Source: Candidatus Nomurabacteria bacterium
GTDB lineage: Bacteria > Patescibacteriota > Minisyncoccia > Phycocordibacterales > UBA9973
DNA length: 46,278 nucleotides
Assembly (NCBI GenBank): GCA_023267195.1
Contig: JAHFNT010000005.1
Coordinates: forward strand, 80,875-127,152
Direction of reading: 5' to 3'
Positions within the stretch are counted from its first letter, which is position 1, and each line of letters begins with the position of its first letter. A program made the position numbers and the translations under genes. Positions 1-46,278 of the stretch are shown here, piece by piece. The notes below the pieces were generated by a model that saw only the letters and a program-made list of their open reading frames with translations, searched no databases and had not been told where the DNA came from.

Positions 1-240
1 CTTTGCTTTTTTATCCAACCTTGCCTTCCTCAACGTTTTTTCTAAAACGATTGGCAAATTTTTTAAATGCTCTCTTTTGGCTAGGGCAGGAAACACCCCG
101 CCATAAGGTATATGCACATCAATCTGTGAAGCCACAGTATCAGCTAATACCTTAAAAGAAGCGTTATTAACGCTTCCCATGGCTTCCATTATCGTTATAC
201 CTGTCTCATCGCAGGATGTTTCAATGCTTAAAATTCTCAT
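1..240 (-). CDS. tsaD: TsaD/Kae1 tRNA threonylcarbamoyladenosine transferase, N-terminal 80 codons only (the rest lies left of the window)
   Basis: Not in the ORF track because it runs off the edge. Reverse-strand ATG at 240-238. Hand translation MRILSIETSCDETGITIMEAMGSVNNASFKVLADTVASQIDVHIPYGGVFPALAKREHL carries the family N-terminal signature (ETSCDET, YGGV.P..A.R.H). Confidence 0.8.
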   Translation of the reverse strand, partial: MRILSIETSCDETGITIMEAMGSVNNASFKVLADTVASQIDVHIPYGGVFPALAKREHLKNLPIVLEKTLRKARLDKKAK

Positions 241-252
241 AAAAATTACTAG

Positions 253-325
253 TGCGCGATACAGGATTCGAACCTGTGGCCTACCCCACGTCAAGGGGTC
301 GCTCTACCAACTGAGCTAACCGCGC
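253..325 (-). tRNA. tRNA-Val (anticodon GAC), 73 nt, no encoded CCA
   Basis: Reverse complement GCGCGGT-TA-GCTC-AGTTGGTA-GAGC-G-ACCCC-TTGACGT-GGGGT-AGGCC-ACAGG-TTCGAAT-CCTGT-ATCGCGC-A folds as a canonical cloverleaf. The anticodon loop TTGACGT gives GAC. Confidence 0.85.
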
Positions 326-417
326 GCAAACAAGGTCAATGACCTACCAAAACAGCATAATCGCGCATTACATCACTATCATGACCGACCAACAACATAA
401 CCGCGCCTGAGGTGATG

Positions 418-1635
418 TTACATTTTTTCTTTAATTCTTTCAAGCGCCAAAATAAAAGCCCCCATACGGAAATAAGTGTTGTTTTCTTTAGCTTTTTGAA
501 ATGTTTTTTGTGAAGCGTCATTCATCAACGGCAGAAGTTTCTCTAAAACTTCTTTTTCTGTCCAAATTTCACTTTTTAAGTTTTGTTCCCATTCAAAATA
601 GGAGACAGTCACACCTCCGGAATTTGCTAAAATATCTGGTACGACAGGTATACCTTTTTTAAATAAAATTTCATCAGCTTCTGGAGTTATAGGGCCATTG
701 GCAAGTTCTAAAATTGCTTTGGCTTTTATTTTTTCTGCATTTTGTTCAGTAATTACATTTTCAAAAGCTGCAGGTGCGAGCAGATCGCAGGGTAGTTCCA
801 GCAATTCTTCATTGGTAATATTTTTTGCGCCGGGAAAATCTTTCAAACTACTCGTAGCTTTTTTATGAGCTTCAACTTTTTCTAAATCTAGCCCTTCTTC
901 TTTATAAATTGCGCTTTTAGAATCCGAAACCGCGATGATTTTGTGTCCGTGTAGAGCAAAGACTCGCGCAGCATTCGCGCCGACGTTGCCGAAGCCCTGA
1001 ATCACCACCTTGCATTTTTCTGGTAGACCGATTTGCGTGCGCAATGAATCAAAAACATAAAACCCGCCGAGGCCCGTAGCCGGGCCTCGGCCCTGTGAGC
1101 CACCTTTTTCAATTGGTTTCCCTGTAAACGTCGCTCCCGTTTTTTCACCTGTAATTTTTCCATATTCATTATCCATCCAAGCCATAATCTCAGGCGTAGT
1201 GTTTACATCCGGTGCCGGTACGTCTTTATGTGGTCCCAAAACATCGGAAAGTTTTTGTACCCAGCCACGCGAAAGTCTTTCTAGCTCTCCTTTAGATAAT
1301 AGTTTCGGATCAACAGTAATCCCGCCTTTGCCTCCGCCCATCGGAATATTCGCGACGGCACATTTGAGTGCCATCCAAAAGGCGAGTGCCTTCACTTCAT
1401 TTATTTCTGTTTCTGGATGATAGCGAATACCACCTTTGTAGGGTCCAAGTGCATTGTTGTATTCGACTCGATAACCTTCAAAAATTTTTAGTGTACCATC
1501 ATCCATTTTAACCGGGATAGAAATTCTAATGTCTCTATCTGGCTGTCTTAGGCGCGCTATTAATTCATCACCAAAATCTTTTAGCTTCGAAACCTTATCA
1601 AGTTGCACCATTGCATTTTCGAAAGGATTTGGCAT
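418..1635 (-). CDS. gdhA: Glutamate dehydrogenase (Glu/Leu/Phe/Val dehydrogenase family)
   Basis: 405-aa ORF with LGPYKGGIRYHP and PMGGGKGG catalytic-region motifs and a GFGNVG Rossmann motif. Confidence 0.9.
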   Translation of the reverse strand: MPNPFENAMVQLDKVSKLKDFGDELIARLRQPDRDIRISIPVKMDDGTLKIFEGYRVEYNNALGPYKGGIRYHPETEINEVKALAFWMALKCAVANIPMGGGKGGITVDPKLLSKGELERLSRGWVQKLSDVLGPHKDVPAPDVNTTPEIMAWMDNEYGKITGEKTGATFTGKPIEKGGSQGRGPATGLGGFYVFDSLRTQIGLPEKCKVVIQGFGNVGANAARVFALHGHKIIAVSDSKSAIYKEEGLDLEKVEAHKKATSSLKDFPGAKNITNEELLELPCDLLAPAAFENVITEQNAEKIKAKAILELANGPITPEADEILFKKGIPVVPDILANSGGVTVSYFEWEQNLKSEIWTEKEVLEKLLPLMNDASQKTFQKAKENNTYFRMGAFILALERIKEKM

Positions 1636-1639
1636 CTGA

Positions 1640-2398
1640 TTATTGTATCAATTTTTCTAAGATTGCCAATTCTTCTTGTGAATTTGGCTGCAGAGCTTCC
1701 AGAAGATTCGTGATCGGTACGGCCTCTATATTTTTGTTTTGCGCGAATGCAATATTAATTATATCGGTAAATAAATACTCATTCCGGACAGGATTCATCT
1801 CAATTTTATCAATATTATTCCACAGCCATTTTGCATCAAACGCATAGATAGCAGGATTCACTTCTTTGATTGTTTTTTCCTCGTCAGTCGTGTTTTTAAA
1901 TTCAACTAATTTTTTAACTTTGCCATTCGTATCGCGCACAATTCTCCCAAAATGTGAATATAGAGCGATTCTCCAGTCTTCATAATCAGGGACAATCGCA
2001 GTTCCGAGGGTGATAGTTGCGCGTGTTTCAAGGTGAGTTGCAATAATATTTTCTAGTGTTTGTTTGGATATTACCGGTTGGTCGGTGGAAAGTACGAGTA
2101 CTATTTCATGGGGTTTTTCATTTGCTGTTTTTCTCGCGGACATTACCGCATGCCCTGTTCCTAGTTGTTCTTTTTGTAAAGCATATATATAATTATTACC
2201 CAAAACTTCTTTTATTCTTTCTTTTTTATAGCCAATTACGATTATAGGTTTTATTCTTTGATCTAACTCTTTAATAGTATCAAGGATATGTTTTAAAAAA
2301 GGCTTGCCCTTTAATATTGCCAAAGCCTTTGGCTCGTCGCTTTTCATTCTCGTACCCTTGCCGGCCGCGAGGATTATAATTTTTAATTTGTCTTCCAT
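1640..2398 (-). CDS. Sugar-1-phosphate nucleotidyltransferase, similar to the GlmU N-terminal domain, without the acetyltransferase beta-helix domain
   Basis: 252 aa. The N-terminal LAAGKGTRMKSDEPKAL matches the GlmU/nucleotidyltransferase signature. The length covers the pyrophosphorylase domain only. Confidence 0.7.
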   Translation of the reverse strand: MEDKLKIIILAAGKGTRMKSDEPKALAILKGKPFLKHILDTIKELDQRIKPIIVIGYKKERIKEVLGNNYIYALQKEQLGTGHAVMSARKTANEKPHEIVLVLSTDQPVISKQTLENIIATHLETRATITLGTAIVPDYEDWRIALYSHFGRIVRDTNGKVKKLVEFKNTTDEEKTIKEVNPAIYAFDAKWLWNNIDKIEMNPVRNEYLFTDIINIAFAQNKNIEAVPITNLLEALQPNSQEELAILEKLIQ

Positions 2399-2515
2399 AT
2401 AATGTCGAATTATATAAGATTAGAAGCCTATTTTCAACTTATCCACAGTTTGAACTTGTGTAATAAATATATTACGTGCAAAATATATTACATTAGCAAT
2501 TTAATTAAAATTTTT

Positions 2516-2941
2516 ATGATAAAAAAATATGAATGGTTTGCCAGAAGAAAATATACCGGATGGGGATTTACCCCGGCTACTTGGCAGGGATGGGTCTATG
2601 TGATTGTTGCGATTTTGCCATTTGTTGCGCTCATGAGTTTTGCGCCAATAAATCAGGCCCGAATGATTTTGATTGCAATTTGGGCAATAATTGTCGGCGT
2701 CGATTTTATTGATATAGTGATTCATTTGCCTAAGGATGAGCGTGATCGTCTGCATGAAGCAATAGCCGAGAGGAATGCACTCTGGGTCATAATTGTTGTT
2801 TTGGCGGTCGGGGTAGGGTATCAAGCTGCCTCCGGTGCCACCCTTGGAATCTTTAAAGTGGATCCGGTAATTCTGGTTGCGATATTCGCAGGGCTTATTG
2901 CCAAAATAATTTCAAATATTTATCTAGATAAGAAAGATTAA
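2516..2941 (+). CDS. Small integral membrane protein (about 4 TM segments), function unknown, upstream partner of the XRE regulator
   Basis: The track ORF is 2402-2941. I prefer the internal ATG at 2516 ([13 protein letters not shown]...) because the upstream part is promoter-like A+T-rich sequence. Hydrophobic segments are evident in the translation. Confidence 0.5.
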
Positions 2942-2958
2942 TAAAATACAAAAATACA

Positions 2959-3153
2959 ATGGAAACCAAAATTGCTTATTACAGAAATAAAATTTCTATG
3001 ACGCAAGAAGAACTTGCAGAGAGGGCTGGCGTGACTAGGCAGACCATAATTTCATTAGAGCAAAATCGTTACAATCCATCTCTTTATTTGGCCTATAAAA
3101 TAACCAAAGTTCTCCAACAGAAAAACATTGAGGATGTTTTTATTTTGAAATAA
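2959..3153 (+). CDS. XRE-family helix-turn-helix transcriptional regulator (64 aa)
   Basis: [29 protein letters not shown] is a classic Cro/C1-type HTH. Confidence 0.8.
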
Positions 3154-3246
3154 AAAGCAAAATCTGTGAGCCTAATTATACGAGATTGGAACCTTATTTT
3201 CAATCAAATGAAGGGGTTTTATCAAATAACTTTGAGGCATTCATTA

Positions 3247-3870
3247 TCAGTACCAGAATGCTCTATCAGTTCTTAAGTTAAAATTAGAAATACCAATTGA
3301 GGGATAATAAGGACAAGGAAATATTTCAAAAAATGTCCACTCGTTATCTTTCTCAGTAAATATACTTAGAATGATTTTTTCAAAATTCCATTTGTATTTT
3401 TCACTATTTATTAAATCTACAAATTTTTTTATCTTGAAACCCTTCGTAATTAATCTAGATGCTAATAATAACTGACATTGTCCGTATTGTTTTGTGCCCT
3501 TGGTTCTCCAGATTTCTTCAACTAATTTTTCATAATTATCATCAAAGTTTTCGCTATTATCAAATAACTCTCTTACCTCTAACTGAAAACCTTCTTGATA
3601 GTTAGTATTTGCATCTTTTTTATTTAGAAAATGTATGTCTGGGTTATCACTTGGACAAAGGAGGAATTCTAAACCAGTCTTCTTTTTTATAACTAAAGCT
3701 AAGATGGAGGCATGATAGCACTCTAGTAAATTTTTGTATTTCTTTTTATTTTGGAATACTCTATCTGGGTTTCCATTCTCTAAAATTACTGATTCATTGA
3801 GCCAATTCCTAACTTGTGTTGGAGAGTAACACAATTGTTTTTCTGGTAAGTAAGTGTAGTTTTTAGTCAT
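3247..3870 (-). CDS. Hypothetical protein (orphan), possible PD-(D/E)xK-like core
   Basis: The track ORF 3247-3915 starts at TTG. The first ATG is at 3870 (MTKNYTYLPEK...). No family recognised. See findings. Confidence 0.45.
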   Translation of the reverse strand: MTKNYTYLPEKQLCYSPTQVRNWLNESVILENGNPDRVFQNKKKYKNLLECYHASILALVIKKKTGLEFLLCPSDNPDIHFLNKKDANTNYQEGFQLEVRELFDNSENFDDNYEKLVEEIWRTKGTKQYGQCQLLLASRLITKGFKIKKFVDLINSEKYKWNFEKIILSIFTEKDNEWTFFEIFPCPYYPSIGISNFNLRTDRAFWY

Positions 3871-4114
3871 ACGATTTTGAACTTTAATTCTATGAAATTG
3901 GCTTTGGGTGTCCAATACCCCATAGAGAATATTTTTGAACGCTTCGCGTACTATATTTATGTGGTCACAAGTTACTAAATTTTTTACTTCTTAAAATCGT
4001 AAAAAATGTAAGTACTTGCCGACCCCGGCTCGGCTATTTTTGTACTCAAAAATTATGCCTGCGCCTTCACAAATTTTTTCCAGAGCAAAGCAATTTGCTC
4101 TCTCAAAAAATTTG

Positions 4115-4186
4115 TGACCCTACTGGGAATCGCACCCAGATTACCAGCTTGAAAAGCTGATGTCCTAACTATTAGACGATAGGGCC
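4115..4186 (-). tRNA. tRNA-Glu (anticodon UUC), 72 nt, unusual T-loop TGCGATT
   Basis: The reverse complement GGCCCTA-TC-GTCT..GGAC-A-TCAGC-TTTTCAA-GCTGG-TAAT-CTGGG-TGCGATT-CCCAG-TAGGGTC-A forms a cloverleaf with anticodon TTC. Confidence 0.8.
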
Positions 4187-4247
4187 AAAACAATAAACAT
4201 CATAACATTTTTTGAAAAAATCGCAAAAAATGTTAGATTGAATTGAG

Positions 4248-4329
4248 GGAGGGTTCGCCTAATGGTATGGCACTGGTTTCGAAAACCAGCGGGAGCAATC
4301 CCTTACAGGTTCAAGTCCTGTACCCTCCG
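4248..4329 (+). tRNA. tRNA-Ser (anticodon CGA), 82 nt, long variable arm
   Basis: GGAGGGT-TC-GCC-TAATGGTAT-GGC-A-CTGGT-TTCGAAA-ACCAG-CGGGAGCAATCCCTT-ACAGG-TTCAAGT-CCTGT-ACCCTCC-G. Class II tRNA with a GGGA/TCCC variable stem. Confidence 0.85.
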
Positions 4330-4431
4330 CAAGCTTTATGAAGTAAAGCGAGGACGACTTGAAAGCCGGAGTCTGACTTTGGTCAGACGAGGCGGGGTCG
4401 CGAGATTTTTCAGCAGAAAAATACTTGTGAC

Positions 4432-4451
4432 CAAGTCCTGTACCCTCCGCA
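4432..4451 (+). repeat. Exact 20-nt direct repeat of the tRNA-Ser 3' end (copy 1 at 4312-4331)
   Basis: CAAGTCCTGTACCCTCCGCA occurs at 4312-4331 (T-loop to 2 nt past the discriminator) and again at 4432-4451. The second copy has no 5' half. Confidence 0.9.
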
Positions 4452-4487
4452 TGTTGCTTGATTTATTTCATTTGCTAAAATGAATGT

Positions 4488-4697
4488 ATGGAACAAGAAA
4501 CGAAAATTAAGAAGTGCGAGAAAATGAACGCGGGTAATGCGCCAGCCGGAGCAGTTTATGGTTTTGGTTTTATCGGCGCAGTTATTTACTATTTGCAACA
4601 CGCGGATACATTTTTGGCGGGAGCGCTTGGTATTCTAAAAGCCTTTGCTTGGCCTGCCTTTGTAGTGTACAAGATATTTCAATATTTTGGGTTTTAG
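4488..4697 (+). CDS. Small membrane protein (69 aa), function unknown
   Basis: Two hydrophobic segments (GAVYGFGFIGAVIYYL, LGILKAFAWPAFVVY). An extended -10 box TGCTAAAAT at 4473-4481 ends 6 nt before the ATG, the same architecture as other native genes here. Confidence 0.5.
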   Translation: MEQETKIKKCEKMNAGNAPAGAVYGFGFIGAVIYYLQHADTFLAGALGILKAFAWPAFVVYKIFQYFGF

Positions 4698-4701
4698 AAT
4701 A

Positions 4702-5661
4702 TTATCTAGCGTGTATTGCCAAATATATATCTTCTAGTGCCCTGACGGCATCACCGGCAGCGATGTTGTTTTGATGATAAAGCACATTGGTGCAATCTCC
4801 AGCCGCCCAAATGCCGGGAATTTCTGTTTTTTGACTCCAAGCATCTATTTTTATTCGGCCGATATTATCGAGGGGGAGTAAATCTTTAACAAAATCAGTG
4901 TTTGGAATCTGGCCGATTTCAACGAAAATGCCAGAAACTTTTAATTCTTTTTGTCCGCCAGCGCTATTTTCGTATACTAGACCTTCTACAAATTTATCAC
5001 CTTTAATTTCTAAAATTTCTGCATTTTTTATGATATTCAATTTTGGATTTTTGGAAACTTTTTCCACAGTGATTTCATCCGCGCGGAATGTGTCGCCTCT
5101 ATTTATAAGTGTGACAGATTTACAGTAGGCTAGGAGCTGCGAGGCCGATTCAAAAGCAGCATTGCCTCCACCTATGACCGCCACATCCATGTCGGCGAAA
5201 AGGGGACCATCACATGAAGCACAATAGGTGAGTCCTTTGTGTTCTAGTCTGTCTGCGTTTTTCGCTTCAAGCTTTCTGCGCCCACTGCCTGAAGCGATTA
5301 AAATTGTTTTTGCATTAAATTCTTTGCTTCCCTCGGTTGTTACCAAAAAAACATCGCCATTTTTTACTACATTAGTTACTTTTTCTCCTTCAGCCACCTC
5401 TAAAGTAGAAGCCATACTTCCAGTACCTGGAGCACTGTCAGTACCTACGGCATTTGCCATCACGTGTTTTTTGAAATTTTCTGCTAGCTCATTACCCGAA
5501 AGGGAAGTCGTACCGATCCAGTTATAAATTTGTTCGGATACGATACTTTGCCCGCCCCATTCAGCAACCAAAAGAAGAGTTTTTAATCTCTTTCTAGCAG
5601 CATACACCGCTGCCGCTGTCCCTGCCGGCCCACCACCGATAATAATCAAATCGTAAGTCAT
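4702..5661 (-). CDS. trxB: Thioredoxin-disulfide reductase family flavoprotein
   Basis: GGGPAG FAD motif at the N-terminus, redox-active CASCDG, second GGGNAA dinucleotide motif, C-terminal GD motif (AAGDC). Confidence 0.85.
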   Translation of the reverse strand: MTYDLIIIGGGPAGTAAAVYAARKRLKTLLLVAEWGGQSIVSEQIYNWIGTTSLSGNELAENFKKHVMANAVGTDSAPGTGSMASTLEVAEGEKVTNVVKNGDVFLVTTEGSKEFNAKTILIASGSGRRKLEAKNADRLEHKGLTYCASCDGPLFADMDVAVIGGGNAAFESASQLLAYCKSVTLINRGDTFRADEITVEKVSKNPKLNIIKNAEILEIKGDKFVEGLVYENSAGGQKELKVSGIFVEIGQIPNTDFVKDLLPLDNIGRIKIDAWSQKTEIPGIWAAGDCTNVLYHQNNIAAGDAVRALEDIYLAIHAR

Positions 5662-5701
5662 AACTTACATTATATACTAAGAGTCAAATTTTTAGCTATA
5701 T

Positions 5702-6883
5702 TTAATTTTTCTTTCTCCTCAAAAAGGCTGGAACAGCGCTCCAGTCATCGCCGTCATCTTCTATCACTTCCTCTTTTTTACTATCCATTTTTTTTACGAA
5801 ATCATTACTGCCCATCATGTTGCCGCCCTGAAGACTATTGTGTATTTCTTTTTTTATGGTAGCTGGACTTTCATCTTTTACTAGGGTTCCTGTCTGGGTG
5901 CCACTAAAGAGGCTTTTTCTAGGCATATCGGCTGGGAATGAAGTAGCGATGACTGTCACTTTTATTTCTCCTTTTTTTAATTTTTCATCATGAATGGTAC
6001 CGAAAATCACTTTTGCTTCTTTGTCTATTGATTCAGTTATTATTTTTGCTGCTTCCTGAATTTCATTGATAGTCAAATCATCTCCGCCTGAGATTGCAAA
6101 GAGTACTCCCTTGGCGCCGTGGATAGAAATTTCAAGGAGCGGTGAGTTGATAGCTGCCAAAGCTGCTTTTTCAGCTCGTTTTTCACCAGAAGCAGTTCCG
6201 ATACCCATAAGGGCGCTGCCAGCATTTGCCATGACAGCTTTGATGTCAGCGAAATCTACGTTTATGACACCAGGGGTAGTAATGAGGTCAGAAATCCCTT
6301 CTACTGCTTGTCTTAAAACATCATCACATCTCACAAAGGCATCTTTGAAGTTTGTATTTTTTTCTGCCAATTGAAGCAATTTATCGTTTGGAATTATGAT
6401 TATGGCATCCACTTCTTTAGCCAAATCCTCGATTCCTTTTTCTGCTATCTTCATCCTGTGGCTTCCTTCAAAGAAGAAAGGTTTAGTGGTTACTGCTACG
6501 GTCAAGATGCCTTGTTCTCTCGCGGCCCTGGCGACGATAGGAGCAGCTCCAGTGCCGGTGCCTCCACCCATTCCACAGGCAAGAAAAATCATATCTGCGC
6601 CCTTCACTACATCCTGAATTTCAGATTTAGTTTCTTCAGCTGCCTTTTTCCCAACTTCTGGATCCATCCCCGCGCCGAGGCCTTTAGTCAAATTTTTTCC
6701 TATATGAATTTTCTTCTCTGCGAGAGAGTGATGCAGGTCTTGCGTATCGGTATTCATACAGATAAAGGTGACACCTTTGACCTTAGTATTTATCATGTGG
6801 TTGACTGCATTCTTTCCTGAACCCCCAATCCCAATGACCATAATTCTGGCAAAACTCTCTATTTCCTGGTTTATTTTTGGCAT
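5702..6883 (-). CDS. ftsZ: Cell division GTPase FtsZ
   Basis: GGGTGTGAAP tubulin signature, NTD..L motif, C-terminal conserved peptide (VPAFLRRK). Confidence 0.95.
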   Translation of the reverse strand: MPKINQEIESFARIMVIGIGGSGKNAVNHMINTKVKGVTFICMNTDTQDLHHSLAEKKIHIGKNLTKGLGAGMDPEVGKKAAEETKSEIQDVVKGADMIFLACGMGGGTGTGAAPIVARAAREQGILTVAVTTKPFFFEGSHRMKIAEKGIEDLAKEVDAIIIIPNDKLLQLAEKNTNFKDAFVRCDDVLRQAVEGISDLITTPGVINVDFADIKAVMANAGSALMGIGTASGEKRAEKAALAAINSPLLEISIHGAKGVLFAISGGDDLTINEIQEAAKIITESIDKEAKVIFGTIHDEKLKKGEIKVTVIATSFPADMPRKSLFSGTQTGTLVKDESPATIKKEIHNSLQGGNMMGSNDFVKKMDSKKEEVIEDDGDDWSAVPAFLRRKKN

Positions 6884-6953
6884 AATTGATTATTAAAAGA
6901 ATTATCTTATATAGATAACACACTACCACCGGCACAAATAAATGTAAAGTAAA

Positions 6954-8117
6954 CTATGGCATCAGCTGTTTTAGGCTTGATTTTATTGTATTTTTAAGAT
7001 CTTTGAAAATATTTCCGAGTGGGCCTTCTCCATATCCCATATTATCCTTGCCTGCTGTTAGAAGTCCTAGGACAGTAAACCAAGAAGAGTCACGCAGCTT
7101 GGTTTTGTTGTTGCCAAAAATTTCAGTTGTTCCTAGGCTTGATGGGAGTTTTAGGATTGATTTTGAAAGTTCCACTAACATGGGAGTGTCTGCTCCGCCA
7201 CCTACAAACACGATGCCGGCAGGCAAGAGTTCTGATCTTTTTATTTTTTTTAAATTATTTTCTATTGACTCAAAAATATCACACAGGCGCGCCTCGATTA
7301 TTTCTTCCAGTTTTTTTCTTGAAAAATCTTCCGTAATATTTTCCAGTTTCAAATCTTCTGCTTTCTCTAATGGAATTTTAAAACCTAAAGCAATATCATT
7401 AGTGATGTCTGTTCCCCCGATAGAAAAAGTGTAAATAGATACTAGTGATCCATTTTCAAAAACAGAAATAGAAGTGGTCTCTGCTCCGATGTTGACCAGG
7501 GCTACCCCGACTATTTTTTGTCTTTCAGACAAAACAATATTACTGACGGCTATCGGGGAGGCTATTACATCTATCGTTTCTACTCCAGCTTCCGCGATTA
7601 CTCCGAGCAAATCTTCCAAATGGACAATAGAATAAGTTACAAAAAGGGTTTTTGCCTCAAGTTTGGTTCCACGCATACCCTCCAGGCGGCCTAGCACTTC
7701 TTTGCCGTCAAGCCGGAAAGAAATAGGGAACATGTGGATGATTTTTTTATTACCCAAACTCAAGTTTTCTTCGCAATCTGCCAAAGCTTTGTTTATATCG
7801 AGAGTCGTAACCTCGCCGTCTGCTTTAGAGACGATTGTTCCTCCGGGGCTGATCTCTCCGCGTAAAGTTGTGCCCGAAAGGGAAACGAAAGCGCGTTTTA
7901 TTTTTAGACCAGAAGTTTTTTCTGCTTGCGCGACTGCATTTCTGACTGAAGTGGCGGCCAATGTTTCATTGACAACATAACCGTGTCGAACTCCAAGCGT
8001 TTGGCTTTCGCCTACACCAATAATCTTAGGATTTTTTTCTCCTTTTAGAAATTCTCCGACCACGACTCGCGTCATGGACGATCCTACGTCTATCCCGACT
8101 GAAATATTTCTGATCAT
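6954..8117 (-). CDS. ftsA: Cell division protein FtsA (actin-like ATPase)
   Basis: N-terminal GIDVGSS phosphate-1 motif and GGGADT adenosine motif. Located immediately upstream of ftsZ. Confidence 0.9.
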   Translation of the reverse strand: MIRNISVGIDVGSSMTRVVVGEFLKGEKNPKIIGVGESQTLGVRHGYVVNETLAATSVRNAVAQAEKTSGLKIKRAFVSLSGTTLRGEISPGGTIVSKADGEVTTLDINKALADCEENLSLGNKKIIHMFPISFRLDGKEVLGRLEGMRGTKLEAKTLFVTYSIVHLEDLLGVIAEAGVETIDVIASPIAVSNIVLSERQKIVGVALVNIGAETTSISVFENGSLVSIYTFSIGGTDITNDIALGFKIPLEKAEDLKLENITEDFSRKKLEEIIEARLCDIFESIENNLKKIKRSELLPAGIVFVGGGADTPMLVELSKSILKLPSSLGTTEIFGNNKTKLRDSSWFTVLGLLTAGKDNMGYGEGPLGNIFKDLKNTIKSSLKQLMP

Positions 8118-8433
8118 ATTTTTTTTCCGCTTCTTCCATTGTACTACTATGATCGAGACCTTTCAAATGAAGCAGGCCGTGGATAACTAAAAAGCCGAGC
8201 AGTTCCGGGAAAGTTCTATTAAATTTTTTTAATTCTTTCTTGATTACTGCCTTACACAACACAAGCTCGCCGGAATTTTTTGATAAAGCAAAAGACAACA
8301 CATTTGTTGGTTTGTTTTTACCCCGCCATTTTTTATTTAATTCTTGGGATTTTTTGAGAGAGACGTAGGCAATAGAAAGCTCGTAGTTTTTGCCTAAGAT
8401 TTCATTCTTTATTCTAGAAAAAATCTTCTCCAT
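8026..8433 (-). CDS. ybeY: Endoribonuclease YbeY (rRNA maturation factor)
   Basis: HGLLHLKGLDH zinc-binding motif (H.x3.H.x5.H). The 3' end overlaps ftsA by 92 nt. Confidence 0.8.
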   Translation of the reverse strand: MEKIFSRIKNEILGKNYELSIAYVSLKKSQELNKKWRGKNKPTNVLSFALSKNSGELVLCKAVIKKELKKFNRTFPELLGFLVIHGLLHLKGLDHSSTMEEAEKKYDQKYFSRDRRRIVHDASRGRRISKRRKKS

Positions 8434-8435
8434 TT

Positions 8436-8669
8436 TTACTTAGTCACCATCTTGCCGAGTTTTTTGAGTTTTTCTATTTCTTGCCTGCGCGCCATTCGCT
8501 TGAGCGCACTCTTTTTTACTTTTAGTTTTGATTCTACTCGGACATTATAACGAGCGCCTTTGACTTTGCGAATAATTCCGGATTCTTGAATTCTGCGAGA
8601 AAAGCGGCGCAAGACACTCGCGTTGTTTTCGTTTGGATTTTTCTTAACTTCAATAACTGTTTTTGCCAT
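8436..8669 (-). CDS. rpsU: 30S ribosomal protein S21
   Basis: 77-aa basic protein. The segment LRRFSRRIQESGIIRKVKGARYNVRVESK fits the S21 pattern. Confidence 0.8.
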   Translation of the reverse strand: MAKTVIEVKKNPNENNASVLRRFSRRIQESGIIRKVKGARYNVRVESKLKVKKSALKRMARRQEIEKLKKLGKMVTK

Positions 8670-8751
8670 ACCTTGTAGACTAACATATAAAAGATTTTTT
8701 GCAAACCGACAACCGAAGGTAAGGAGGTACTGAGCGCAGTGAATGTATTTG

Positions 8752-8779
8752 TTGACAGAATAATAATTGTGTATAGAAT
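8752..8779 (+). promoter_or_regulatory. Sigma-70-like promoter: TTGACA (8752-8757), 16-nt spacer, TAGAAT (8774-8779)
   Basis: A perfect -35 and a 5/6 -10 at 16-nt spacing, directly upstream of the GC-rich unit. The predicted start is near 8786. Confidence 0.5.
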
Positions 8780-8799
8780 GTTTTTAGGAGGTTCTCGTT

Positions 8800-8994
8800 A
8801 TGAGTGAACAGCAGCATCCCGGACTGCGCCATTTGGCGCAGTGGAGTCCGGGGCAAAGCTTCGTTGCCCCGGAGAGCGAGGCGTTCAGGCAAGACAGCAC
8901 CGCTTCCCCGGGGGAAGGCAAGCTTCCCCCGGTGGCGCCCAAGGCGGAGGCGGCAAGCTGGAGTCCCAAACCCAACTACTCCGGCCAGGAGTAG
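8800..8994 (+). CDS. Candidate 64-aa Pro/Ser/Ala/Glu-rich small protein (coding status uncertain)
   Basis: AGGAGG at 8786-8791 lies 8 nt before the ATG at 8800. Third codon positions are mostly G/C in this frame. However, the product is low complexity and the region folds extensively. Confidence 0.3.
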   Translation: MSEQQHPGLRHLAQWSPGQSFVAPESEAFRQDSTASPGEGKLPPVAPKAEAASWSPKPNYSGQE

Positions 8995-9045
8995 CCACCC
9001 CGATCCCCGCGGGCTAGCCCAGAGGCTAAGCCCATCCCACGTTTC

Positions 9046-9086
9046 GGCCGTGGCCACCTCGCGGTGGTCCACGGCCAATTTTTATT
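9046..9086 (+). terminator. Rho-independent terminator
   Basis: GGCCGTGGCCACC-TCGC-GGTGG(T)CCACGGCC forms 13 bp with one bulge, followed by AATTTTTATT. Confidence 0.75.
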
Positions 9087-9189
9087 GACTTTTTTATAAA
9101 AAAATATAACATTGAAGAGTATAAGCCCCGTTAGAAATCTAATAGCGGGCTTTAGTCGTTTTATTATAGTATTTAAATTTGGCAATGGA

Positions 9190-9657
9190 ATGAATCAAGC
9201 AGGAAATTATATAACCGAAGAAAAAAGACAGGCTCTCTTGGCGGAATTGAAAGATCTAAAAGGCCCAAAAAGAAAAGAACTCTTGGAAGCTTTGGCGTAT
9301 GCGAAATCTTTGGGTGATCTGTCTGAAAATGCGGAGTATCATCAGGCGCGAGAAGAGCAGGGCAAGCTCGAAGCGCGGATCGCGAAAATTGAACAAATAT
9401 TGCAAGACTCAGAAACAGTAAAAGGCGGCGGGGGTGATATAATTGAAATAGGTTCCAAGGTAGTTGTGCAAAAAGATGGCACCAAAGAAACTAAAAATTA
9501 TGTTATAGTTGGATCTGAGGAGGCGAGCATGGCTGAAGGAAAAATCTCCAATAAATCTCCCTTTGGCAAGGCGCTTTTCAACAAGAAGAAAGGAGATGAG
9601 GTCTCTTTCAAAACTCCGGGTGGTGTAGTCAATTATAAAATCGTAAATGTTTCTTAA
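9190..9657 (+). CDS. greA: Transcription elongation factor GreA
   Basis: The track ORF starts at 9112. I use the ATG at 9190 (MNQAGNYITEEKRQALLAEL...). SLGDLSENAEYHQAREEQ is the GreA coiled-coil signature. Confidence 0.9.
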   Translation: MNQAGNYITEEKRQALLAELKDLKGPKRKELLEALAYAKSLGDLSENAEYHQAREEQGKLEARIAKIEQILQDSETVKGGGGDIIEIGSKVVVQKDGTKETKNYVIVGSEEASMAEGKISNKSPFGKALFNKKKGDEVSFKTPGGVVNYKIVNVS

Positions 9658-9695
9658 TTTCCGCCAAAGGCGGATCAGCCTCTGGCTGAAAAATT

Positions 9696-11156
9696 ATGTC
9701 TTCAATTGATGAAATTCGGGACACTAGAATAAAAAAACTAAAACTCTTACAAGACAGAGGCATGAATCCGTATCCAGCTGATTCAAAAAGAGAACTTACT
9801 TTGAAAGAGGCAGTTGATAATTTTGAAACCTTAGAAAAAAATAAAGAAAATAAATGGATTGCCGGCCGCATCATATCCATTCGCGGGCAAGGCGCTATCG
9901 TTTTTATTACTTTGAATGATGGTACTGGAACTTTTCAAGGATTACTGAAAAAAGATATTTTGGGAAACGAGAAATTTGATTTCTGGAGTGAAGTCGTAGA
10001 TATTGGAGATTTTGTCGAAGTGGAGGGTTCATTTTTTACGACCAATAGGGGAGAAAAAACACTGGAAGTCAGAGATTGGCGCATGCTCTCGAAGAGCTTG
10101 CGTCCTTTACCGGAAAAGTGGCATGGACTTGTAGACATTGAAGAAAGATTTCGCAAAAGATATCTGGATATTTTGATGAATCCGGAAATCAAAGAGCTTC
10201 TTTTGAAAAAATCAAAATTTTGGGAAACCACGCGCAATTTTATGAAGGAACATGGGTTTTTAGAAGTGGAAACTCCGACTTTGGAAGTCACGACTGGCGG
10301 AGCGGAAGCTACTCCGTTTAAGACTTATAATGAAGATTTTAAACTCCCGCTTTATTTGCGTATTTCGATCGGTGAGCTTTGGCAGAAAAGGTTGATGTCC
10401 GCAGGTTTTCCTAAAACTTTTGAGATAGGACGCGCTTATCGGAATGAAGGTTCTGACGCCAATCACTTGCAAGAATTTACAAATATGGAATTTTATTGGG
10501 CTTATGCAAATTACAAAGACGGCATGAAATTGGTAGAAGAGCTTTATAAAAAAATAGCGCAAGAAGTTTTCGGCACTTTGCAATTTGAAACACGTGGGCA
10601 TAAGTTTGATTTTGGTGGCAAATGGGAATGCATTGATTATCGCGAGACGGTCAAAAAGGAAACTGGTGTAGACATTTTGAATACGACTTACGAAGAAGTA
10701 AAAGATAAGTTGGAAGATTTAAAAGTTTCCTATGATGGTAATACTATGGAAAGACTAGTAGATACGCTTTGGAAATATTGTCGAAGAAAAATTTCTGGTC
10801 CGGTATTTTTGATTGGGCATCCAAAACTTGTTTCTCCACTATCAAAATCAATGCCGGAGAATCCTGAATTGACCGAAAGATTTCAGATTATCATTGCTGG
10901 TTCAGAAGTAGGCAACGGTTTTTCTGAATTAAATGATCCGATTGATCAAGCCGAAAGATTTGAAACCCAACAAGAATTAATCAAAGCAGGGGATAAAGAA
11001 GCAATGATGCCAGATTTAGAATTTGTGGAAATGTTGGAACATGGTATGCCACCTACTTGCGGTTTTGGCTTTGGAGAAATGCTCTTTGCTTTCTTGGCAG
11101 ATAAACCGATTCGCGAAACTCAAATGTTTCCTTTGATGCGACCGACTAAAGAGTAA
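9696..11156 (+). CDS. lysS: Lysine--tRNA ligase (class II)
   Basis: 486 aa. Has an OB-fold N-terminus, class II motifs (FLEVETP, YRNEG, GFGFGE...) and LysRS-typical length. Confidence 0.95.
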   Translation: MSSIDEIRDTRIKKLKLLQDRGMNPYPADSKRELTLKEAVDNFETLEKNKENKWIAGRIISIRGQGAIVFITLNDGTGTFQGLLKKDILGNEKFDFWSEVVDIGDFVEVEGSFFTTNRGEKTLEVRDWRMLSKSLRPLPEKWHGLVDIEERFRKRYLDILMNPEIKELLLKKSKFWETTRNFMKEHGFLEVETPTLEVTTGGAEATPFKTYNEDFKLPLYLRISIGELWQKRLMSAGFPKTFEIGRAYRNEGSDANHLQEFTNMEFYWAYANYKDGMKLVEELYKKIAQEVFGTLQFETRGHKFDFGGKWECIDYRETVKKETGVDILNTTYEEVKDKLEDLKVSYDGNTMERLVDTLWKYCRRKISGPVFLIGHPKLVSPLSKSMPENPELTERFQIIIAGSEVGNGFSELNDPIDQAERFETQQELIKAGDKEAMMPDLEFVEMLEHGMPPTCGFGFGEMLFAFLADKPIRETQMFPLMRPTKE

Positions 11157-11172
11157 AAAATTTTAGAAACGA

Positions 11173-11200
11173 CGATGCCCCGAGCGCGAGGCATCGGGGC
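11173..11200 (-). terminator. GC hairpin followed by a T-rich tract on the minus strand
   Basis: CGATGCC/GGCATCG or GCCCCGA/TCGGGGC alternative 7-bp stems. On the minus strand it is followed by CGTCGTTTCTAAAATTTTTT. Confidence 0.5.
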
Positions 11201-11226
11201 GGCTTGATGAAGAGCGTCAGGTTGGG

Positions 11227-11358
11227 TTATTGAACATTCTCCTCGTTTTCTTCTGTTCTGTCGGTGGTGATCATGAGGTAAACCTGCCACAGAGCATAGA
11301 CGGCGAGGGGGATGAAAGGAAGGAAAGCGATCGCAAGGACCACTGCGAATACTTTCAT
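11227..11358 (-). CDS. Candidate 43-aa single-TM peptide (below the ORF-track size cut-off)
   Basis: Hand translation MKVFAVVLAIAFLPFIPLAVYALWQVYLMITTDRTEENEENVQ, stop TAA at 11229-11227. AAGGAG lies 8 nt upstream of the ATG. Confidence 0.45.
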   Translation of the reverse strand: MKVFAVVLAIAFLPFIPLAVYALWQVYLMITTDRTEENEENVQ

Positions 11359-11550
11359 TGTTCAATCTCCTTCTTCAAACATTTAAACATTTACTAAATA
11401 TTTTGTCCAATTTTTGGTTTTTGAGTTTTCAATATATAAAAATTATACCCATAAAAAACAACAACCCCGAATGCGGAGCAGTCGAGGAGCTTTTTGCTTT
11501 TTTTATTGTGTTTGATTGTATTGTAAAGAAAGAACTTTGTTGGGGCGGCG

Positions 11551-11580
11551 CCCCCGCTCGGGCTTCCGCCCGAGCGGGGG
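11551..11580 (-). terminator. Perfect 13-bp GC hairpin downstream of the two-gene cassette
   Basis: CCCCCGCTCGGGC-TTCC-GCCCGAGCGGGGG. There is no immediate U-run on the minus strand, so it may act as a stabiliser or processing site rather than a classic terminator. Confidence 0.45.
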
Positions 11581-11596
11581 CAGATGGGGGTGAGAG

Positions 11597-11809
11597 CTAC
11601 TCGTCCACGAGAAGCTTCACGGCGAAGCGAGCCTTCTTCATCTTGCTGAAGTCTTCACCATTCCCGCCGTGGATGGTGAAGATGTTCCGGCCCGGAAGAA
11701 CGTAGTTGACATTCTTCCCGAGTAGTGAGGAGAGGGCACTGGCGATTTCTCTTGTGCTCATACTCCTCGGCCCGCTTAGGACCTGGATTGAGGGGTTGGT
11801 TTTTTTCAT
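11597..11809 (-). CDS. Hypothetical 70-aa protein (second gene of the GC-rich cassette)
   Basis: AGGAGA lies 4 nt before the ATG. The ORF has a sensible composition but I recognise no family. Confidence 0.5.
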   Translation of the reverse strand: MKKTNPSIQVLSGPRSMSTREIASALSSLLGKNVNYVLPGRNIFTIHGGNGEDFSKMKKARFAVKLLVDE

Positions 11810-11824
11810 GTTGTCTCCTATCTC

Positions 11825-12067
11825 TCACTTGGGCTTGAGGTAGTCGGAGTGGAGCATGAGAGGCGATTCACCACCGCTGTTGTTCAACACGGAGCCCCCT
11901 CTCTCCACGGTCAGTAGCCAGCATCCTTTGATTGGTTCTAGTGATCTGACGGAGCGTATGACGAACGGGTTTTCGCCATACAGTTTCGCAAGGCTCGCAA
12001 CCAAGCGTGACCACCGTTTCTTGTCCCACTCTACGACCTGACCCACCTGGGGTTCTGAAATGAACAT
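11825..12067 (-). CDS. Hypothetical 80-aa protein (first gene of the GC-rich cassette)
   Basis: AAGGAGGG lies 8 nt before the ATG, and the promoter boxes are upstream. I recognise no family. Confidence 0.5.
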   Translation of the reverse strand: MFISEPQVGQVVEWDKKRWSRLVASLAKLYGENPFVIRSVRSLEPIKGCWLLTVERGGSVLNNSGGESPLMLHSDYLKPK

Positions 12068-12094
12068 TCTCTTCGCCCTCCTTCTTCGGAAGAA

Positions 12095-12123
12095 TTATTA
12101 CCATGTTTAACCATTTTAGTCAA
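12095..12123 (-). promoter_or_regulatory. Sigma-70-like promoter for the cassette: TTGACT, 17-nt spacer, TAATAA (minus strand)
   Basis: The minus strand reads TTGACTaaaatggttaaacatggTAATAA. The -35 is at 12123-12118 and the -10 at 12100-12095. Confidence 0.5.
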
Positions 12124-12186
12124 TAAAACTTTATTTTTTAATAAAACGAAAGTTATCCACAGTCTGGGCTTGGCGTTATTTTATAA

Positions 12187-12231
12187 GTGGAATACAATAT
12201 ATATGAAGTGGGAAAAGGTGGGAAAAGTGTT
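12187..12231 (+). promoter_or_regulatory. Putative MraZ operator: GTGG(G/A)/GTGTT direct repeats on a roughly 10-nt register
   Basis: GTGGA at 12187, GTGGG at 12208, GTGGG at 12218 and GTGTT at 12227, just upstream of mraZ. Confidence 0.5.
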
Positions 12232-12254
12232 AATAATAATTTTTCAGAAATTTT

Positions 12255-12698
12255 ATGTTAATCGGCGAATACATTCATACCATAGATGAAAAAAATAGAA
12301 TTTCTTTGCCGGTAAAATTTCGCAAGGAACTTGGTAAGAAAATTATTATTACACCCGGACTGGATTCTTGTCTTTTTATTTTTACAACCAAAGAATGGGC
12401 CAAAGTCAGCAAAAGACTTTCTGATACCGAATCTGATTTGTCTTTTTTGAAAGCTGATAAGAGAAGTTTTAACAGATTTATGTTTGGTCGGGCGACGGAT
12501 GTGGAGGTGGATTCCATTGGCAGGATATTAATACCAGATTTTTTGAAAGACAGAATTGGTTTGAAAAATTCCGCAGCGATCATAGGAGTGGAAGATAGGG
12601 TTGAAATCTGGAACGATAAGACATGGTCGGAGTATAAGGAAGTAGTGGAAAAGCAGGCCGATCAATTGGCGGAAAAGCTTGGAAACGAAAAGAAATAA
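12255..12698 (+). CDS. mraZ: Transcriptional regulator MraZ
   Basis: Duplicated SpoVT/AbrB-like halves with DEKNRISLP and DSIGRILIP motifs. Confidence 0.95.
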   Translation: MLIGEYIHTIDEKNRISLPVKFRKELGKKIIITPGLDSCLFIFTTKEWAKVSKRLSDTESDLSFLKADKRSFNRFMFGRATDVEVDSIGRILIPDFLKDRIGLKNSAAIIGVEDRVEIWNDKTWSEYKEVVEKQADQLAEKLGNEKK

Positions 12699-12699
12699 G

Positions 12700-13593
12700 A
12701 TGGCCTTGCCTGTAGGACAACAGCCGAAGGAGAGTGTTCACAAGACAGTTCTTTTAAATGAAACAATAGATGGTCTTGATTTAACAGGGAATCCAATTGT
12801 TCTCGATGCTACTTTCGGAGGTGGCGGACATAGCATGGAGATACTGAGAAGATTTGGGAATGCAAAAATAATTGCGTTTGATCAGGATAAAAGCGCCTGG
12901 AGAGAAAACGATAGACGAATTTCTTTCCAGAATGAAAATTTCGCTCAAATAAATAAAATTTTAAAAAGCGAAAAAGTTGATGGAATTATTTTTGATTTAG
13001 GTTTGAGTTCAGATCAATTAGAGAATTCTGGACGAGGATTTTCTTTCCTGAAAGATGAGCCTTTGCTCATGACCATGAAAGAAAATCCTCTTTCGGAAGA
13101 TATTACGGCAGGAGAAATCGTTAATACTTGGGGAGAGAAAAGTTTGGCAGATATTATCTACGGCTACGGAGAAGAGAGGTATGCAAGGAGGATAGCGAAA
13201 GCGATTGTGGAGGCTAGGCAAAAGGGAGAAATTAAAACCACTTTTGATTTAGTAAAAATAATAAGTGAGGCAGTGCCAGCAGTTTACAGAAGGGGGAGAT
13301 TGCACTTCGCGACGAGAACCTTCCAGTCTCTAAGAATAGCGGTCAACGATGAATTGCGAGTTTTGCAAAAGGGGCTCGAAGAAGGGTTTAAAGCGTTGAA
13401 AGCAGGGGGCAGGATGTCAGTAATTTCTTTTCACAGCCTAGAAGATAGAGTAGTTAAGAAATTTTACAAAGCACTAGAGAAAGAGAAAAAAGCAATTTTA
13501 ATAAATAAGAAACCAATTATAGCGAGCGCAGAAGAAATAAAAAATAATCCCCGAGCGAGAAGCGCAAAGTTAAGAATTTTGGAAAAAATTTAA
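12700..13593 (+). CDS. rsmH: 16S rRNA (cytosine1402-N4)-methyltransferase RsmH
   Basis: The track ORF starts at 12679 inside mraZ. The ATG at 12700 follows the mraZ stop by 1 nt. Motifs include H.TVLL.E, DATFGGGGHS, DLG.SS.Q and SFHSLEDR. Confidence 0.9.
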   Translation: MALPVGQQPKESVHKTVLLNETIDGLDLTGNPIVLDATFGGGGHSMEILRRFGNAKIIAFDQDKSAWRENDRRISFQNENFAQINKILKSEKVDGIIFDLGLSSDQLENSGRGFSFLKDEPLLMTMKENPLSEDITAGEIVNTWGEKSLADIIYGYGEERYARRIAKAIVEARQKGEIKTTFDLVKIISEAVPAVYRRGRLHFATRTFQSLRIAVNDELRVLQKGLEEGFKALKAGGRMSVISFHSLEDRVVKKFYKALEKEKKAILINKKPIIASAEEIKNNPRARSAKLRILEKI

Positions 13594-13598
13594 AAGAT

Positions 13599-13955
13599 AT
13601 GAGACAAGCAGCATTACAACTGAAGACTCGCATAGAAAACGTAAATATTATGAATAATAATATTGAAATACAGAGTGTTATTTTGAAGGTAATGCTGTCT
13701 CTGATAGCAATGCTCGCACTTTGGTATGTACTTATTTTAGGAAATATGGTCTTTAATATTGTGGAAAGAAATGCTTTGGAAAAAAGGGCAGTATCACTTT
13801 CAAATGAAGTTGGCGATTTGGAGCTTTCCTATTTATCTATTTCCAAGGATGTGGATATTTCAATGTCAGCTTCTATGGGATTTAAAGAAGCAAAGGTGAT
13901 CTTCGCCACCCGTAAATCTCTTGGTACTCTAAAACTTGCTCACAATGAAATCTAG
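13599..13955 (+). CDS. Single-TM protein in the FtsL position of the dcw cluster
   Basis: One TM segment (VMLSLIAMLALWYVLILG) followed by a short coiled region. The call rests on position between rsmH and ftsI. The start could be the internal ATG at 13650. Confidence 0.45.
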   Translation: MRQAALQLKTRIENVNIMNNNIEIQSVILKVMLSLIAMLALWYVLILGNMVFNIVERNALEKRAVSLSNEVGDLELSYLSISKDVDISMSASMGFKEAKVIFATRKSLGTLKLAHNEI

Positions 13956-15660
13956 TTTTTTGCTCAGATCCAGAATAATTCTCTTGTTTGTCATAGTTTT
14001 CGCAGGTATCCTTCTGGTGAAACTTTTTTTTGTGCAGATTGTAGAGAAAGATACCTATAGAGAAGCGGCCAATCGCCAATATGCCACGCCTTCTACCAAT
14101 ATTTATGAACGGGGCACCATTTATTTCGAAACCAAAGATGGAAACTTGGTTTCGGCCGCTACGCAGACTTCAGGATTTAAGTTGGCCATTAATCCAGAGA
14201 AAATTACAGACATAGAATCCACTTACCAAAAATTATCGGAAGTAATAGCAATTGACCGTGATAATTTTACCAAAAAAGCACAACAGAAAAATGATCCTTA
14301 CGAAGAAATCACCAGTCATTTATCCAAGGCGGAGGCGGATGCTATTGCCGGTCTGAAGATTTCAGGTGTAAACGTGTATAAGGAAAAGTGGCGTTTTTAT
14401 CCCGGAGGAAGCATGGCTTCGCATGAGCTTGGTTTTGTGGGCTATAAGGGCGACCAATTGGGTGGGCGTTATGGTCTGGAGAGACAATATGAGTCTTATC
14501 TTTCGAGAGATGCGAATAATCCATATGTAAATTTTTTTGCTGAAGTTTTTTCTAATATACATGAAACTTTATTTGAAGACGAGACAAAGGAGGGAAACAT
14601 TGTCACCACCATTGAACCGCAAGTGCAAGGTTTTCTAGAGAAGAAATTGGCAGAAGTTGAAGAAAAATATAAAACTGACTCGATCGGCGGCATAATCATG
14701 AATCCAAGCGATGGTTCTATCTATGCCATGTCTTCCTCTCCATCATTTGACCCGAATAATTTTTCTCAAGTGAAAAATATTTCAGTTTTTTCGAATCCAT
14801 TGGTGGAAAATGTTCTTGAATTTGGATCTGTGGTGAAGCCTCTGGTAATGGCGGCAGCCCTCGATGCTGGGGTTGTAACAGCGGATACCACCTACAACGA
14901 CAAAGGCTCGGTAGTTGTGGAGAAAAAAGAAATATTCAATTTTGATAAACAAGGCAGAGGTCCTGGTACAACCATGCAAGAAGTATTGAGCCAGTCGCTC
15001 AATACTGGCATGGTATTTGTAGAGCAGAAATTAGGCAAAGAGAAATTGCGCGATTATTTGCTTGGTTTTGGCATTAAGGAGAAGACAGGTATAGATTTGC
15101 CCAACGAAACTGCAGGCTTGGTGTCGGGAATATTAAAAAGTCCACGAGAAATAGAATATGCGAATGCTGCTTTTGGTCAGGGTATTGCTCTTACTCCAGT
15201 GGGGCTAGTGAGGGCGCTTGCCTCGCTTGGTAATGGGGGGAATTTAGTAGTTCCTCATGTTGCGAAAAAAATAAAATACAACGATGGCACCTCTAAGGAT
15301 CTTGTTTACGCGACAACGCTGACGAAGATTGCCAAGGTAACTTCTGAGGAAATTACGCGAATGTTAGTAAATGTTATGGACAAAGGTTTATCCGGAGGAA
15401 CAAAAAAGTTGGATCATTTTAGCGTGGCAGTAAAAACTGGTACGGCGCAAGTTGCGGACAACACTACTGGAGGCTATTATACAGACAGGCACAATCATTC
15501 TTTTTTTGGTTATTTTCCCGCCTATGATCCGAAATTTATAGTTTTTCTTTACGCTATAAATCCGAAAGGTGTACCCTATGCCGCGACGACTTGGGCCGAC
15601 CCTTTTTTAGATATCACGAAATTTTTGTTAAATTATTATAATATTCCCCCAGATAGATAA
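13945..15660 (+). CDS. ftsI: Penicillin-binding protein 2/3 class transpeptidase
   Basis: N-terminal TM anchor, then SVVK (SxxK), SLN (SxN) and KTGT motifs in order. The track start at 13936 is TTG. The ATG is at 13945. Confidence 0.9.
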   Translation: MKSSFLLRSRIILLFVIVFAGILLVKLFFVQIVEKDTYREAANRQYATPSTNIYERGTIYFETKDGNLVSAATQTSGFKLAINPEKITDIESTYQKLSEVIAIDRDNFTKKAQQKNDPYEEITSHLSKAEADAIAGLKISGVNVYKEKWRFYPGGSMASHELGFVGYKGDQLGGRYGLERQYESYLSRDANNPYVNFFAEVFSNIHETLFEDETKEGNIVTTIEPQVQGFLEKKLAEVEEKYKTDSIGGIIMNPSDGSIYAMSSSPSFDPNNFSQVKNISVFSNPLVENVLEFGSVVKPLVMAAALDAGVVTADTTYNDKGSVVVEKKEIFNFDKQGRGPGTTMQEVLSQSLNTGMVFVEQKLGKEKLRDYLLGFGIKEKTGIDLPNETAGLVSGILKSPREIEYANAAFGQGIALTPVGLVRALASLGNGGNLVVPHVAKKIKYNDGTSKDLVYATTLTKIAKVTSEEITRMLVNVMDKGLSGGTKKLDHFSVAVKTGTAQVADNTTGGYYTDRHNHSFFGYFPAYDPKFIVFLYAINPKGVPYAATTWADPFLDITKFLLNYYNIPPDR

Positions 15661-15679
15661 TTAATTTAAGAATTAAAAA

Positions 15680-17005
15680 ATGCGTATATTTTTTAAAAAA
15701 ATAATAACCTATATTCTAAAAATAGAATCCGAACTTGTACTATATAAATACAAACCGAAAATTGTCGCTATTACTGGGTCGGTCGGCAAGACTTCTACTA
15801 AAGATGCGGTCTATGCGGTGCTTTCAAAAATTTCTTATGTGCGAAAAAGCGAAAAAAGTTTTAATAGCGAGATAGGTTTGCCACTTACTATTTTAGGTGT
15901 CCCCAACGGGTGGAACCACCCATTTATTTGGTTACTTAATATTTTAAAGGGTTTTTGGCTTTTTCTTTGGCCCCACAAATACCCTAAATGGCTTGTGCTT
16001 GAAGTTGGAATCGGCAAGCCAGGTGACATGAAAGCCACTGCCTTATGGCTTAAGACCGATGCGGTAATAATTACCACTATTGGCGAAACCCCGGTTCATA
16101 TTGAATTTTTCAATTCTCGCCGGCATCTCATAGAAGAAAAAATGGAACTTATAAAAACTTTAAAAAAGGACGGTTTCTTAATTTTGAATAGAGATGATGA
16201 AGCAGTGCTTGAAATGAAGAACAAAAGCAAAAATCTTTTCACCACTTATGGTTTTGTAGAAGGAGCGAATATTTTAGCTTCCGGTGATAGTATTTTTTAC
16301 AACAATGACGGTGAGCCGGAGGGGATAGTTTTTAGGATTGACCACGAAGGAAAAAGTTTGCCAGTGGTCATAGATGGAGTGTTTGGGCGCAATCACGTCT
16401 ATGCTTCTTTAGCTGCCTTGGCTCTTGCGTCAGCTTTGAAGTTAAATATGCTCGAAGCTGTAGAGGCGCTAAAGAGCTATGAGATTCCTCTCGGGCGGAT
16501 GCGACTTCTTCGAGGAATAGAGAATTCTTTAATTATTGATGATACCTACAATTCTTCTCCTTCGGCGTGCGAAGCTGCGCTAAAAACTCTAAAAGAAATA
16601 AAATGTAAAGAGCCGAAGGGACGAAAGATCGCCATTTTGGGAGATATGCTCGAACTTGGGCGTAATACTATGGAGGCGCATAAAAATATTGGCAAAATTG
16701 CCAAAGAAAATGCCGATGTGCTTGTCGTAGTTGGTCAAAGAGCGAAGGGAATAAAAGAAGGGGCCATCGAAGCAGGAATGCAAGAGGGAAAATCACCAGA
16801 TAGCAGGACCGGCTTTTTTGAATTTTTGGATTCGTCTGAGGCGGGAAATTTTATAAAAACTTTTGTGCGAAAAGGGGATATTGTTTTGGTGAAAGGTTCA
16901 CAGGGTATGCGTATGGAGCGTACCGTAGAGGCAATACTCCTTGATCAAGCAAATAAAAAAAATCTTCTCGTCCGGCAGGATGCTGAATGGCTGAAAAAGA
17001 AATAA
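15680..17005 (+). CDS. murF: UDP-N-acetylmuramoyl-tripeptide--D-alanyl-D-alanine ligase
   Basis: ITGSVGKTSTKD P-loop, Mur ligase central and C-terminal domain pattern, dcw context. Confidence 0.85.
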   Translation: MRIFFKKIITYILKIESELVLYKYKPKIVAITGSVGKTSTKDAVYAVLSKISYVRKSEKSFNSEIGLPLTILGVPNGWNHPFIWLLNILKGFWLFLWPHKYPKWLVLEVGIGKPGDMKATALWLKTDAVIITTIGETPVHIEFFNSRRHLIEEKMELIKTLKKDGFLILNRDDEAVLEMKNKSKNLFTTYGFVEGANILASGDSIFYNNDGEPEGIVFRIDHEGKSLPVVIDGVFGRNHVYASLAALALASALKLNMLEAVEALKSYEIPLGRMRLLRGIENSLIIDDTYNSSPSACEAALKTLKEIKCKEPKGRKIAILGDMLELGRNTMEAHKNIGKIAKENADVLVVVGQRAKGIKEGAIEAGMQEGKSPDSRTGFFEFLDSSEAGNFIKTFVRKGDIVLVKGSQGMRMERTVEAILLDQANKKNLLVRQDAEWLKKK

Positions 17006-17017
17006 AGCTTCTCAATT

Positions 17018-17455
17018 TTATTGGCTAAAAAATATTGGGATTTCGAGCGCGTCATCGTGCTCGGGCAGTCCAGAAGGGTTATCCTTTTTCAAAATCAAAG
17101 AGCCGTTATTTTTATATATTGGAGTTTTAAATTCTAGGGTAGCAGTAAATGGCACAAAATTTTCTGTCATCCATTCACCTTGTGCTGTGGCGAAACTTTC
17201 CGCAATGATGAGCCCATCCCAATCAACAAGAAATATCGGGAAACTGCCTTCGAAGAACCACCCTCCTCTTGCCACACCAGAAATTTGGAGCGGACTTTTT
17301 ATTGTTTCATTCGGCCGCGGTGTACTAAGGCGGATAAGATCTATTTTCTCTAATTCATTACCAAAATATTCTCTATTTTCTTGCTTAGCCTGCCAAAGAA
17401 AGCCAAATGAAGCAACAATCATAATAACTATTATTAAGAGTAATATTTTCCTCAT
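17018..17455 (-). CDS. Secreted/anchored Gmad2 immunoglobulin-like domain protein
   Basis: An N-terminal TM or signal segment. The segment [27 protein letters not shown]...[10 protein letters not shown] resembles the Gmad2 Ig-like domain. Confidence 0.65.
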
Positions 17456-17461
17456 CTATTT

Positions 17462-17470
17462 ATTTTAACA
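17462..17470 (-). promoter_or_regulatory. Extended -10 box TGTTAAAAT ending 6 nt before the ATG at 17455
   Basis: Reverse complement of 17462-17470. No Shine-Dalgarno between the box and the start. Confidence 0.45.
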
Positions 17471-17483
17471 CAAGCATTATTTA

Positions 17484-17492
17484 TGCTAAAAT
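17484..17492 (+). promoter_or_regulatory. Extended -10 box TGCTAAAAT ending 7 nt before the msrB ATG at 17500
   Basis: Read directly from the sequence. No Shine-Dalgarno. Confidence 0.45.
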
Positions 17493-17499
17493 ATCCAGC

Positions 17500-17865
17500 A
17501 TGAATGATGTGAATGAATTAACTGAGGAGGAAAAAAGGGTGATTATAGATAAAGGAACCGAAGCGCCTTTTACCGGTGAATACGTAAACAACAAAGAGAC
17601 AGGCTTGTATGTCTGCCGGCAATGTGGGGCTCCGCTTTATAATTCTAAAGATAAATTTGAGTCAACCTGTGGTTGGCCATCTTTTGATGACGAGATTCTT
17701 GGAGCGGTACATAAAAGTCTTGATGCGGATGGAATGCGTACGGAAATAACTTGCGCTAAATGTGGCGGGCATCTAGGGCATTTGTTTGTAGGTGAGGGCT
17801 TAACCGAAAAGAATTTGCGTCATTGCGTGAATTCAATTTCGATGAAATTTATACCAGGAAAATAA
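17500..17865 (+). CDS. msrB: Peptide-methionine (R)-S-oxide reductase MsrB
   Basis: Two CxxC zinc pairs ([18 protein letters not shown]), GWPSF and the catalytic RHCVNS. Confidence 0.9.
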
Positions 17866-17866
17866 A

Positions 17867-18352
17867 ATGATTAAAAAAATAGTATTAGCGGGTGGGTGTT
17901 TTTGGGGTTTGCAGGATTTAATTAGGAAACAACCGGGTGTGGTGAAGACCATTGTTGGTTATACTGGCGGAAGTGTGGAGAATCCAACCTATCACAATCA
18001 TGAAGGCCATGCGGAAGCGGTGGAGATAGAATACGACACTGAAAAAACTTCTTATAAAAAACTACTCGATTTCTTTTTTCAGATTCACAACCCTACGACG
18101 TTGAACCAACAAGGGAACGATGTTGGTACTTCTTATCGTTCGGCTATTTTTTATGGCAACGAAGAGGAGAAACAAGAAGCAGAGAATTTTATAAAAATTG
18201 TAAATGATTCCAAGCGTTGGTCAAATCCGGTAGTGACGAGCCTTGAGCCACTTGGTAGGTTTTATCCCGCAGAAGAATATCATCAGGATTATCTTGTAAA
18301 AAATCCAGGCGGTTACACCTGCCACGCTATTTATTTTGAGAGTTATTTGTAA
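17867..18352 (+). CDS. msrA: Peptide-methionine (S)-S-oxide reductase MsrA
   Basis: GGCFWG active-site motif and a YHQDYL C-terminal motif. Confidence 0.9.
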
Positions 18353-18377
18353 TAATTTTTCCAGAAAAACAGAAACC

Positions 18378-18397
18378 TCGCGCCATGCGGGGCGCGA
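18378..18397 (-). terminator. Rho-independent terminator (minus strand)
   Basis: TCGCGCC-(6 nt)-GGCGCGA stem. The minus strand continues GGTTTCTGTTTTTCTGG (18377-18361). Confidence 0.6.
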
Positions 18398-18442
18398 AGC
18401 TCCCGTCGGTTGCGAGGTTGATGGTTTGTGACCTGCGGTTCG

Positions 18443-18814
18443 TTACACGAACCGCAGGTAGTTGGCGGGGGTGATCGCGTCTTCTGGATCTAGGCTCTTT
18501 TTGAGAACCCTGACCCTGAGGAATTTCCCCTCTGCCTTTCGGCAAAGGGATTCAAAGTCTGGGTGGTTACTCTGGACTTGCACTAGCTCCCTTCTTTTCC
18601 AGAACAGAAGAGAGCTTCGCACCAACTCCATGGTTAGCCATCCAGTTTCCGAAAATAGGAGGTGGTCGATACGCCATTCTCCACCTAATCGACGGGCTTT
18701 CTTCACCTCTTCCTTGACCTTCGGGGCCAAGAACCGAGCCGCAAGTATGATTACGGCGAAAAAGAAGAGGTAGACGGAGACCATGGCTGCCAGAAAGATT
18801 GTTGCAGGCGACAT
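18443..18814 (-). CDS. Hypothetical 123-aa protein with one N-terminal TM segment (GC-rich insert)
   Basis: The track ORF extends to 18862. I prefer the ATG at 18814 (MSPATIFLAAMVSVYLFFFAVIILA...) because GAGGTG lies 4 nt upstream. I recognise no family. Confidence 0.5.
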   Translation of the reverse strand: MSPATIFLAAMVSVYLFFFAVIILAARFLAPKVKEEVKKARRLGGEWRIDHLLFSETGWLTMELVRSSLLFWKRRELVQVQSNHPDFESLCRKAEGKFLRVRVLKKSLDPEDAITPANYLRFV

Positions 18815-18932
18815 TTTACACCTCGCTATTCTTAAAGGTATAGCTACCAATTTTGAATCCAAATATATTTCAACATACTTTGGTAAAAATACAAGTATAG
18901 ATTTAGAATTTTTGCTTTACAATATAATTCAT

Positions 18933-19331
18933 ATGGAAAATCCAGGGACAATTTTATTTATTACACCTAAAAGTAATGCTTCGCAAGACCCAGTTATCGA
19001 TGAAGCAACTAAAAAAATGACTGCGGCTGTTCGAAAAAGCAAACTTGGCCGCCTATATCGCCGTCCAGATGAGATTCGCGGCATACACAACTGCGTATGT
19101 GGAATAATGAGCGCTCCCTGTGATTATATTTTGCCCGATGGCGCAAGAACAAATTCTTTGTGTGTACATTACTTGGCCTATCACCATGACGAAGTACCCA
19201 AAAAAGAAATGGAAAAAGTGCTTAATCTTCAGTATGGAGAAATTGAACCAACGGCAGAAGAAATGCGGGGTACTATAAAGACAGAAAATACCGAAGAATT
19301 AAAATACAGACCAAGATTTAAAATTCGTTAA
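18933..19331 (+). CDS. Hypothetical Cys/His-rich protein (132 aa)
   Basis: The track ORF starts at 18783 and overlaps the divergent gene. The ATG at 18933 (MENPGTILF...) follows TACAAT/TATAAT boxes. HNCVCG...PCDY...CVHYLAYHH suggests a metal site. Confidence 0.4.
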   Translation: MENPGTILFITPKSNASQDPVIDEATKKMTAAVRKSKLGRLYRRPDEIRGIHNCVCGIMSAPCDYILPDGARTNSLCVHYLAYHHDEVPKKEMEKVLNLQYGEIEPTAEEMRGTIKTENTEELKYRPRFKIR

Positions 19332-19341
19332 TCTGAATTTG

Positions 19342-19413
19342 TGACCCTACAGAGAATCGAACTCTGATTTGATCCTTGAGAAGGATCCGTCCTAGCCGTT
19401 AGACGATAGGGCC
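19342..19413 (-). tRNA. tRNA-Glu (anticodon CUC), 72 nt
   Basis: The reverse complement GGCCCTA-TC-GTCT..GGAC-G-GATCC-TTCTCAA-GGATC-AAAT-CAGAG-TTCGATT-CTCTG-TAGGGTC-A has the same acceptor stem as the UUC isoacceptor. Confidence 0.85.
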
Positions 19414-19466
19414 AATAGGAAAAATATAGCATTTTTAATAAAAAATCAAAAACTAAAATTAATTTT

Positions 19467-20450
19467 TTATTCTTCTACCTTTGGCTTTTCTACTTCCAGC
19501 AAAGAAATTTCTGGTGAAGCGCCGGCAATTTTTAGCACATCTTTGTCAATCTTTTTTAATTCTTTGTTGGAGGAATTGTAATGATTTACGACAGTGCCAA
19601 GCGCATTGCCGAGTTTGGTGTGGTATTCATCATAAGATTTCAAATGCTTACCCAGGTCCTCAACTTTTTTAATTATTTCTTTAGCGGACTCTTCTATCTT
19701 GAAGGCCTTAAAGCCATAAAGCACTGATTGTAAATACGCCATAAAAGTTGTAGGAGAAATTATGATAACCTTTTTCTCGTTGTAAGCATAGTCTATTAAA
19801 TTTCTCGTATTAACTTTTATTGATCCGACTTCATTGACAAGCAAATCGTAATATATCGCTTCTGCTGGAATATACATAAAAGCGAAAGGGAGAGTGTTTT
19901 CTTCCGGGCGAACATATTTTGCTGTTTCATCAATACGCTTTTTTAAATCATTTTTAAATTCTTTTTCAAGTTCTTCGCGTTGACGATCATCCATGGCGTG
20001 CACGACACGATCGTAATTATCTAAAGAAAATTTTGCGTCAATTGGAATTATGCCTTCCTTAGTTATTATGATTGCATCTACAACTTCTTTATTTTTAAAT
20101 TCATATTGCATTTTATATTGGCCAGGAGCCAGAGTATTTGAAAGAATAAGTTCGAGTGATGCTTCACCCCAATTACCCCGCTGTTTTTGGTGTTTCAAAG
20201 TTTTTTCCAAATCGCCCAATTTATCAGCGATGGCTATGAATTGCCTGGTGGCTTCATTTGTTTTAGTCTGTTCACGGGCTACACCTATCAAGTTTTTATT
20301 TACTTCACGGGTAAGCTCCGCCATTTGTTGCTGGAGCATCAATAAAGCCGGGCTGTCTTCTTTTTCTTCTTCTTTCTTTTTACCAAAGATAAAATAGGCA
20401 ATTATTCCGCCGATCAGGAATGCTATTATGATAAATAAGGTATTGTCCAT
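19467..20450 (-). CDS. rmuC: DNA recombination protein RmuC
   Basis: N-terminal TM, long coiled coil, RGNWGEASLELIL motif and a C-terminal nuclease-like domain with the usual RmuC layout. Confidence 0.75.
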   Translation of the reverse strand: MDNTLFIIIAFLIGGIIAYFIFGKKKEEEKEDSPALLMLQQQMAELTREVNKNLIGVAREQTKTNEATRQFIAIADKLGDLEKTLKHQKQRGNWGEASLELILSNTLAPGQYKMQYEFKNKEVVDAIIITKEGIIPIDAKFSLDNYDRVVHAMDDRQREELEKEFKNDLKKRIDETAKYVRPEENTLPFAFMYIPAEAIYYDLLVNEVGSIKVNTRNLIDYAYNEKKVIIISPTTFMAYLQSVLYGFKAFKIEESAKEIIKKVEDLGKHLKSYDEYHTKLGNALGTVVNHYNSSNKELKKIDKDVLKIAGASPEISLLEVEKPKVEE

Positions 20451-20453
20451 ATT

Positions 20454-21182
20454 TTATTTTCCTAAGTGATGCTTAAGCGTATAAATCCAATCGTCTTCAA
20501 TTTGATCGCTTTCCAATTTTTGAGCTAGAAGCCATTCCAAGTATCCACGGTCCATAGCTAATACCTCTTCTATTTTTTTGCCATTATGCTTGCCGAAATT
20601 CATTGTCCGGAAAAGGGAAGGGTGCGATGAAATTTCTACCATTTTTTCTATTGCCTGTTCCTCGCTCAAATTTTCCTCTTTTACAAGTTTGTTTTTCAAT
20701 CTTTCAAAAAGTTTTTCGAGCACTAATACATCACCCATGGCGTCATGCGCGATTGCTTCAATTTCAATTTCAAGCAAGTATCGCAGGTATTGTAAATTAT
20801 ATCTTTCTATTTTATCTTCTTTGTCCAATTCTCTAGCCACTCTAAGCGTGCAAATAAATTTCTTTGGCTTGATGCCTTCCTTTTCCAGGATCATCAGATC
20901 AAAAGGTGCATTGTGCGCTACCACTACGGTGTTTTCATCTTCAAAAAGTTTTTTAATTTTTGCTTGATCACCGCTTTCTTTAAAAGTTGGTTTTTCGGCG
21001 ACCATTTTGTTGGTGATGTGGTGCACGGCTGAAGCCTCCGGGGGGATTTTGACTTCGGGTTTGTATAATCCGGCAAATTTTTCATCATCGCTTTTGTATG
21101 CGATTTGCACCAAAAAATCGTTTTCCGTATTTCCAGTTGTTTCCGTATCAAAAAATATTAGCGCAGGTGTTTTCTTTTGCAT
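20454..21182 (-). CDS. DEDDh 3'-5' exonuclease (DnaQ-like) with a C-terminal DUF3820-like tail
   Basis: Exo motifs FFDTETTG, HNAPFD and HDAMGD. The tail FGKHNGKKIEEVLAMDRGYLEWLL is DUF3820-like. Confidence 0.8.
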   Translation of the reverse strand: MQKKTPALIFFDTETTGNTENDFLVQIAYKSDDEKFAGLYKPEVKIPPEASAVHHITNKMVAEKPTFKESGDQAKIKKLFEDENTVVVAHNAPFDLMILEKEGIKPKKFICTLRVARELDKEDKIERYNLQYLRYLLEIEIEAIAHDAMGDVLVLEKLFERLKNKLVKEENLSEEQAIEKMVEISSHPSLFRTMNFGKHNGKKIEEVLAMDRGYLEWLLAQKLESDQIEDDWIYTLKHHLGK

Positions 21183-21188
21183 TTGGTT

Positions 21189-21197
21189 ATTTTATCA
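21189..21197 (-). promoter_or_regulatory. Extended -10 box TGATAAAAT ending 6 nt before the ATG at 21182
   Basis: Reverse complement of 21189-21197. It sits back to back with the yqeY-like promoter box in a 38-nt gap. Confidence 0.45.
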
Positions 21198-21202
21198 CAT
21201 TT

Positions 21203-21211
21203 TGATAGAAT
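21203..21211 (+). promoter_or_regulatory. Extended -10 box TGATAGAAT ending 9 nt before the ATG at 21221
   Basis: Read directly from the sequence. No Shine-Dalgarno. Confidence 0.4.
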
Positions 21212-21220
21212 AGAGACAAT

Positions 21221-21670
21221 ATGTTACATGAACAAATAAAAAATGGAATAAAAGAGGCAATGATGGCAAAGGATGCGCTCAAGTTGAAAGCCTTTCGCGC
21301 AATGTCAGCAGCTTTTACTAATGAGCTGGTAGCAAAAAATAAAAAGCCACAGGAAATGCTAACAGACGAGGAAGCGCTTACGGTCGTTACTCGGCTGGCC
21401 AAACAACGCAAAGATTCTATTGAGCAATTTAAGAAAGGAGGCAGAGAGGATTTGGTCAAAGAAGAACAAGAGGAGCTTTCAATTTTAGAAACTTATCTGC
21501 CAAAGATGATGGCTAAAGATGAAATAGAAAAAATTGCTCTTTTGAAAAAAGACGAGCTTGGTATTTCTGATGGCACCGATAAGGGTGTCCTCATGTCTGC
21601 TTTGATGAAGGAATTAAAAGGCAAAGCAGAGGGAGCTATGGTCAAAGAAGTGGTAGATTCTCTTTTTTAA
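21221..21670 (+). CDS. GatB/YqeY domain protein
   Basis: 149 aa. The N-terminal IKNGIKEAMMAKDALKLKAFRAMSAAF and the overall helical pattern match the YqeY family. Confidence 0.75.
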   Translation: MLHEQIKNGIKEAMMAKDALKLKAFRAMSAAFTNELVAKNKKPQEMLTDEEALTVVTRLAKQRKDSIEQFKKGGREDLVKEEQEELSILETYLPKMMAKDEIEKIALLKKDELGISDGTDKGVLMSALMKELKGKAEGAMVKEVVDSLF

Positions 21671-21675
21671 AGTTT

Positions 21676-22281
21676 ATGTACACAGTTAATCTTCTAACTA
21701 ATGCAGTCGAGCACCATCAAGCTTTAGCGTATTTGATAATTTTTTTCGGGCTTATTTTTGAAGGCGAAATAGTTATAATTTCTGTGGGTATATTGTCGCA
21801 CTTAGGCGCGTTGAATTTTTGGTTCTCTCTCTTATTCATTATTTTAGGAGCATTTTCCAAAACCTTCGTATTTTATGCACTAGGAGAGTTTTTGTACAAA
21901 ACATTCAATCACCATAATATTTTTAAATACATTCAAAAACGTGTTTACAGTATTTTGCCCAGATTTAAAATTAAGCCATTTTGGTCTATTTTTGTTTCAA
22001 AATTTATAATGGGGGTGAACTACTTAGTAGTTATATTTTGTGGTTATGAAAAGATAGAGTACAAGCAATTTTTAAAGGCAGAAATTTCTTCAACAATAAT
22101 TTGGGCTCCGGCGTTATTATCTCTTGGATATTTTTTTGGTTATACTGCCTTGCACATCAGTCGTGAGATTTGGAAATTTACGTTAGTGATTATTGTACTA
22201 TTTATAATATTTATCTTTTTTGATAAGCTGGTGAGCTGGCTTTATGAGCTCTCAGAAGAATTTTATGGAGACAAACAATAA
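21676..22281 (+). CDS. DedA/VTT-family membrane protein
   Basis: About 5 TM segments. The N-terminal YLIIFFGLIFEGEIVIISVG resembles the DedA signature region. Confidence 0.6.
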   Translation: MYTVNLLTNAVEHHQALAYLIIFFGLIFEGEIVIISVGILSHLGALNFWFSLLFIILGAFSKTFVFYALGEFLYKTFNHHNIFKYIQKRVYSILPRFKIKPFWSIFVSKFIMGVNYLVVIFCGYEKIEYKQFLKAEISSTIIWAPALLSLGYFFGYTALHISREIWKFTLVIIVLFIIFIFFDKLVSWLYELSEEFYGDKQ

Positions 22282-23176
22282 ACAATCAAAGAAAAAATTA
22301 ATCACCCACAATGGATCCTTCCATGCAGACGATATTTTCGCTTGCGCTACATTGTCTTTAATGTTAGAAAAAAACAATCAGGAATTTGAAGTAATTCGTA
22401 CGAGAGATCCCGAAATAATAAAAACCGGAGATTATGTTTTTGATGTAGGCGGAATACATGACGAAGAAAAAAATCTTTTTGATCACCATCAGATAGGGGG
22501 CGCAGGTAAGGGGCCAAATAATATAGAATATGCGGCCTTTGGTTTGGTATGGAAAAAGTTTGGCAAAATAGTTGCAGGCGGCAAAAGAGAGGCTGAATTA
22601 ATAGAGAAACGCCTTTGCGCGCCTATTGATGCTTGGGATAACGGTTTTGATTTGGTGGAAAATAAATATGAAGTGACACCGTATTATATCCAAAATATTT
22701 TCTTTGCGATGGAGCCGACATGGAGAGAAACAGAAATCAATATTGACGACATGTTTTTAAAGTGCGTAGAAATAGCAAAAACAGTTTTAACTCGGGAAAT
22801 AATCCAAGTTCAAGACATGCTTGAGGCGGAAAATGCTGTGATGGCTGTTTACAATAATTCAGTAGATAAAAGGATAATTATTTTGGATAAAAATTATCCT
22901 TTTGAATATATACTTTTTAATTTTCCTGAACCGCTGTTTGCGGTTTATCCCAGGAAAACAGGAGGTACTTGGGGAGTGAAGGCTATACGGCAAGATCCCA
23001 AAACATTTATCAATAGGAAAAATTTGCCGAAACTTTGGGCAGGGCTTAAAGATGAAGAATTGCAAAACGTAACAGGAGTCAGAAATGCCGTATTTTGCCA
23101 TCGGGCGCTTTTTATGGCTGTGGCAGGGTCTAAAGAAGGGGCTATCAAATTAGCCCAAATTGCGGTAGAATCATAA
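22265..23176 (+). CDS. MYG1/UPF0160 family metal-dependent hydrolase
   Basis: ITHNGSFHADDIFACATL and DHHQ motifs. I use the ATG at 22265 rather than the track start at 22244. Confidence 0.8.
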   Translation: METNNKQSKKKLITHNGSFHADDIFACATLSLMLEKNNQEFEVIRTRDPEIIKTGDYVFDVGGIHDEEKNLFDHHQIGGAGKGPNNIEYAAFGLVWKKFGKIVAGGKREAELIEKRLCAPIDAWDNGFDLVENKYEVTPYYIQNIFFAMEPTWRETEINIDDMFLKCVEIAKTVLTREIIQVQDMLEAENAVMAVYNNSVDKRIIILDKNYPFEYILFNFPEPLFAVYPRKTGGTWGVKAIRQDPKTFINRKNLPKLWAGLKDEELQNVTGVRNAVFCHRALFMAVAGSKEGAIKLAQIAVES

Positions 23177-23180
23177 GTAT

Positions 23181-24191
23181 ATGGCTTTTATTGATGAAAT
23201 GACAATATACGCCGAAGCTGGGCGTGGTGGCGATGGCGTGGTGCGCTGGCGACAAGAGAAATTCGTACCTAAAGGCGGGCCCTCGGGTGGAGATGGCGGT
23301 CGGGGCGGGGATTTTTATATTTTGGCCGTGCGCGATGTTAATATACTTTCAAAATATAAAGCAAAGAAAAGTTTTGGAGCGGGCAGGGGGGAAGACGGCG
23401 GAAAGAAAAGTCTCCATGGAAAAAATGGAGAAGATTTTTATTTGGAATTGCCGATTGGTTCTATTGTTACCAATTTGGAAACAGATGAAGTGTGGCAACT
23501 CACCGAAGCTGATCAAAAATTTATGGTTTTGAGGGGTGGATATGGTGGATTTGGCAACGAACATTTTAAAAGTTCTACGAACACCACTCCTAAAGAATCG
23601 CGGGAAGGTCAAGAAGGTGAGAAGGGAAACTTTAAGATTGAGCTTGAACTTTTTGCGGATATTGGACTCATTGGTTTGCCAAATGCAGGAAAAACTTCAC
23701 TTTTAAATACTCTTACTAATGCGGAAGCGAAGGTCGGGGATTATGCTTTTACCACGCTTGATCCAAATTTGGGAGATTTTTATGGCTACATCATTGCGGA
23801 TATTCCAGGAATCATTGAAGGAGCAGCAGAGGGTAAAGGGCTGGGTGTTAAGTTTTTAAAACACATCAAGCGTACAAAAATGCTCGCACATCTCGTGTCT
23901 TTTGAAAATTTAGTCAAAGGAAGTACTGGCATGATAAAAAGTTATAAAGAGATTCGCAAAGAGCTTGAAAAATATGATAAAAAATTAAAATTGGGCGTTG
24001 AAGGTTTGGCCTCAAAAGAAGAGATAATAATTTTGACTAAAGCAGACGTGATAGATGATTCGAAAGTTGTTACAAAAGTGATAGCTACTTTTGAAAAATT
24101 AAATAAAAAAGTTTTTGTTTTATCTTTGTTTGATGATAAAATGATAAAGAAATTTAATGACGCGCTCGCGAAGATTTTAAAAAAGAAATAG
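23181..24191 (+). CDS. obg: GTPase Obg/CgtA
   Basis: FIDEMTIYAEAGRGGDG glycine-rich Obg fold, then G1 GLPNAGKTS, G3 DIPG and G4 TKAD. Confidence 0.95.
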   Translation: MAFIDEMTIYAEAGRGGDGVVRWRQEKFVPKGGPSGGDGGRGGDFYILAVRDVNILSKYKAKKSFGAGRGEDGGKKSLHGKNGEDFYLELPIGSIVTNLETDEVWQLTEADQKFMVLRGGYGGFGNEHFKSSTNTTPKESREGQEGEKGNFKIELELFADIGLIGLPNAGKTSLLNTLTNAEAKVGDYAFTTLDPNLGDFYGYIIADIPGIIEGAAEGKGLGVKFLKHIKRTKMLAHLVSFENLVKGSTGMIKSYKEIRKELEKYDKKLKLGVEGLASKEEIIILTKADVIDDSKVVTKVIATFEKLNKKVFVLSLFDDKMIKKFNDALAKILKKK

Positions 24192-24201
24192 AATTTACAA
24201 T

Positions 24202-25680
24202 ATGCCAAACAAATATTACCCCACAATTGGACTTGAAATACACGCAGAGCTAAAGACGCAGACAAAGATGTTTTGCTCGTGCAAGAATGATCCAGATGAA
24301 GAGCGTCCAAATGTGAATATTTGCCCAGTCTGCATGGCACATCCGGGTACTTTGCCTGTGGCAAATAAAAAAGCAATTGAAAATGTGATCAAAGTTGGGC
24401 TGGCGATAGATGGAACAATTGCGGACTTTTCAGAATTTGATCGTAAGAATTATTTTTATCCGGATATTCCCAAGGGTTATCAGATTTCACAGTTTAAATA
24501 TCCAATAGTTTCTGGCGGGCGTTTGGCTGAGATGGATGTTACTCGCATTCATCTAGAAGAAGATACGGCTAACAACAAACACCGAGAGGGAGACACTTCG
24601 GCTTCCTTCGGTAATACTCAGGACAAGTCGCTCAGTGCAGGTTTTTCTTTAGTTGATTTCAATCGTGCTGGGGTGCCTTTGATGGAGCTTGTGACTGAAC
24701 CGCATACTTTTGAAAATGCAGAAGAGACAGCGAAAAAAGCTTCAAGGTTTGCTAAAGAATTGCAGCTGATTCTGTGGTATCTTGGTGTGTCTGAAGCAAA
24801 CATGGAAAAAGGTGAGATGCGCGTGGAAGCAAATATTTCGATTTCCTCTGATCCGAAAAAATTAGGCACAAAAGTCGAAGTTAAAAATTTAAATTCTTTC
24901 AGAAGTGTGGAACGCGCTATAAAATATGAAGTTGATCGAATGACTGCGCTTATGGAAGAAGGAAAAGGGGATGAGATAGTCCAAGAGACTCGAGGCTGGG
25001 ATGAAGGCAAACAGAAAACTTTTTCGCAAAGAAAAAAAGAGGGAAGCGCTGATTATAGATATTTTCCAGACCCAGATTTGCCAAAAATGAAGCTACACGA
25101 GGCTTTTGATTTGGATAAAATGCGAAAAGAATTACCAGAATTACCTATGCAAAAGCGCGCACGCTATCAGAAAGATTTTGGTATTAAAGATGAAGATATC
25201 GAAGTTTATATCAACGATCCTGTCTTGGGTGCTTGGTTTGAGAAAATCGCAACAATTTTGCAAGTTCAAGAGAAAATTAAAACTGCTTCAAACTATATAA
25301 CTTCTGATTATATTGGCATTAAAAAATCTAATCTGGAAGCCAAACTTCCCAGTGAAGAAAATTTTGCTGAATTAATAAATTTAGTCGTAGATAATAAAAT
25401 TTCTTCTCGCGCGGCAAAAGATATTTTGGTAAAAATTTTGATTAAAGATGAATCTCCTCTTAAAATAGCAACAGCAGAAGGATTGCTTCAAACTAGTGAC
25501 ACTAGCCTTCTGAAAGAGATCGCGCAAAAAATCATTGGAGCAAATCAAAAAGTTGTTCTTGATTACAAAGGGGGCAAAGAACAGGCGTTGATGTCTCTGG
25601 TCGGACAAATTATGAAAGAAACAAAAGGCAGTGCCAATCCAGCTGTTGCTAAAGAAATTTTAATTGATTTACTTAAATGA
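24202..25680 (+). CDS. gatB: Asp-tRNA(Asn)/Glu-tRNA(Gln) amidotransferase subunit B
   Basis: PTIGLEIHAEL, CPVCMAHPGTLP, HLEEDT and DFNRAGVPLMELVTEP motifs plus a YqeY-like tail. It has an extra ~15-18 residues between HLEED and LVDFNR relative to the GatB sequences I remember. gatA and gatC are not adjacent. Confidence 0.9.
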   Translation: MPNKYYPTIGLEIHAELKTQTKMFCSCKNDPDEERPNVNICPVCMAHPGTLPVANKKAIENVIKVGLAIDGTIADFSEFDRKNYFYPDIPKGYQISQFKYPIVSGGRLAEMDVTRIHLEEDTANNKHREGDTSASFGNTQDKSLSAGFSLVDFNRAGVPLMELVTEPHTFENAEETAKKASRFAKELQLILWYLGVSEANMEKGEMRVEANISISSDPKKLGTKVEVKNLNSFRSVERAIKYEVDRMTALMEEGKGDEIVQETRGWDEGKQKTFSQRKKEGSADYRYFPDPDLPKMKLHEAFDLDKMRKELPELPMQKRARYQKDFGIKDEDIEVYINDPVLGAWFEKIATILQVQEKIKTASNYITSDYIGIKKSNLEAKLPSEENFAELINLVVDNKISSRAAKDILVKILIKDESPLKIATAEGLLQTSDTSLLKEIAQKIIGANQKVVLDYKGGKEQALMSLVGQIMKETKGSANPAVAKEILIDLLK

Positions 25681-26678
25681 ACAATAATACACTGGTTGAA
25701 ACAATCGCGCGGCTAATAAAATCACCCAAGGGGATTTTGGCGATGGATGAGAGTTTAAATACTTGCAATAGGCGTTTTTCAGATCTCGGGGTGTCACAAA
25801 CCGAAGAAAAAAGAAGAGAATATCGCGAACTTCTAATAACCACGCCTTCGCTTGAAAAGTATATTTCCGGCTGCATTCTTTTTGATGAGACTATCAGGCA
25901 ATCAACCCTCAAAGGCAAGAGTTTCACTTCTGTGTTGACAGAGAAAGGAATTGAGATTGGTATAAAGGTTGATCAAGGTTTAGAAGATTATATTGGGCAT
26001 CCTGCTGAAAAAATTACTAATGGGCTTGAAGGACTCGAAAGAAGATTAAGTGAATATAAAAAATTGGGTGCAACTTTTGCCAAATGGCGGGCAGTTTTTA
26101 AAATAGGAGAAAAGACTCCATCAGATGATTGCATTAGAGAAAATGCTGAATTTTTGGCTCGATATGCTCTATTGTGTCAGACGGAGGACATTGTGCCGAT
26201 TGTCGAGCCAGAAGTTTTAATGGAGGGCGCACATAGTCAAGAAAAATGTTATGAAGTTACGGCGCGCAGCTTGGATGCTGTTTTTTCTGAATTAAAAAAG
26301 TTGGATGTTTTCATGCCGGGGGTGATTTTAAAGACAAATATGGTGCTCGCGGGGAAAGATGCAAAAGAAAAATCTTCCCCAGAAGAGGTAGCGAAAATGA
26401 CTCTGAAATGCCTAACAGAAAGTGTGCCAAGGGATATAGGTGGAATAGTTTTTCTGTCTGGAGGCCAGAGTGACGAAGACGCCACCAAAAATCTAAATGC
26501 TATGCACAATTCCGGTCCTTTGCCATGGCCACTGACATTTTCTTATGCTCGAGCAATTCAAAATCAAGCTCTGAAATATTGGGCAGAAAACCCTGCTGAT
26601 ATAAAAGGGGCCCAGGATCTTTTAATAAACGCCGCCAGGAATAATAGCGAAGCGTCTATAGGGAAATATAAAAAATAA
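25677..26678 (+). CDS. fba: Fructose-bisphosphate aldolase, class I
   Basis: ILAMDES, ILFDETI, KVD, FAKWR and LEG..LK.NMV pattern of class I (Schiff-base) aldolases. Overlaps gatB by ATGA. Confidence 0.8.
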   Translation: MNNNTLVETIARLIKSPKGILAMDESLNTCNRRFSDLGVSQTEEKRREYRELLITTPSLEKYISGCILFDETIRQSTLKGKSFTSVLTEKGIEIGIKVDQGLEDYIGHPAEKITNGLEGLERRLSEYKKLGATFAKWRAVFKIGEKTPSDDCIRENAEFLARYALLCQTEDIVPIVEPEVLMEGAHSQEKCYEVTARSLDAVFSELKKLDVFMPGVILKTNMVLAGKDAKEKSSPEEVAKMTLKCLTESVPRDIGGIVFLSGGQSDEDATKNLNAMHNSGPLPWPLTFSYARAIQNQALKYWAENPADIKGAQDLLINAARNNSEASIGKYKK

Positions 26679-26679
26679 A

Positions 26680-26997
26680 ATGATTTGGATATTTGCAATT
26701 GGGCTGGTAGTTATTTGTGAATTAATTGCTGACATTATTTCTAAAGAGTATTCCCTTAAGGGTTATTGGTATCTTTGGGTTGGCGCTATCGTTGCATATA
26801 TAATTACAAATATTTTTTGGCTTTGGAGTATTAAAAGTGGTTCAGGTCTTGCTCGGGGAGCTCTGATATTTTCTGTTGGTTCAGCTATAGGTGCTTCAAT
26901 AATAGGCATATATTTTTATGGTGAATCAATTAATAAAATACAACTTACCGGAATGGTTTTCGGAATATTATCTTTAATTTTAATTTTTTGGGAATAA
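26680..26997 (+). CDS. Small 4-TM transporter-like protein (SMR/ArnE-like)
   Basis: 105 aa, four hydrophobic helices, with a membrane-embedded Glu in helix 1 (VICELIAD) as in SMR-type proteins. Confidence 0.45.
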   Translation: MIWIFAIGLVVICELIADIISKEYSLKGYWYLWVGAIVAYIITNIFWLWSIKSGSGLARGALIFSVGSAIGASIIGIYFYGESINKIQLTGMVFGILSLILIFWE

Positions 26998-27016
26998 ATA
27001 GTGCTATAATATTTGA

Positions 27017-28744
27017 GTGAAAGAAGAAATTCTAAAATTTTTTAAGGGTGATGCAGACGATAGTGAAGCAACCCTCGTAAAATATTCGCACGATGCGAGC
27101 TTGCTCGAAGTTCGGCCGAAGATTGTGCTTTTCCCAAAAGATTCTGAAGACGTAAAAAATTTAGTTAAGTGGGTGGGGGAAAATAAAATAAAATATCCAA
27201 AACTTTCTATTACTGCCAGATGTGCAGGTACAGATATGTCCGGTGGAGCGATTGGGGAATCTATCATTTTGGATTTCACCCGCTATATGAATAAATTAAT
27301 CGGCGGGCCACTGCCGATGAAAAGTAAAGCAGAATGGGAAATTGCGGTGCAACCCGGCATGTTTTATCGCGATTTTGAAAAAATAACTTTAGCCAAAGGG
27401 CTCATTTTGCCTTGTTACACAGCTTCAAAAAGTTTGAATGCGCTTGGTGGAATGTATGGCAACAATTCAGCCGGTGAGCGAACTTTGAAATATGGAAAAA
27501 TGGAAGATTATATTTTATCGGCCAAAGTAGTTTTCGCTGATGGAAATGAATATGTCGTAAAACCACTCAATCAAGAAGCTTTGGAGAAAAAAATAGCGCA
27601 AAACGATTTCGAGGGAAATGTTTATAAAAATATTTTTAATTTAATAAAAGCTAATGAAGAGGAAATAAAACAAGCCAAACCAAGAGTAAGCAAAAATTCT
27701 GCGGGATATTATCTTTGGAATGTTTTAAGAGATAACTCGCGCCAAAGTGGGGCAAGTATTTTTGATCTAAATAAACTCCTTGTTGGTTCGCAGGGCACCT
27801 TAGGAATAGTAACCGAAATGACCATTAAATTGATACCTGAAAATAAATATTCCAAACTAGTAGTTATCTTTACAAACGATCTAGAACCACTGGGTCGTTT
27901 GGTGGATGAGATTTTGACACATCATCCTGAGTCTCTTGAGACATATGACAATAAGACAATGAAATTAGCGGTTAAATTTTTCCCAGATTTTTTAAAAAAT
28001 AAAGGATTAGTTGGGATGATTAAATTCATGTGGAGTTTTTTTCCTGAGTTTTTCATGTTTCTGACTGGCGGCATCCCAAAATTAATTATTTTGGCAGAAT
28101 TTGCCGGCAGGGATGAAAAAGTAGTGCAAGACAAATGCTTACAATTGGTAGAAAAAATTAAGAATTTCAAATTAAAAGTTCATATTACAGAGTCCACAGC
28201 CGAAGCAAATAAATATTGGGATATCAGAAGAGAAAGTTTTGCCTTGTTGCGAAAGCATGTAAAAGATATGCGCACTGCGCCGTTTATTGATGATATTATT
28301 GTCCGTCCCGAATTTCTACCGAAATTTCTTCCAGAATTAAATAAAATTATCAGTAAATATGATTTAATTTCTACTTTAGCGGGGCATGCGGGAGATGGTA
28401 ATTTTCATGTTATACCACTGATGGATTTCAAGCGAAACGATATAGCCAAGATAGTTACGGAGTTAGGAGAACAGGTTTATGACCTTGTGATTCGATATCA
28501 TGGCTCAATTACTGCAGAACACAATGACGGCCTTATTCGCACGCCATACTTAGAAAAAATGTATGGAAACAGGATAACGAATATATTTAAAAAAATTAAA
28601 GAAATTTTCGACCCGCAAAACATTTTCAACCCCGGCAAAAAAGTTCCAGCCACGGGAGAGGGGATTATATCCACCCAAGCGGGCACAAAAGAATATTTGG
28701 CTTCACATATAGCCCTGGAACATCAGGCTGTTCACAGAGTCTAA
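27017..28744 (+). CDS. FAD-linked oxidase (GlcD/D-lactate dehydrogenase-like)
   Basis: 575 aa with an FAD-binding PCMH-type N-domain (ARCAGTDMSGGA, GSQGTLGIVTE) and a C-terminal oxidase domain (GSITAEHNDG). GTG start at 27017, preceded by TGCTATAAT. Confidence 0.75.
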   Translation: MKEEILKFFKGDADDSEATLVKYSHDASLLEVRPKIVLFPKDSEDVKNLVKWVGENKIKYPKLSITARCAGTDMSGGAIGESIILDFTRYMNKLIGGPLPMKSKAEWEIAVQPGMFYRDFEKITLAKGLILPCYTASKSLNALGGMYGNNSAGERTLKYGKMEDYILSAKVVFADGNEYVVKPLNQEALEKKIAQNDFEGNVYKNIFNLIKANEEEIKQAKPRVSKNSAGYYLWNVLRDNSRQSGASIFDLNKLLVGSQGTLGIVTEMTIKLIPENKYSKLVVIFTNDLEPLGRLVDEILTHHPESLETYDNKTMKLAVKFFPDFLKNKGLVGMIKFMWSFFPEFFMFLTGGIPKLIILAEFAGRDEKVVQDKCLQLVEKIKNFKLKVHITESTAEANKYWDIRRESFALLRKHVKDMRTAPFIDDIIVRPEFLPKFLPELNKIISKYDLISTLAGHAGDGNFHVIPLMDFKRNDIAKIVTELGEQVYDLVIRYHGSITAEHNDGLIRTPYLEKMYGNRITNIFKKIKEIFDPQNIFNPGKKVPATGEGIISTQAGTKEYLASHIALEHQAVHRV

Positions 28745-28781
28745 ATTTGCTTTTATATGCTTTTCATGTATAATCTTTTCT

Positions 28782-29465
28782 ATGTTTGCCATTAAAGCTA
28801 AATCAAGAGATGAAAGTTTAAAACTAAACACATTGCGCAAGGGGGGTGAAATCCCTGCTGTTTTTTATGGGGCTGGGAAAAATGCCACCTCTATTTCAGT
28901 GGGCATGGTTGAATTTAAGAAAGTTTGGCGGGACGCTGGTGAGTCTTCCGCTGTTAAAATTACAACACCAGAAGGGAATATAGATGCCCTTATTCACGAA
29001 GTGCAAGTTGATCCTGTCACCGAGGAACCCATTCATGTGGATTTCTTAGCTATTGACATGAAAAAGAAAATTCGCGTGGATGTTCCGCTTGTTTTCGCGG
29101 GTGTTTCAAATGCTGTGAAGAGTGGTATTGGAAACTTAGTCAAAGTACTACATGAAATTAAAATTGAAGCTTTGCCCAATGATCTTCCACACGATCTCGT
29201 TGTTGATATTTCTAAACTGGAAACACTTAAAGACCAGGTTTTTGTTTCAGATATAAAACTTCCAGCTGGGGTTGTTGTGATTGATAATCCTACTGATGTA
29301 GTTGCCTCGGTAGTAGAACAAGTTGAAGAGAAAGAAGAAGTTGCTGCTCCCGTAGATTTATCTGCAATTGAAGTAGAGAAGAAAGGCAAGAAAGAAGAAG
29401 AAGGTGAGCCTAGCGCTGAACCTGTTGCTGCAGCAGCTAAAGAGGAGAAAGCGGAAAAGAAATAA
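28782..29465 (+). CDS. rplY: 50S ribosomal protein L25/general stress protein Ctc
   Basis: N-terminal LRKGGEIPAVFYG motif, two-domain Ctc length, acidic/lysine-rich tail. Confidence 0.8.
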   Translation: MFAIKAKSRDESLKLNTLRKGGEIPAVFYGAGKNATSISVGMVEFKKVWRDAGESSAVKITTPEGNIDALIHEVQVDPVTEEPIHVDFLAIDMKKKIRVDVPLVFAGVSNAVKSGIGNLVKVLHEIKIEALPNDLPHDLVVDISKLETLKDQVFVSDIKLPAGVVVIDNPTDVVASVVEQVEEKEEVAAPVDLSAIEVEKKGKKEEEGEPSAEPVAAAAKEEKAEKK

Positions 29466-29491
29466 ACATAATTTATGTTATAATAAGAGTT

Positions 29492-30841
29492 ATGGTAAGA
29501 AAGATATTCATAACTTTTTTTGTTTTTGTGTTAATATTTTTAAATTTGGCAAATCAAGTGTTTGCTGATTTTGACTGTTTAACTTTAAACACCTCTTCCA
29601 ATTCTACAGACAGGGCATATTGTGAAAATCAGCTCGCGCAAATAGAAAATCAACTTACGGATCTTTTAAACAAGCAAAAAGAACAGCAGAAACAAACTGG
29701 TACGCTCAAAGGCGATGTAGATTATCTAAATAGCCAAATTAACGCGCTAAAAACTAAAATAAAAGCTCGGGCGCTTGTTATTGCCCAATTGAAAATAAAT
29801 ATCGCAGAAAAGATTAGCACTATCAATTCACTTTCCAGCAAAATTGACCGTGAGCATGAATCTTTGGCACAGCTGCTTCGAAATACCAATGAATTTGACA
29901 ATACTAATTTAGTGAATTTGATTCTCTCAAACAACAGTGTCTCCAATTTTTACAGTGATTTAGAGTCATATAATTCAATCAAACAAGCAGTAAAAAATTC
30001 TATCGATGTTATTAATGGGGTAAAAAAAGAAACCGAAGTTGCCAAGCAAGACCTGGAGAAAAAACAAGATGCGGAAACTGACGCAAAAGCTGAATTAGAA
30101 AGCGCGCAAAAAACTGTCGCTAAATCCGAAGCCGACAAGAAAGAACTTTTAAATATTTCTAAACAAAAAGAAGATGCTTATAAAGAATTAGCGGCGCAAA
30201 AGAAAGCCCAGGCCGATAAAATACGCAGTGCTCTTTTCAGTCTAGCGGGAATCTCGCAAAAAATTGAATTTGGAACAGCGCTTACCTATGCCAATGAAGT
30301 GAATAGTAAGTTAAACGTTGACCCAGCTTTTCTCTTGGCAATTTTGACCCAAGAATCAAATTTGGGTGCAAATGTGGGCCAATGTTATTTAACCAATCCG
30401 GATACAGGTGCTGGGGTGGGGAAAAATACTGGTACACCGTTTTCAAACGTGATGAAGCCAACGCGCGACGTGGCGCCGTTCCTGGAAATAACAAATATGC
30501 TTGGCTTTAATGCATATCAGACAGCAGTTTCTTGTCCTATCCCGGGAGTGGCCGGGTATGGAGGAGCTATGGGTCCAGCGCAGTTTATTCCATCAACTTG
30601 GAAATTATTTGAAGATCGTTTGCAAGCTATTTTAGGATATTTTGCCAATCCTTGGTCGCCCCGCGATGCTTTTATGGCTTCTGGGATGTATTTGAGCGAC
30701 CTTGGGGCCGTAGGCAACAGCGCAAGTTCGCAACAACGCGCGGCTTGCAGATATTATGGTTCTGGAGGATCTTCGTGCACTTATAGTAGAAGTGTTATGA
30801 AATTAAAATCTCAAATACAAGCAAATATCGATTTGCTTTAA
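29492..30841 (+). CDS. Secreted coiled-coil protein with a C-terminal lysozyme-like (transglycosylase-type) domain
   Basis: Signal/TM at the N-terminus, then about 230 aa of heptad-rich sequence, then FLLAILTQESNLG (E-S catalytic-type motif). Confidence 0.5.
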   Translation: MVRKIFITFFVFVLIFLNLANQVFADFDCLTLNTSSNSTDRAYCENQLAQIENQLTDLLNKQKEQQKQTGTLKGDVDYLNSQINALKTKIKARALVIAQLKINIAEKISTINSLSSKIDREHESLAQLLRNTNEFDNTNLVNLILSNNSVSNFYSDLESYNSIKQAVKNSIDVINGVKKETEVAKQDLEKKQDAETDAKAELESAQKTVAKSEADKKELLNISKQKEDAYKELAAQKKAQADKIRSALFSLAGISQKIEFGTALTYANEVNSKLNVDPAFLLAILTQESNLGANVGQCYLTNPDTGAGVGKNTGTPFSNVMKPTRDVAPFLEITNMLGFNAYQTAVSCPIPGVAGYGGAMGPAQFIPSTWKLFEDRLQAILGYFANPWSPRDAFMASGMYLSDLGAVGNSASSQQRAACRYYGSGGSSCTYSRSVMKLKSQIQANIDLL

Positions 30842-30870
30842 TTGAAAACCTGTGATAATCTGGTTGAGCA

Positions 30871-31089
30871 ATGAAAAAGGATATACACCCCAAATATGAT
30901 CTAAATACCAAAGCTACTTGTGCCTGCGGTGCGGTTTTTGTGGTTGGTTCTACTATGCCGTCCATTGCTATGGAAATCTGCAGCAATTGTCACCCGTTCT
31001 ATACAGGCAATGAAAAAATAATGGATACTGCGGGACGCGTGGAAAGATTCAATAAGCGCAAAGCGGCTACTGTTAAAGCTAAAAAATAA
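30871..31089 (+). CDS. rpmE: 50S ribosomal protein L31 (zinc-binding type)
   Basis: MKKDIHPKY start, with a CxC...CSNCHPFYTG cysteine set. Confidence 0.9.
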   Translation: MKKDIHPKYDLNTKATCACGAVFVVGSTMPSIAMEICSNCHPFYTGNEKIMDTAGRVERFNKRKAATVKAKK

Positions 31090-31167
31090 ATTAAAAATAC
31101 TTTTTCTCAGGTCCTTGGAAAAAATCCCCAGACCGTTCAAAAAAGTATTTTTAATTTATTTTATTGT

Positions 31168-32139
31168 ATGAACCTAAATCTCGAAGAATTAAAAAAGGAT
31201 CACCGGACGAACTATCTAGCGACTGCGTTAGAAAAATTAGCGCGCGAGGAGGCGGAGGTCCGGGAAATGCTAGCGAGTGATGAAACTTTGCATGAAATGG
31301 CGGCCAAAGAACTCGCGGTGATTCAGGAAGAAAAAGAGCGGCTTGAGAAACAAGTAGAAGACATTTTAGAAAAAGATAAATCCCTCGACGAGCTCGGGAC
31401 AAATGAAATAGTTTTAGAGGTGCGAGCTGGCGCTGGTGGCGATGAAGCCTCTCTTTTTGCCTGGGAGCTAGCGCACATGTATGAGAAGTTTGCGGAAATG
31501 CAGGGTTGGCAGTGGAAGGTCAATTATGAGTCCAAAAGCGATTTGAACGGCTACAAAGAAGCCTCTTTTGAAATCAAAGGGAAAGATGTTTTTAAAAAGT
31601 TACGTTATGAGACTGGTGTGCATCGAGTACAAAGAATTCCGGCAACAGAAAAAAATGGCCGAGTGCATACTTCTACTGCCTCGGTAGCAGTGTTACCGAT
31701 TCGCAAGAAAATAAATTTTGTAATAAATCCTGCGGACTTTGAAATGGAATATTCGCGTTCTGGCGGCAAAGGCGGACAAAACGTGAATAAAGTAGAGACA
31801 GCTGTGCGCATTATTCACAAACCAACAGGTCTAGATGTGCGATCCACAAATGAGCGCAGCCAGCTGGCCAATCGCGAAAAAGCGATGATGATTTTGACGT
31901 CCAAACTTCAGCAACTAGAAGAAGAAAAAGAAGCTGCGAAACACGCAGGTATTCGCAAAGGACAAATTGGTTCTGGTGATCGCAGTGAAAAAATCCGCAC
32001 CTACAACTTTGCTCAAGATCGAGTCACTGATCACCGTATCAAAAAATCTTGGCACAATCTGCCTAAAATAATGGAAGGAGAAATCGGAGGAATTATTGCT
32101 GATCTTGAATCTGGCGCAGTGGGGGATGAAGAAGAGTAG
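31168..32139 (+). CDS. prfA: Peptide chain release factor 1
   Basis: PAT tripeptide (RIPATEKNGR) specific for RF1, and GGQ (SGGKGGQNVNK). Confidence 0.95.
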   Translation: MNLNLEELKKDHRTNYLATALEKLAREEAEVREMLASDETLHEMAAKELAVIQEEKERLEKQVEDILEKDKSLDELGTNEIVLEVRAGAGGDEASLFAWELAHMYEKFAEMQGWQWKVNYESKSDLNGYKEASFEIKGKDVFKKLRYETGVHRVQRIPATEKNGRVHTSTASVAVLPIRKKINFVINPADFEMEYSRSGGKGGQNVNKVETAVRIIHKPTGLDVRSTNERSQLANREKAMMILTSKLQQLEEEKEAAKHAGIRKGQIGSGDRSEKIRTYNFAQDRVTDHRIKKSWHNLPKIMEGEIGGIIADLESGAVGDEEE

Positions 32140-32291
32140 ACCACATTTCTGGTTTTACTTTCTTTTGCAGTTATGATACTATTCTAGTGTAGGGTCTCAT
32201 TTAGCGAAATCGAGTTTCTACGCTCCGATCTAGGTCGGAGTTTATTAAATAGTTTTTTGTCCCTTTTAGTAAAAAGGGAAGAAGTTAAAGT

Positions 32292-32606
32292 ATGGCTACA
32301 AAGCTATATGTAGGGGGACTCCCTTACAGCACTCAAGAAGATGCCCTTAAAGAGCTCTTCGCACAAGCCGGAACAGTTGTTTCTGCTGTGATTATCATGG
32401 ACAAAATGTCTGGTCGTTCAAAAGGTTTTGGGTTCGTAGAAATGTCTTCGCAAGAAGAGGCGGGGAAAGCAATTTCTATGTTCAATGAACAAGAATTCGA
32501 AGGACGCAAACTGACTGTCAACGAAGCTCGCCCTATGGAAGCTCGTCCACCACGAACAGGTGGTAACGGCGGATACGGCAACGGAGGAGGACGCCGAGAA
32601 TACTAA
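32292..32606 (+). CDS. RRM-type RNA-binding protein with a Gly-rich tail
   Basis: RNP2 LYVGGL and RNP1 KGFGFVEM motifs, with a C-terminal GGNGGYGNGGGRR. Confidence 0.9.
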   Translation: MATKLYVGGLPYSTQEDALKELFAQAGTVVSAVIIMDKMSGRSKGFGFVEMSSQEEAGKAISMFNEQEFEGRKLTVNEARPMEARPPRTGGNGGYGNGGGRREY

Positions 32607-32628
32607 TTCTATTGTCTTTAAAACAGAT

Positions 32629-32654
32629 ACCCCGCGAGAGCGGGGTTTTTGTTT
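32629..32654 (+). terminator. Rho-independent terminator
   Basis: ACCCCGC-GAGA-GCGGGGT followed by TTTTTGTTT. Confidence 0.8.
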
Positions 32655-32661
32655 AGAGAAT

Positions 32662-32690
32662 TTGCCGAAGTTTGTTTTTTCTGTTATATT
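32662..32690 (+). promoter_or_regulatory. Promoter: TTGCCG, 17-nt spacer, extended -10 TGTTATATT
   Basis: -35 at 32662-32667 and TGn plus -10 at 32682-32690, about 25 nt upstream of tRNA-Ile. Confidence 0.55.
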
Positions 32691-32714
32691 TCATATGTTG
32701 TTTTTAAAAATTTT

Positions 32715-32789
32715 GAGCGTGTAGTTCAGTGGTAGAACGCTGTCCTGATAAGACAGAGGTCGATGGTTCGATCCCATCCACGCTCACCA
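32715..32789 (+). tRNA. tRNA-Ile (anticodon GAU), 75 nt with encoded CCA
   Basis: GAGCGTG-TA-GTTC-AGTGGTA-GAAC-G-CTGTC-CTGATAA-GACAG-AGGTC-GATGG-TTCGATC-CCATC-CACGCTC-A-CCA. Confidence 0.85.
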
Positions 32790-32791
32790 AA

Positions 32792-33067
32792 ATGGAAGAA
32801 GAAAAAAATGATTTAAATACGAAAGGTCCATGGTGGAAACCAGGAATGCAAATATTGAGCGAGGTTTCGACTTGGATTGTGGTGCCTATTGTGCTCGCGC
32901 TAATTTTTGGTAAAATGCTAGATGCCTACTATGGAACACGGCCGGTTATTTTTCTAGTGTTCACAGGGGTTGGTTTTTTGGTGACATGTTTTGGTATTTG
33001 GCGAGTTATGAAAAATTATATGCAGAAATTAAAAAACGCAGAAAATAAGGATTCACAAAAGAATTAA
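32792..33067 (+). CDS. AtpZ/AtpI-like small membrane protein preceding the F0 genes
   Basis: The track ORF 32729-33067 overlaps the tRNA. The ATG at 32792 (MEEEKNDLNTKGPWWKPG...) gives a 91-aa two-TM protein in the atpI/atpZ position. Confidence 0.6.
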   Translation: MEEEKNDLNTKGPWWKPGMQILSEVSTWIVVPIVLALIFGKMLDAYYGTRPVIFLVFTGVGFLVTCFGIWRVMKNYMQKLKNAENKDSQKN

Positions 33068-33070
33068 TCT

Positions 33071-33955
33071 ATGGAAAAAATATCTCAAGAAATCACATTA
33101 TTTGCTGAACCGATCTTTCATTTTGAAAATTTCACCATTACCAACGCGCTTTTGACGAGCTGGGTGGTAGTTGCCATTTTAATTATTCTCTCTTTAGTCT
33201 TGCGTTCAAAGTTGCGGGAAGTCCCTGGTAAATTGCAGAATCTTTTTGAAATAATTATAGAGGGCGCGCTTTCTTTGTGCGATCAGGTGACAAACAGCAG
33301 AGCTCTTTCGATAAAAATTTTCCCAATTGCCATTTCAGTTTTCTTTTTTATTCTTATTAGCAATTGGCTGGGTATCACTCCGCTCGGTGGATTTGGAATT
33401 CTAGAGAAGGGAGAACATGGCCTCCTTTTTGTCCCGTTTTTGCGCGGGGCAACTGCTGATATAAATACTACACTTGCTCTAGCCACCATGGCTGTGCTTG
33501 GCGCAAATATCTTTGGCGTTCTCTCTATAGGCTTATGGAAAACTTTTAACAAATATGTTAATCTAAAAGTGCTCGGCGGAATATTTACAAAAATCCGAGA
33601 GGAGCCGACGATTATTATCGTTGCGCCTATTACGTTCTTTGTTGGTTTAATTGAAATTGTCGGTGAACTTGCAAAAGTTGCCTCGCTTTCTTTCCGTCTT
33701 TTTGGTAATGTATTTGCTGGAGAAGTGCTTTTGGCATCTATGGCGGCCTTGGTGGCTTACTTTATTCCAATACCTTTTCTTTTTCTTGAACTACTTGTAG
33801 GAGTTATTCAAGCGCTTATTTTTTCAATTTTGCTGGTGGTTTACTTTACAATTGGAGCTTCTGATCACGATGAACATGAATCCACCCATAATGCTTCGCA
33901 TAATGAGTCGGGTAGCGGACACAATATTATAAATGAGTCGATTATTATTAATTAA
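33071..33955 (+). CDS. atpB: ATP synthase F0 subunit a
   Basis: LSFRLFGNVFAGE motif with the essential Arg, and a multi-TM profile. It has an unusual His/Ser/Asn-rich C-terminal tail. Confidence 0.9.
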   Translation: MEKISQEITLFAEPIFHFENFTITNALLTSWVVVAILIILSLVLRSKLREVPGKLQNLFEIIIEGALSLCDQVTNSRALSIKIFPIAISVFFFILISNWLGITPLGGFGILEKGEHGLLFVPFLRGATADINTTLALATMAVLGANIFGVLSIGLWKTFNKYVNLKVLGGIFTKIREEPTIIIVAPITFFVGLIEIVGELAKVASLSFRLFGNVFAGEVLLASMAALVAYFIPIPFLFLELLVGVIQALIFSILLVVYFTIGASDHDEHESTHNASHNESGSGHNIINESIIIN

Positions 33956-34177
<222 letters not shown>

Positions 34178-34184
34178 TATTTTT

Positions 34185-34262
34185 CTCCCCCTGCCAAGGG
34201 GGAGTGCCTGAAAGGCAAGGGGGTCAGAGACCCCTCCTCAATCCTCCCCTTCGCAGGGGAGG
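34185..34262 (+). repeat. Cluster of four tandem GC-rich hairpins in the atpE-atpF spacer
   Basis: CTCCCCCT-gcca-AGGGGGAG (34185-34204), GCCT-gaa-AGGC (34206-34216), GGGGTC-aga-GACCCC (34220-34234) and CCTCCCCT-tcgc-AGGGGAGG (34243-34262). Confidence 0.7.
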
Positions 34263-34283
34263 AGGAAATCGGGATATAAATTC

Positions 34284-34745
34284 ATGGAGTCAATTATTTC
34301 AACATTTCACATAGACTGGAAAATTATTATTGCCCAAGCAATAAATTTTGGAGTTGTTTTTGTGGTGCTGTATATTTTTGCTTTGAAACCGCTTTCAAAA
34401 TTGATGACAGAGAGAAGCGAAAAAATAGGCAAGGGTATTCTTGATGCTAAAGCAAACGCAGAAATTCTTGAAAAAACTCGCGCGGAATATAACGAGGTTC
34501 TTTTAAAAGCGAAGGCAGAAGCCAATAAAATTTTTCAAGATGGGAAAAAAGAAGCCGAAGCAAATAAGGCAATAATGCTAGAGGACGCGAAGAAACAAGT
34601 GAGTGTCATGATGGAAAGCGGCAAAAAGACTCTTGAAGCAGAAAAAGTGAAGATGGTAGAAGAGGCAAAAAAAGAAATAATAAATCTTGCCATGCTCGCA
34701 ACAGAAAAATTATTGAAAGATAAGCAGGGGATGAATAATTTATAA
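34284..34745 (+). CDS. atpF: ATP synthase F0 subunit b
   Basis: One N-terminal TM segment and a long charged helix, in operon position. Confidence 0.85.
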   Translation: MESIISTFHIDWKIIIAQAINFGVVFVVLYIFALKPLSKLMTERSEKIGKGILDAKANAEILEKTRAEYNEVLLKAKAEANKIFQDGKKEAEANKAIMLEDAKKQVSVMMESGKKTLEAEKVKMVEEAKKEIINLAMLATEKLLKDKQGMNNL

Positions 34746-34746
34746 T

Positions 34747-35145
34747 ATGGCAGGAATTTCAAACAATAATATAGCCCGCGCGATTTATTTGGCATCAAAA
34801 ACTGATTCGGGTGAAAGTTTTTATAAAAAAGTTGTTCATTTTTTGGCCAAGAAAAGATTAATATCCAAATCAGGAGACATACTTGCTCGTTTAAATAAAA
34901 TAATCAACGAAGAAGAAGGTAGGGCAGTGGCAAAAGTATCCAGTTCTAGGAAATTAGACAGCGATCTAAAAAAAGAATTAGAACAAAAAATTGCTCGCCG
35001 GTATGCCATGAAGACTGCAAATATAATTGAAAATTTGGATGAGAGATTGCTTGGCGGATTTAAAATAGAAGTGAATGATGAAGTTATTGATTTAACTCTA
35101 AAAAATAAAATTAGTCAATTACAAGAATATTTAATTAAGAGCTAA
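34747..35145 (+). CDS. atpH: ATP synthase F1 subunit delta (OSCP), short form
   Basis: 132 aa. The C-terminal [29 protein letters not shown] matches the OSCP C-terminal motif. Lies between b and alpha. Confidence 0.75.
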
Positions 35146-36668
35146 TGAATAATCATATTGTAGAAAATTTAAAAAGAGAAATAGAAAATTTTTCACTCGA
35201 GCTCAAAGTAGAAAAGGTGGGAAAAGTTTTAGAGGTTTTTGATGGAATTGCCAAAGTTTCTGGTTTGTCAGATATTAAATCTTCCGAAATGGTTACTTTT
35301 CCAGGGGGGGAGATTGGTGTGGCTCTCAATCTGGAAGAAGATGCAGTTGGTGTTATTATTTTAGGTGACTTTTCAAAAATCAAAGAAGGAGACGAAGTCA
35401 AAGCAACAGGCAGAATATTGGAAATTCCAGTGGGTGATAATATTTTGGGTCGCGTGGTGAATGCGATCGGTGTGCCGATAGATGGAAAGGGGGTAATTAA
35501 AGGAAATAATCCTTCGACAAGCTCAGGACTTTCAGCTTATCCGATTGAAAAAGTTGCTCCTGGAGTTGTGACTCGTCTTTCTGTCGATCAGCCAGTCGCT
35601 ACAGGTATTAAAGTTATTGATGCTATTATTCCCGTCGGTCGCGGACAGCGTGAGCTTATTATCGGCGATAGACAGACAGGCAAAACTGCGCTTGCAATTG
35701 ATGCAATTTTAAATCAGAAAGGCCAAAACATGATCTGCGTATATGTTTCTATTGGGCAGAAAGATTCAAAACTTCGAAAAATTGAAGCTCGTCTCGAAGA
35801 AGGCGGCGCTATGGCATACACTGTGATCGTTTCCGCCGGAGCTTCGGAAGCTGCCTCGCTTTCATATATTGCGCCCTATACTGGAGTCTCTATCGCTGAA
35901 TATTTTATGGATAAAGGCAAAGATGTTTTAATTATATATGATGATCTTTCTAAGCACGCTGTCGCTTATCGAGAAATTTCCTTGCTGCTTCGCCGACCAC
36001 CAGGCCGAGAAGCTTATCCGGGAGACGTTTTCTATTTGCATTCACGTTTGCTTGAACGCGCTTGCCGAAGAAATGAAAAATACGGAGGAGGATCAATCAC
36101 CGCTTTCCCGATTATTGAAACTCAGGCGGGTGATATCTCCGCATATATTCCGACAAATGTTATTTCAATTACCGATGGACAGATTTTCTTGGAGACTGAT
36201 CTTTTCTACAAAGGAATTCGCCCGGCTGTAAACGTCGGTTCTTCAGTATCTCGCGTGGGGGGAACTGCTCAAATAAAAGCTATGAAAAAAGTAGCTGGAA
36301 CTCTCAAGCTTGACCTAGCGCAGTTTCGTGAACTTGAAGCCTTTGCGCAGTTTGGTTCTGATCTTGACGACAATACGAAGCGCCAGCTCGAACGCGGCAA
36401 AAGAGCGGTGGAAGTTTTGAAACAACTTCAATATGCACCAGTGAAGACAGAGCATCAAGTCGTCACTCTTTATGCTCTGACGAATGGATTTATGGACGAT
36501 ATTGCGCTTGAAAAAATAAAAGAATTTGAGCAAGGACTCACAGATTATAGTGAGCGCAATGCAAAAGTTTTCTACAAGCAAATTGCAGAAAAGAAAATGT
36601 GGGATGAAAAAGGTGAAGAAGAGTTAAAAAAAGTAATTCAAGATTTTAAATTAAGTTTTCAAAAGTAG
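35145..36668 (+). CDS. atpA: ATP synthase F1 subunit alpha
   Basis: GDRQTGKT Walker A, and family-typical motifs throughout. Confidence 0.95.
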
Positions 36669-36683
36669 TTCTAAATAAATAAA

Positions 36684-37589
36684 ATGGCTGGCACTAAAGA
36701 AATTAAAAGAAGAATAAAGAGTGTGAAAAACACCAAGAAAATCACCAAGGCGATGGAACTCGTGGCGGCTTCAAAGATGAAGCGCGCGGTTTCTTCTACT
36801 TTAGCTTCGCGTTTATACGCCGGATATTCTTGGGAACTTCTTGTTTCAGTGGCCAAAAATGGTGACAAGATAGACCATCCGCTTTTTCTAGAACGCACCA
36901 AGGAAGAAACCAAAGGCAAGGCTTTGCTACTTTTAATTACTTCTAATCGTGGACTTTGCGGGGCCTATAATGCGCAAATTATCAAAAAAACCCTTGCTCT
37001 AATTAAGGGTTTTAAGGTAGATGTAATTTCAATAGGAAAAAAGGGAGATGTCGCAATGCGTCGTGTGAACCAAAATGTCTTAGCTAGTTTTTTTGAAATT
37101 CCAGACAATATTTCTATTTCTGATGTCACTCCCATAGCCAATCTTTTAATAAACGAATACAGTTTGGGAAATTATGATAAGGTTTTTGTTGCTTACACTG
37201 ATTTTGTTTCTGCTCTCACCCAAAAGCCAAATATTAGACAAGTTCTTCCAGTTTCTAAGACAGAATTGAAGGAACTGATAGAAAATTTGGGAGAAAATGA
37301 ACAAAATATAAATAAAGTATCTGGGGAGTTAACAGATTATTTGTTTGAGGGAGATAAGCAAAAATTAATAGGTGAATTGGCAGAAAAAATTACCAAAATG
37401 CAGATATATCAAATGCTTCTTGAATCTAATGCCTCAGAGCAATCTTCTAGGATGATGGCGATGAAGAATGCGAGCGAAGCTTCTGGAGAAATGATTGATG
37501 ATCTCACGTTGATGTTTAACAAAGCGCGACAGGCAAATATTACCAGGGAGATATCAGAAATTAGCGCAGGCATGGTGAGTGTCAACTAA
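36684..37589 (+). CDS. atpG: ATP synthase F1 subunit gamma
   Basis: ITKAMELVAASKMKRA N-terminal helix and a QANITREISEI C-terminal helix. Confidence 0.9.
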   Translation: MAGTKEIKRRIKSVKNTKKITKAMELVAASKMKRAVSSTLASRLYAGYSWELLVSVAKNGDKIDHPLFLERTKEETKGKALLLLITSNRGLCGAYNAQIIKKTLALIKGFKVDVISIGKKGDVAMRRVNQNVLASFFEIPDNISISDVTPIANLLINEYSLGNYDKVFVAYTDFVSALTQKPNIRQVLPVSKTELKELIENLGENEQNINKVSGELTDYLFEGDKQKLIGELAEKITKMQIYQMLLESNASEQSSRMMAMKNASEASGEMIDDLTLMFNKARQANITREISEISAGMVSVN

Positions 37590-37623
37590 GAATTACAAAT
37601 TAAGAATTAAAAATTAATTATAA

Positions 37624-39009
<1,386 letters not shown>

Positions 39010-39084
39010 AATACCTGTCCCGTACTAAATTTTTGATTACGGGGCATAAAGATTAATATTATTATTTAAAATTTTAGTACTGGG

Positions 39085-39528
39085 ATGGCTAAACAACTCA
39101 AACTTAAAATTGTCACTCCAGAACGTCTTGTTTTGGAAGAAATGGTAGACCAGGTAAGTCTGCCTACGACTCTAGGAGAAATTACTGTATTGCCAGAGCA
39201 TATTCCTCTCATAACAAGTCTTACGGCTGGAGATGTTGTTGCGTTCATCAATGGCGAGCACGCGCCTATGGCGGTTGTGGGTGGTTTCGTAGAAGTGAAA
39301 AATGTAAATAATATTACTGAAGTTGCAGTATTGGCAGATTTTGCGGAGCATGTATCAGAACTATCTGACGAAAAAATAGAACAGGCTAAAGCTCGCGCGG
39401 AAGAATTGAAACAATTGATGCAAAATAAAGAGCATGTAGATTTTGAACATTTTGAAGCTGAGCTGGAGCGCTCACTCACTCGGGTAAAAATTGCAGATAA
39501 ATGGAGGACGAGAAAATATAGAAAATAA
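39085..39528 (+). CDS. atpC: ATP synthase F1 subunit epsilon
   Basis: N-terminal beta-sandwich pattern (LKIVTPERLV...GEITVLPEHIPLIT) and a C-terminal helical hairpin. Confidence 0.85.
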   Translation: MAKQLKLKIVTPERLVLEEMVDQVSLPTTLGEITVLPEHIPLITSLTAGDVVAFINGEHAPMAVVGGFVEVKNVNNITEVAVLADFAEHVSELSDEKIEQAKARAEELKQLMQNKEHVDFEHFEAELERSLTRVKIADKWRTRKYRK

Positions 39529-39563
39529 AAAACGTCCAGTTTAGAAAGAGCAAGAAAAAATCA

Positions 39564-40328
39564 ATGAAAAATCCTGATAATTTAAAACCACGTACACCCT
39601 TTAAGGAAGATTTAAAACAAGCTTCTGTTTCTCTAAAGGCAACTAATGATCCTGAAAAATTTTATCATCTAGATTCTGCACCGGGAAAGATTTTTAGACC
39701 AATGGGAAGAGTGTATCCTGAAACCACTCAAGAGCACGTAAGGGAGATCAAGGAAGTGTTTAAGGGATTGAGTACTCATGGAATAAATATACCCCAAGTG
39801 GATTTTGTTGTAGGTGAGCTTGGGTGGCGAAATACCCCGAAATTAATTGCTATGGTAGATGAAATAAAGGGCAAAAATTTACACGACATGCTTGATTTTG
39901 CCAAGTCTGCAAAAGAAAAAGAATTTGTTAAAAATCTTGTACAGGATTTATTTCTAAAGCTTATAGAATACATTTTTTCAGTCGAAAAAAATAAAAGCAG
40001 TTTTGTTCGTGATCTCTATAAACCAGCAGATTACATGTACGGAAAAGCCAGAGGAGATGATAAAGATAAACTTTACTTAATTGATTTAGACCCCTATTTC
40101 CATATTTTTTCTGAAAACGATAAAAATGATGACTTCAAAGAACGCGATAGATCAAATGATTTATTAACCCGAATTCAATTTTTTTCTAAAGTCATTCTAT
40201 ATTGGGAAGAAAGACTTGGTTTGAGATTTGATAAAATAAGAAAATTTATAAAAGAAATGCTAAATACTGAACCAAAAAATATGCCTGCCCAAGCCTTTGC
40301 GTTCGAATTTAAAATTAGAGCAAAATAA
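39564..40328 (+). CDS. Hypothetical protein with protein-kinase-like catalytic-loop motifs
   Basis: VRDLYKPADYMYG resembles HRDLKPxN. LYLIDLDPYF resembles the DFG/IDxD metal-binding strand. No clear glycine-rich loop. Confidence 0.4.
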   Translation: MKNPDNLKPRTPFKEDLKQASVSLKATNDPEKFYHLDSAPGKIFRPMGRVYPETTQEHVREIKEVFKGLSTHGINIPQVDFVVGELGWRNTPKLIAMVDEIKGKNLHDMLDFAKSAKEKEFVKNLVQDLFLKLIEYIFSVEKNKSSFVRDLYKPADYMYGKARGDDKDKLYLIDLDPYFHIFSENDKNDDFKERDRSNDLLTRIQFFSKVILYWEERLGLRFDKIRKFIKEMLNTEPKNMPAQAFAFEFKIRAK

Positions 40329-40329
40329 T

Positions 40330-41007
40330 ATGTCAAAATTTTACATCGTTGCTACACCGATCGGGAATATGGGAGACATCACACTCCGAGCTATTGAGAC
40401 GCTTAAGAGTGTTGATTTAGTTTTGTGCGAAGATACTCGGGAGACGAAAAAAATTTTAGATAAATATAATATTAACAAGCCGACCATGAGCTATCATGCT
40501 CAAAGCAAGCTTGCCAAAACAGACAAGATTTTTGAATTATTGGTGGAAGGAAAAGATCTAGCTTTGGTCTCAGATGCTGGTACTCCGGGGATTTCTGATC
40601 CGGGCGCTCTGCTTGTTTCAAAAATAAAAGAGAAATTTAAAGACGAAGAAGTAAAAGTAGTTCCAATTCCTGGGGCCACAGCTTTGATCACAGCGCTTTC
40701 TGGTTCAGGATTACCAACTCATGAATTTACTTTTCTTGGTTTTTTACCGCACAAAAAAGGACGAGAGACTTTATTCAAAGAGATTGCCTTAGCGAAAAGA
40801 ACGATGGTTTTTTATGAATCACCGCACCGAATTTTAAAAACACTCGAATCACTGGTAAAATTTTGCCCCAATAAAAAAGTCTGTGTTGCACGAGAACTGA
40901 CGAAAATTTATGAAGAATTTAAAACCGGAACCCCTGTAGAAATTCTTGAATATTTTAATAAAAACAAAGATATACAAAGAGGAGAGTTTACAGTAATTGT
41001 GGCTTAA
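40330..41007 (+). CDS. rsmI: 16S rRNA (cytidine1402-2'-O)-methyltransferase RsmI
   Basis: ATG at 40330 (MSKFYIVATPIGNMGDITLRAIETLKSVDLVLCEDTR). Tetrapyrrole-methylase fold signature of RsmI. Confidence 0.9.
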   Translation: MSKFYIVATPIGNMGDITLRAIETLKSVDLVLCEDTRETKKILDKYNINKPTMSYHAQSKLAKTDKIFELLVEGKDLALVSDAGTPGISDPGALLVSKIKEKFKDEEVKVVPIPGATALITALSGSGLPTHEFTFLGFLPHKKGRETLFKEIALAKRTMVFYESPHRILKTLESLVKFCPNKKVCVARELTKIYEEFKTGTPVEILEYFNKNKDIQRGEFTVIVA

Positions 41008-41010
41008 AAT

Positions 41011-42975
41011 TTACAACAAATCTTCCGGGTCTACGAATATTTCGAAAGAAAGAGGCAGGGAAGTAAGTTTAGCTAGGAGATCTTCATCAATAGAGCCATT
41101 TAGAGAAAGCGCTGGTAGGGACCACTTCTTGGTGTCCATTTTTATGAGGGTGTTGGTCAGATACTTGCCCTTTAATCGTTCCACAAAACCGCTAAAGATC
41201 TCGGGAGAATATTCTTTGAAAATTTCCTCGAGCATCTTTCTAGATTTTACTGTTTGTTCTTTGTCGCCCAGGTAGGTGATTTTTATAAAACGCTTAAAAG
41301 GCGGGTAACTCATTTTTTTTCTATCCTCCAACTCTTCGCGGATGAAAGACAAAAGATTGCCGGATTTAATTGCCAGAAGCGCGCTGTTATTTTCATTTTT
41401 TGTTTGGATGATTAGAGACCCGCTGGTATTTTGGAGCAGGGAAAGTATAAGTTGGATAATTTTTTCATTCATTCTAAAATTTGGAATATTCCACAATGAA
41501 TCAAAAGAAGCAATGATAGACAATGGTACCTTATTTTTTAGATAGAAAAATGACATTTCTGTGCCTATCAAAATTGCCCCTGCATTTCCCTCAAATTCTT
41601 TTATAATTTTTTTTGCGCCCTGACTTGTTCTCGCGGACTCTTTATCTAATTTAAAAATTTTAATTTCAGGAAAAAGTCTCTCCGCTTCTTCATATACTGT
41701 GTCAGTGCCGATTCCGAGCGGCAGCAGATTCCAGCTTTGGCAAGATCTGCATACAATATCTCCATCCAAATCCACCTGGCATCTATTGCAGACAAACATT
41801 CTTTTTTTACCTTGATGTGATGTGTAAAGTACCAACGGTGCCCCGCATTTTTCACAGCTTAGCGTATCACCGCAATTTTTGCATATTGTCATTGTTGCTA
41901 GCCCTTTTCTCAAAGAGAAAATAAATACGTTTTTTTTATTTCCAAGTGCCAGTTTTATTTCTTCTATGCTTTGATCAGATAATATTTGGAATTTGCATTC
42001 CGCCCCTTTCTCACCATTATTCTGTTCCTTAGATTTTTTTTCTCCGAATTTTATAATTTGCTCAGAATCTATTCTGAAAGATAATGGGTGGAGAGAATTC
42101 AAATTGTCGCTATCTTTTCTACTAATTGTCTCGAAACGCAATAGTTCATCCGCCAAGATGAATTTCGCATTTATTTTTGAAGCATAAATTTCAGCGAAAA
42201 TTCTAAGGTCAAAATATGGTCTCTGAAACATATTGTATGCGTTCGAGCTTTCGTGCTCTAAAATTATTACACCAATATCTCTTTTTGGTACAGATAAAAA
42301 TGGCGGGGTTCCAATGATGAGTATTGGATGAGAGGATTCTAGGATTTTTTCACATGTAGAAATATTTTTTTTCGGGTTTAATCCACTATGTAGGGTGAAA
42401 GTGAATTGTTCTATGCCTTTTTTGAGCTGATCCCCAAATTTTTCAATATCAAATTCGGTTGGTAAAACCAGGAAGACTGATTTATTCCTAGCAAAAGATT
42501 CTCGGACAAGGGTTTTGTATATCGATATGCGATCTTCGAGCGGGTATTGAAGAAGCAGTTTTTCCGCCCTTATGTTTAGTTTGTTTTCTAAAATTACTTT
42601 CTCCTTATTTAAGGCGTTAGTTATTTTTGCTAGCCTATCATATTTTTCTATAAAAATACTTGGAATCAAGGATAAAGTAGAGCTATTTTTGTTTTGCGCA
42701 AAATATTTACCAGTATCAAAAACGCTATCTAAAAATTCTGGACTAAACACAGAAGGTCCTTTGTTCTTAGTCACTTTCCGTAAATTAAAATTCATCCCTT
42801 TGATATCACTTTTTGCTTCTTTCAATTCTTCCACCGAAGTCACGAGGGCGAGTGTTTCTTTGATTCGGATGGGGACAGAAACAATATCTCCAACCTTAAT
42901 TTCAAGATTAGAAAAATAGGTCAAATCGCCTTTAAAAACAGTTTTTTTAAGTGGAATTACAGATATAATTTTCAT
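41011..42975 (-). CDS. priA: Primosomal protein N' (PriA) homologue with degenerate helicase ATPase motifs
   Basis: N-terminal 3'-DNA-binding-domain pattern, LHSGL motif and Cys-rich zinc region (CKNCGD..CEKCGAPL...CNRC...CRSC). The Walker A and DEEH positions are replaced. See findings. Confidence 0.75.
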   Translation of the reverse strand: MKIISVIPLKKTVFKGDLTYFSNLEIKVGDIVSVPIRIKETLALVTSVEELKEAKSDIKGMNFNLRKVTKNKGPSVFSPEFLDSVFDTGKYFAQNKNSSTLSLIPSIFIEKYDRLAKITNALNKEKVILENKLNIRAEKLLLQYPLEDRISIYKTLVRESFARNKSVFLVLPTEFDIEKFGDQLKKGIEQFTFTLHSGLNPKKNISTCEKILESSHPILIIGTPPFLSVPKRDIGVIILEHESSNAYNMFQRPYFDLRIFAEIYASKINAKFILADELLRFETISRKDSDNLNSLHPLSFRIDSEQIIKFGEKKSKEQNNGEKGAECKFQILSDQSIEEIKLALGNKKNVFIFSLRKGLATMTICKNCGDTLSCEKCGAPLVLYTSHQGKKRMFVCNRCQVDLDGDIVCRSCQSWNLLPLGIGTDTVYEEAERLFPEIKIFKLDKESARTSQGAKKIIKEFEGNAGAILIGTEMSFFYLKNKVPLSIIASFDSLWNIPNFRMNEKIIQLILSLLQNTSGSLIIQTKNENNSALLAIKSGNLLSFIREELEDRKKMSYPPFKRFIKITYLGDKEQTVKSRKMLEEIFKEYSPEIFSGFVERLKGKYLTNTLIKMDTKKWSLPALSLNGSIDEDLLAKLTSLPLSFEIFVDPEDLL

Positions 42976-43007
42976 ATTTTTACTTATTTCATTCTAGCAT
43001 AAAGATG

Positions 43008-43016
43008 TGTTATATT
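43008..43016 (+). promoter_or_regulatory. Extended -10 box TGTTATATT ending 6 nt before the mreB ATG at 43023
   Basis: Read directly from the sequence. It supports the 43023 start rather than the track start at 43005. Confidence 0.45.
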
Positions 43017-43022
43017 AGCTTC

Positions 43023-44036
43023 ATGGGATTTTTTTCAAGAAAATTAGGAATAGATTTAGGTACGGCCAATACTTTGGTATTTATGCCTGGCAAAGGCATT
43101 GTTTTGAACGAGCCTTCAGTCGTGGCGGTTTCTGAACAGGATAATAAAATTTTAGCTATTGGTTTTGAAGCGAAGGATATGATTGGTAAAACCCCAGACA
43201 ATATTATCACTTATTGTCCCATGAAAGATGGAGTGATTGCGGATTATCGCGTGACGGAAGCGATGCTTCATTATTTTATTAATAAAGCCATGGGGAAGTT
43301 CAGCTTTTTTAAACCAGATGTGATGGTTTCTGTGCCGGCAGGGGTCACTTCTACAGAAAGACGAGCAGTGGTAGAAGCGGCAGTGCGCGCAGGAGCCAGA
43401 AACGCATATGTCGTCAAAGAACCGATCCTGGCAGCCATCGGCGCCGGTATTCCGATTTATGAATCGAAGGGTTATATGGTAGTAGATATTGGTGGGGGTA
43501 CTACAGATGTGGCGGTAATTTCTCTAGGTGGAATTGTGGCTTCAACTTCAGTGAAATGCGCTGGCAATAAAATAGATGCAGCCATAGCGGATTATATTAA
43601 AAAAACTTTTAACTTAGCAATAGGTGATAGGACAGCCGAAGAAGTAAAAATAAAAATTGGCGCGGCAGTTCCACTAGAAGAAGAATTGCGTGTAACTATC
43701 AAGGGGCGAGATTTTATTCAGGGGTTGCCCCGGAGCGCTCAAGTTGGAACTAATGAAATAGTAAAAGCCATAGATGGAGAATTAAGGCAAATCATAAAAG
43801 CTATCAAAGACGTATTACAAGAAACTCCCCCAGAACTCGCTTCTGATATCATAGACCACGGAATAATTATGACCGGTGGTTCTTCTCAGTTGCGCAATTT
43901 TACTGATTTAGTTTACCGAAAAACCGGAGTGAAGGCGGCGCTGGCGGAAGATCCTCTTTTTTGCGTAGTGAAAGGTACGGGCATTGCTCTTGAGCATTTG
44001 GATGTTTACAAGAAAACTGTTTTAGCAAAAAAATAA
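43023..44036 (+). CDS. mreB: Rod-shape determining actin homologue MreB
   Basis: GIDLGTANTLV phosphate-1, DIGGGTTDVAV phosphate-2 and MTGGSSQL adenosine motifs. Confidence 0.95.
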   Translation: MGFFSRKLGIDLGTANTLVFMPGKGIVLNEPSVVAVSEQDNKILAIGFEAKDMIGKTPDNIITYCPMKDGVIADYRVTEAMLHYFINKAMGKFSFFKPDVMVSVPAGVTSTERRAVVEAAVRAGARNAYVVKEPILAAIGAGIPIYESKGYMVVDIGGGTTDVAVISLGGIVASTSVKCAGNKIDAAIADYIKKTFNLAIGDRTAEEVKIKIGAAVPLEEELRVTIKGRDFIQGLPRSAQVGTNEIVKAIDGELRQIIKAIKDVLQETPPELASDIIDHGIIMTGGSSQLRNFTDLVYRKTGVKAALAEDPLFCVVKGTGIALEHLDVYKKTVLAKK

Positions 44037-44047
44037 CCAAAGAAAAC

Positions 44048-44764
44048 ATGAGCATACTGAAGCATTTAGATAAAAACAATTTGCATCATGCTTATCTAAT
44101 AGAAGGTAAACGCGAACAAGTTGTCTCTGAACTAGTGGAATTTTTGAAGGAGTCCGGCATAAATACTGTCGGCAGTTCAGATTTTATAAATATAAATGTT
44201 GATTGTTTTAAAATAGACGATGCTAGAAATTTAAAATCTTACGGAGCCCAGAAAAGTTTTTCCACGGAGAAAAAGATATTCATTATCTCAATTAACAGTT
44301 TTCTGCTTGAAGCGCAGAATAGCCTGCTAAAAATGTTTGAAGAACCCATAGAAAATACACATTTCTTTTTGATACTTCCAGACGCGAGCTCTCTTTTGAA
44401 GACTTTTATTTCTAGATTTTATTTTATTTCAACCAAGCAAGATCAGTCAGACGAGAGAGCTCAAGCTCTAAAATTTATTGCTATGCCTATTAAAAATAGA
44501 ATAGATTTTATAAAAGAATTATTGGCAGAATCTGAAGAAGAAGATTCTGAAGGAAATGAAATTGTTGCTCTAGATTCTACCAGAGCAAAGGCATTAAAAT
44601 TTTTAAATGCGCTTGAATTGACTTTACATAATAAAATTTCAAAAGGCATTTCTGATTTTAGTTATTTTGATCATATATTTAAAGTTCGAGAATTTCTGCG
44701 CATGCCTGGTTCATCTGCGAAAAGTTTAATGGAGTCTGTAGCTTTAATAGTGCCTAGTTTTTAA
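44048..44764 (+). CDS. holB: DNA polymerase III delta-prime-like clamp-loader subunit (short)
   Basis: LHHAYLIEG at the Walker-A-equivalent position, and LLKMFEEP (sensor-1 region) typical of delta/delta-prime. Confidence 0.6.
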   Translation: MSILKHLDKNNLHHAYLIEGKREQVVSELVEFLKESGINTVGSSDFININVDCFKIDDARNLKSYGAQKSFSTEKKIFIISINSFLLEAQNSLLKMFEEPIENTHFFLILPDASSLLKTFISRFYFISTKQDQSDERAQALKFIAMPIKNRIDFIKELLAESEEEDSEGNEIVALDSTRAKALKFLNALELTLHNKISKGISDFSYFDHIFKVREFLRMPGSSAKSLMESVALIVPSF

Positions 44765-44778
44765 TTTTTTTTACAAAA

Positions 44779-44787
44779 TGATATACT
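44779..44787 (+). promoter_or_regulatory. Extended -10 box TGATATACT ending 6 nt before the frr ATG at 44794
   Basis: Read directly from the sequence. No Shine-Dalgarno. Confidence 0.45.
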
Positions 44788-44793
44788 AAGTGC

Positions 44794-45345
44794 ATGCAAT
44801 ATAACTTTTCAAATTTCAAAGCAGAGCTTAAAAAAGTAGAAGAATTTTTAGGCAAGGAATATAACCAGTTAAATATCGGTCGAGCTTCGCCAATGGTACT
44901 CGATGGTGTCTCAGTGGAATCCTATGGCTCGTTTGTTCCGTTGAAAAATGTGGCTTCAGTGTCTATTGAAGATCCGAAAACTTTGCGTATTGCTCCTTGG
45001 GATAAAACACAAATAAAGGGAATTGAAAAAGCGATTGCGGGGGCAAATTTGGGGCTATCTGTGGCAACCGACGATCAAGGTATTAGAGTTGTTTTTCCTC
45101 AACTCACTACAGAGACACGGCAGACTTTAGTGAAAGTTTTAAGAGAAAAATTAGAGGAAAGCAGAATTACCGTCCGTCGGGAACGCGAAACAGTACTCAA
45201 TGATATTGAGGGAAAAAAGAAGGAAGGTAAGCTGACAGAAGATGAAATGTTCCGCGCCAAAGAAGAATTACAAAAAATTATTAATGAGACTAATTCAAAC
45301 CTAGAAGCGACTTTTGAAAAGAAAGAAAAGGAAGTAATGGGTTAA
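44794..45345 (+). CDS. frr: Ribosome recycling factor
   Basis: 183 aa. The IRVVFPQLTTETRQTLVK and ITVRRERE motifs are typical of RRF. Confidence 0.95.
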   Translation: MQYNFSNFKAELKKVEEFLGKEYNQLNIGRASPMVLDGVSVESYGSFVPLKNVASVSIEDPKTLRIAPWDKTQIKGIEKAIAGANLGLSVATDDQGIRVVFPQLTTETRQTLVKVLREKLEESRITVRRERETVLNDIEGKKKEGKLTEDEMFRAKEELQKIINETNSNLEATFEKKEKEVMG

Positions 45346-45351
45346 CACACA

Positions 45352-46278
45352 ATGAGCATCGTTATTTTTATCGTTATTTTATTAGTTTTGGTTTTAGTCC
45401 ACGAAGCTGGGCATTTTTTTGCTGCGAAAAAGTTCGGGATCAGAGTGGATGAATTTGGCTTTGGTTTTCCGCCCAAATTATTTGGTTTTAAAAAAGGGGA
45501 GACAGAATATACTTTCAACTTGCTTCCGCTCGGCGGCTTTGTCAAAATTTTCGGTGAGAATTTTGAAGAAGCGGATTTTGTAGAGGTTGGATTTTTGGAT
45601 AAAGATAAAGATTCTAAAAAAAATGATTTTTCTAGAAGTTTTGTGGCCAAACCAAAATGGCAGCAGGCCATAGTGCTTTTTGCTGGAGTTTTTATGAATT
45701 TTGTTTTGGCGTGGGTTTTATTTTCAATTGGGTTTATGTCTGGATTGCCGACCTCTGTTGGCAATGAACCAGCTGGCTATAAATTGCAAGATGTAAATTT
45801 AGTGGTGCTTTCTGTCTTAGAAAATTCACCTGCAGCTAGTGCTGGGCTCAAAACAGGCGATAAGGTAGTCTCTGTGACTCATGGTCATCCCAAGGAAGTA
45901 GTTCATACAATTACAGACATAAATCCAGAAACCCTGAAAGCTTTTGTTTTAGAGCACGGGGATGAAGAAATAGAGATTGGATATATTAGAGGAAAAAGCA
46001 ATGAAATAAATATTGCTAAAATAACCCCCAAGGAAACTAATGGCGATCCCGCTATAGGAATTTCTATGGATATGATCGGAACAGCTAAATTGTCGTTTTT
46101 TAAGGCTATTTCGGAAGGATTTAAGTTAACCCTGTTTATGACCAAAAACACAGCCATAGGGCTTTATACGCTTATTTCAGAGGGTATAACGGGCAAAGGT
46201 GACCTTTCCGAGGTTACTGGACCTGTAGGAATAGCGAATATAGTTGGAGATGCTTATAAATTTGGCTTCACTTATCTT
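45352..46278 (+). CDS. rseP: Site-2 protease RseP/M50 zinc metalloprotease, N-terminal 309 codons (continues right of the window)
   Basis: Not in the ORF track because there is no stop in the window. Hand translation from the ATG at 45352 gives MSIVIFIVILLVLVLVHEAGHFFAAKKFGIRVDEFGFGFPPKL... with HExxH and a PDZ-like LENSPAASAGLKTGDKVVSV. The listed antisense ORF 45342-45764 is therefore spurious. Confidence 0.85.
   Translation, partial: MSIVIFIVILLVLVLVHEAGHFFAAKKFGIRVDEFGFGFPPKLFGFKKGETEYTFNLLPLGGFVKIFGENFEEADFVEVGFLDKDKDSKKNDFSRSFVAKPKWQQAIVLFAGVFMNFVLAWVLFSIGFMSGLPTSVGNEPAGYKLQDVNLVVLSVLENSPAASAGLKTGDKVVSVTHGHPKEVVHTITDINPETLKAFVLEHGDEEIEIGYIRGKSNEINIAKITPKETNGDPAIGISMDMIGTAKLSFFKAISEGFKLTLFMTKNTAIGLYTLISEGITGKGDLSEVTGPVGIANIVGDAYKFGFTYL

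Follow-up and report, generated by a model that had tools for sequence, protein, structure and literature searches.

A G+C-Rich Unit in the rpsU-greA Spacer of a Nomurabacteria Genome: Probable Small-Protein Gene and Allele of a Hypervariable Slot

Introduction

A short G+C-rich unit located between rpsU and greA in a Candidatus Nomurabacteria genome raises the question of whether it specifies an RNA, a protein, or no functional product at all. The unit occupies positions ~8752-9086 of a stretch of DNA of 46,278 nucleotides, the whole of which is referred to here as the window. The original prediction had described it as a stand-alone transcription unit for an unclassified structured RNA and/or a 64-codon gene led by a Shine-Dalgarno (SD) sequence.

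Several known systems resemble the unit in one respect or another. RNase P RNA, tmRNA, SRP RNA, and 6S RNA share with it a length of ~300 nt, a high G+C content within an A+T-rich genome, and the possession of their own promoter and terminator. Idiomorphic or allelic-replacement loci are known in bacteria, examples being comC and agrD, which encode pherotype peptides, and further small genes that vary between strains and lie between conserved flanks. Lastly, the leader of greA in E. coli gives rise to GraL, a set of short terminated transcripts that start at the greA promoters and end at a terminator within the leader (PMC2836576, PMC6829880).

In the present work, we have compared the locus with its counterparts in related genomes, using ybeY-rpsU / greA-lysS synteny and a scan of more than 160 greA loci (nhmmer and blastn), and have searched collections of known RNAs and proteins. 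Our analyses indicate that the unit is probably a monocistronic small-protein gene, which represents one of the alleles of a hypervariable slot for small ORFs that a subclade of the Paceibacteria (Patescibacteria/CPR) has in its rpsU-greA spacer.

Layout of the Unit

The unit lies in a neighborhood in which ftsA, ybeY, and rpsU are encoded on the minus strand and greA and lysS on the plus strand. All of the features on which the original prediction was based (viz. the promoter, the SD-led ORF, the hairpins, the terminator, and the greA box) were found in place; their coordinates are given here as window positions on the plus strand. The promoter, which had been described as near-consensus, is a sigma-70-type element (TTGACA-16-TAGAAT, 8752-8779) that matches 11 of the 12 consensus positions and is the best site within 8000-10000. 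An SD sequence, AGGAGG (8786-8791), precedes by the claimed 8 nt an ATG at 8800, which opens an ORF of 64 codons (MSEQQHPGLRHLAQWSPGQSF...PKPNYSGQE) extending to 8994. A transcription start ~7 nt after TAGAAT would put the SD at the extreme 5' end of the mRNA, an arrangement that is unusual but no disqualification.

The interior of the unit had been reported to be packed with helices, and five hairpins bear this out. Three of them are perfect, lie within the ORF, and were recovered both by folding and by an inverted-repeat search: an 8-bp hairpin at 8823-8842 (ACTGCGCC-ATTT-GGCGCAGT) and two 10-bp hairpins at 8847-8873 (TCCGGGGCAA / TTGCCCCGGA) and 8908-8932 (CCGGGGGAAG / CTTCCCCCGG), the latter two being 72% similar to each other. 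A 7-bp hairpin that is likewise perfect (CTACTCC-GGCCA-GGAGTAG, 8976-8994) includes the TAG stop codon, and another (GGGCTAGCC / GGCTAAGCCC, 9011-9033) is found in the 3'-UTR, both being evident from the sequence and the fold. The proposed alternative pairing of CCCGGACT (8818-8825) with AGTCCGGG (8845-8852) is also real.

The unit is closed by the expected intrinsic terminator (9046-9086), in which a 13-bp G+C stem (9046-9058 / 9063-9076) is followed by AATTTTTATT; a simple terminator scanner reports just the inner part of this stem. The -35 box that had been assigned to greA itself (TTGACT, 9085-9090) is present and belongs to a greA promoter recovered by a promoter scan (TTGACT-16-TAACAT, 9085-9112), which forms the right boundary of the slot and lies outside of the cassette. 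A search of the window for the same pattern of promoter, SD, and ATG revealed no further cassettes.

The left junction of the insert, as defined by comparison with relatives that have an empty site, spans 8707-8751, and is A+T-rich with short duplicates. Upstream of the cassette promoter (8722-8750 vs. 8776-8795), AGGAGGTACT at 8722 has a counterpart in AGGAGGTTCT of the SD region at 8786, GAATGTATTT/GAATGTTTTT form a second duplicate pair, and GCGCAGTG is present both at 8734 and at 8836. These short duplicates may have been left behind by a previous junction or a previous SD.

Base Composition, Folding, and Open Frames

The unit stands out in its base composition. The earlier count of 43 G or C among the 60 bases of 8881-8940 is correct, the region 8800-9078 is 67% G+C, and the 250-nt window at 8826-9075 (69.2% G+C) is the top one of the entire 46 kb (mean 0.39, sd 0.055), from which it is removed by more than 5 sd; the G+C content of the body is about 25 points over that of the genome. 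At least four frames are open across the unit, as had been observed previously, and shuffling of the body leaves 64 codons open in 26% of cases, so that the length of the ORF alone is little evidence for coding. GC1, GC2, and GC3 of the window ORF are 0.65, 0.55, and 0.77, in agreement with the G/C-dominated third positions noted earlier, and the order GC3 > GC1 > GC2 holds in the SD-defined frame of all of the G+C-rich alleles identified in this work, the window included. The GC3 of these alleles is 0.72-0.77 (0.77 in the window, 0.72-0.75 in the others), in loci and genomes of ~40% G+C.

The plus strand of the window cassette folds with an energy far below that of dinucleotide shuffles (z = -4.9), and the corresponding values for other alleles, designated here by their loci, are -3.9 (L171), -3.3 (L177), and -2.5 (L170). 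The opposite strand of the window cassette folds equally well (z = -5.2) and the plus-strand fold contains 1 G-U among its 93 pairs; hence, the stems have the character of DNA-level palindromes without a strand-specific RNA signature. The high G+C content and the perfect palindromes may be due to selection on mRNA structure or stability, or to recombination-associated G+C enrichment, for which G+C-biased repair at a recombination hotspot is a possible cause. Another possible source of the high G+C content is a pool of G+C-rich donors from which DNA was imported repeatedly.

Searches for Known RNAs and Proteins

Searches of the whole window against Rfam 15 at the gathering score detected just five tRNAs, all of them located elsewhere, and no match in the cassette. 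When the threshold was relaxed to E<=10 for the region 8650-9200, the best match was mir-H5 (23.6 bits against a threshold of 90 bits), which is noise, and the cassettes of the relatives also gave no Rfam match. The gathering threshold was not reached by the cassette for any of the Rfam families, including RNase P, tmRNA, SRP, 6S, raiA, HEARO, ROOL, and GOLLD. ARAGORN identified five tRNAs in the window and zero tmRNA, with none at the cassette. These results agree with the hand search behind the original prediction, in which no signatures of RNase P, tmRNA, or SRP were seen.

The product of the 64-codon ORF (MSEQQHPGLRHLAQWSPGQSFVAPESEAFRQDSTASPGEGKLPPVAPKAEAASWSPKPNYSGQE) contains 7 acidic and 5 basic residues together with 9 Pro, 9 Ser, and 8 Ala. 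AlphaFold modeled it without secondary structure (pLDDT 64, pTM 0.14), and it is accordingly predicted to be intrinsically disordered. In a comparison with 5.8 billion proteins the product matched itself alone, and an exhaustive phmmer search of 1.84 billion representative proteins similarly revealed no homologue other than itself. The four alleles looked up (viz. those of the window, L170, L171, and L168) are all singleton clusters, and searches of Pfam, PHROGs, PADLOC, NCBIfam, and PDB with all alleles gave nothing above noise. DNA and peptide BLAST searches of phage and plasmid collections yielded one 49-nt match to an Iamia plasmid (E = 6e-3), which we read as chance, while exact-pattern scans of viral contigs with two of the hairpins and the promoter of the relatives gave zero matches.

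An internal peptide repeat (AQWSPGQSF/ASWSPKPNY) was considered as evidence for coding and set aside, since it amounts to one exact 8-mer, about the chance expectation. One JGI record labels a 63-aa allele as a 'molybdopterin biosynthesis enzyme', an annotation for which this analysis gives no support. Gene callers are in conflict on identical DNA, a 125-aa minus-strand ORF being called in L001 (2613-2990) and a 64-aa plus-strand ORF in L002 (697-891).

The Locus in Related Genomes

The nearest public relatives of the window are Candidatus Paceibacteria, i.e., Nomurabacteria-type Patescibacteria. Two of the loci examined, from ENA ERZ27279977 (L001) and Logan SRR14366796 (L002), carry an rpsU-greA spacer that is base-for-base identical to that of the window, and they are the only ones among the more than 160 greA loci scanned in which the element itself was matched. 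The presence of the same sequence in three independent assemblies indicates that the cassette is real; the three copies, being identical, hold no evolutionary information on selection. No diverged copy of the window allele was found in any collection searched.

The slot is empty in L003, L083, L084, L166, L167, and L173-L175, where the spacers are 59-192 nt in length and 18-30% G+C. The GreA proteins of three of these relatives are 82% (L003), 75% (L083), and 71% (L084) identical to that of the window. In L083 and L166 the sequence shared with the window ends at 8706 (...AAAGATTTTTTGCAAA) and meets the greA promoter (ATTTTTATTGACTTTTT) almost directly, so that, compared with these loci, about 370 nt (about 8707-9075) are inserted in the window; in L003 the similarity to the window reaches about 8731. 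The greA promoter (ATTTTTATTGACTTTTT...AAAAAATATAATAT) is kept in all of the related loci, whether a cassette is present or not. In L173-L175 (1375-1455), which derive from Nomurabacteria of the GW2011_GWC2_41_8 type, the cassette-free spacer that separates rpsU from the greA promoter contains an inverted repeat (GCCCACACACTTATATTTT ... AAAATATAAGTGTGTGGGC) that is long and A+T-rich.

In the occupied sites, different small ORFs (32-79 codons) precede greA, with rpsU or the contig end on their other side. These ORFs consist of 79 codons in L168 (called as 68 aa), 63 codons in L169, L171, and L172, 62 codons in L170, 60 codons in L177 and L178, and 32 codons in L179-L181. All of the occupied sites are built alike. 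A promoter of the form TTGACA-17-TA[AG]A[AT]A leads to an SD and an ATG, and the greA promoter comes after a G+C hairpin that has a T-run. More specifically, TTGACA-17-TAATAA or TAGAAA precedes the small ORFs in L168-L172 and L177-L181, AGGAGG or AGGAG is located 6-8 nt 5' of the ATG in all five of the other alleles, and hairpin and T-run terminators occur at the equivalent place in L168-L172, L177-L181, and L163. The promoter of the window only loosely resembles those of the other cassettes, and the homology of the slot consequently rests on position and architecture. The bodies of the different alleles share no sequence and no common fold.

In three further relatives, whose GreA proteins are 85-86% identical to that of the window, the contigs stop 70-150 nt 5' of greA (L163:1-151, L164:1-71, L176:1-76), and these ends fall in G+C-rich or terminator-like sequence. 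The positions of the breaks suggest coexisting alleles or strains which differ at the slot. In L177 (1-110), the gene 5' of the cassette is not rpsU; a minus-strand ORF starts there with MPRIRREAVRLVKRGWSARKVG... and the contig ends within it. The start of this ORF resembles the helix-turn-helix N-terminus of some transposases.

Block Replacement and Selection in Sister Alleles

Two comparisons between sister alleles are particularly informative. L170 and L171 encode an identical GreA protein and their flanks are 98.9% identical upstream and 98.4% identical downstream, but the 225 nt between them, which begin a few bases past the SD and reach the terminator foot, are unalignable. The sole part common to the two small proteins is a C-terminal motif (EDYPINVSP vs. 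GDYPVTVSP). As read from these sequences, within what is effectively one species only the coding body has been exchanged and the expression signals have stayed.

L171 and L177, in contrast to the above pair, carry diverged versions of one allele. Of their 44 nucleotide differences, 24 are at third codon positions (pS 0.55, pN 0.14, dN/dS 0.16; Fisher p = 3e-7), and their sole indel, of 9 nt, is in frame. By this sequence comparison, purifying selection acts on the protein of the L171/L177 allele class, and the low dN/dS and the in-frame indel indicate that the slot encodes translated small proteins. The dN/dS value belongs to this pair of alleles. For the window allele, we infer a coding function by analogy, from its position, the shared architecture, its SD and ATG, and the G+C content of its codon positions. 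Of the alternatives offered by the original prediction, the SD-led 64-codon gene is thus the better reading insofar as SD, ATG, and ORF are kept in the sister alleles and one pair of them has a dN/dS of 0.16, with the coding status of the window's own allele resting on inference.

The same pair of alleles bears on the terminator, in which 3 of the 9 stem pairs have changed on both sides with the pairing kept. These compensatory changes, the only covariation seen in this work, indicate that the terminator is a selected structure and that the unit is independent of greA. The earlier claim of an independent unit, as opposed to a greA leader, also agrees with the recurrence of the layout of promoter, SD, ORF, and terminator and with the conservation of the greA promoter in all of the loci.

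L171 and L177 are near synonymous saturation (dS about 1), yet the G+C content of their synonymous sites stays high, which hints, in these two sequences, at an RNA- or DNA-level constraint beyond coding. In the main internal hairpin of the two alleles (alignment columns 86-123), all four of the synonymous changes are located in loops or bulges or give rise to G-U pairs, four sites being too few for a conclusion.

The greA Leader and a Second G+C-Rich Islet

A hairpin with a U-rich tail (AAGCCCCGUUAG...CUAAUAGCGGGCUU UAGUCGUUUUAUUAU) is present in the 5' leader of greA itself (9113-9189). Similar leader hairpins recur in L003 (2420-2500), L165 (1495-1569), L167 (630-706), and L177 (500-577), with fold z values of -3 to -4.3 in the relatives and -0.8 in the window; other relatives lack the hairpin, and in these the ATG follows ~10 nt after the -10 box. 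In L177, the 5' arm of the hairpin can alternatively pair with the sequence directly before the ATG. By analogy with GraL (PMC2836576), the hairpin looks like a leader terminator or attenuator, and the hairpin and U-run of the window (about 9123-9166) form a better GraL analogue than the cassette does. The cassette resembles GraL in specifying a small terminated transcript directly 5' of the greA coding region; unlike GraL, it is located upstream of the greA -35 box (9085-9090), ends before this box, and has its own promoter and an SD-led ORF. An identification of the cassette as a GraL-type leader transcript was rejected because the cassette precedes the greA promoter.

The lysS-mraZ spacer of the window (11157-12254) contains a second islet of raised G+C content (0.55-0.61 in 250-nt windows), which includes three small minus-strand ORFs (a hydrophobic one of 43 aa and others of 70 and 80 aa), none of which has a Pfam match, and G+C-rich hairpins at 11176-11202 and 11548-11581. 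In L003, different small ORFs (65 and 114 aa) are found in this spacer, because of which it looks like another strain-variable slot.

Discussion

The results presented here are best explained if the unit is a small-protein gene whose body is exchangeable. The sigma-70-type promoter, judged by its consensus, would drive the synthesis of an mRNA of about 300 nt, from which AGGAGG and the ATG would direct the translation of a 64-aa acidic, Pro/Ser/Ala-rich, disordered cytoplasmic protein. The G+C hairpin and T-run would stop the transcript just 5' of the separate greA promoter, as the sequence and the covariation of the hairpin in relatives suggest. The expression signals would constitute a stable frame, within which the body from the SD to the terminator is swapped as a block, presumably by homologous recombination via the conserved flanks. 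Exchange of the body as a block would account for the observation that related strains carry unrelated bodies or none.

Other explanations of the unit differ in how well they agree with these results. It is rather unlikely, in our assessment, that the body is functionless G+C-rich DNA, recently acquired or newly arisen between working signals, in which an ORF stays open because stop codons are few in G+C-rich sequence. Such an origin would be in accordance with the singleton status of the alleles and their lack of homologues or family matches, the large share of shuffles that remain open for 64 codons, the many relatives without the cassette, and the silence of the three identical copies on selection. 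However, none of the expression signals (promoter, SD, ATG, and terminator) is disrupted, purifying selection acts on the L171/L177 class, the codon-position G+C pattern fits the SD-defined frame, and the G+C content of the body exhibits no decay toward the genomic 39%.

We consider it unlikely as well that the transcript works as a small RNA through its structure, with the G+C hairpins as the functional part, whether it is non-coding or is also translated. The unclassified structured RNA of the original prediction is not supported, in that Rfam gave no match, ARAGORN detected no tmRNA, the body is absent or replaced in the closest relatives, and both strands fold equally. The strong folding of the window and of the three other alleles, the perfect 8-10-bp stems, the GC3 of 0.72-0.77 held in ~40% G+C genomes across a dS of about 1, and the structure-compatible synonymous changes in the L171/L177 hairpin are features expected of such an RNA. 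Set against them are zero Rfam matches at any threshold, bodies without a common sequence or fold, the equally good folding of the opposite strand, plus-strand stems that are nearly all Watson-Crick and hence fit DNA palindromes, and the occurrence of an SD and ATG in every allele along with a dN/dS of 0.16 in the sole testable pair. RNase P RNA, tmRNA, SRP RNA, and 6S RNA differ from the cassette, which has no covariance-model match at E<=10 and is not kept in relatives.

It is very improbable that the unit is a small mobile element of the non-autonomous kind (MITE- or REP-like) or belongs to a diversity-generating retroelement as its variable region. The unit is an insertion relative to other genomes and rich in palindromes, -35-like boxes are found at both of its ends (TTGACA at 8752 and TTGACT at 9085), and the contigs of three relatives break exactly at the slot; but it has no terminal inverted repeats, there is no second or template-like copy within the 46-kb window, and viral contigs, phages, and plasmids gave just the one 49-nt chance match. 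With regard to the retroelement, the alleles differ throughout, beyond adenine-templated sites, and L170 and L171 are unalignable over the whole body. It is exceedingly improbable that the real gene is the 132-codon minus-strand ORF (8680-9078), which is the longest across the region and was called, as 125 aa, in L001, given that it starts with TTG without an SD, crosses the terminator and promoter backward into the A+T-rich upstream region of rpsU, mirrors the codon-position G+C of the plus frame, has no counterpart kept in other alleles, and was passed over by another gene caller for the plus-strand 64-aa ORF in L002.

The small-protein slot favored here can be compared with known variable loci. 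It is similar to loci of the comC/agrD type in that unrelated or diverged small coding bodies occupy one position in near-identical strains, between conserved flanks and signals. It differs from them in that no processing, export, or sensor genes are located nearby (the neighbors being ybeY, rpsU, greA, and lysS), in that its products, for which disorder is predicted, have neither a signal nor a leader peptide, and in that its bodies are G+C-rich in an A+T-rich genome. With strain-specific orphan small ORFs of flexible islets the slot shares singleton proteins that are present or absent among close relatives, and the lysS-mraZ spacer offers a second islet of this kind; in contrast to such islets, variation in the slot is confined to the ORF body, and the promoter, SD, and terminator dedicated to it are retained, and unlike orphan ORFs, which are usually A+T-rich, its alleles have a GC3 of 0.72-0.77. 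An integron gene cassette was also considered and rejected: the neighbors are ybeY, rpsU, greA, and lysS, the 3' boundary is a hairpin and T-run terminator, no GTTRRRY core was found on direct reading, and the unit has its own promoter, unlike typical cassettes.

In view of the replacement of alleles at the strain level, a housekeeping role seems less likely than one under diversifying or frequency-dependent selection. A more far-reaching version, which we put forward tentatively and consider rather unlikely, is that the slot is a balanced polymorphism, in which unrelated G+C-rich micro-genes, each for a disordered acidic protein, form a population-wide pool that is recombined through a fixed frame of promoter, SD, and terminator and kept by frequency-dependent selection (e.g., because the products interact with phages or with the cells that host the episymbiont), the hairpins and the synonymous G+C being kept for a role at the RNA level.

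If the reading of the unit as a small-protein gene in a variable slot holds, it would represent no new class of RNA, but a case of strain-level replacement of gene bodies in a core-gene neighborhood of a streamlined CPR genome, in which the expression signals are conserved and a body of 32-79 codons is swapped. It would also advise caution in the discovery of RNA genes via G+C islands in A+T-rich genomes, where a promoter, a terminator, and strong folding may still denote a small coding gene. Such slots would easily be missed, since gene callers assign the gene to different strands (L001 vs. L002) and contigs end at the site (L163, L164, and L176). In organisms whose interactions with phages and hosts are almost unknown, such slots could mark genes that are under diversifying selection.

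Follow-up and report, generated by a model that had tools for sequence, protein, structure and literature searches.

The window, by which we mean the whole stretch of 46,278 nucleotides that was analysed, is part of a Candidatus Nomurabacteria chromosome (Parcubacteria, CPR), the host being described as an A+T-rich, ultra-small bacterium. GC content is ~39% in the window and, in 300-nt windows, rises from a background of ~0.39 to 0.57 at 8701-9000, 0.48-0.53 at 11401-12000 and 0.51 at 18301-18600. These peaks mark three islands, between rpsU and greA (island 1), between lysS and mraZ (island 2) and in the murF|rmuC region (island 3), and bear out an earlier note on this DNA that had placed G+C-rich inserts there; other 150-nt stretches equally rich in G+C lie only inside native genes or tRNAs, such as atpE (33969-34178). 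Each unit in the islands comprises an A+T-rich sigma-70-like promoter, a Shine-Dalgarno (SD) site, one or two short ORFs and GC hairpin terminators (10-14 bp), which, viewed alone, is the architecture of an ordinary leadered bacterial transcription unit. The note had counted three cassettes in housekeeping slots; there are indeed three islands, but they hold four transcription units, and island 3 adjoins tRNA-Glu in a variable region rather than a strictly conserved housekeeping slot. Its description of independent modules with A+T-rich promoters agrees with our promoter and terminator scans, in which every unit is bounded by a predicted promoter and terminator of its own.

In sister species, the divergent promoters of rpsU and greA stand back to back with a median gap of 98 nt (102 sister slots). 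One such locus, L009, is an empty version of the site and reads ttttttgcaaatacccaattttttattgactttt; the window has ~365 additional bases between 'gcaaa' and 'tttttattgac'. This empty-site comparison defines island 1 (8707..9076, plus strand) as everything inserted between the promoters of rpsU and greA, and places it exactly between the two. Its promoter, TTGACA-16-TAGAAT (8752..8779, plus strand; 11 of 12 consensus matches, in a segment of 29% GC), is the top promoter-like site within 8400-19500 in the promoter scan. An AGGAGG site read directly from the sequence (8786..8791, plus strand) precedes by 8 nt the ATG at 8800 of ORF i1_64 (8800..8994, plus strand), whose 64-aa product is predicted to be disordered and of low complexity. 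Folding and the terminator scan identify an intrinsic terminator at 9046..9084 (plus strand), with a 13-bp GC stem (9046-9076) interrupted by one bulge and a T-run that extends into the greA -35 region.

Island 2, on the minus strand throughout, consists of a single-gene unit and a bicistron. The first encodes i2_43 (11227..11358), a 43-aa ORF with one predicted transmembrane helix (Kyte-Doolittle hydropathy 2.54, residues 3-21) and an acidic tail, led by AAGGAG (11367-11372, exact in the sequence) at 8 nt from the ATG at 11358; its terminator, called by the scan, has a 10-bp stem and a T-rich tail (11173..11196) and lies where sister species carry an A+T-rich lysS terminator. The bicistron has the promoter TTGACT-18-AATAAT (12094..12123; 10 of 12 matches), immediately to the right of which begins the conserved native upstream block of mraZ (DnaA box and GTGGGAAA repeats). 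Its first gene, i2_80 (80 aa, 11825..12067), follows the SD AAGGAGGG (12076-12083, exact) by 8 nt, with its ATG at 12067; its predicted structure is alpha+beta (pLDDT 63). The second, i2_70 (70 aa, 11597..11809), has AGGAGA (11814-11819, exact) at 4 nt from the ATG at 11809. A single-sequence AlphaFold2 model of i2_70 (pLDDT 75) has the order beta-alpha-beta-beta-alpha-beta and a ferredoxin-like fold, with no significant match in the PDB; that a fold was predicted confidently from one sequence was counted in favour of the cassette reading. By folding and terminator scan, the bicistron ends in a tandem pair of 3' hairpins (11464..11581), of which the one at 11550-11581 is a perfect 14-bp stem and the other, at 11464-11479, is weaker and has a T-run.

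Island 3, also on the minus strand, has the weakest promoter call, TTGTAA-17-TATACT (18894..18922; 9 of 12 matches), with a 5'UTR of ~70 nt. GAGGTG (18819-18824, exact) lies 4 nt from the ATG at 18814 of i3_123 (18443..18814), a 123-aa ORF that the ENA pipeline does not annotate as a gene and that is predicted to have an N-terminal transmembrane helix (Kyte-Doolittle hydropathy 2.84, residues 6-24). The predicted terminators (18361..18459, by folding) comprise a perfect 13-bp hairpin at 18431-18459, which overlaps the stop codon, followed by a hairpin at ~18369-18406 with a T-run. The earlier note had given one hairpin in each island as a perfect or near-perfect stem of 12-13 bp; those of islands 2 and 3 are perfect, at 14 and 13 bp, and the one of island 1 carries the bulge. 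All five SD strings and spacings that it quoted are exact.

The SD-led ATG is the first of its ORF in all five cases, and therefore leaves little freedom in the choice of start. Codon positions are periodic in the annotated frame of all five ORFs, with GC3>GC1>GC2 and permutation p values from 0.006 to 5e-5: i2_70 (GC3 0.73, p = 5e-5), i3_123 (p = 2e-4), i2_80 (GC3 0.67, p = 0.001), i2_43 (GC1/2/3 = 0.57/0.27/0.59, p = 0.001) and i1_64 (0.65/0.55/0.77, p = 0.006). For i2_70, i2_80 and i3_123, the annotated frame is also the sole open frame over the span. The protein-coding case is weakest for i1_64, in which two perfect 10-bp hairpins occur at a spacing of 60 nt (8847-8873 and 8908-8932) and the in-register antisense frame is open too. 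G+C-rich stretches within A+T-rich genomes are classically RNA genes, and some units, above all island 1, could be structured non-coding RNAs (an sRNA or clustered palindromic elements) driven by a strong promoter, the SD-led ORF being incidental or the transcript dual in function. The island 1 transcript folds strongly (z = -5.0), the predicted peptide is disordered, and a unit at the same site in another sister locus (L007) likewise combines a disordered peptide with a strong fold (z = -3.7). However, a strong fold does not discriminate RNA from coding sequence, because equally strong folding is seen in islands 2 and 3, which are clearly coding (z = -5.0 and -6.4); the SD-led frame of i1_64 is itself periodic; and no match came from Rfam, even with E values of up to 10 admitted for island 1 and of up to 1 for the other two, or from ARAGORN (tmRNA). 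We consider this explanation unlikely.

The island ORFs differ from the native genes in both composition and initiation signal. GC3 is 0.59-0.77 in the five island ORFs compared with 0.20-0.41 in the 47 native genes of the window, and an SD core at -18 to -4 is present in all five but in none of the 47. The earlier note's claim that native genes essentially lack an SD thus extends family-wide: a strong SD precedes only 1.7% of the 1,095 ORFs with 200 aa or more (133 non-redundant sister loci and the window). Native first-in-operon genes instead have a -10 box a few bases upstream of the ATG. Both traits agree with the weak or absent use of the SD helix reported for Parcubacteria, about half of which do not have the anti-SD motif (Tsurumaki et al. 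2022, PMC9297842), and the SD-less host genes resemble those of other SD-poor regimes, of the Bacteroidota non-SD/leaderless type; for the same reason, the island SDs may not function in this host. That paper covers the host regime, and its description does not include a minority of embedded, SD-led, G+C-rich genes. Within the islands, GC is 0.48-0.66 in ORFs and 0.61-0.80 in terminators, but just 0.26-0.38 in promoters and 5'UTRs, which are A+T-rich to the same degree as native intergenic DNA. Such A+T-rich parts would be unexpected if a unit had been imported in one piece from a genome of 55-65% GC.

Because composition changes abruptly at the borders and the source is a metagenome, the islands could be assembly chimeras or contaminant fragments fused to Nomurabacteria sequence, which the earlier note had named as a potential refutation. 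Contigs of two independent assemblies, Logan (SRR14366796) and ENA MEGAHIT (ERZ27279977), nevertheless bridge ybeY-rpsU-island1-greA, lysS-island2-mraZ and murF-msrA-island3 and are 100% identical over the junctions at all three islands. Moreover, every border falls exactly in intergenic DNA, the promoters and terminators are coherent, and similar cassettes occur across many independent MAGs. A chimeric origin is therefore very unlikely.

The comparison of the same slots in sister genomes, as the earlier note had proposed, shows that the window cassettes are missing from more than 100 sister species; the slots are usually empty, and a minority hold unrelated cassettes of similar build. The lysS|mraZ gap ranges from 145 to ~3,500 nt (110 sister slots). 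The unit of L007 at the island 1 site is unrelated but has the same orientation, a TTGACA-17-TAGAAT promoter, an AAGGAG site, a G+C-rich ORF of 61 aa and two GC hairpins. More generally, a strong SD precedes 40% of small ORFs whose GC3 is at least 0.25 above genome GC (1.7% of long native ORFs), a hairpin of at most -20 kcal/mol lies 3' of 90% of 21 sister cassettes (8% of native genes), and a promoter with at least 10 of 12 matches is found for 36% of them (2.8% of random windows), in upstream DNA that is again A+T-rich. The slots that hold cassettes are best read as recurrent hotspots.

Searches for relatives of the island ORFs were negative. All five lack a family or viral profile match (Pfam, NCBIfam, PADLOC, PHROG), as the note's failure to recognise any family had suggested, and have no protein or DNA homologue in ~160 sister loci; i1_64 has neither family nor homologue in these searches. 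No homologue of i2_80, i2_70 or i3_123 was found among 5.8 billion proteins (for i3_123 by a word-indexed search, which did not return i3_123 itself from the collection), and exhaustive phmmer against 1.84 billion representatives gave no true homologue of i3_123. Its lone phmmer match, an RTX-repeat protein, was judged spurious. A search of phages and plasmids, which the note had recommended, and of viral contigs likewise yielded nothing, whether for i2_80 and i3_123 in viral contigs, i3_123 in phage records or the i2_80/i2_70 operon DNA in plasmid records. A donor from the same community would be expected in the searched data, which counts against a foreign import.

The islands might instead be resident, fast-evolving, lineage-specific genes, in which G+C-rich coding and terminator parts are no foreign relics but are kept by selection, whether for mRNA stability or structure or for regulated translation that depends on the SD, or else by GC-biased gene conversion at hotspots of recombination. 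Host-like A+T-rich promoters and leaders, the lack of a donor in any collection searched, the unusual structure of all cassette transcripts, the recombination-prone variability of the slots and the recurrence of the build across many species, which suggests a systematic process, are all consistent with this. Yet the GC3 excess of 0.25-0.4 spans no more than 200-600 nt, ends sharply and leaves the neighbours unaffected, which is far beyond known effects of gene conversion; selection on mRNA structure would not predict the coding-type order GC3>GC1>GC2; and in the nearest relatives (89% LysS identity) the slot is empty and there is no orthologue. Resident origin is thus rather unlikely in our view. 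We favour, with a probability of roughly 0.6, the reading that the three islands represent four autonomous, moron-like cassettes that were acquired horizontally and lie in permissive intergenic gaps. Foreign origin is suggested by GC3 and the SD sites. The note's proposal of a higher-GC, SD-using source holds insofar as the composition is foreign and the cassettes are absent from sister species, the donor itself being suggested by composition only.

The note's further statement, that it knew of no matching class among described elements, goes too far. Phage morons are likewise inserted between syntenic genes, with their own promoter and terminator and deviant GC (Cumby et al. 2012, PMC3594210), and the cassettes agree with this definition point by point, genomic setting excepted. 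As in morons of the HK97/HK022 type (Juhala and Hendrix 2000), each forms a transcription unit of its own, complete with promoter and factor-independent terminator, its GC is unlike that of its neighbours, it stands out as additional DNA where relatives keep the order of the flanking genes, and, as is often the case for morons, small membrane proteins are among the predicted products. Unlike morons, which lie in a phage or prophage, the cassettes are part of a cellular chromosome, where they separate housekeeping operons (rpsU|greA, lysS|mraZ, murF|rmuC) and have neither phage genes nor PHROG matches nearby; their translation-initiation signal also differs from that of the host.

With ORFans and genomic islets they share short length, lineage restriction, lack of homologues, deviant base composition and codon-position GC, and location at variable spots of an otherwise syntenic genome. 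In the amelioration framework of Lawrence and Ochman, such atypical genes are said to be acquired by horizontal transfer. Classical ORFans are usually A+T-richer than their host; the cassettes, in contrast, exceed theirs by 13-27 points of G+C, are uniformly equipped with strong expression signals and, across the family, reappear at one small set of intergenic hotspots.

Short ORFs each followed by a hairpin, with variable content at a fixed location, also recall integron cassettes and CALIN arrays. Membership of such a class, or of small toxin-antitoxin systems, would fit i2_43 as a type I toxin (a membrane peptide of 43 aa with one helix, preceded by a long leader, is typical) and i2_80/i2_70 as a type II pair (a compact two-gene operon for proteins of 70-80 aa). 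We regard it as improbable: no island contains a RYYYAAC...GTTRRRY pair, no integrase or transposase lies nearby, and no toxin, antitoxin or defence match was obtained (Pfam, NCBIfam, PADLOC), while the hairpins, perfect and followed by T-runs, are terminators, the units have a promoter each and are scattered rather than arrayed, and the i2_70 fold is a generic ferredoxin-like one. Consistent with the earlier note, no terminal repeats, target-site duplications, attC-like cores or recombinase were found at the islands; insertion of the moron-like cassettes may have occurred by illegitimate recombination.

On this reading, the cassettes would be expressed autonomously. The near-consensus sigma-70-type promoter within A+T-rich DNA would yield a short leader bearing the strong SD site, from which one or two short G+C-rich ORFs would be translated, and the highly stable GC hairpins would end transcription and insulate the adjoining core operons. 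The products would be lineage-specific small proteins, membrane-anchored (i2_43, i3_123), small and globular (i2_70, i2_80) or disordered (i1_64). By likeness to phage morons, they may have an accessory role, for example in membrane-level exclusion or host interaction. At the 3' end of island 3, 18365-18417 shares ~78% identity with the 3' end of a G+C-rich but unrelated cassette of another sister locus (L153).

The mean GC content of the window is 39%, whereas in 300-nt windows the three inserts reach 0.57 (island 1, between rpsU and greA), 0.48-0.53 (island 2, between lysS and mraZ) and 0.51 (island 3, beside msrA in the murF/rmuC region). The five ORFs that they contain, i1_64 in island 1 (8800-8994, + strand), i2_43, i2_70 and i2_80 in island 2 (11227-11358, 11597-11809 and 11825-12067, - strand) and i3_123 in island 3 (18443-18814, - strand), have a GC content of 0.48-0.66 against 0.36-0.41 in the flanking genes, and a GC3 of 0.59-0.77 against 0.20-0.41 in 47 native genes. 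This contrast bears out the three G+C-rich inserts, and their positions, as proposed in an earlier note on this DNA; further 150-nt stretches that are equally GC-rich sit within native genes or tRNAs, for example in the Gly/Ala-rich atpE. The same note held that the island ORFs are led by Shine-Dalgarno (SD) motifs and that native genes essentially lack them. None of the 47 native genes carries an SD core at -18 to -4, and the SD strings and spacings recorded for the island ORFs match the sequence exactly; in each of the five, the SD-led ATG is the first ATG of the ORF. SD-like pentamers in native genes score 0.76-0.92 by codon shuffle, a mild depletion that is equally present in reverse-complement controls. 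The G+C-richness is confined to the part of each unit between SD and terminator, with terminator segments of 0.61-0.80 GC; the promoter and leader parts (0.26-0.38 GC) resemble native intergenic DNA, in line with the A+T-rich, host-like promoters already noted. Many first genes of operons in the window show a leaderless layout, in which the ATG follows a TATAAT-like box by 5-12 nt (examples are at 4702-5661 on the minus strand, 27017, 28782, 29492 and 23181), and internal native genes have A-rich upstream regions that lack an SD.

Promoters were called by a consensus scan in which 12 positions are scored, and all sites are therefore predicted. Island 1 opens with TTGACA-16-TAGAAT (8752-8779, + strand; 11/12), the best site in 11 kb; the i2_80-i2_70 bicistron is preceded by TTGACT-18-AATAAT (12094-12123, - strand; 10/12) and island 3 by TTGTAA-17-TATACT (18894-18922, - strand; 9/12), and at i2_43 only a TATAAT box is readable as a promoter. 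These promoter-like sites coincide with three of the outer borders that had been drawn for the islands. The 3' end of each unit has GC hairpins of 10-14 bp. Hairpins followed by a T-run lie at 9046-9084 in island 1 (+ strand, with a terminator-scan call at 9065-9077), at 11173-11196 for the i2_43 unit and 11464-11479 for the bicistron (both - strand, by terminator scan), and at about 18369-18406 in island 3 (- strand, by folding). The three hairpins of the earlier note are real: two are perfect stems of 13-14 bp, and the third, also with a stem of 13 bp, has a bulge and is followed by a T-run. For all units except that of i2_43, transcript folding gave z = -5.0, -5.0 and -6.4 relative to dinucleotide shuffles, an unusual degree of structure. 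Island 2 consists of two units, i2_43 with its own leader and terminator, and the i2_80-i2_70 bicistron, which ends in two hairpins. Thus the common build of promoter, SD and terminator that had been ascribed to three cassettes stands, and it is repeated in four transcription units.

We found that all five ORFs show a coding-type pattern (GC3 > GC1 > GC2) in the annotated frame (P = 0.006, 0.001, 5e-5, 0.001 and 2e-4 by permutation), and for i2_70, i2_80 and i3_123 this is the sole open frame of six. The weak coding case is i1_64, which is disordered and of low complexity, has an open antisense frame, and contains two perfect 10-bp hairpins 60 nt apart. Clear transmembrane segments are predicted in i2_43 and at the N-terminus of i3_123. 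Single-sequence AlphaFold2 modelling was confident for i2_70 (pLDDT 75; beta-alpha-beta-beta-alpha-beta) and moderate for i2_80 (pLDDT 63). Foldseek returned nothing for the i2_80 model and only a generic ferredoxin-like resemblance for that of i2_70, with no match at E < 0.001; i2_70 superimposes on HMA domains but lacks their metal-binding motif, and we rejected that assignment. The ENA gene call omits i3_123 and starts an A+T-rich orphan gene at the ATG at 18783 (18783-19331, + strand, 182 aa), a model that overlaps i3_123 by 32 nt; alternatively, translation could begin without a leader at 18933, downstream of a TATAAT box. Gene callers trained on an A+T-rich host can miss such genes, and i3_123 is an example.

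Judged by the relatives of LysS, the window belongs to Candidatus Nomurabacteria (Paceibacteria/Parcubacteria, CPR), with the nearest species-level relative at 89% amino-acid identity in LysS; a metagenome scan for closer strains yielded no contig above 86% LysS identity. Three public contigs (Logan SRR14366796; ENA ERZ27279977) match the window at 100% identity over 5024-12380, 8028-9690 and 11449-13010, and a fourth runs from murF past island 3. Given the identity of the Logan and ENA contigs to the window, the junctions between islands and native genes have been recovered by different assemblers. Sister loci, that is, the corresponding loci of other Nomurabacteria, keep the gene order ybeY-rpsU/greA-lysS/mraZ-rsmH-ftsL-pbp-murF (slashes mark the intergenic slots compared), and the island proteins and DNA are absent from about 160 of them.

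Across 102 sister slots the rpsU/greA gap has a median length of 98 nt and holds two divergent promoters that directly adjoin. In the window about 365 additional bases lie exactly between two such promoters, and the only conserved piece at island 1 is the greA promoter (9075-9109). The gap exceeds 300 nt in seven sister slots. At L007 an unrelated unit has the place and orientation of island 1, with TTGACA-17-TAGAAT, AAGGAG-7-ATG, a G+C-rich ORF of 61 aa and two GC hairpins with a T-run; at L045 the slot holds a G+C-rich membrane ORF of 160 aa behind GGGGAGG, and at L012 and L057 it holds A+T-rich genes. Among 110 slots the lysS/mraZ gap varies in length between 145 and about 3,500 nt; 12 of the slots contain a GC3-rich ORF, nine of these with a strong SD. 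The fixed right edge of this variable slot is always a conserved block made up of a perfect DnaA box and GTGGGAAA repeats.

Island 3 sits in the variable murF/rmuC region, adjoining tRNA-Glu; across sisters the length of this gap varies between 150 nt and 3.7 kb. The genes around it, gmad2-msrB-msrA-orph132, are of native composition and mostly missing in sister species; because of this composition and patchy distribution, we regard the gmad2/msrAB block as an older accessory region. The whole block gmad2-msrB-msrA-i3_123-orph132-tRNA-Glu (17018-19413) occupies an interval that in some sisters measures just 150 nt. Over 54 nt, the terminator of island 3 (18365-18417) and positions 10758-10811 of L153 share about 78% identity; the L153 counterpart is the terminator of an unrelated G+C-rich minus-strand ORF at the equivalent murF/rmuC place; the differences lie within the stem. 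The resemblance is a hint that 3' modules may be common to several cassettes, or that one cassette may take the place of another by recombination.

A survey of 1.95 Mb of non-redundant Nomurabacteria DNA extended the pattern to the family. A strong SD precedes 40% of the 42 GC3-rich small ORFs (GC3 at least 0.25 above genome GC) compared with 1.7% of 1,095 long ORFs. Promoters with 10 or more of the 12 positions matched occur at 36% of GC3-rich small ORFs compared with 2.8% of random windows; the DNA upstream of these ORFs is more A+T-rich than the genome. A hairpin of -20 kcal/mol or stronger lies at most 110 nt downstream in 90% of 21 sister cassettes and in 8% of native genes. Clustering of the 44 GC-rich SD-led ORFs from all loci gave no families apart from duplicates of the same genomes. 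Of ten sister-cassette proteins compared with Pfam and PHROGs, one has a peptidoglycan-binding (endolysin-type) domain and the others are without a convincing match.

The five island ORFs have no significant match in Pfam, NCBIfam, PHROGs or PADLOC, and thus none to a toxin-antitoxin or defence profile. In a word-indexed search of 5.8 billion proteins, i2_80 and i2_70 recovered only themselves and i3_123 recovered nothing; an exhaustive phmmer search of 1.84 billion representatives gave no credible homologue of i3_123. Its single phmmer match, an RTX-repeat protein, is spurious, as the score adds up ten weak repeats. Viral contigs gave just 10-residue chance matches to i2_80 and i3_123, phage records nothing for i3_123 (tblastn), and plasmid records nothing for the i2_80/i2_70 operon DNA (blastn). 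No donor was thus identified in the databases searched, and the lack of homologues among proteins, viral contigs, phages and plasmids makes capture from a well-sampled member of the same community less likely. Nor do the islands contain a known RNA family by Rfam, at gathering or permissive thresholds, or by ARAGORN; the best Rfam match reaches 26 bits, with the gathering threshold at 90.

The earlier note also reported no inverted terminal repeats, target-site duplications or recombinase, and our repeat, attC-core and domain searches were all negative. The only repeats flanking the islands are short, A+T-rich and at the level expected by chance, and no transposase domain, integrase or recombinase was found among the neighbours scanned; the islands therefore do not resemble IS elements or MITEs. 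We discarded as chance both the 10-mer direct repeats around the island 1 promoter and a 15-nt repeat common to the 3' end of i2_43 and the start of i2_80. Integron cassettes and CALINs have attC sites with RYYYAAC and GTTRRRY cores round an imperfect hairpin, and consist of promoterless cassettes beside an integrase and a common promoter. The islands contain no such cores, the only pair in the window being inside msrA (17982-18106), and the units have promoters of their own.

The note knew of no described element class that fits, and here we differ, as the moron explains the islands in outline. [quoted passage not shown] The units have predicted upstream promoters of their own (for i2_43 the TATAAT box only) and, in every case, a predicted factor-independent GC-hairpin terminator; the GC of their ORFs is unlike that of the surrounding genes, and the slots are empty or otherwise filled in the 102 and 110 sister slots compared. 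They depart from morons in setting, since they are seated in a cellular chromosome and not in a phage or prophage: they are flanked by ybeY, rpsU, greA, lysS, mraZ, rsmH, murF, msrAB and rmuC, and no phage proteins or PHROG matches were found near them. The best-supported reading is that the units are horizontally acquired, self-contained, moron-like gene cassettes. Since the searches for terminal repeats, target duplications, attC cores and recombinases came back empty, we infer that they entered by illegitimate recombination into gaps where insertion is harmless.

The feature is real and clean. It is not a new kind of system, because a known concept, that of compositionally foreign, moron-like add-on genes, explains it in outline; three features exceed the textbook moron: the units are uniformly built with strong signals, this build recurs at the same hotspots throughout a CPR family, and it clashes with the SD-less initiation of the host. 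The SD-using, higher-GC source suggested in the note is consistent with the GC3 signature; this origin is unproven, and the A+T-rich, host-like promoters do not sit easily with it. The promoters could be the product of evolution in place, or the cassettes could stem from a mobile pool adapted to Nomurabacteria transcription. A more far-reaching possibility, which we consider rather unlikely, is a dedicated, unsampled pool of genes from which Nomurabacteria chromosomes would be seeded; it could be a G+C-rich phage or plasmid of Nomurabacteria, or host-organism DNA taken up via competence. The seeds would be expression-ready micro-cassettes (near-consensus promoter, strong SD, G+C-rich ORFan, hyper-stable terminator) that repeatedly land in a few hotspots, rpsU/greA, lysS/mraZ and murF/rmuC. 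With native genes using leaderless or SD-less initiation, such cassettes would constitute a gene class that is separately translated or silent, and would serve as a record, in sequence, of a partner organism.

If the cassettes are foreign, as in the best-supported reading, ultra-small, streamlined CPR genomes still gain genes, and the gains go to a few tolerated gaps separating core operons as self-insulated units; the composition of the cassettes might eventually help to identify which phages infect, or which organisms host, these uncultivated bacteria. The anti-SD motif is present in only 48% of Parcubacteria (Tsurumaki et al., PMC9297842), and the present lineage, with its leaderless or SD-less native initiation, may lack it too; neither the window nor 2.3 Mb of sister loci scanned contains a 16S rRNA gene or its 3' end. 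The contrast in initiation thus poses the question of whether the ribosome of an SD-less, possibly anti-SD-less lineage can translate SD-led messages.

Other elements were observed in and near these slots. A DnaA box (TTATCCACA) and a tandem GTGGGAAAAG repeat (12153-12161 and 12208-12227) are kept upstream of mraZ in nearly all sister loci, and the repeat resembles a MraZ operator. The rpsU/greA gaps of L019, L024 and L030 share an element (ctttcttcggcatacgcaatatta...caggttggagtgcgagccgtgagaaag) some 70 nt long, which is present inverted in L027; it could be a small mobile element or a ncRNA. In the window (9113-9175), L045 (about 5650-5700), L052 and L065, the promoter and start of greA are separated by a conserved hairpin with a 'tagtcgttt' tail, which may be a cis-regulatory leader of greA, a gene that is leaderless in most other sister species. 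G+C-rich hairpins are also found within the atp operon (34180-34262), between atpE (33969-34178) and the next gene; a GAGGAGGA motif upstream of the latter is, at 17 nt, too far away for SD action.
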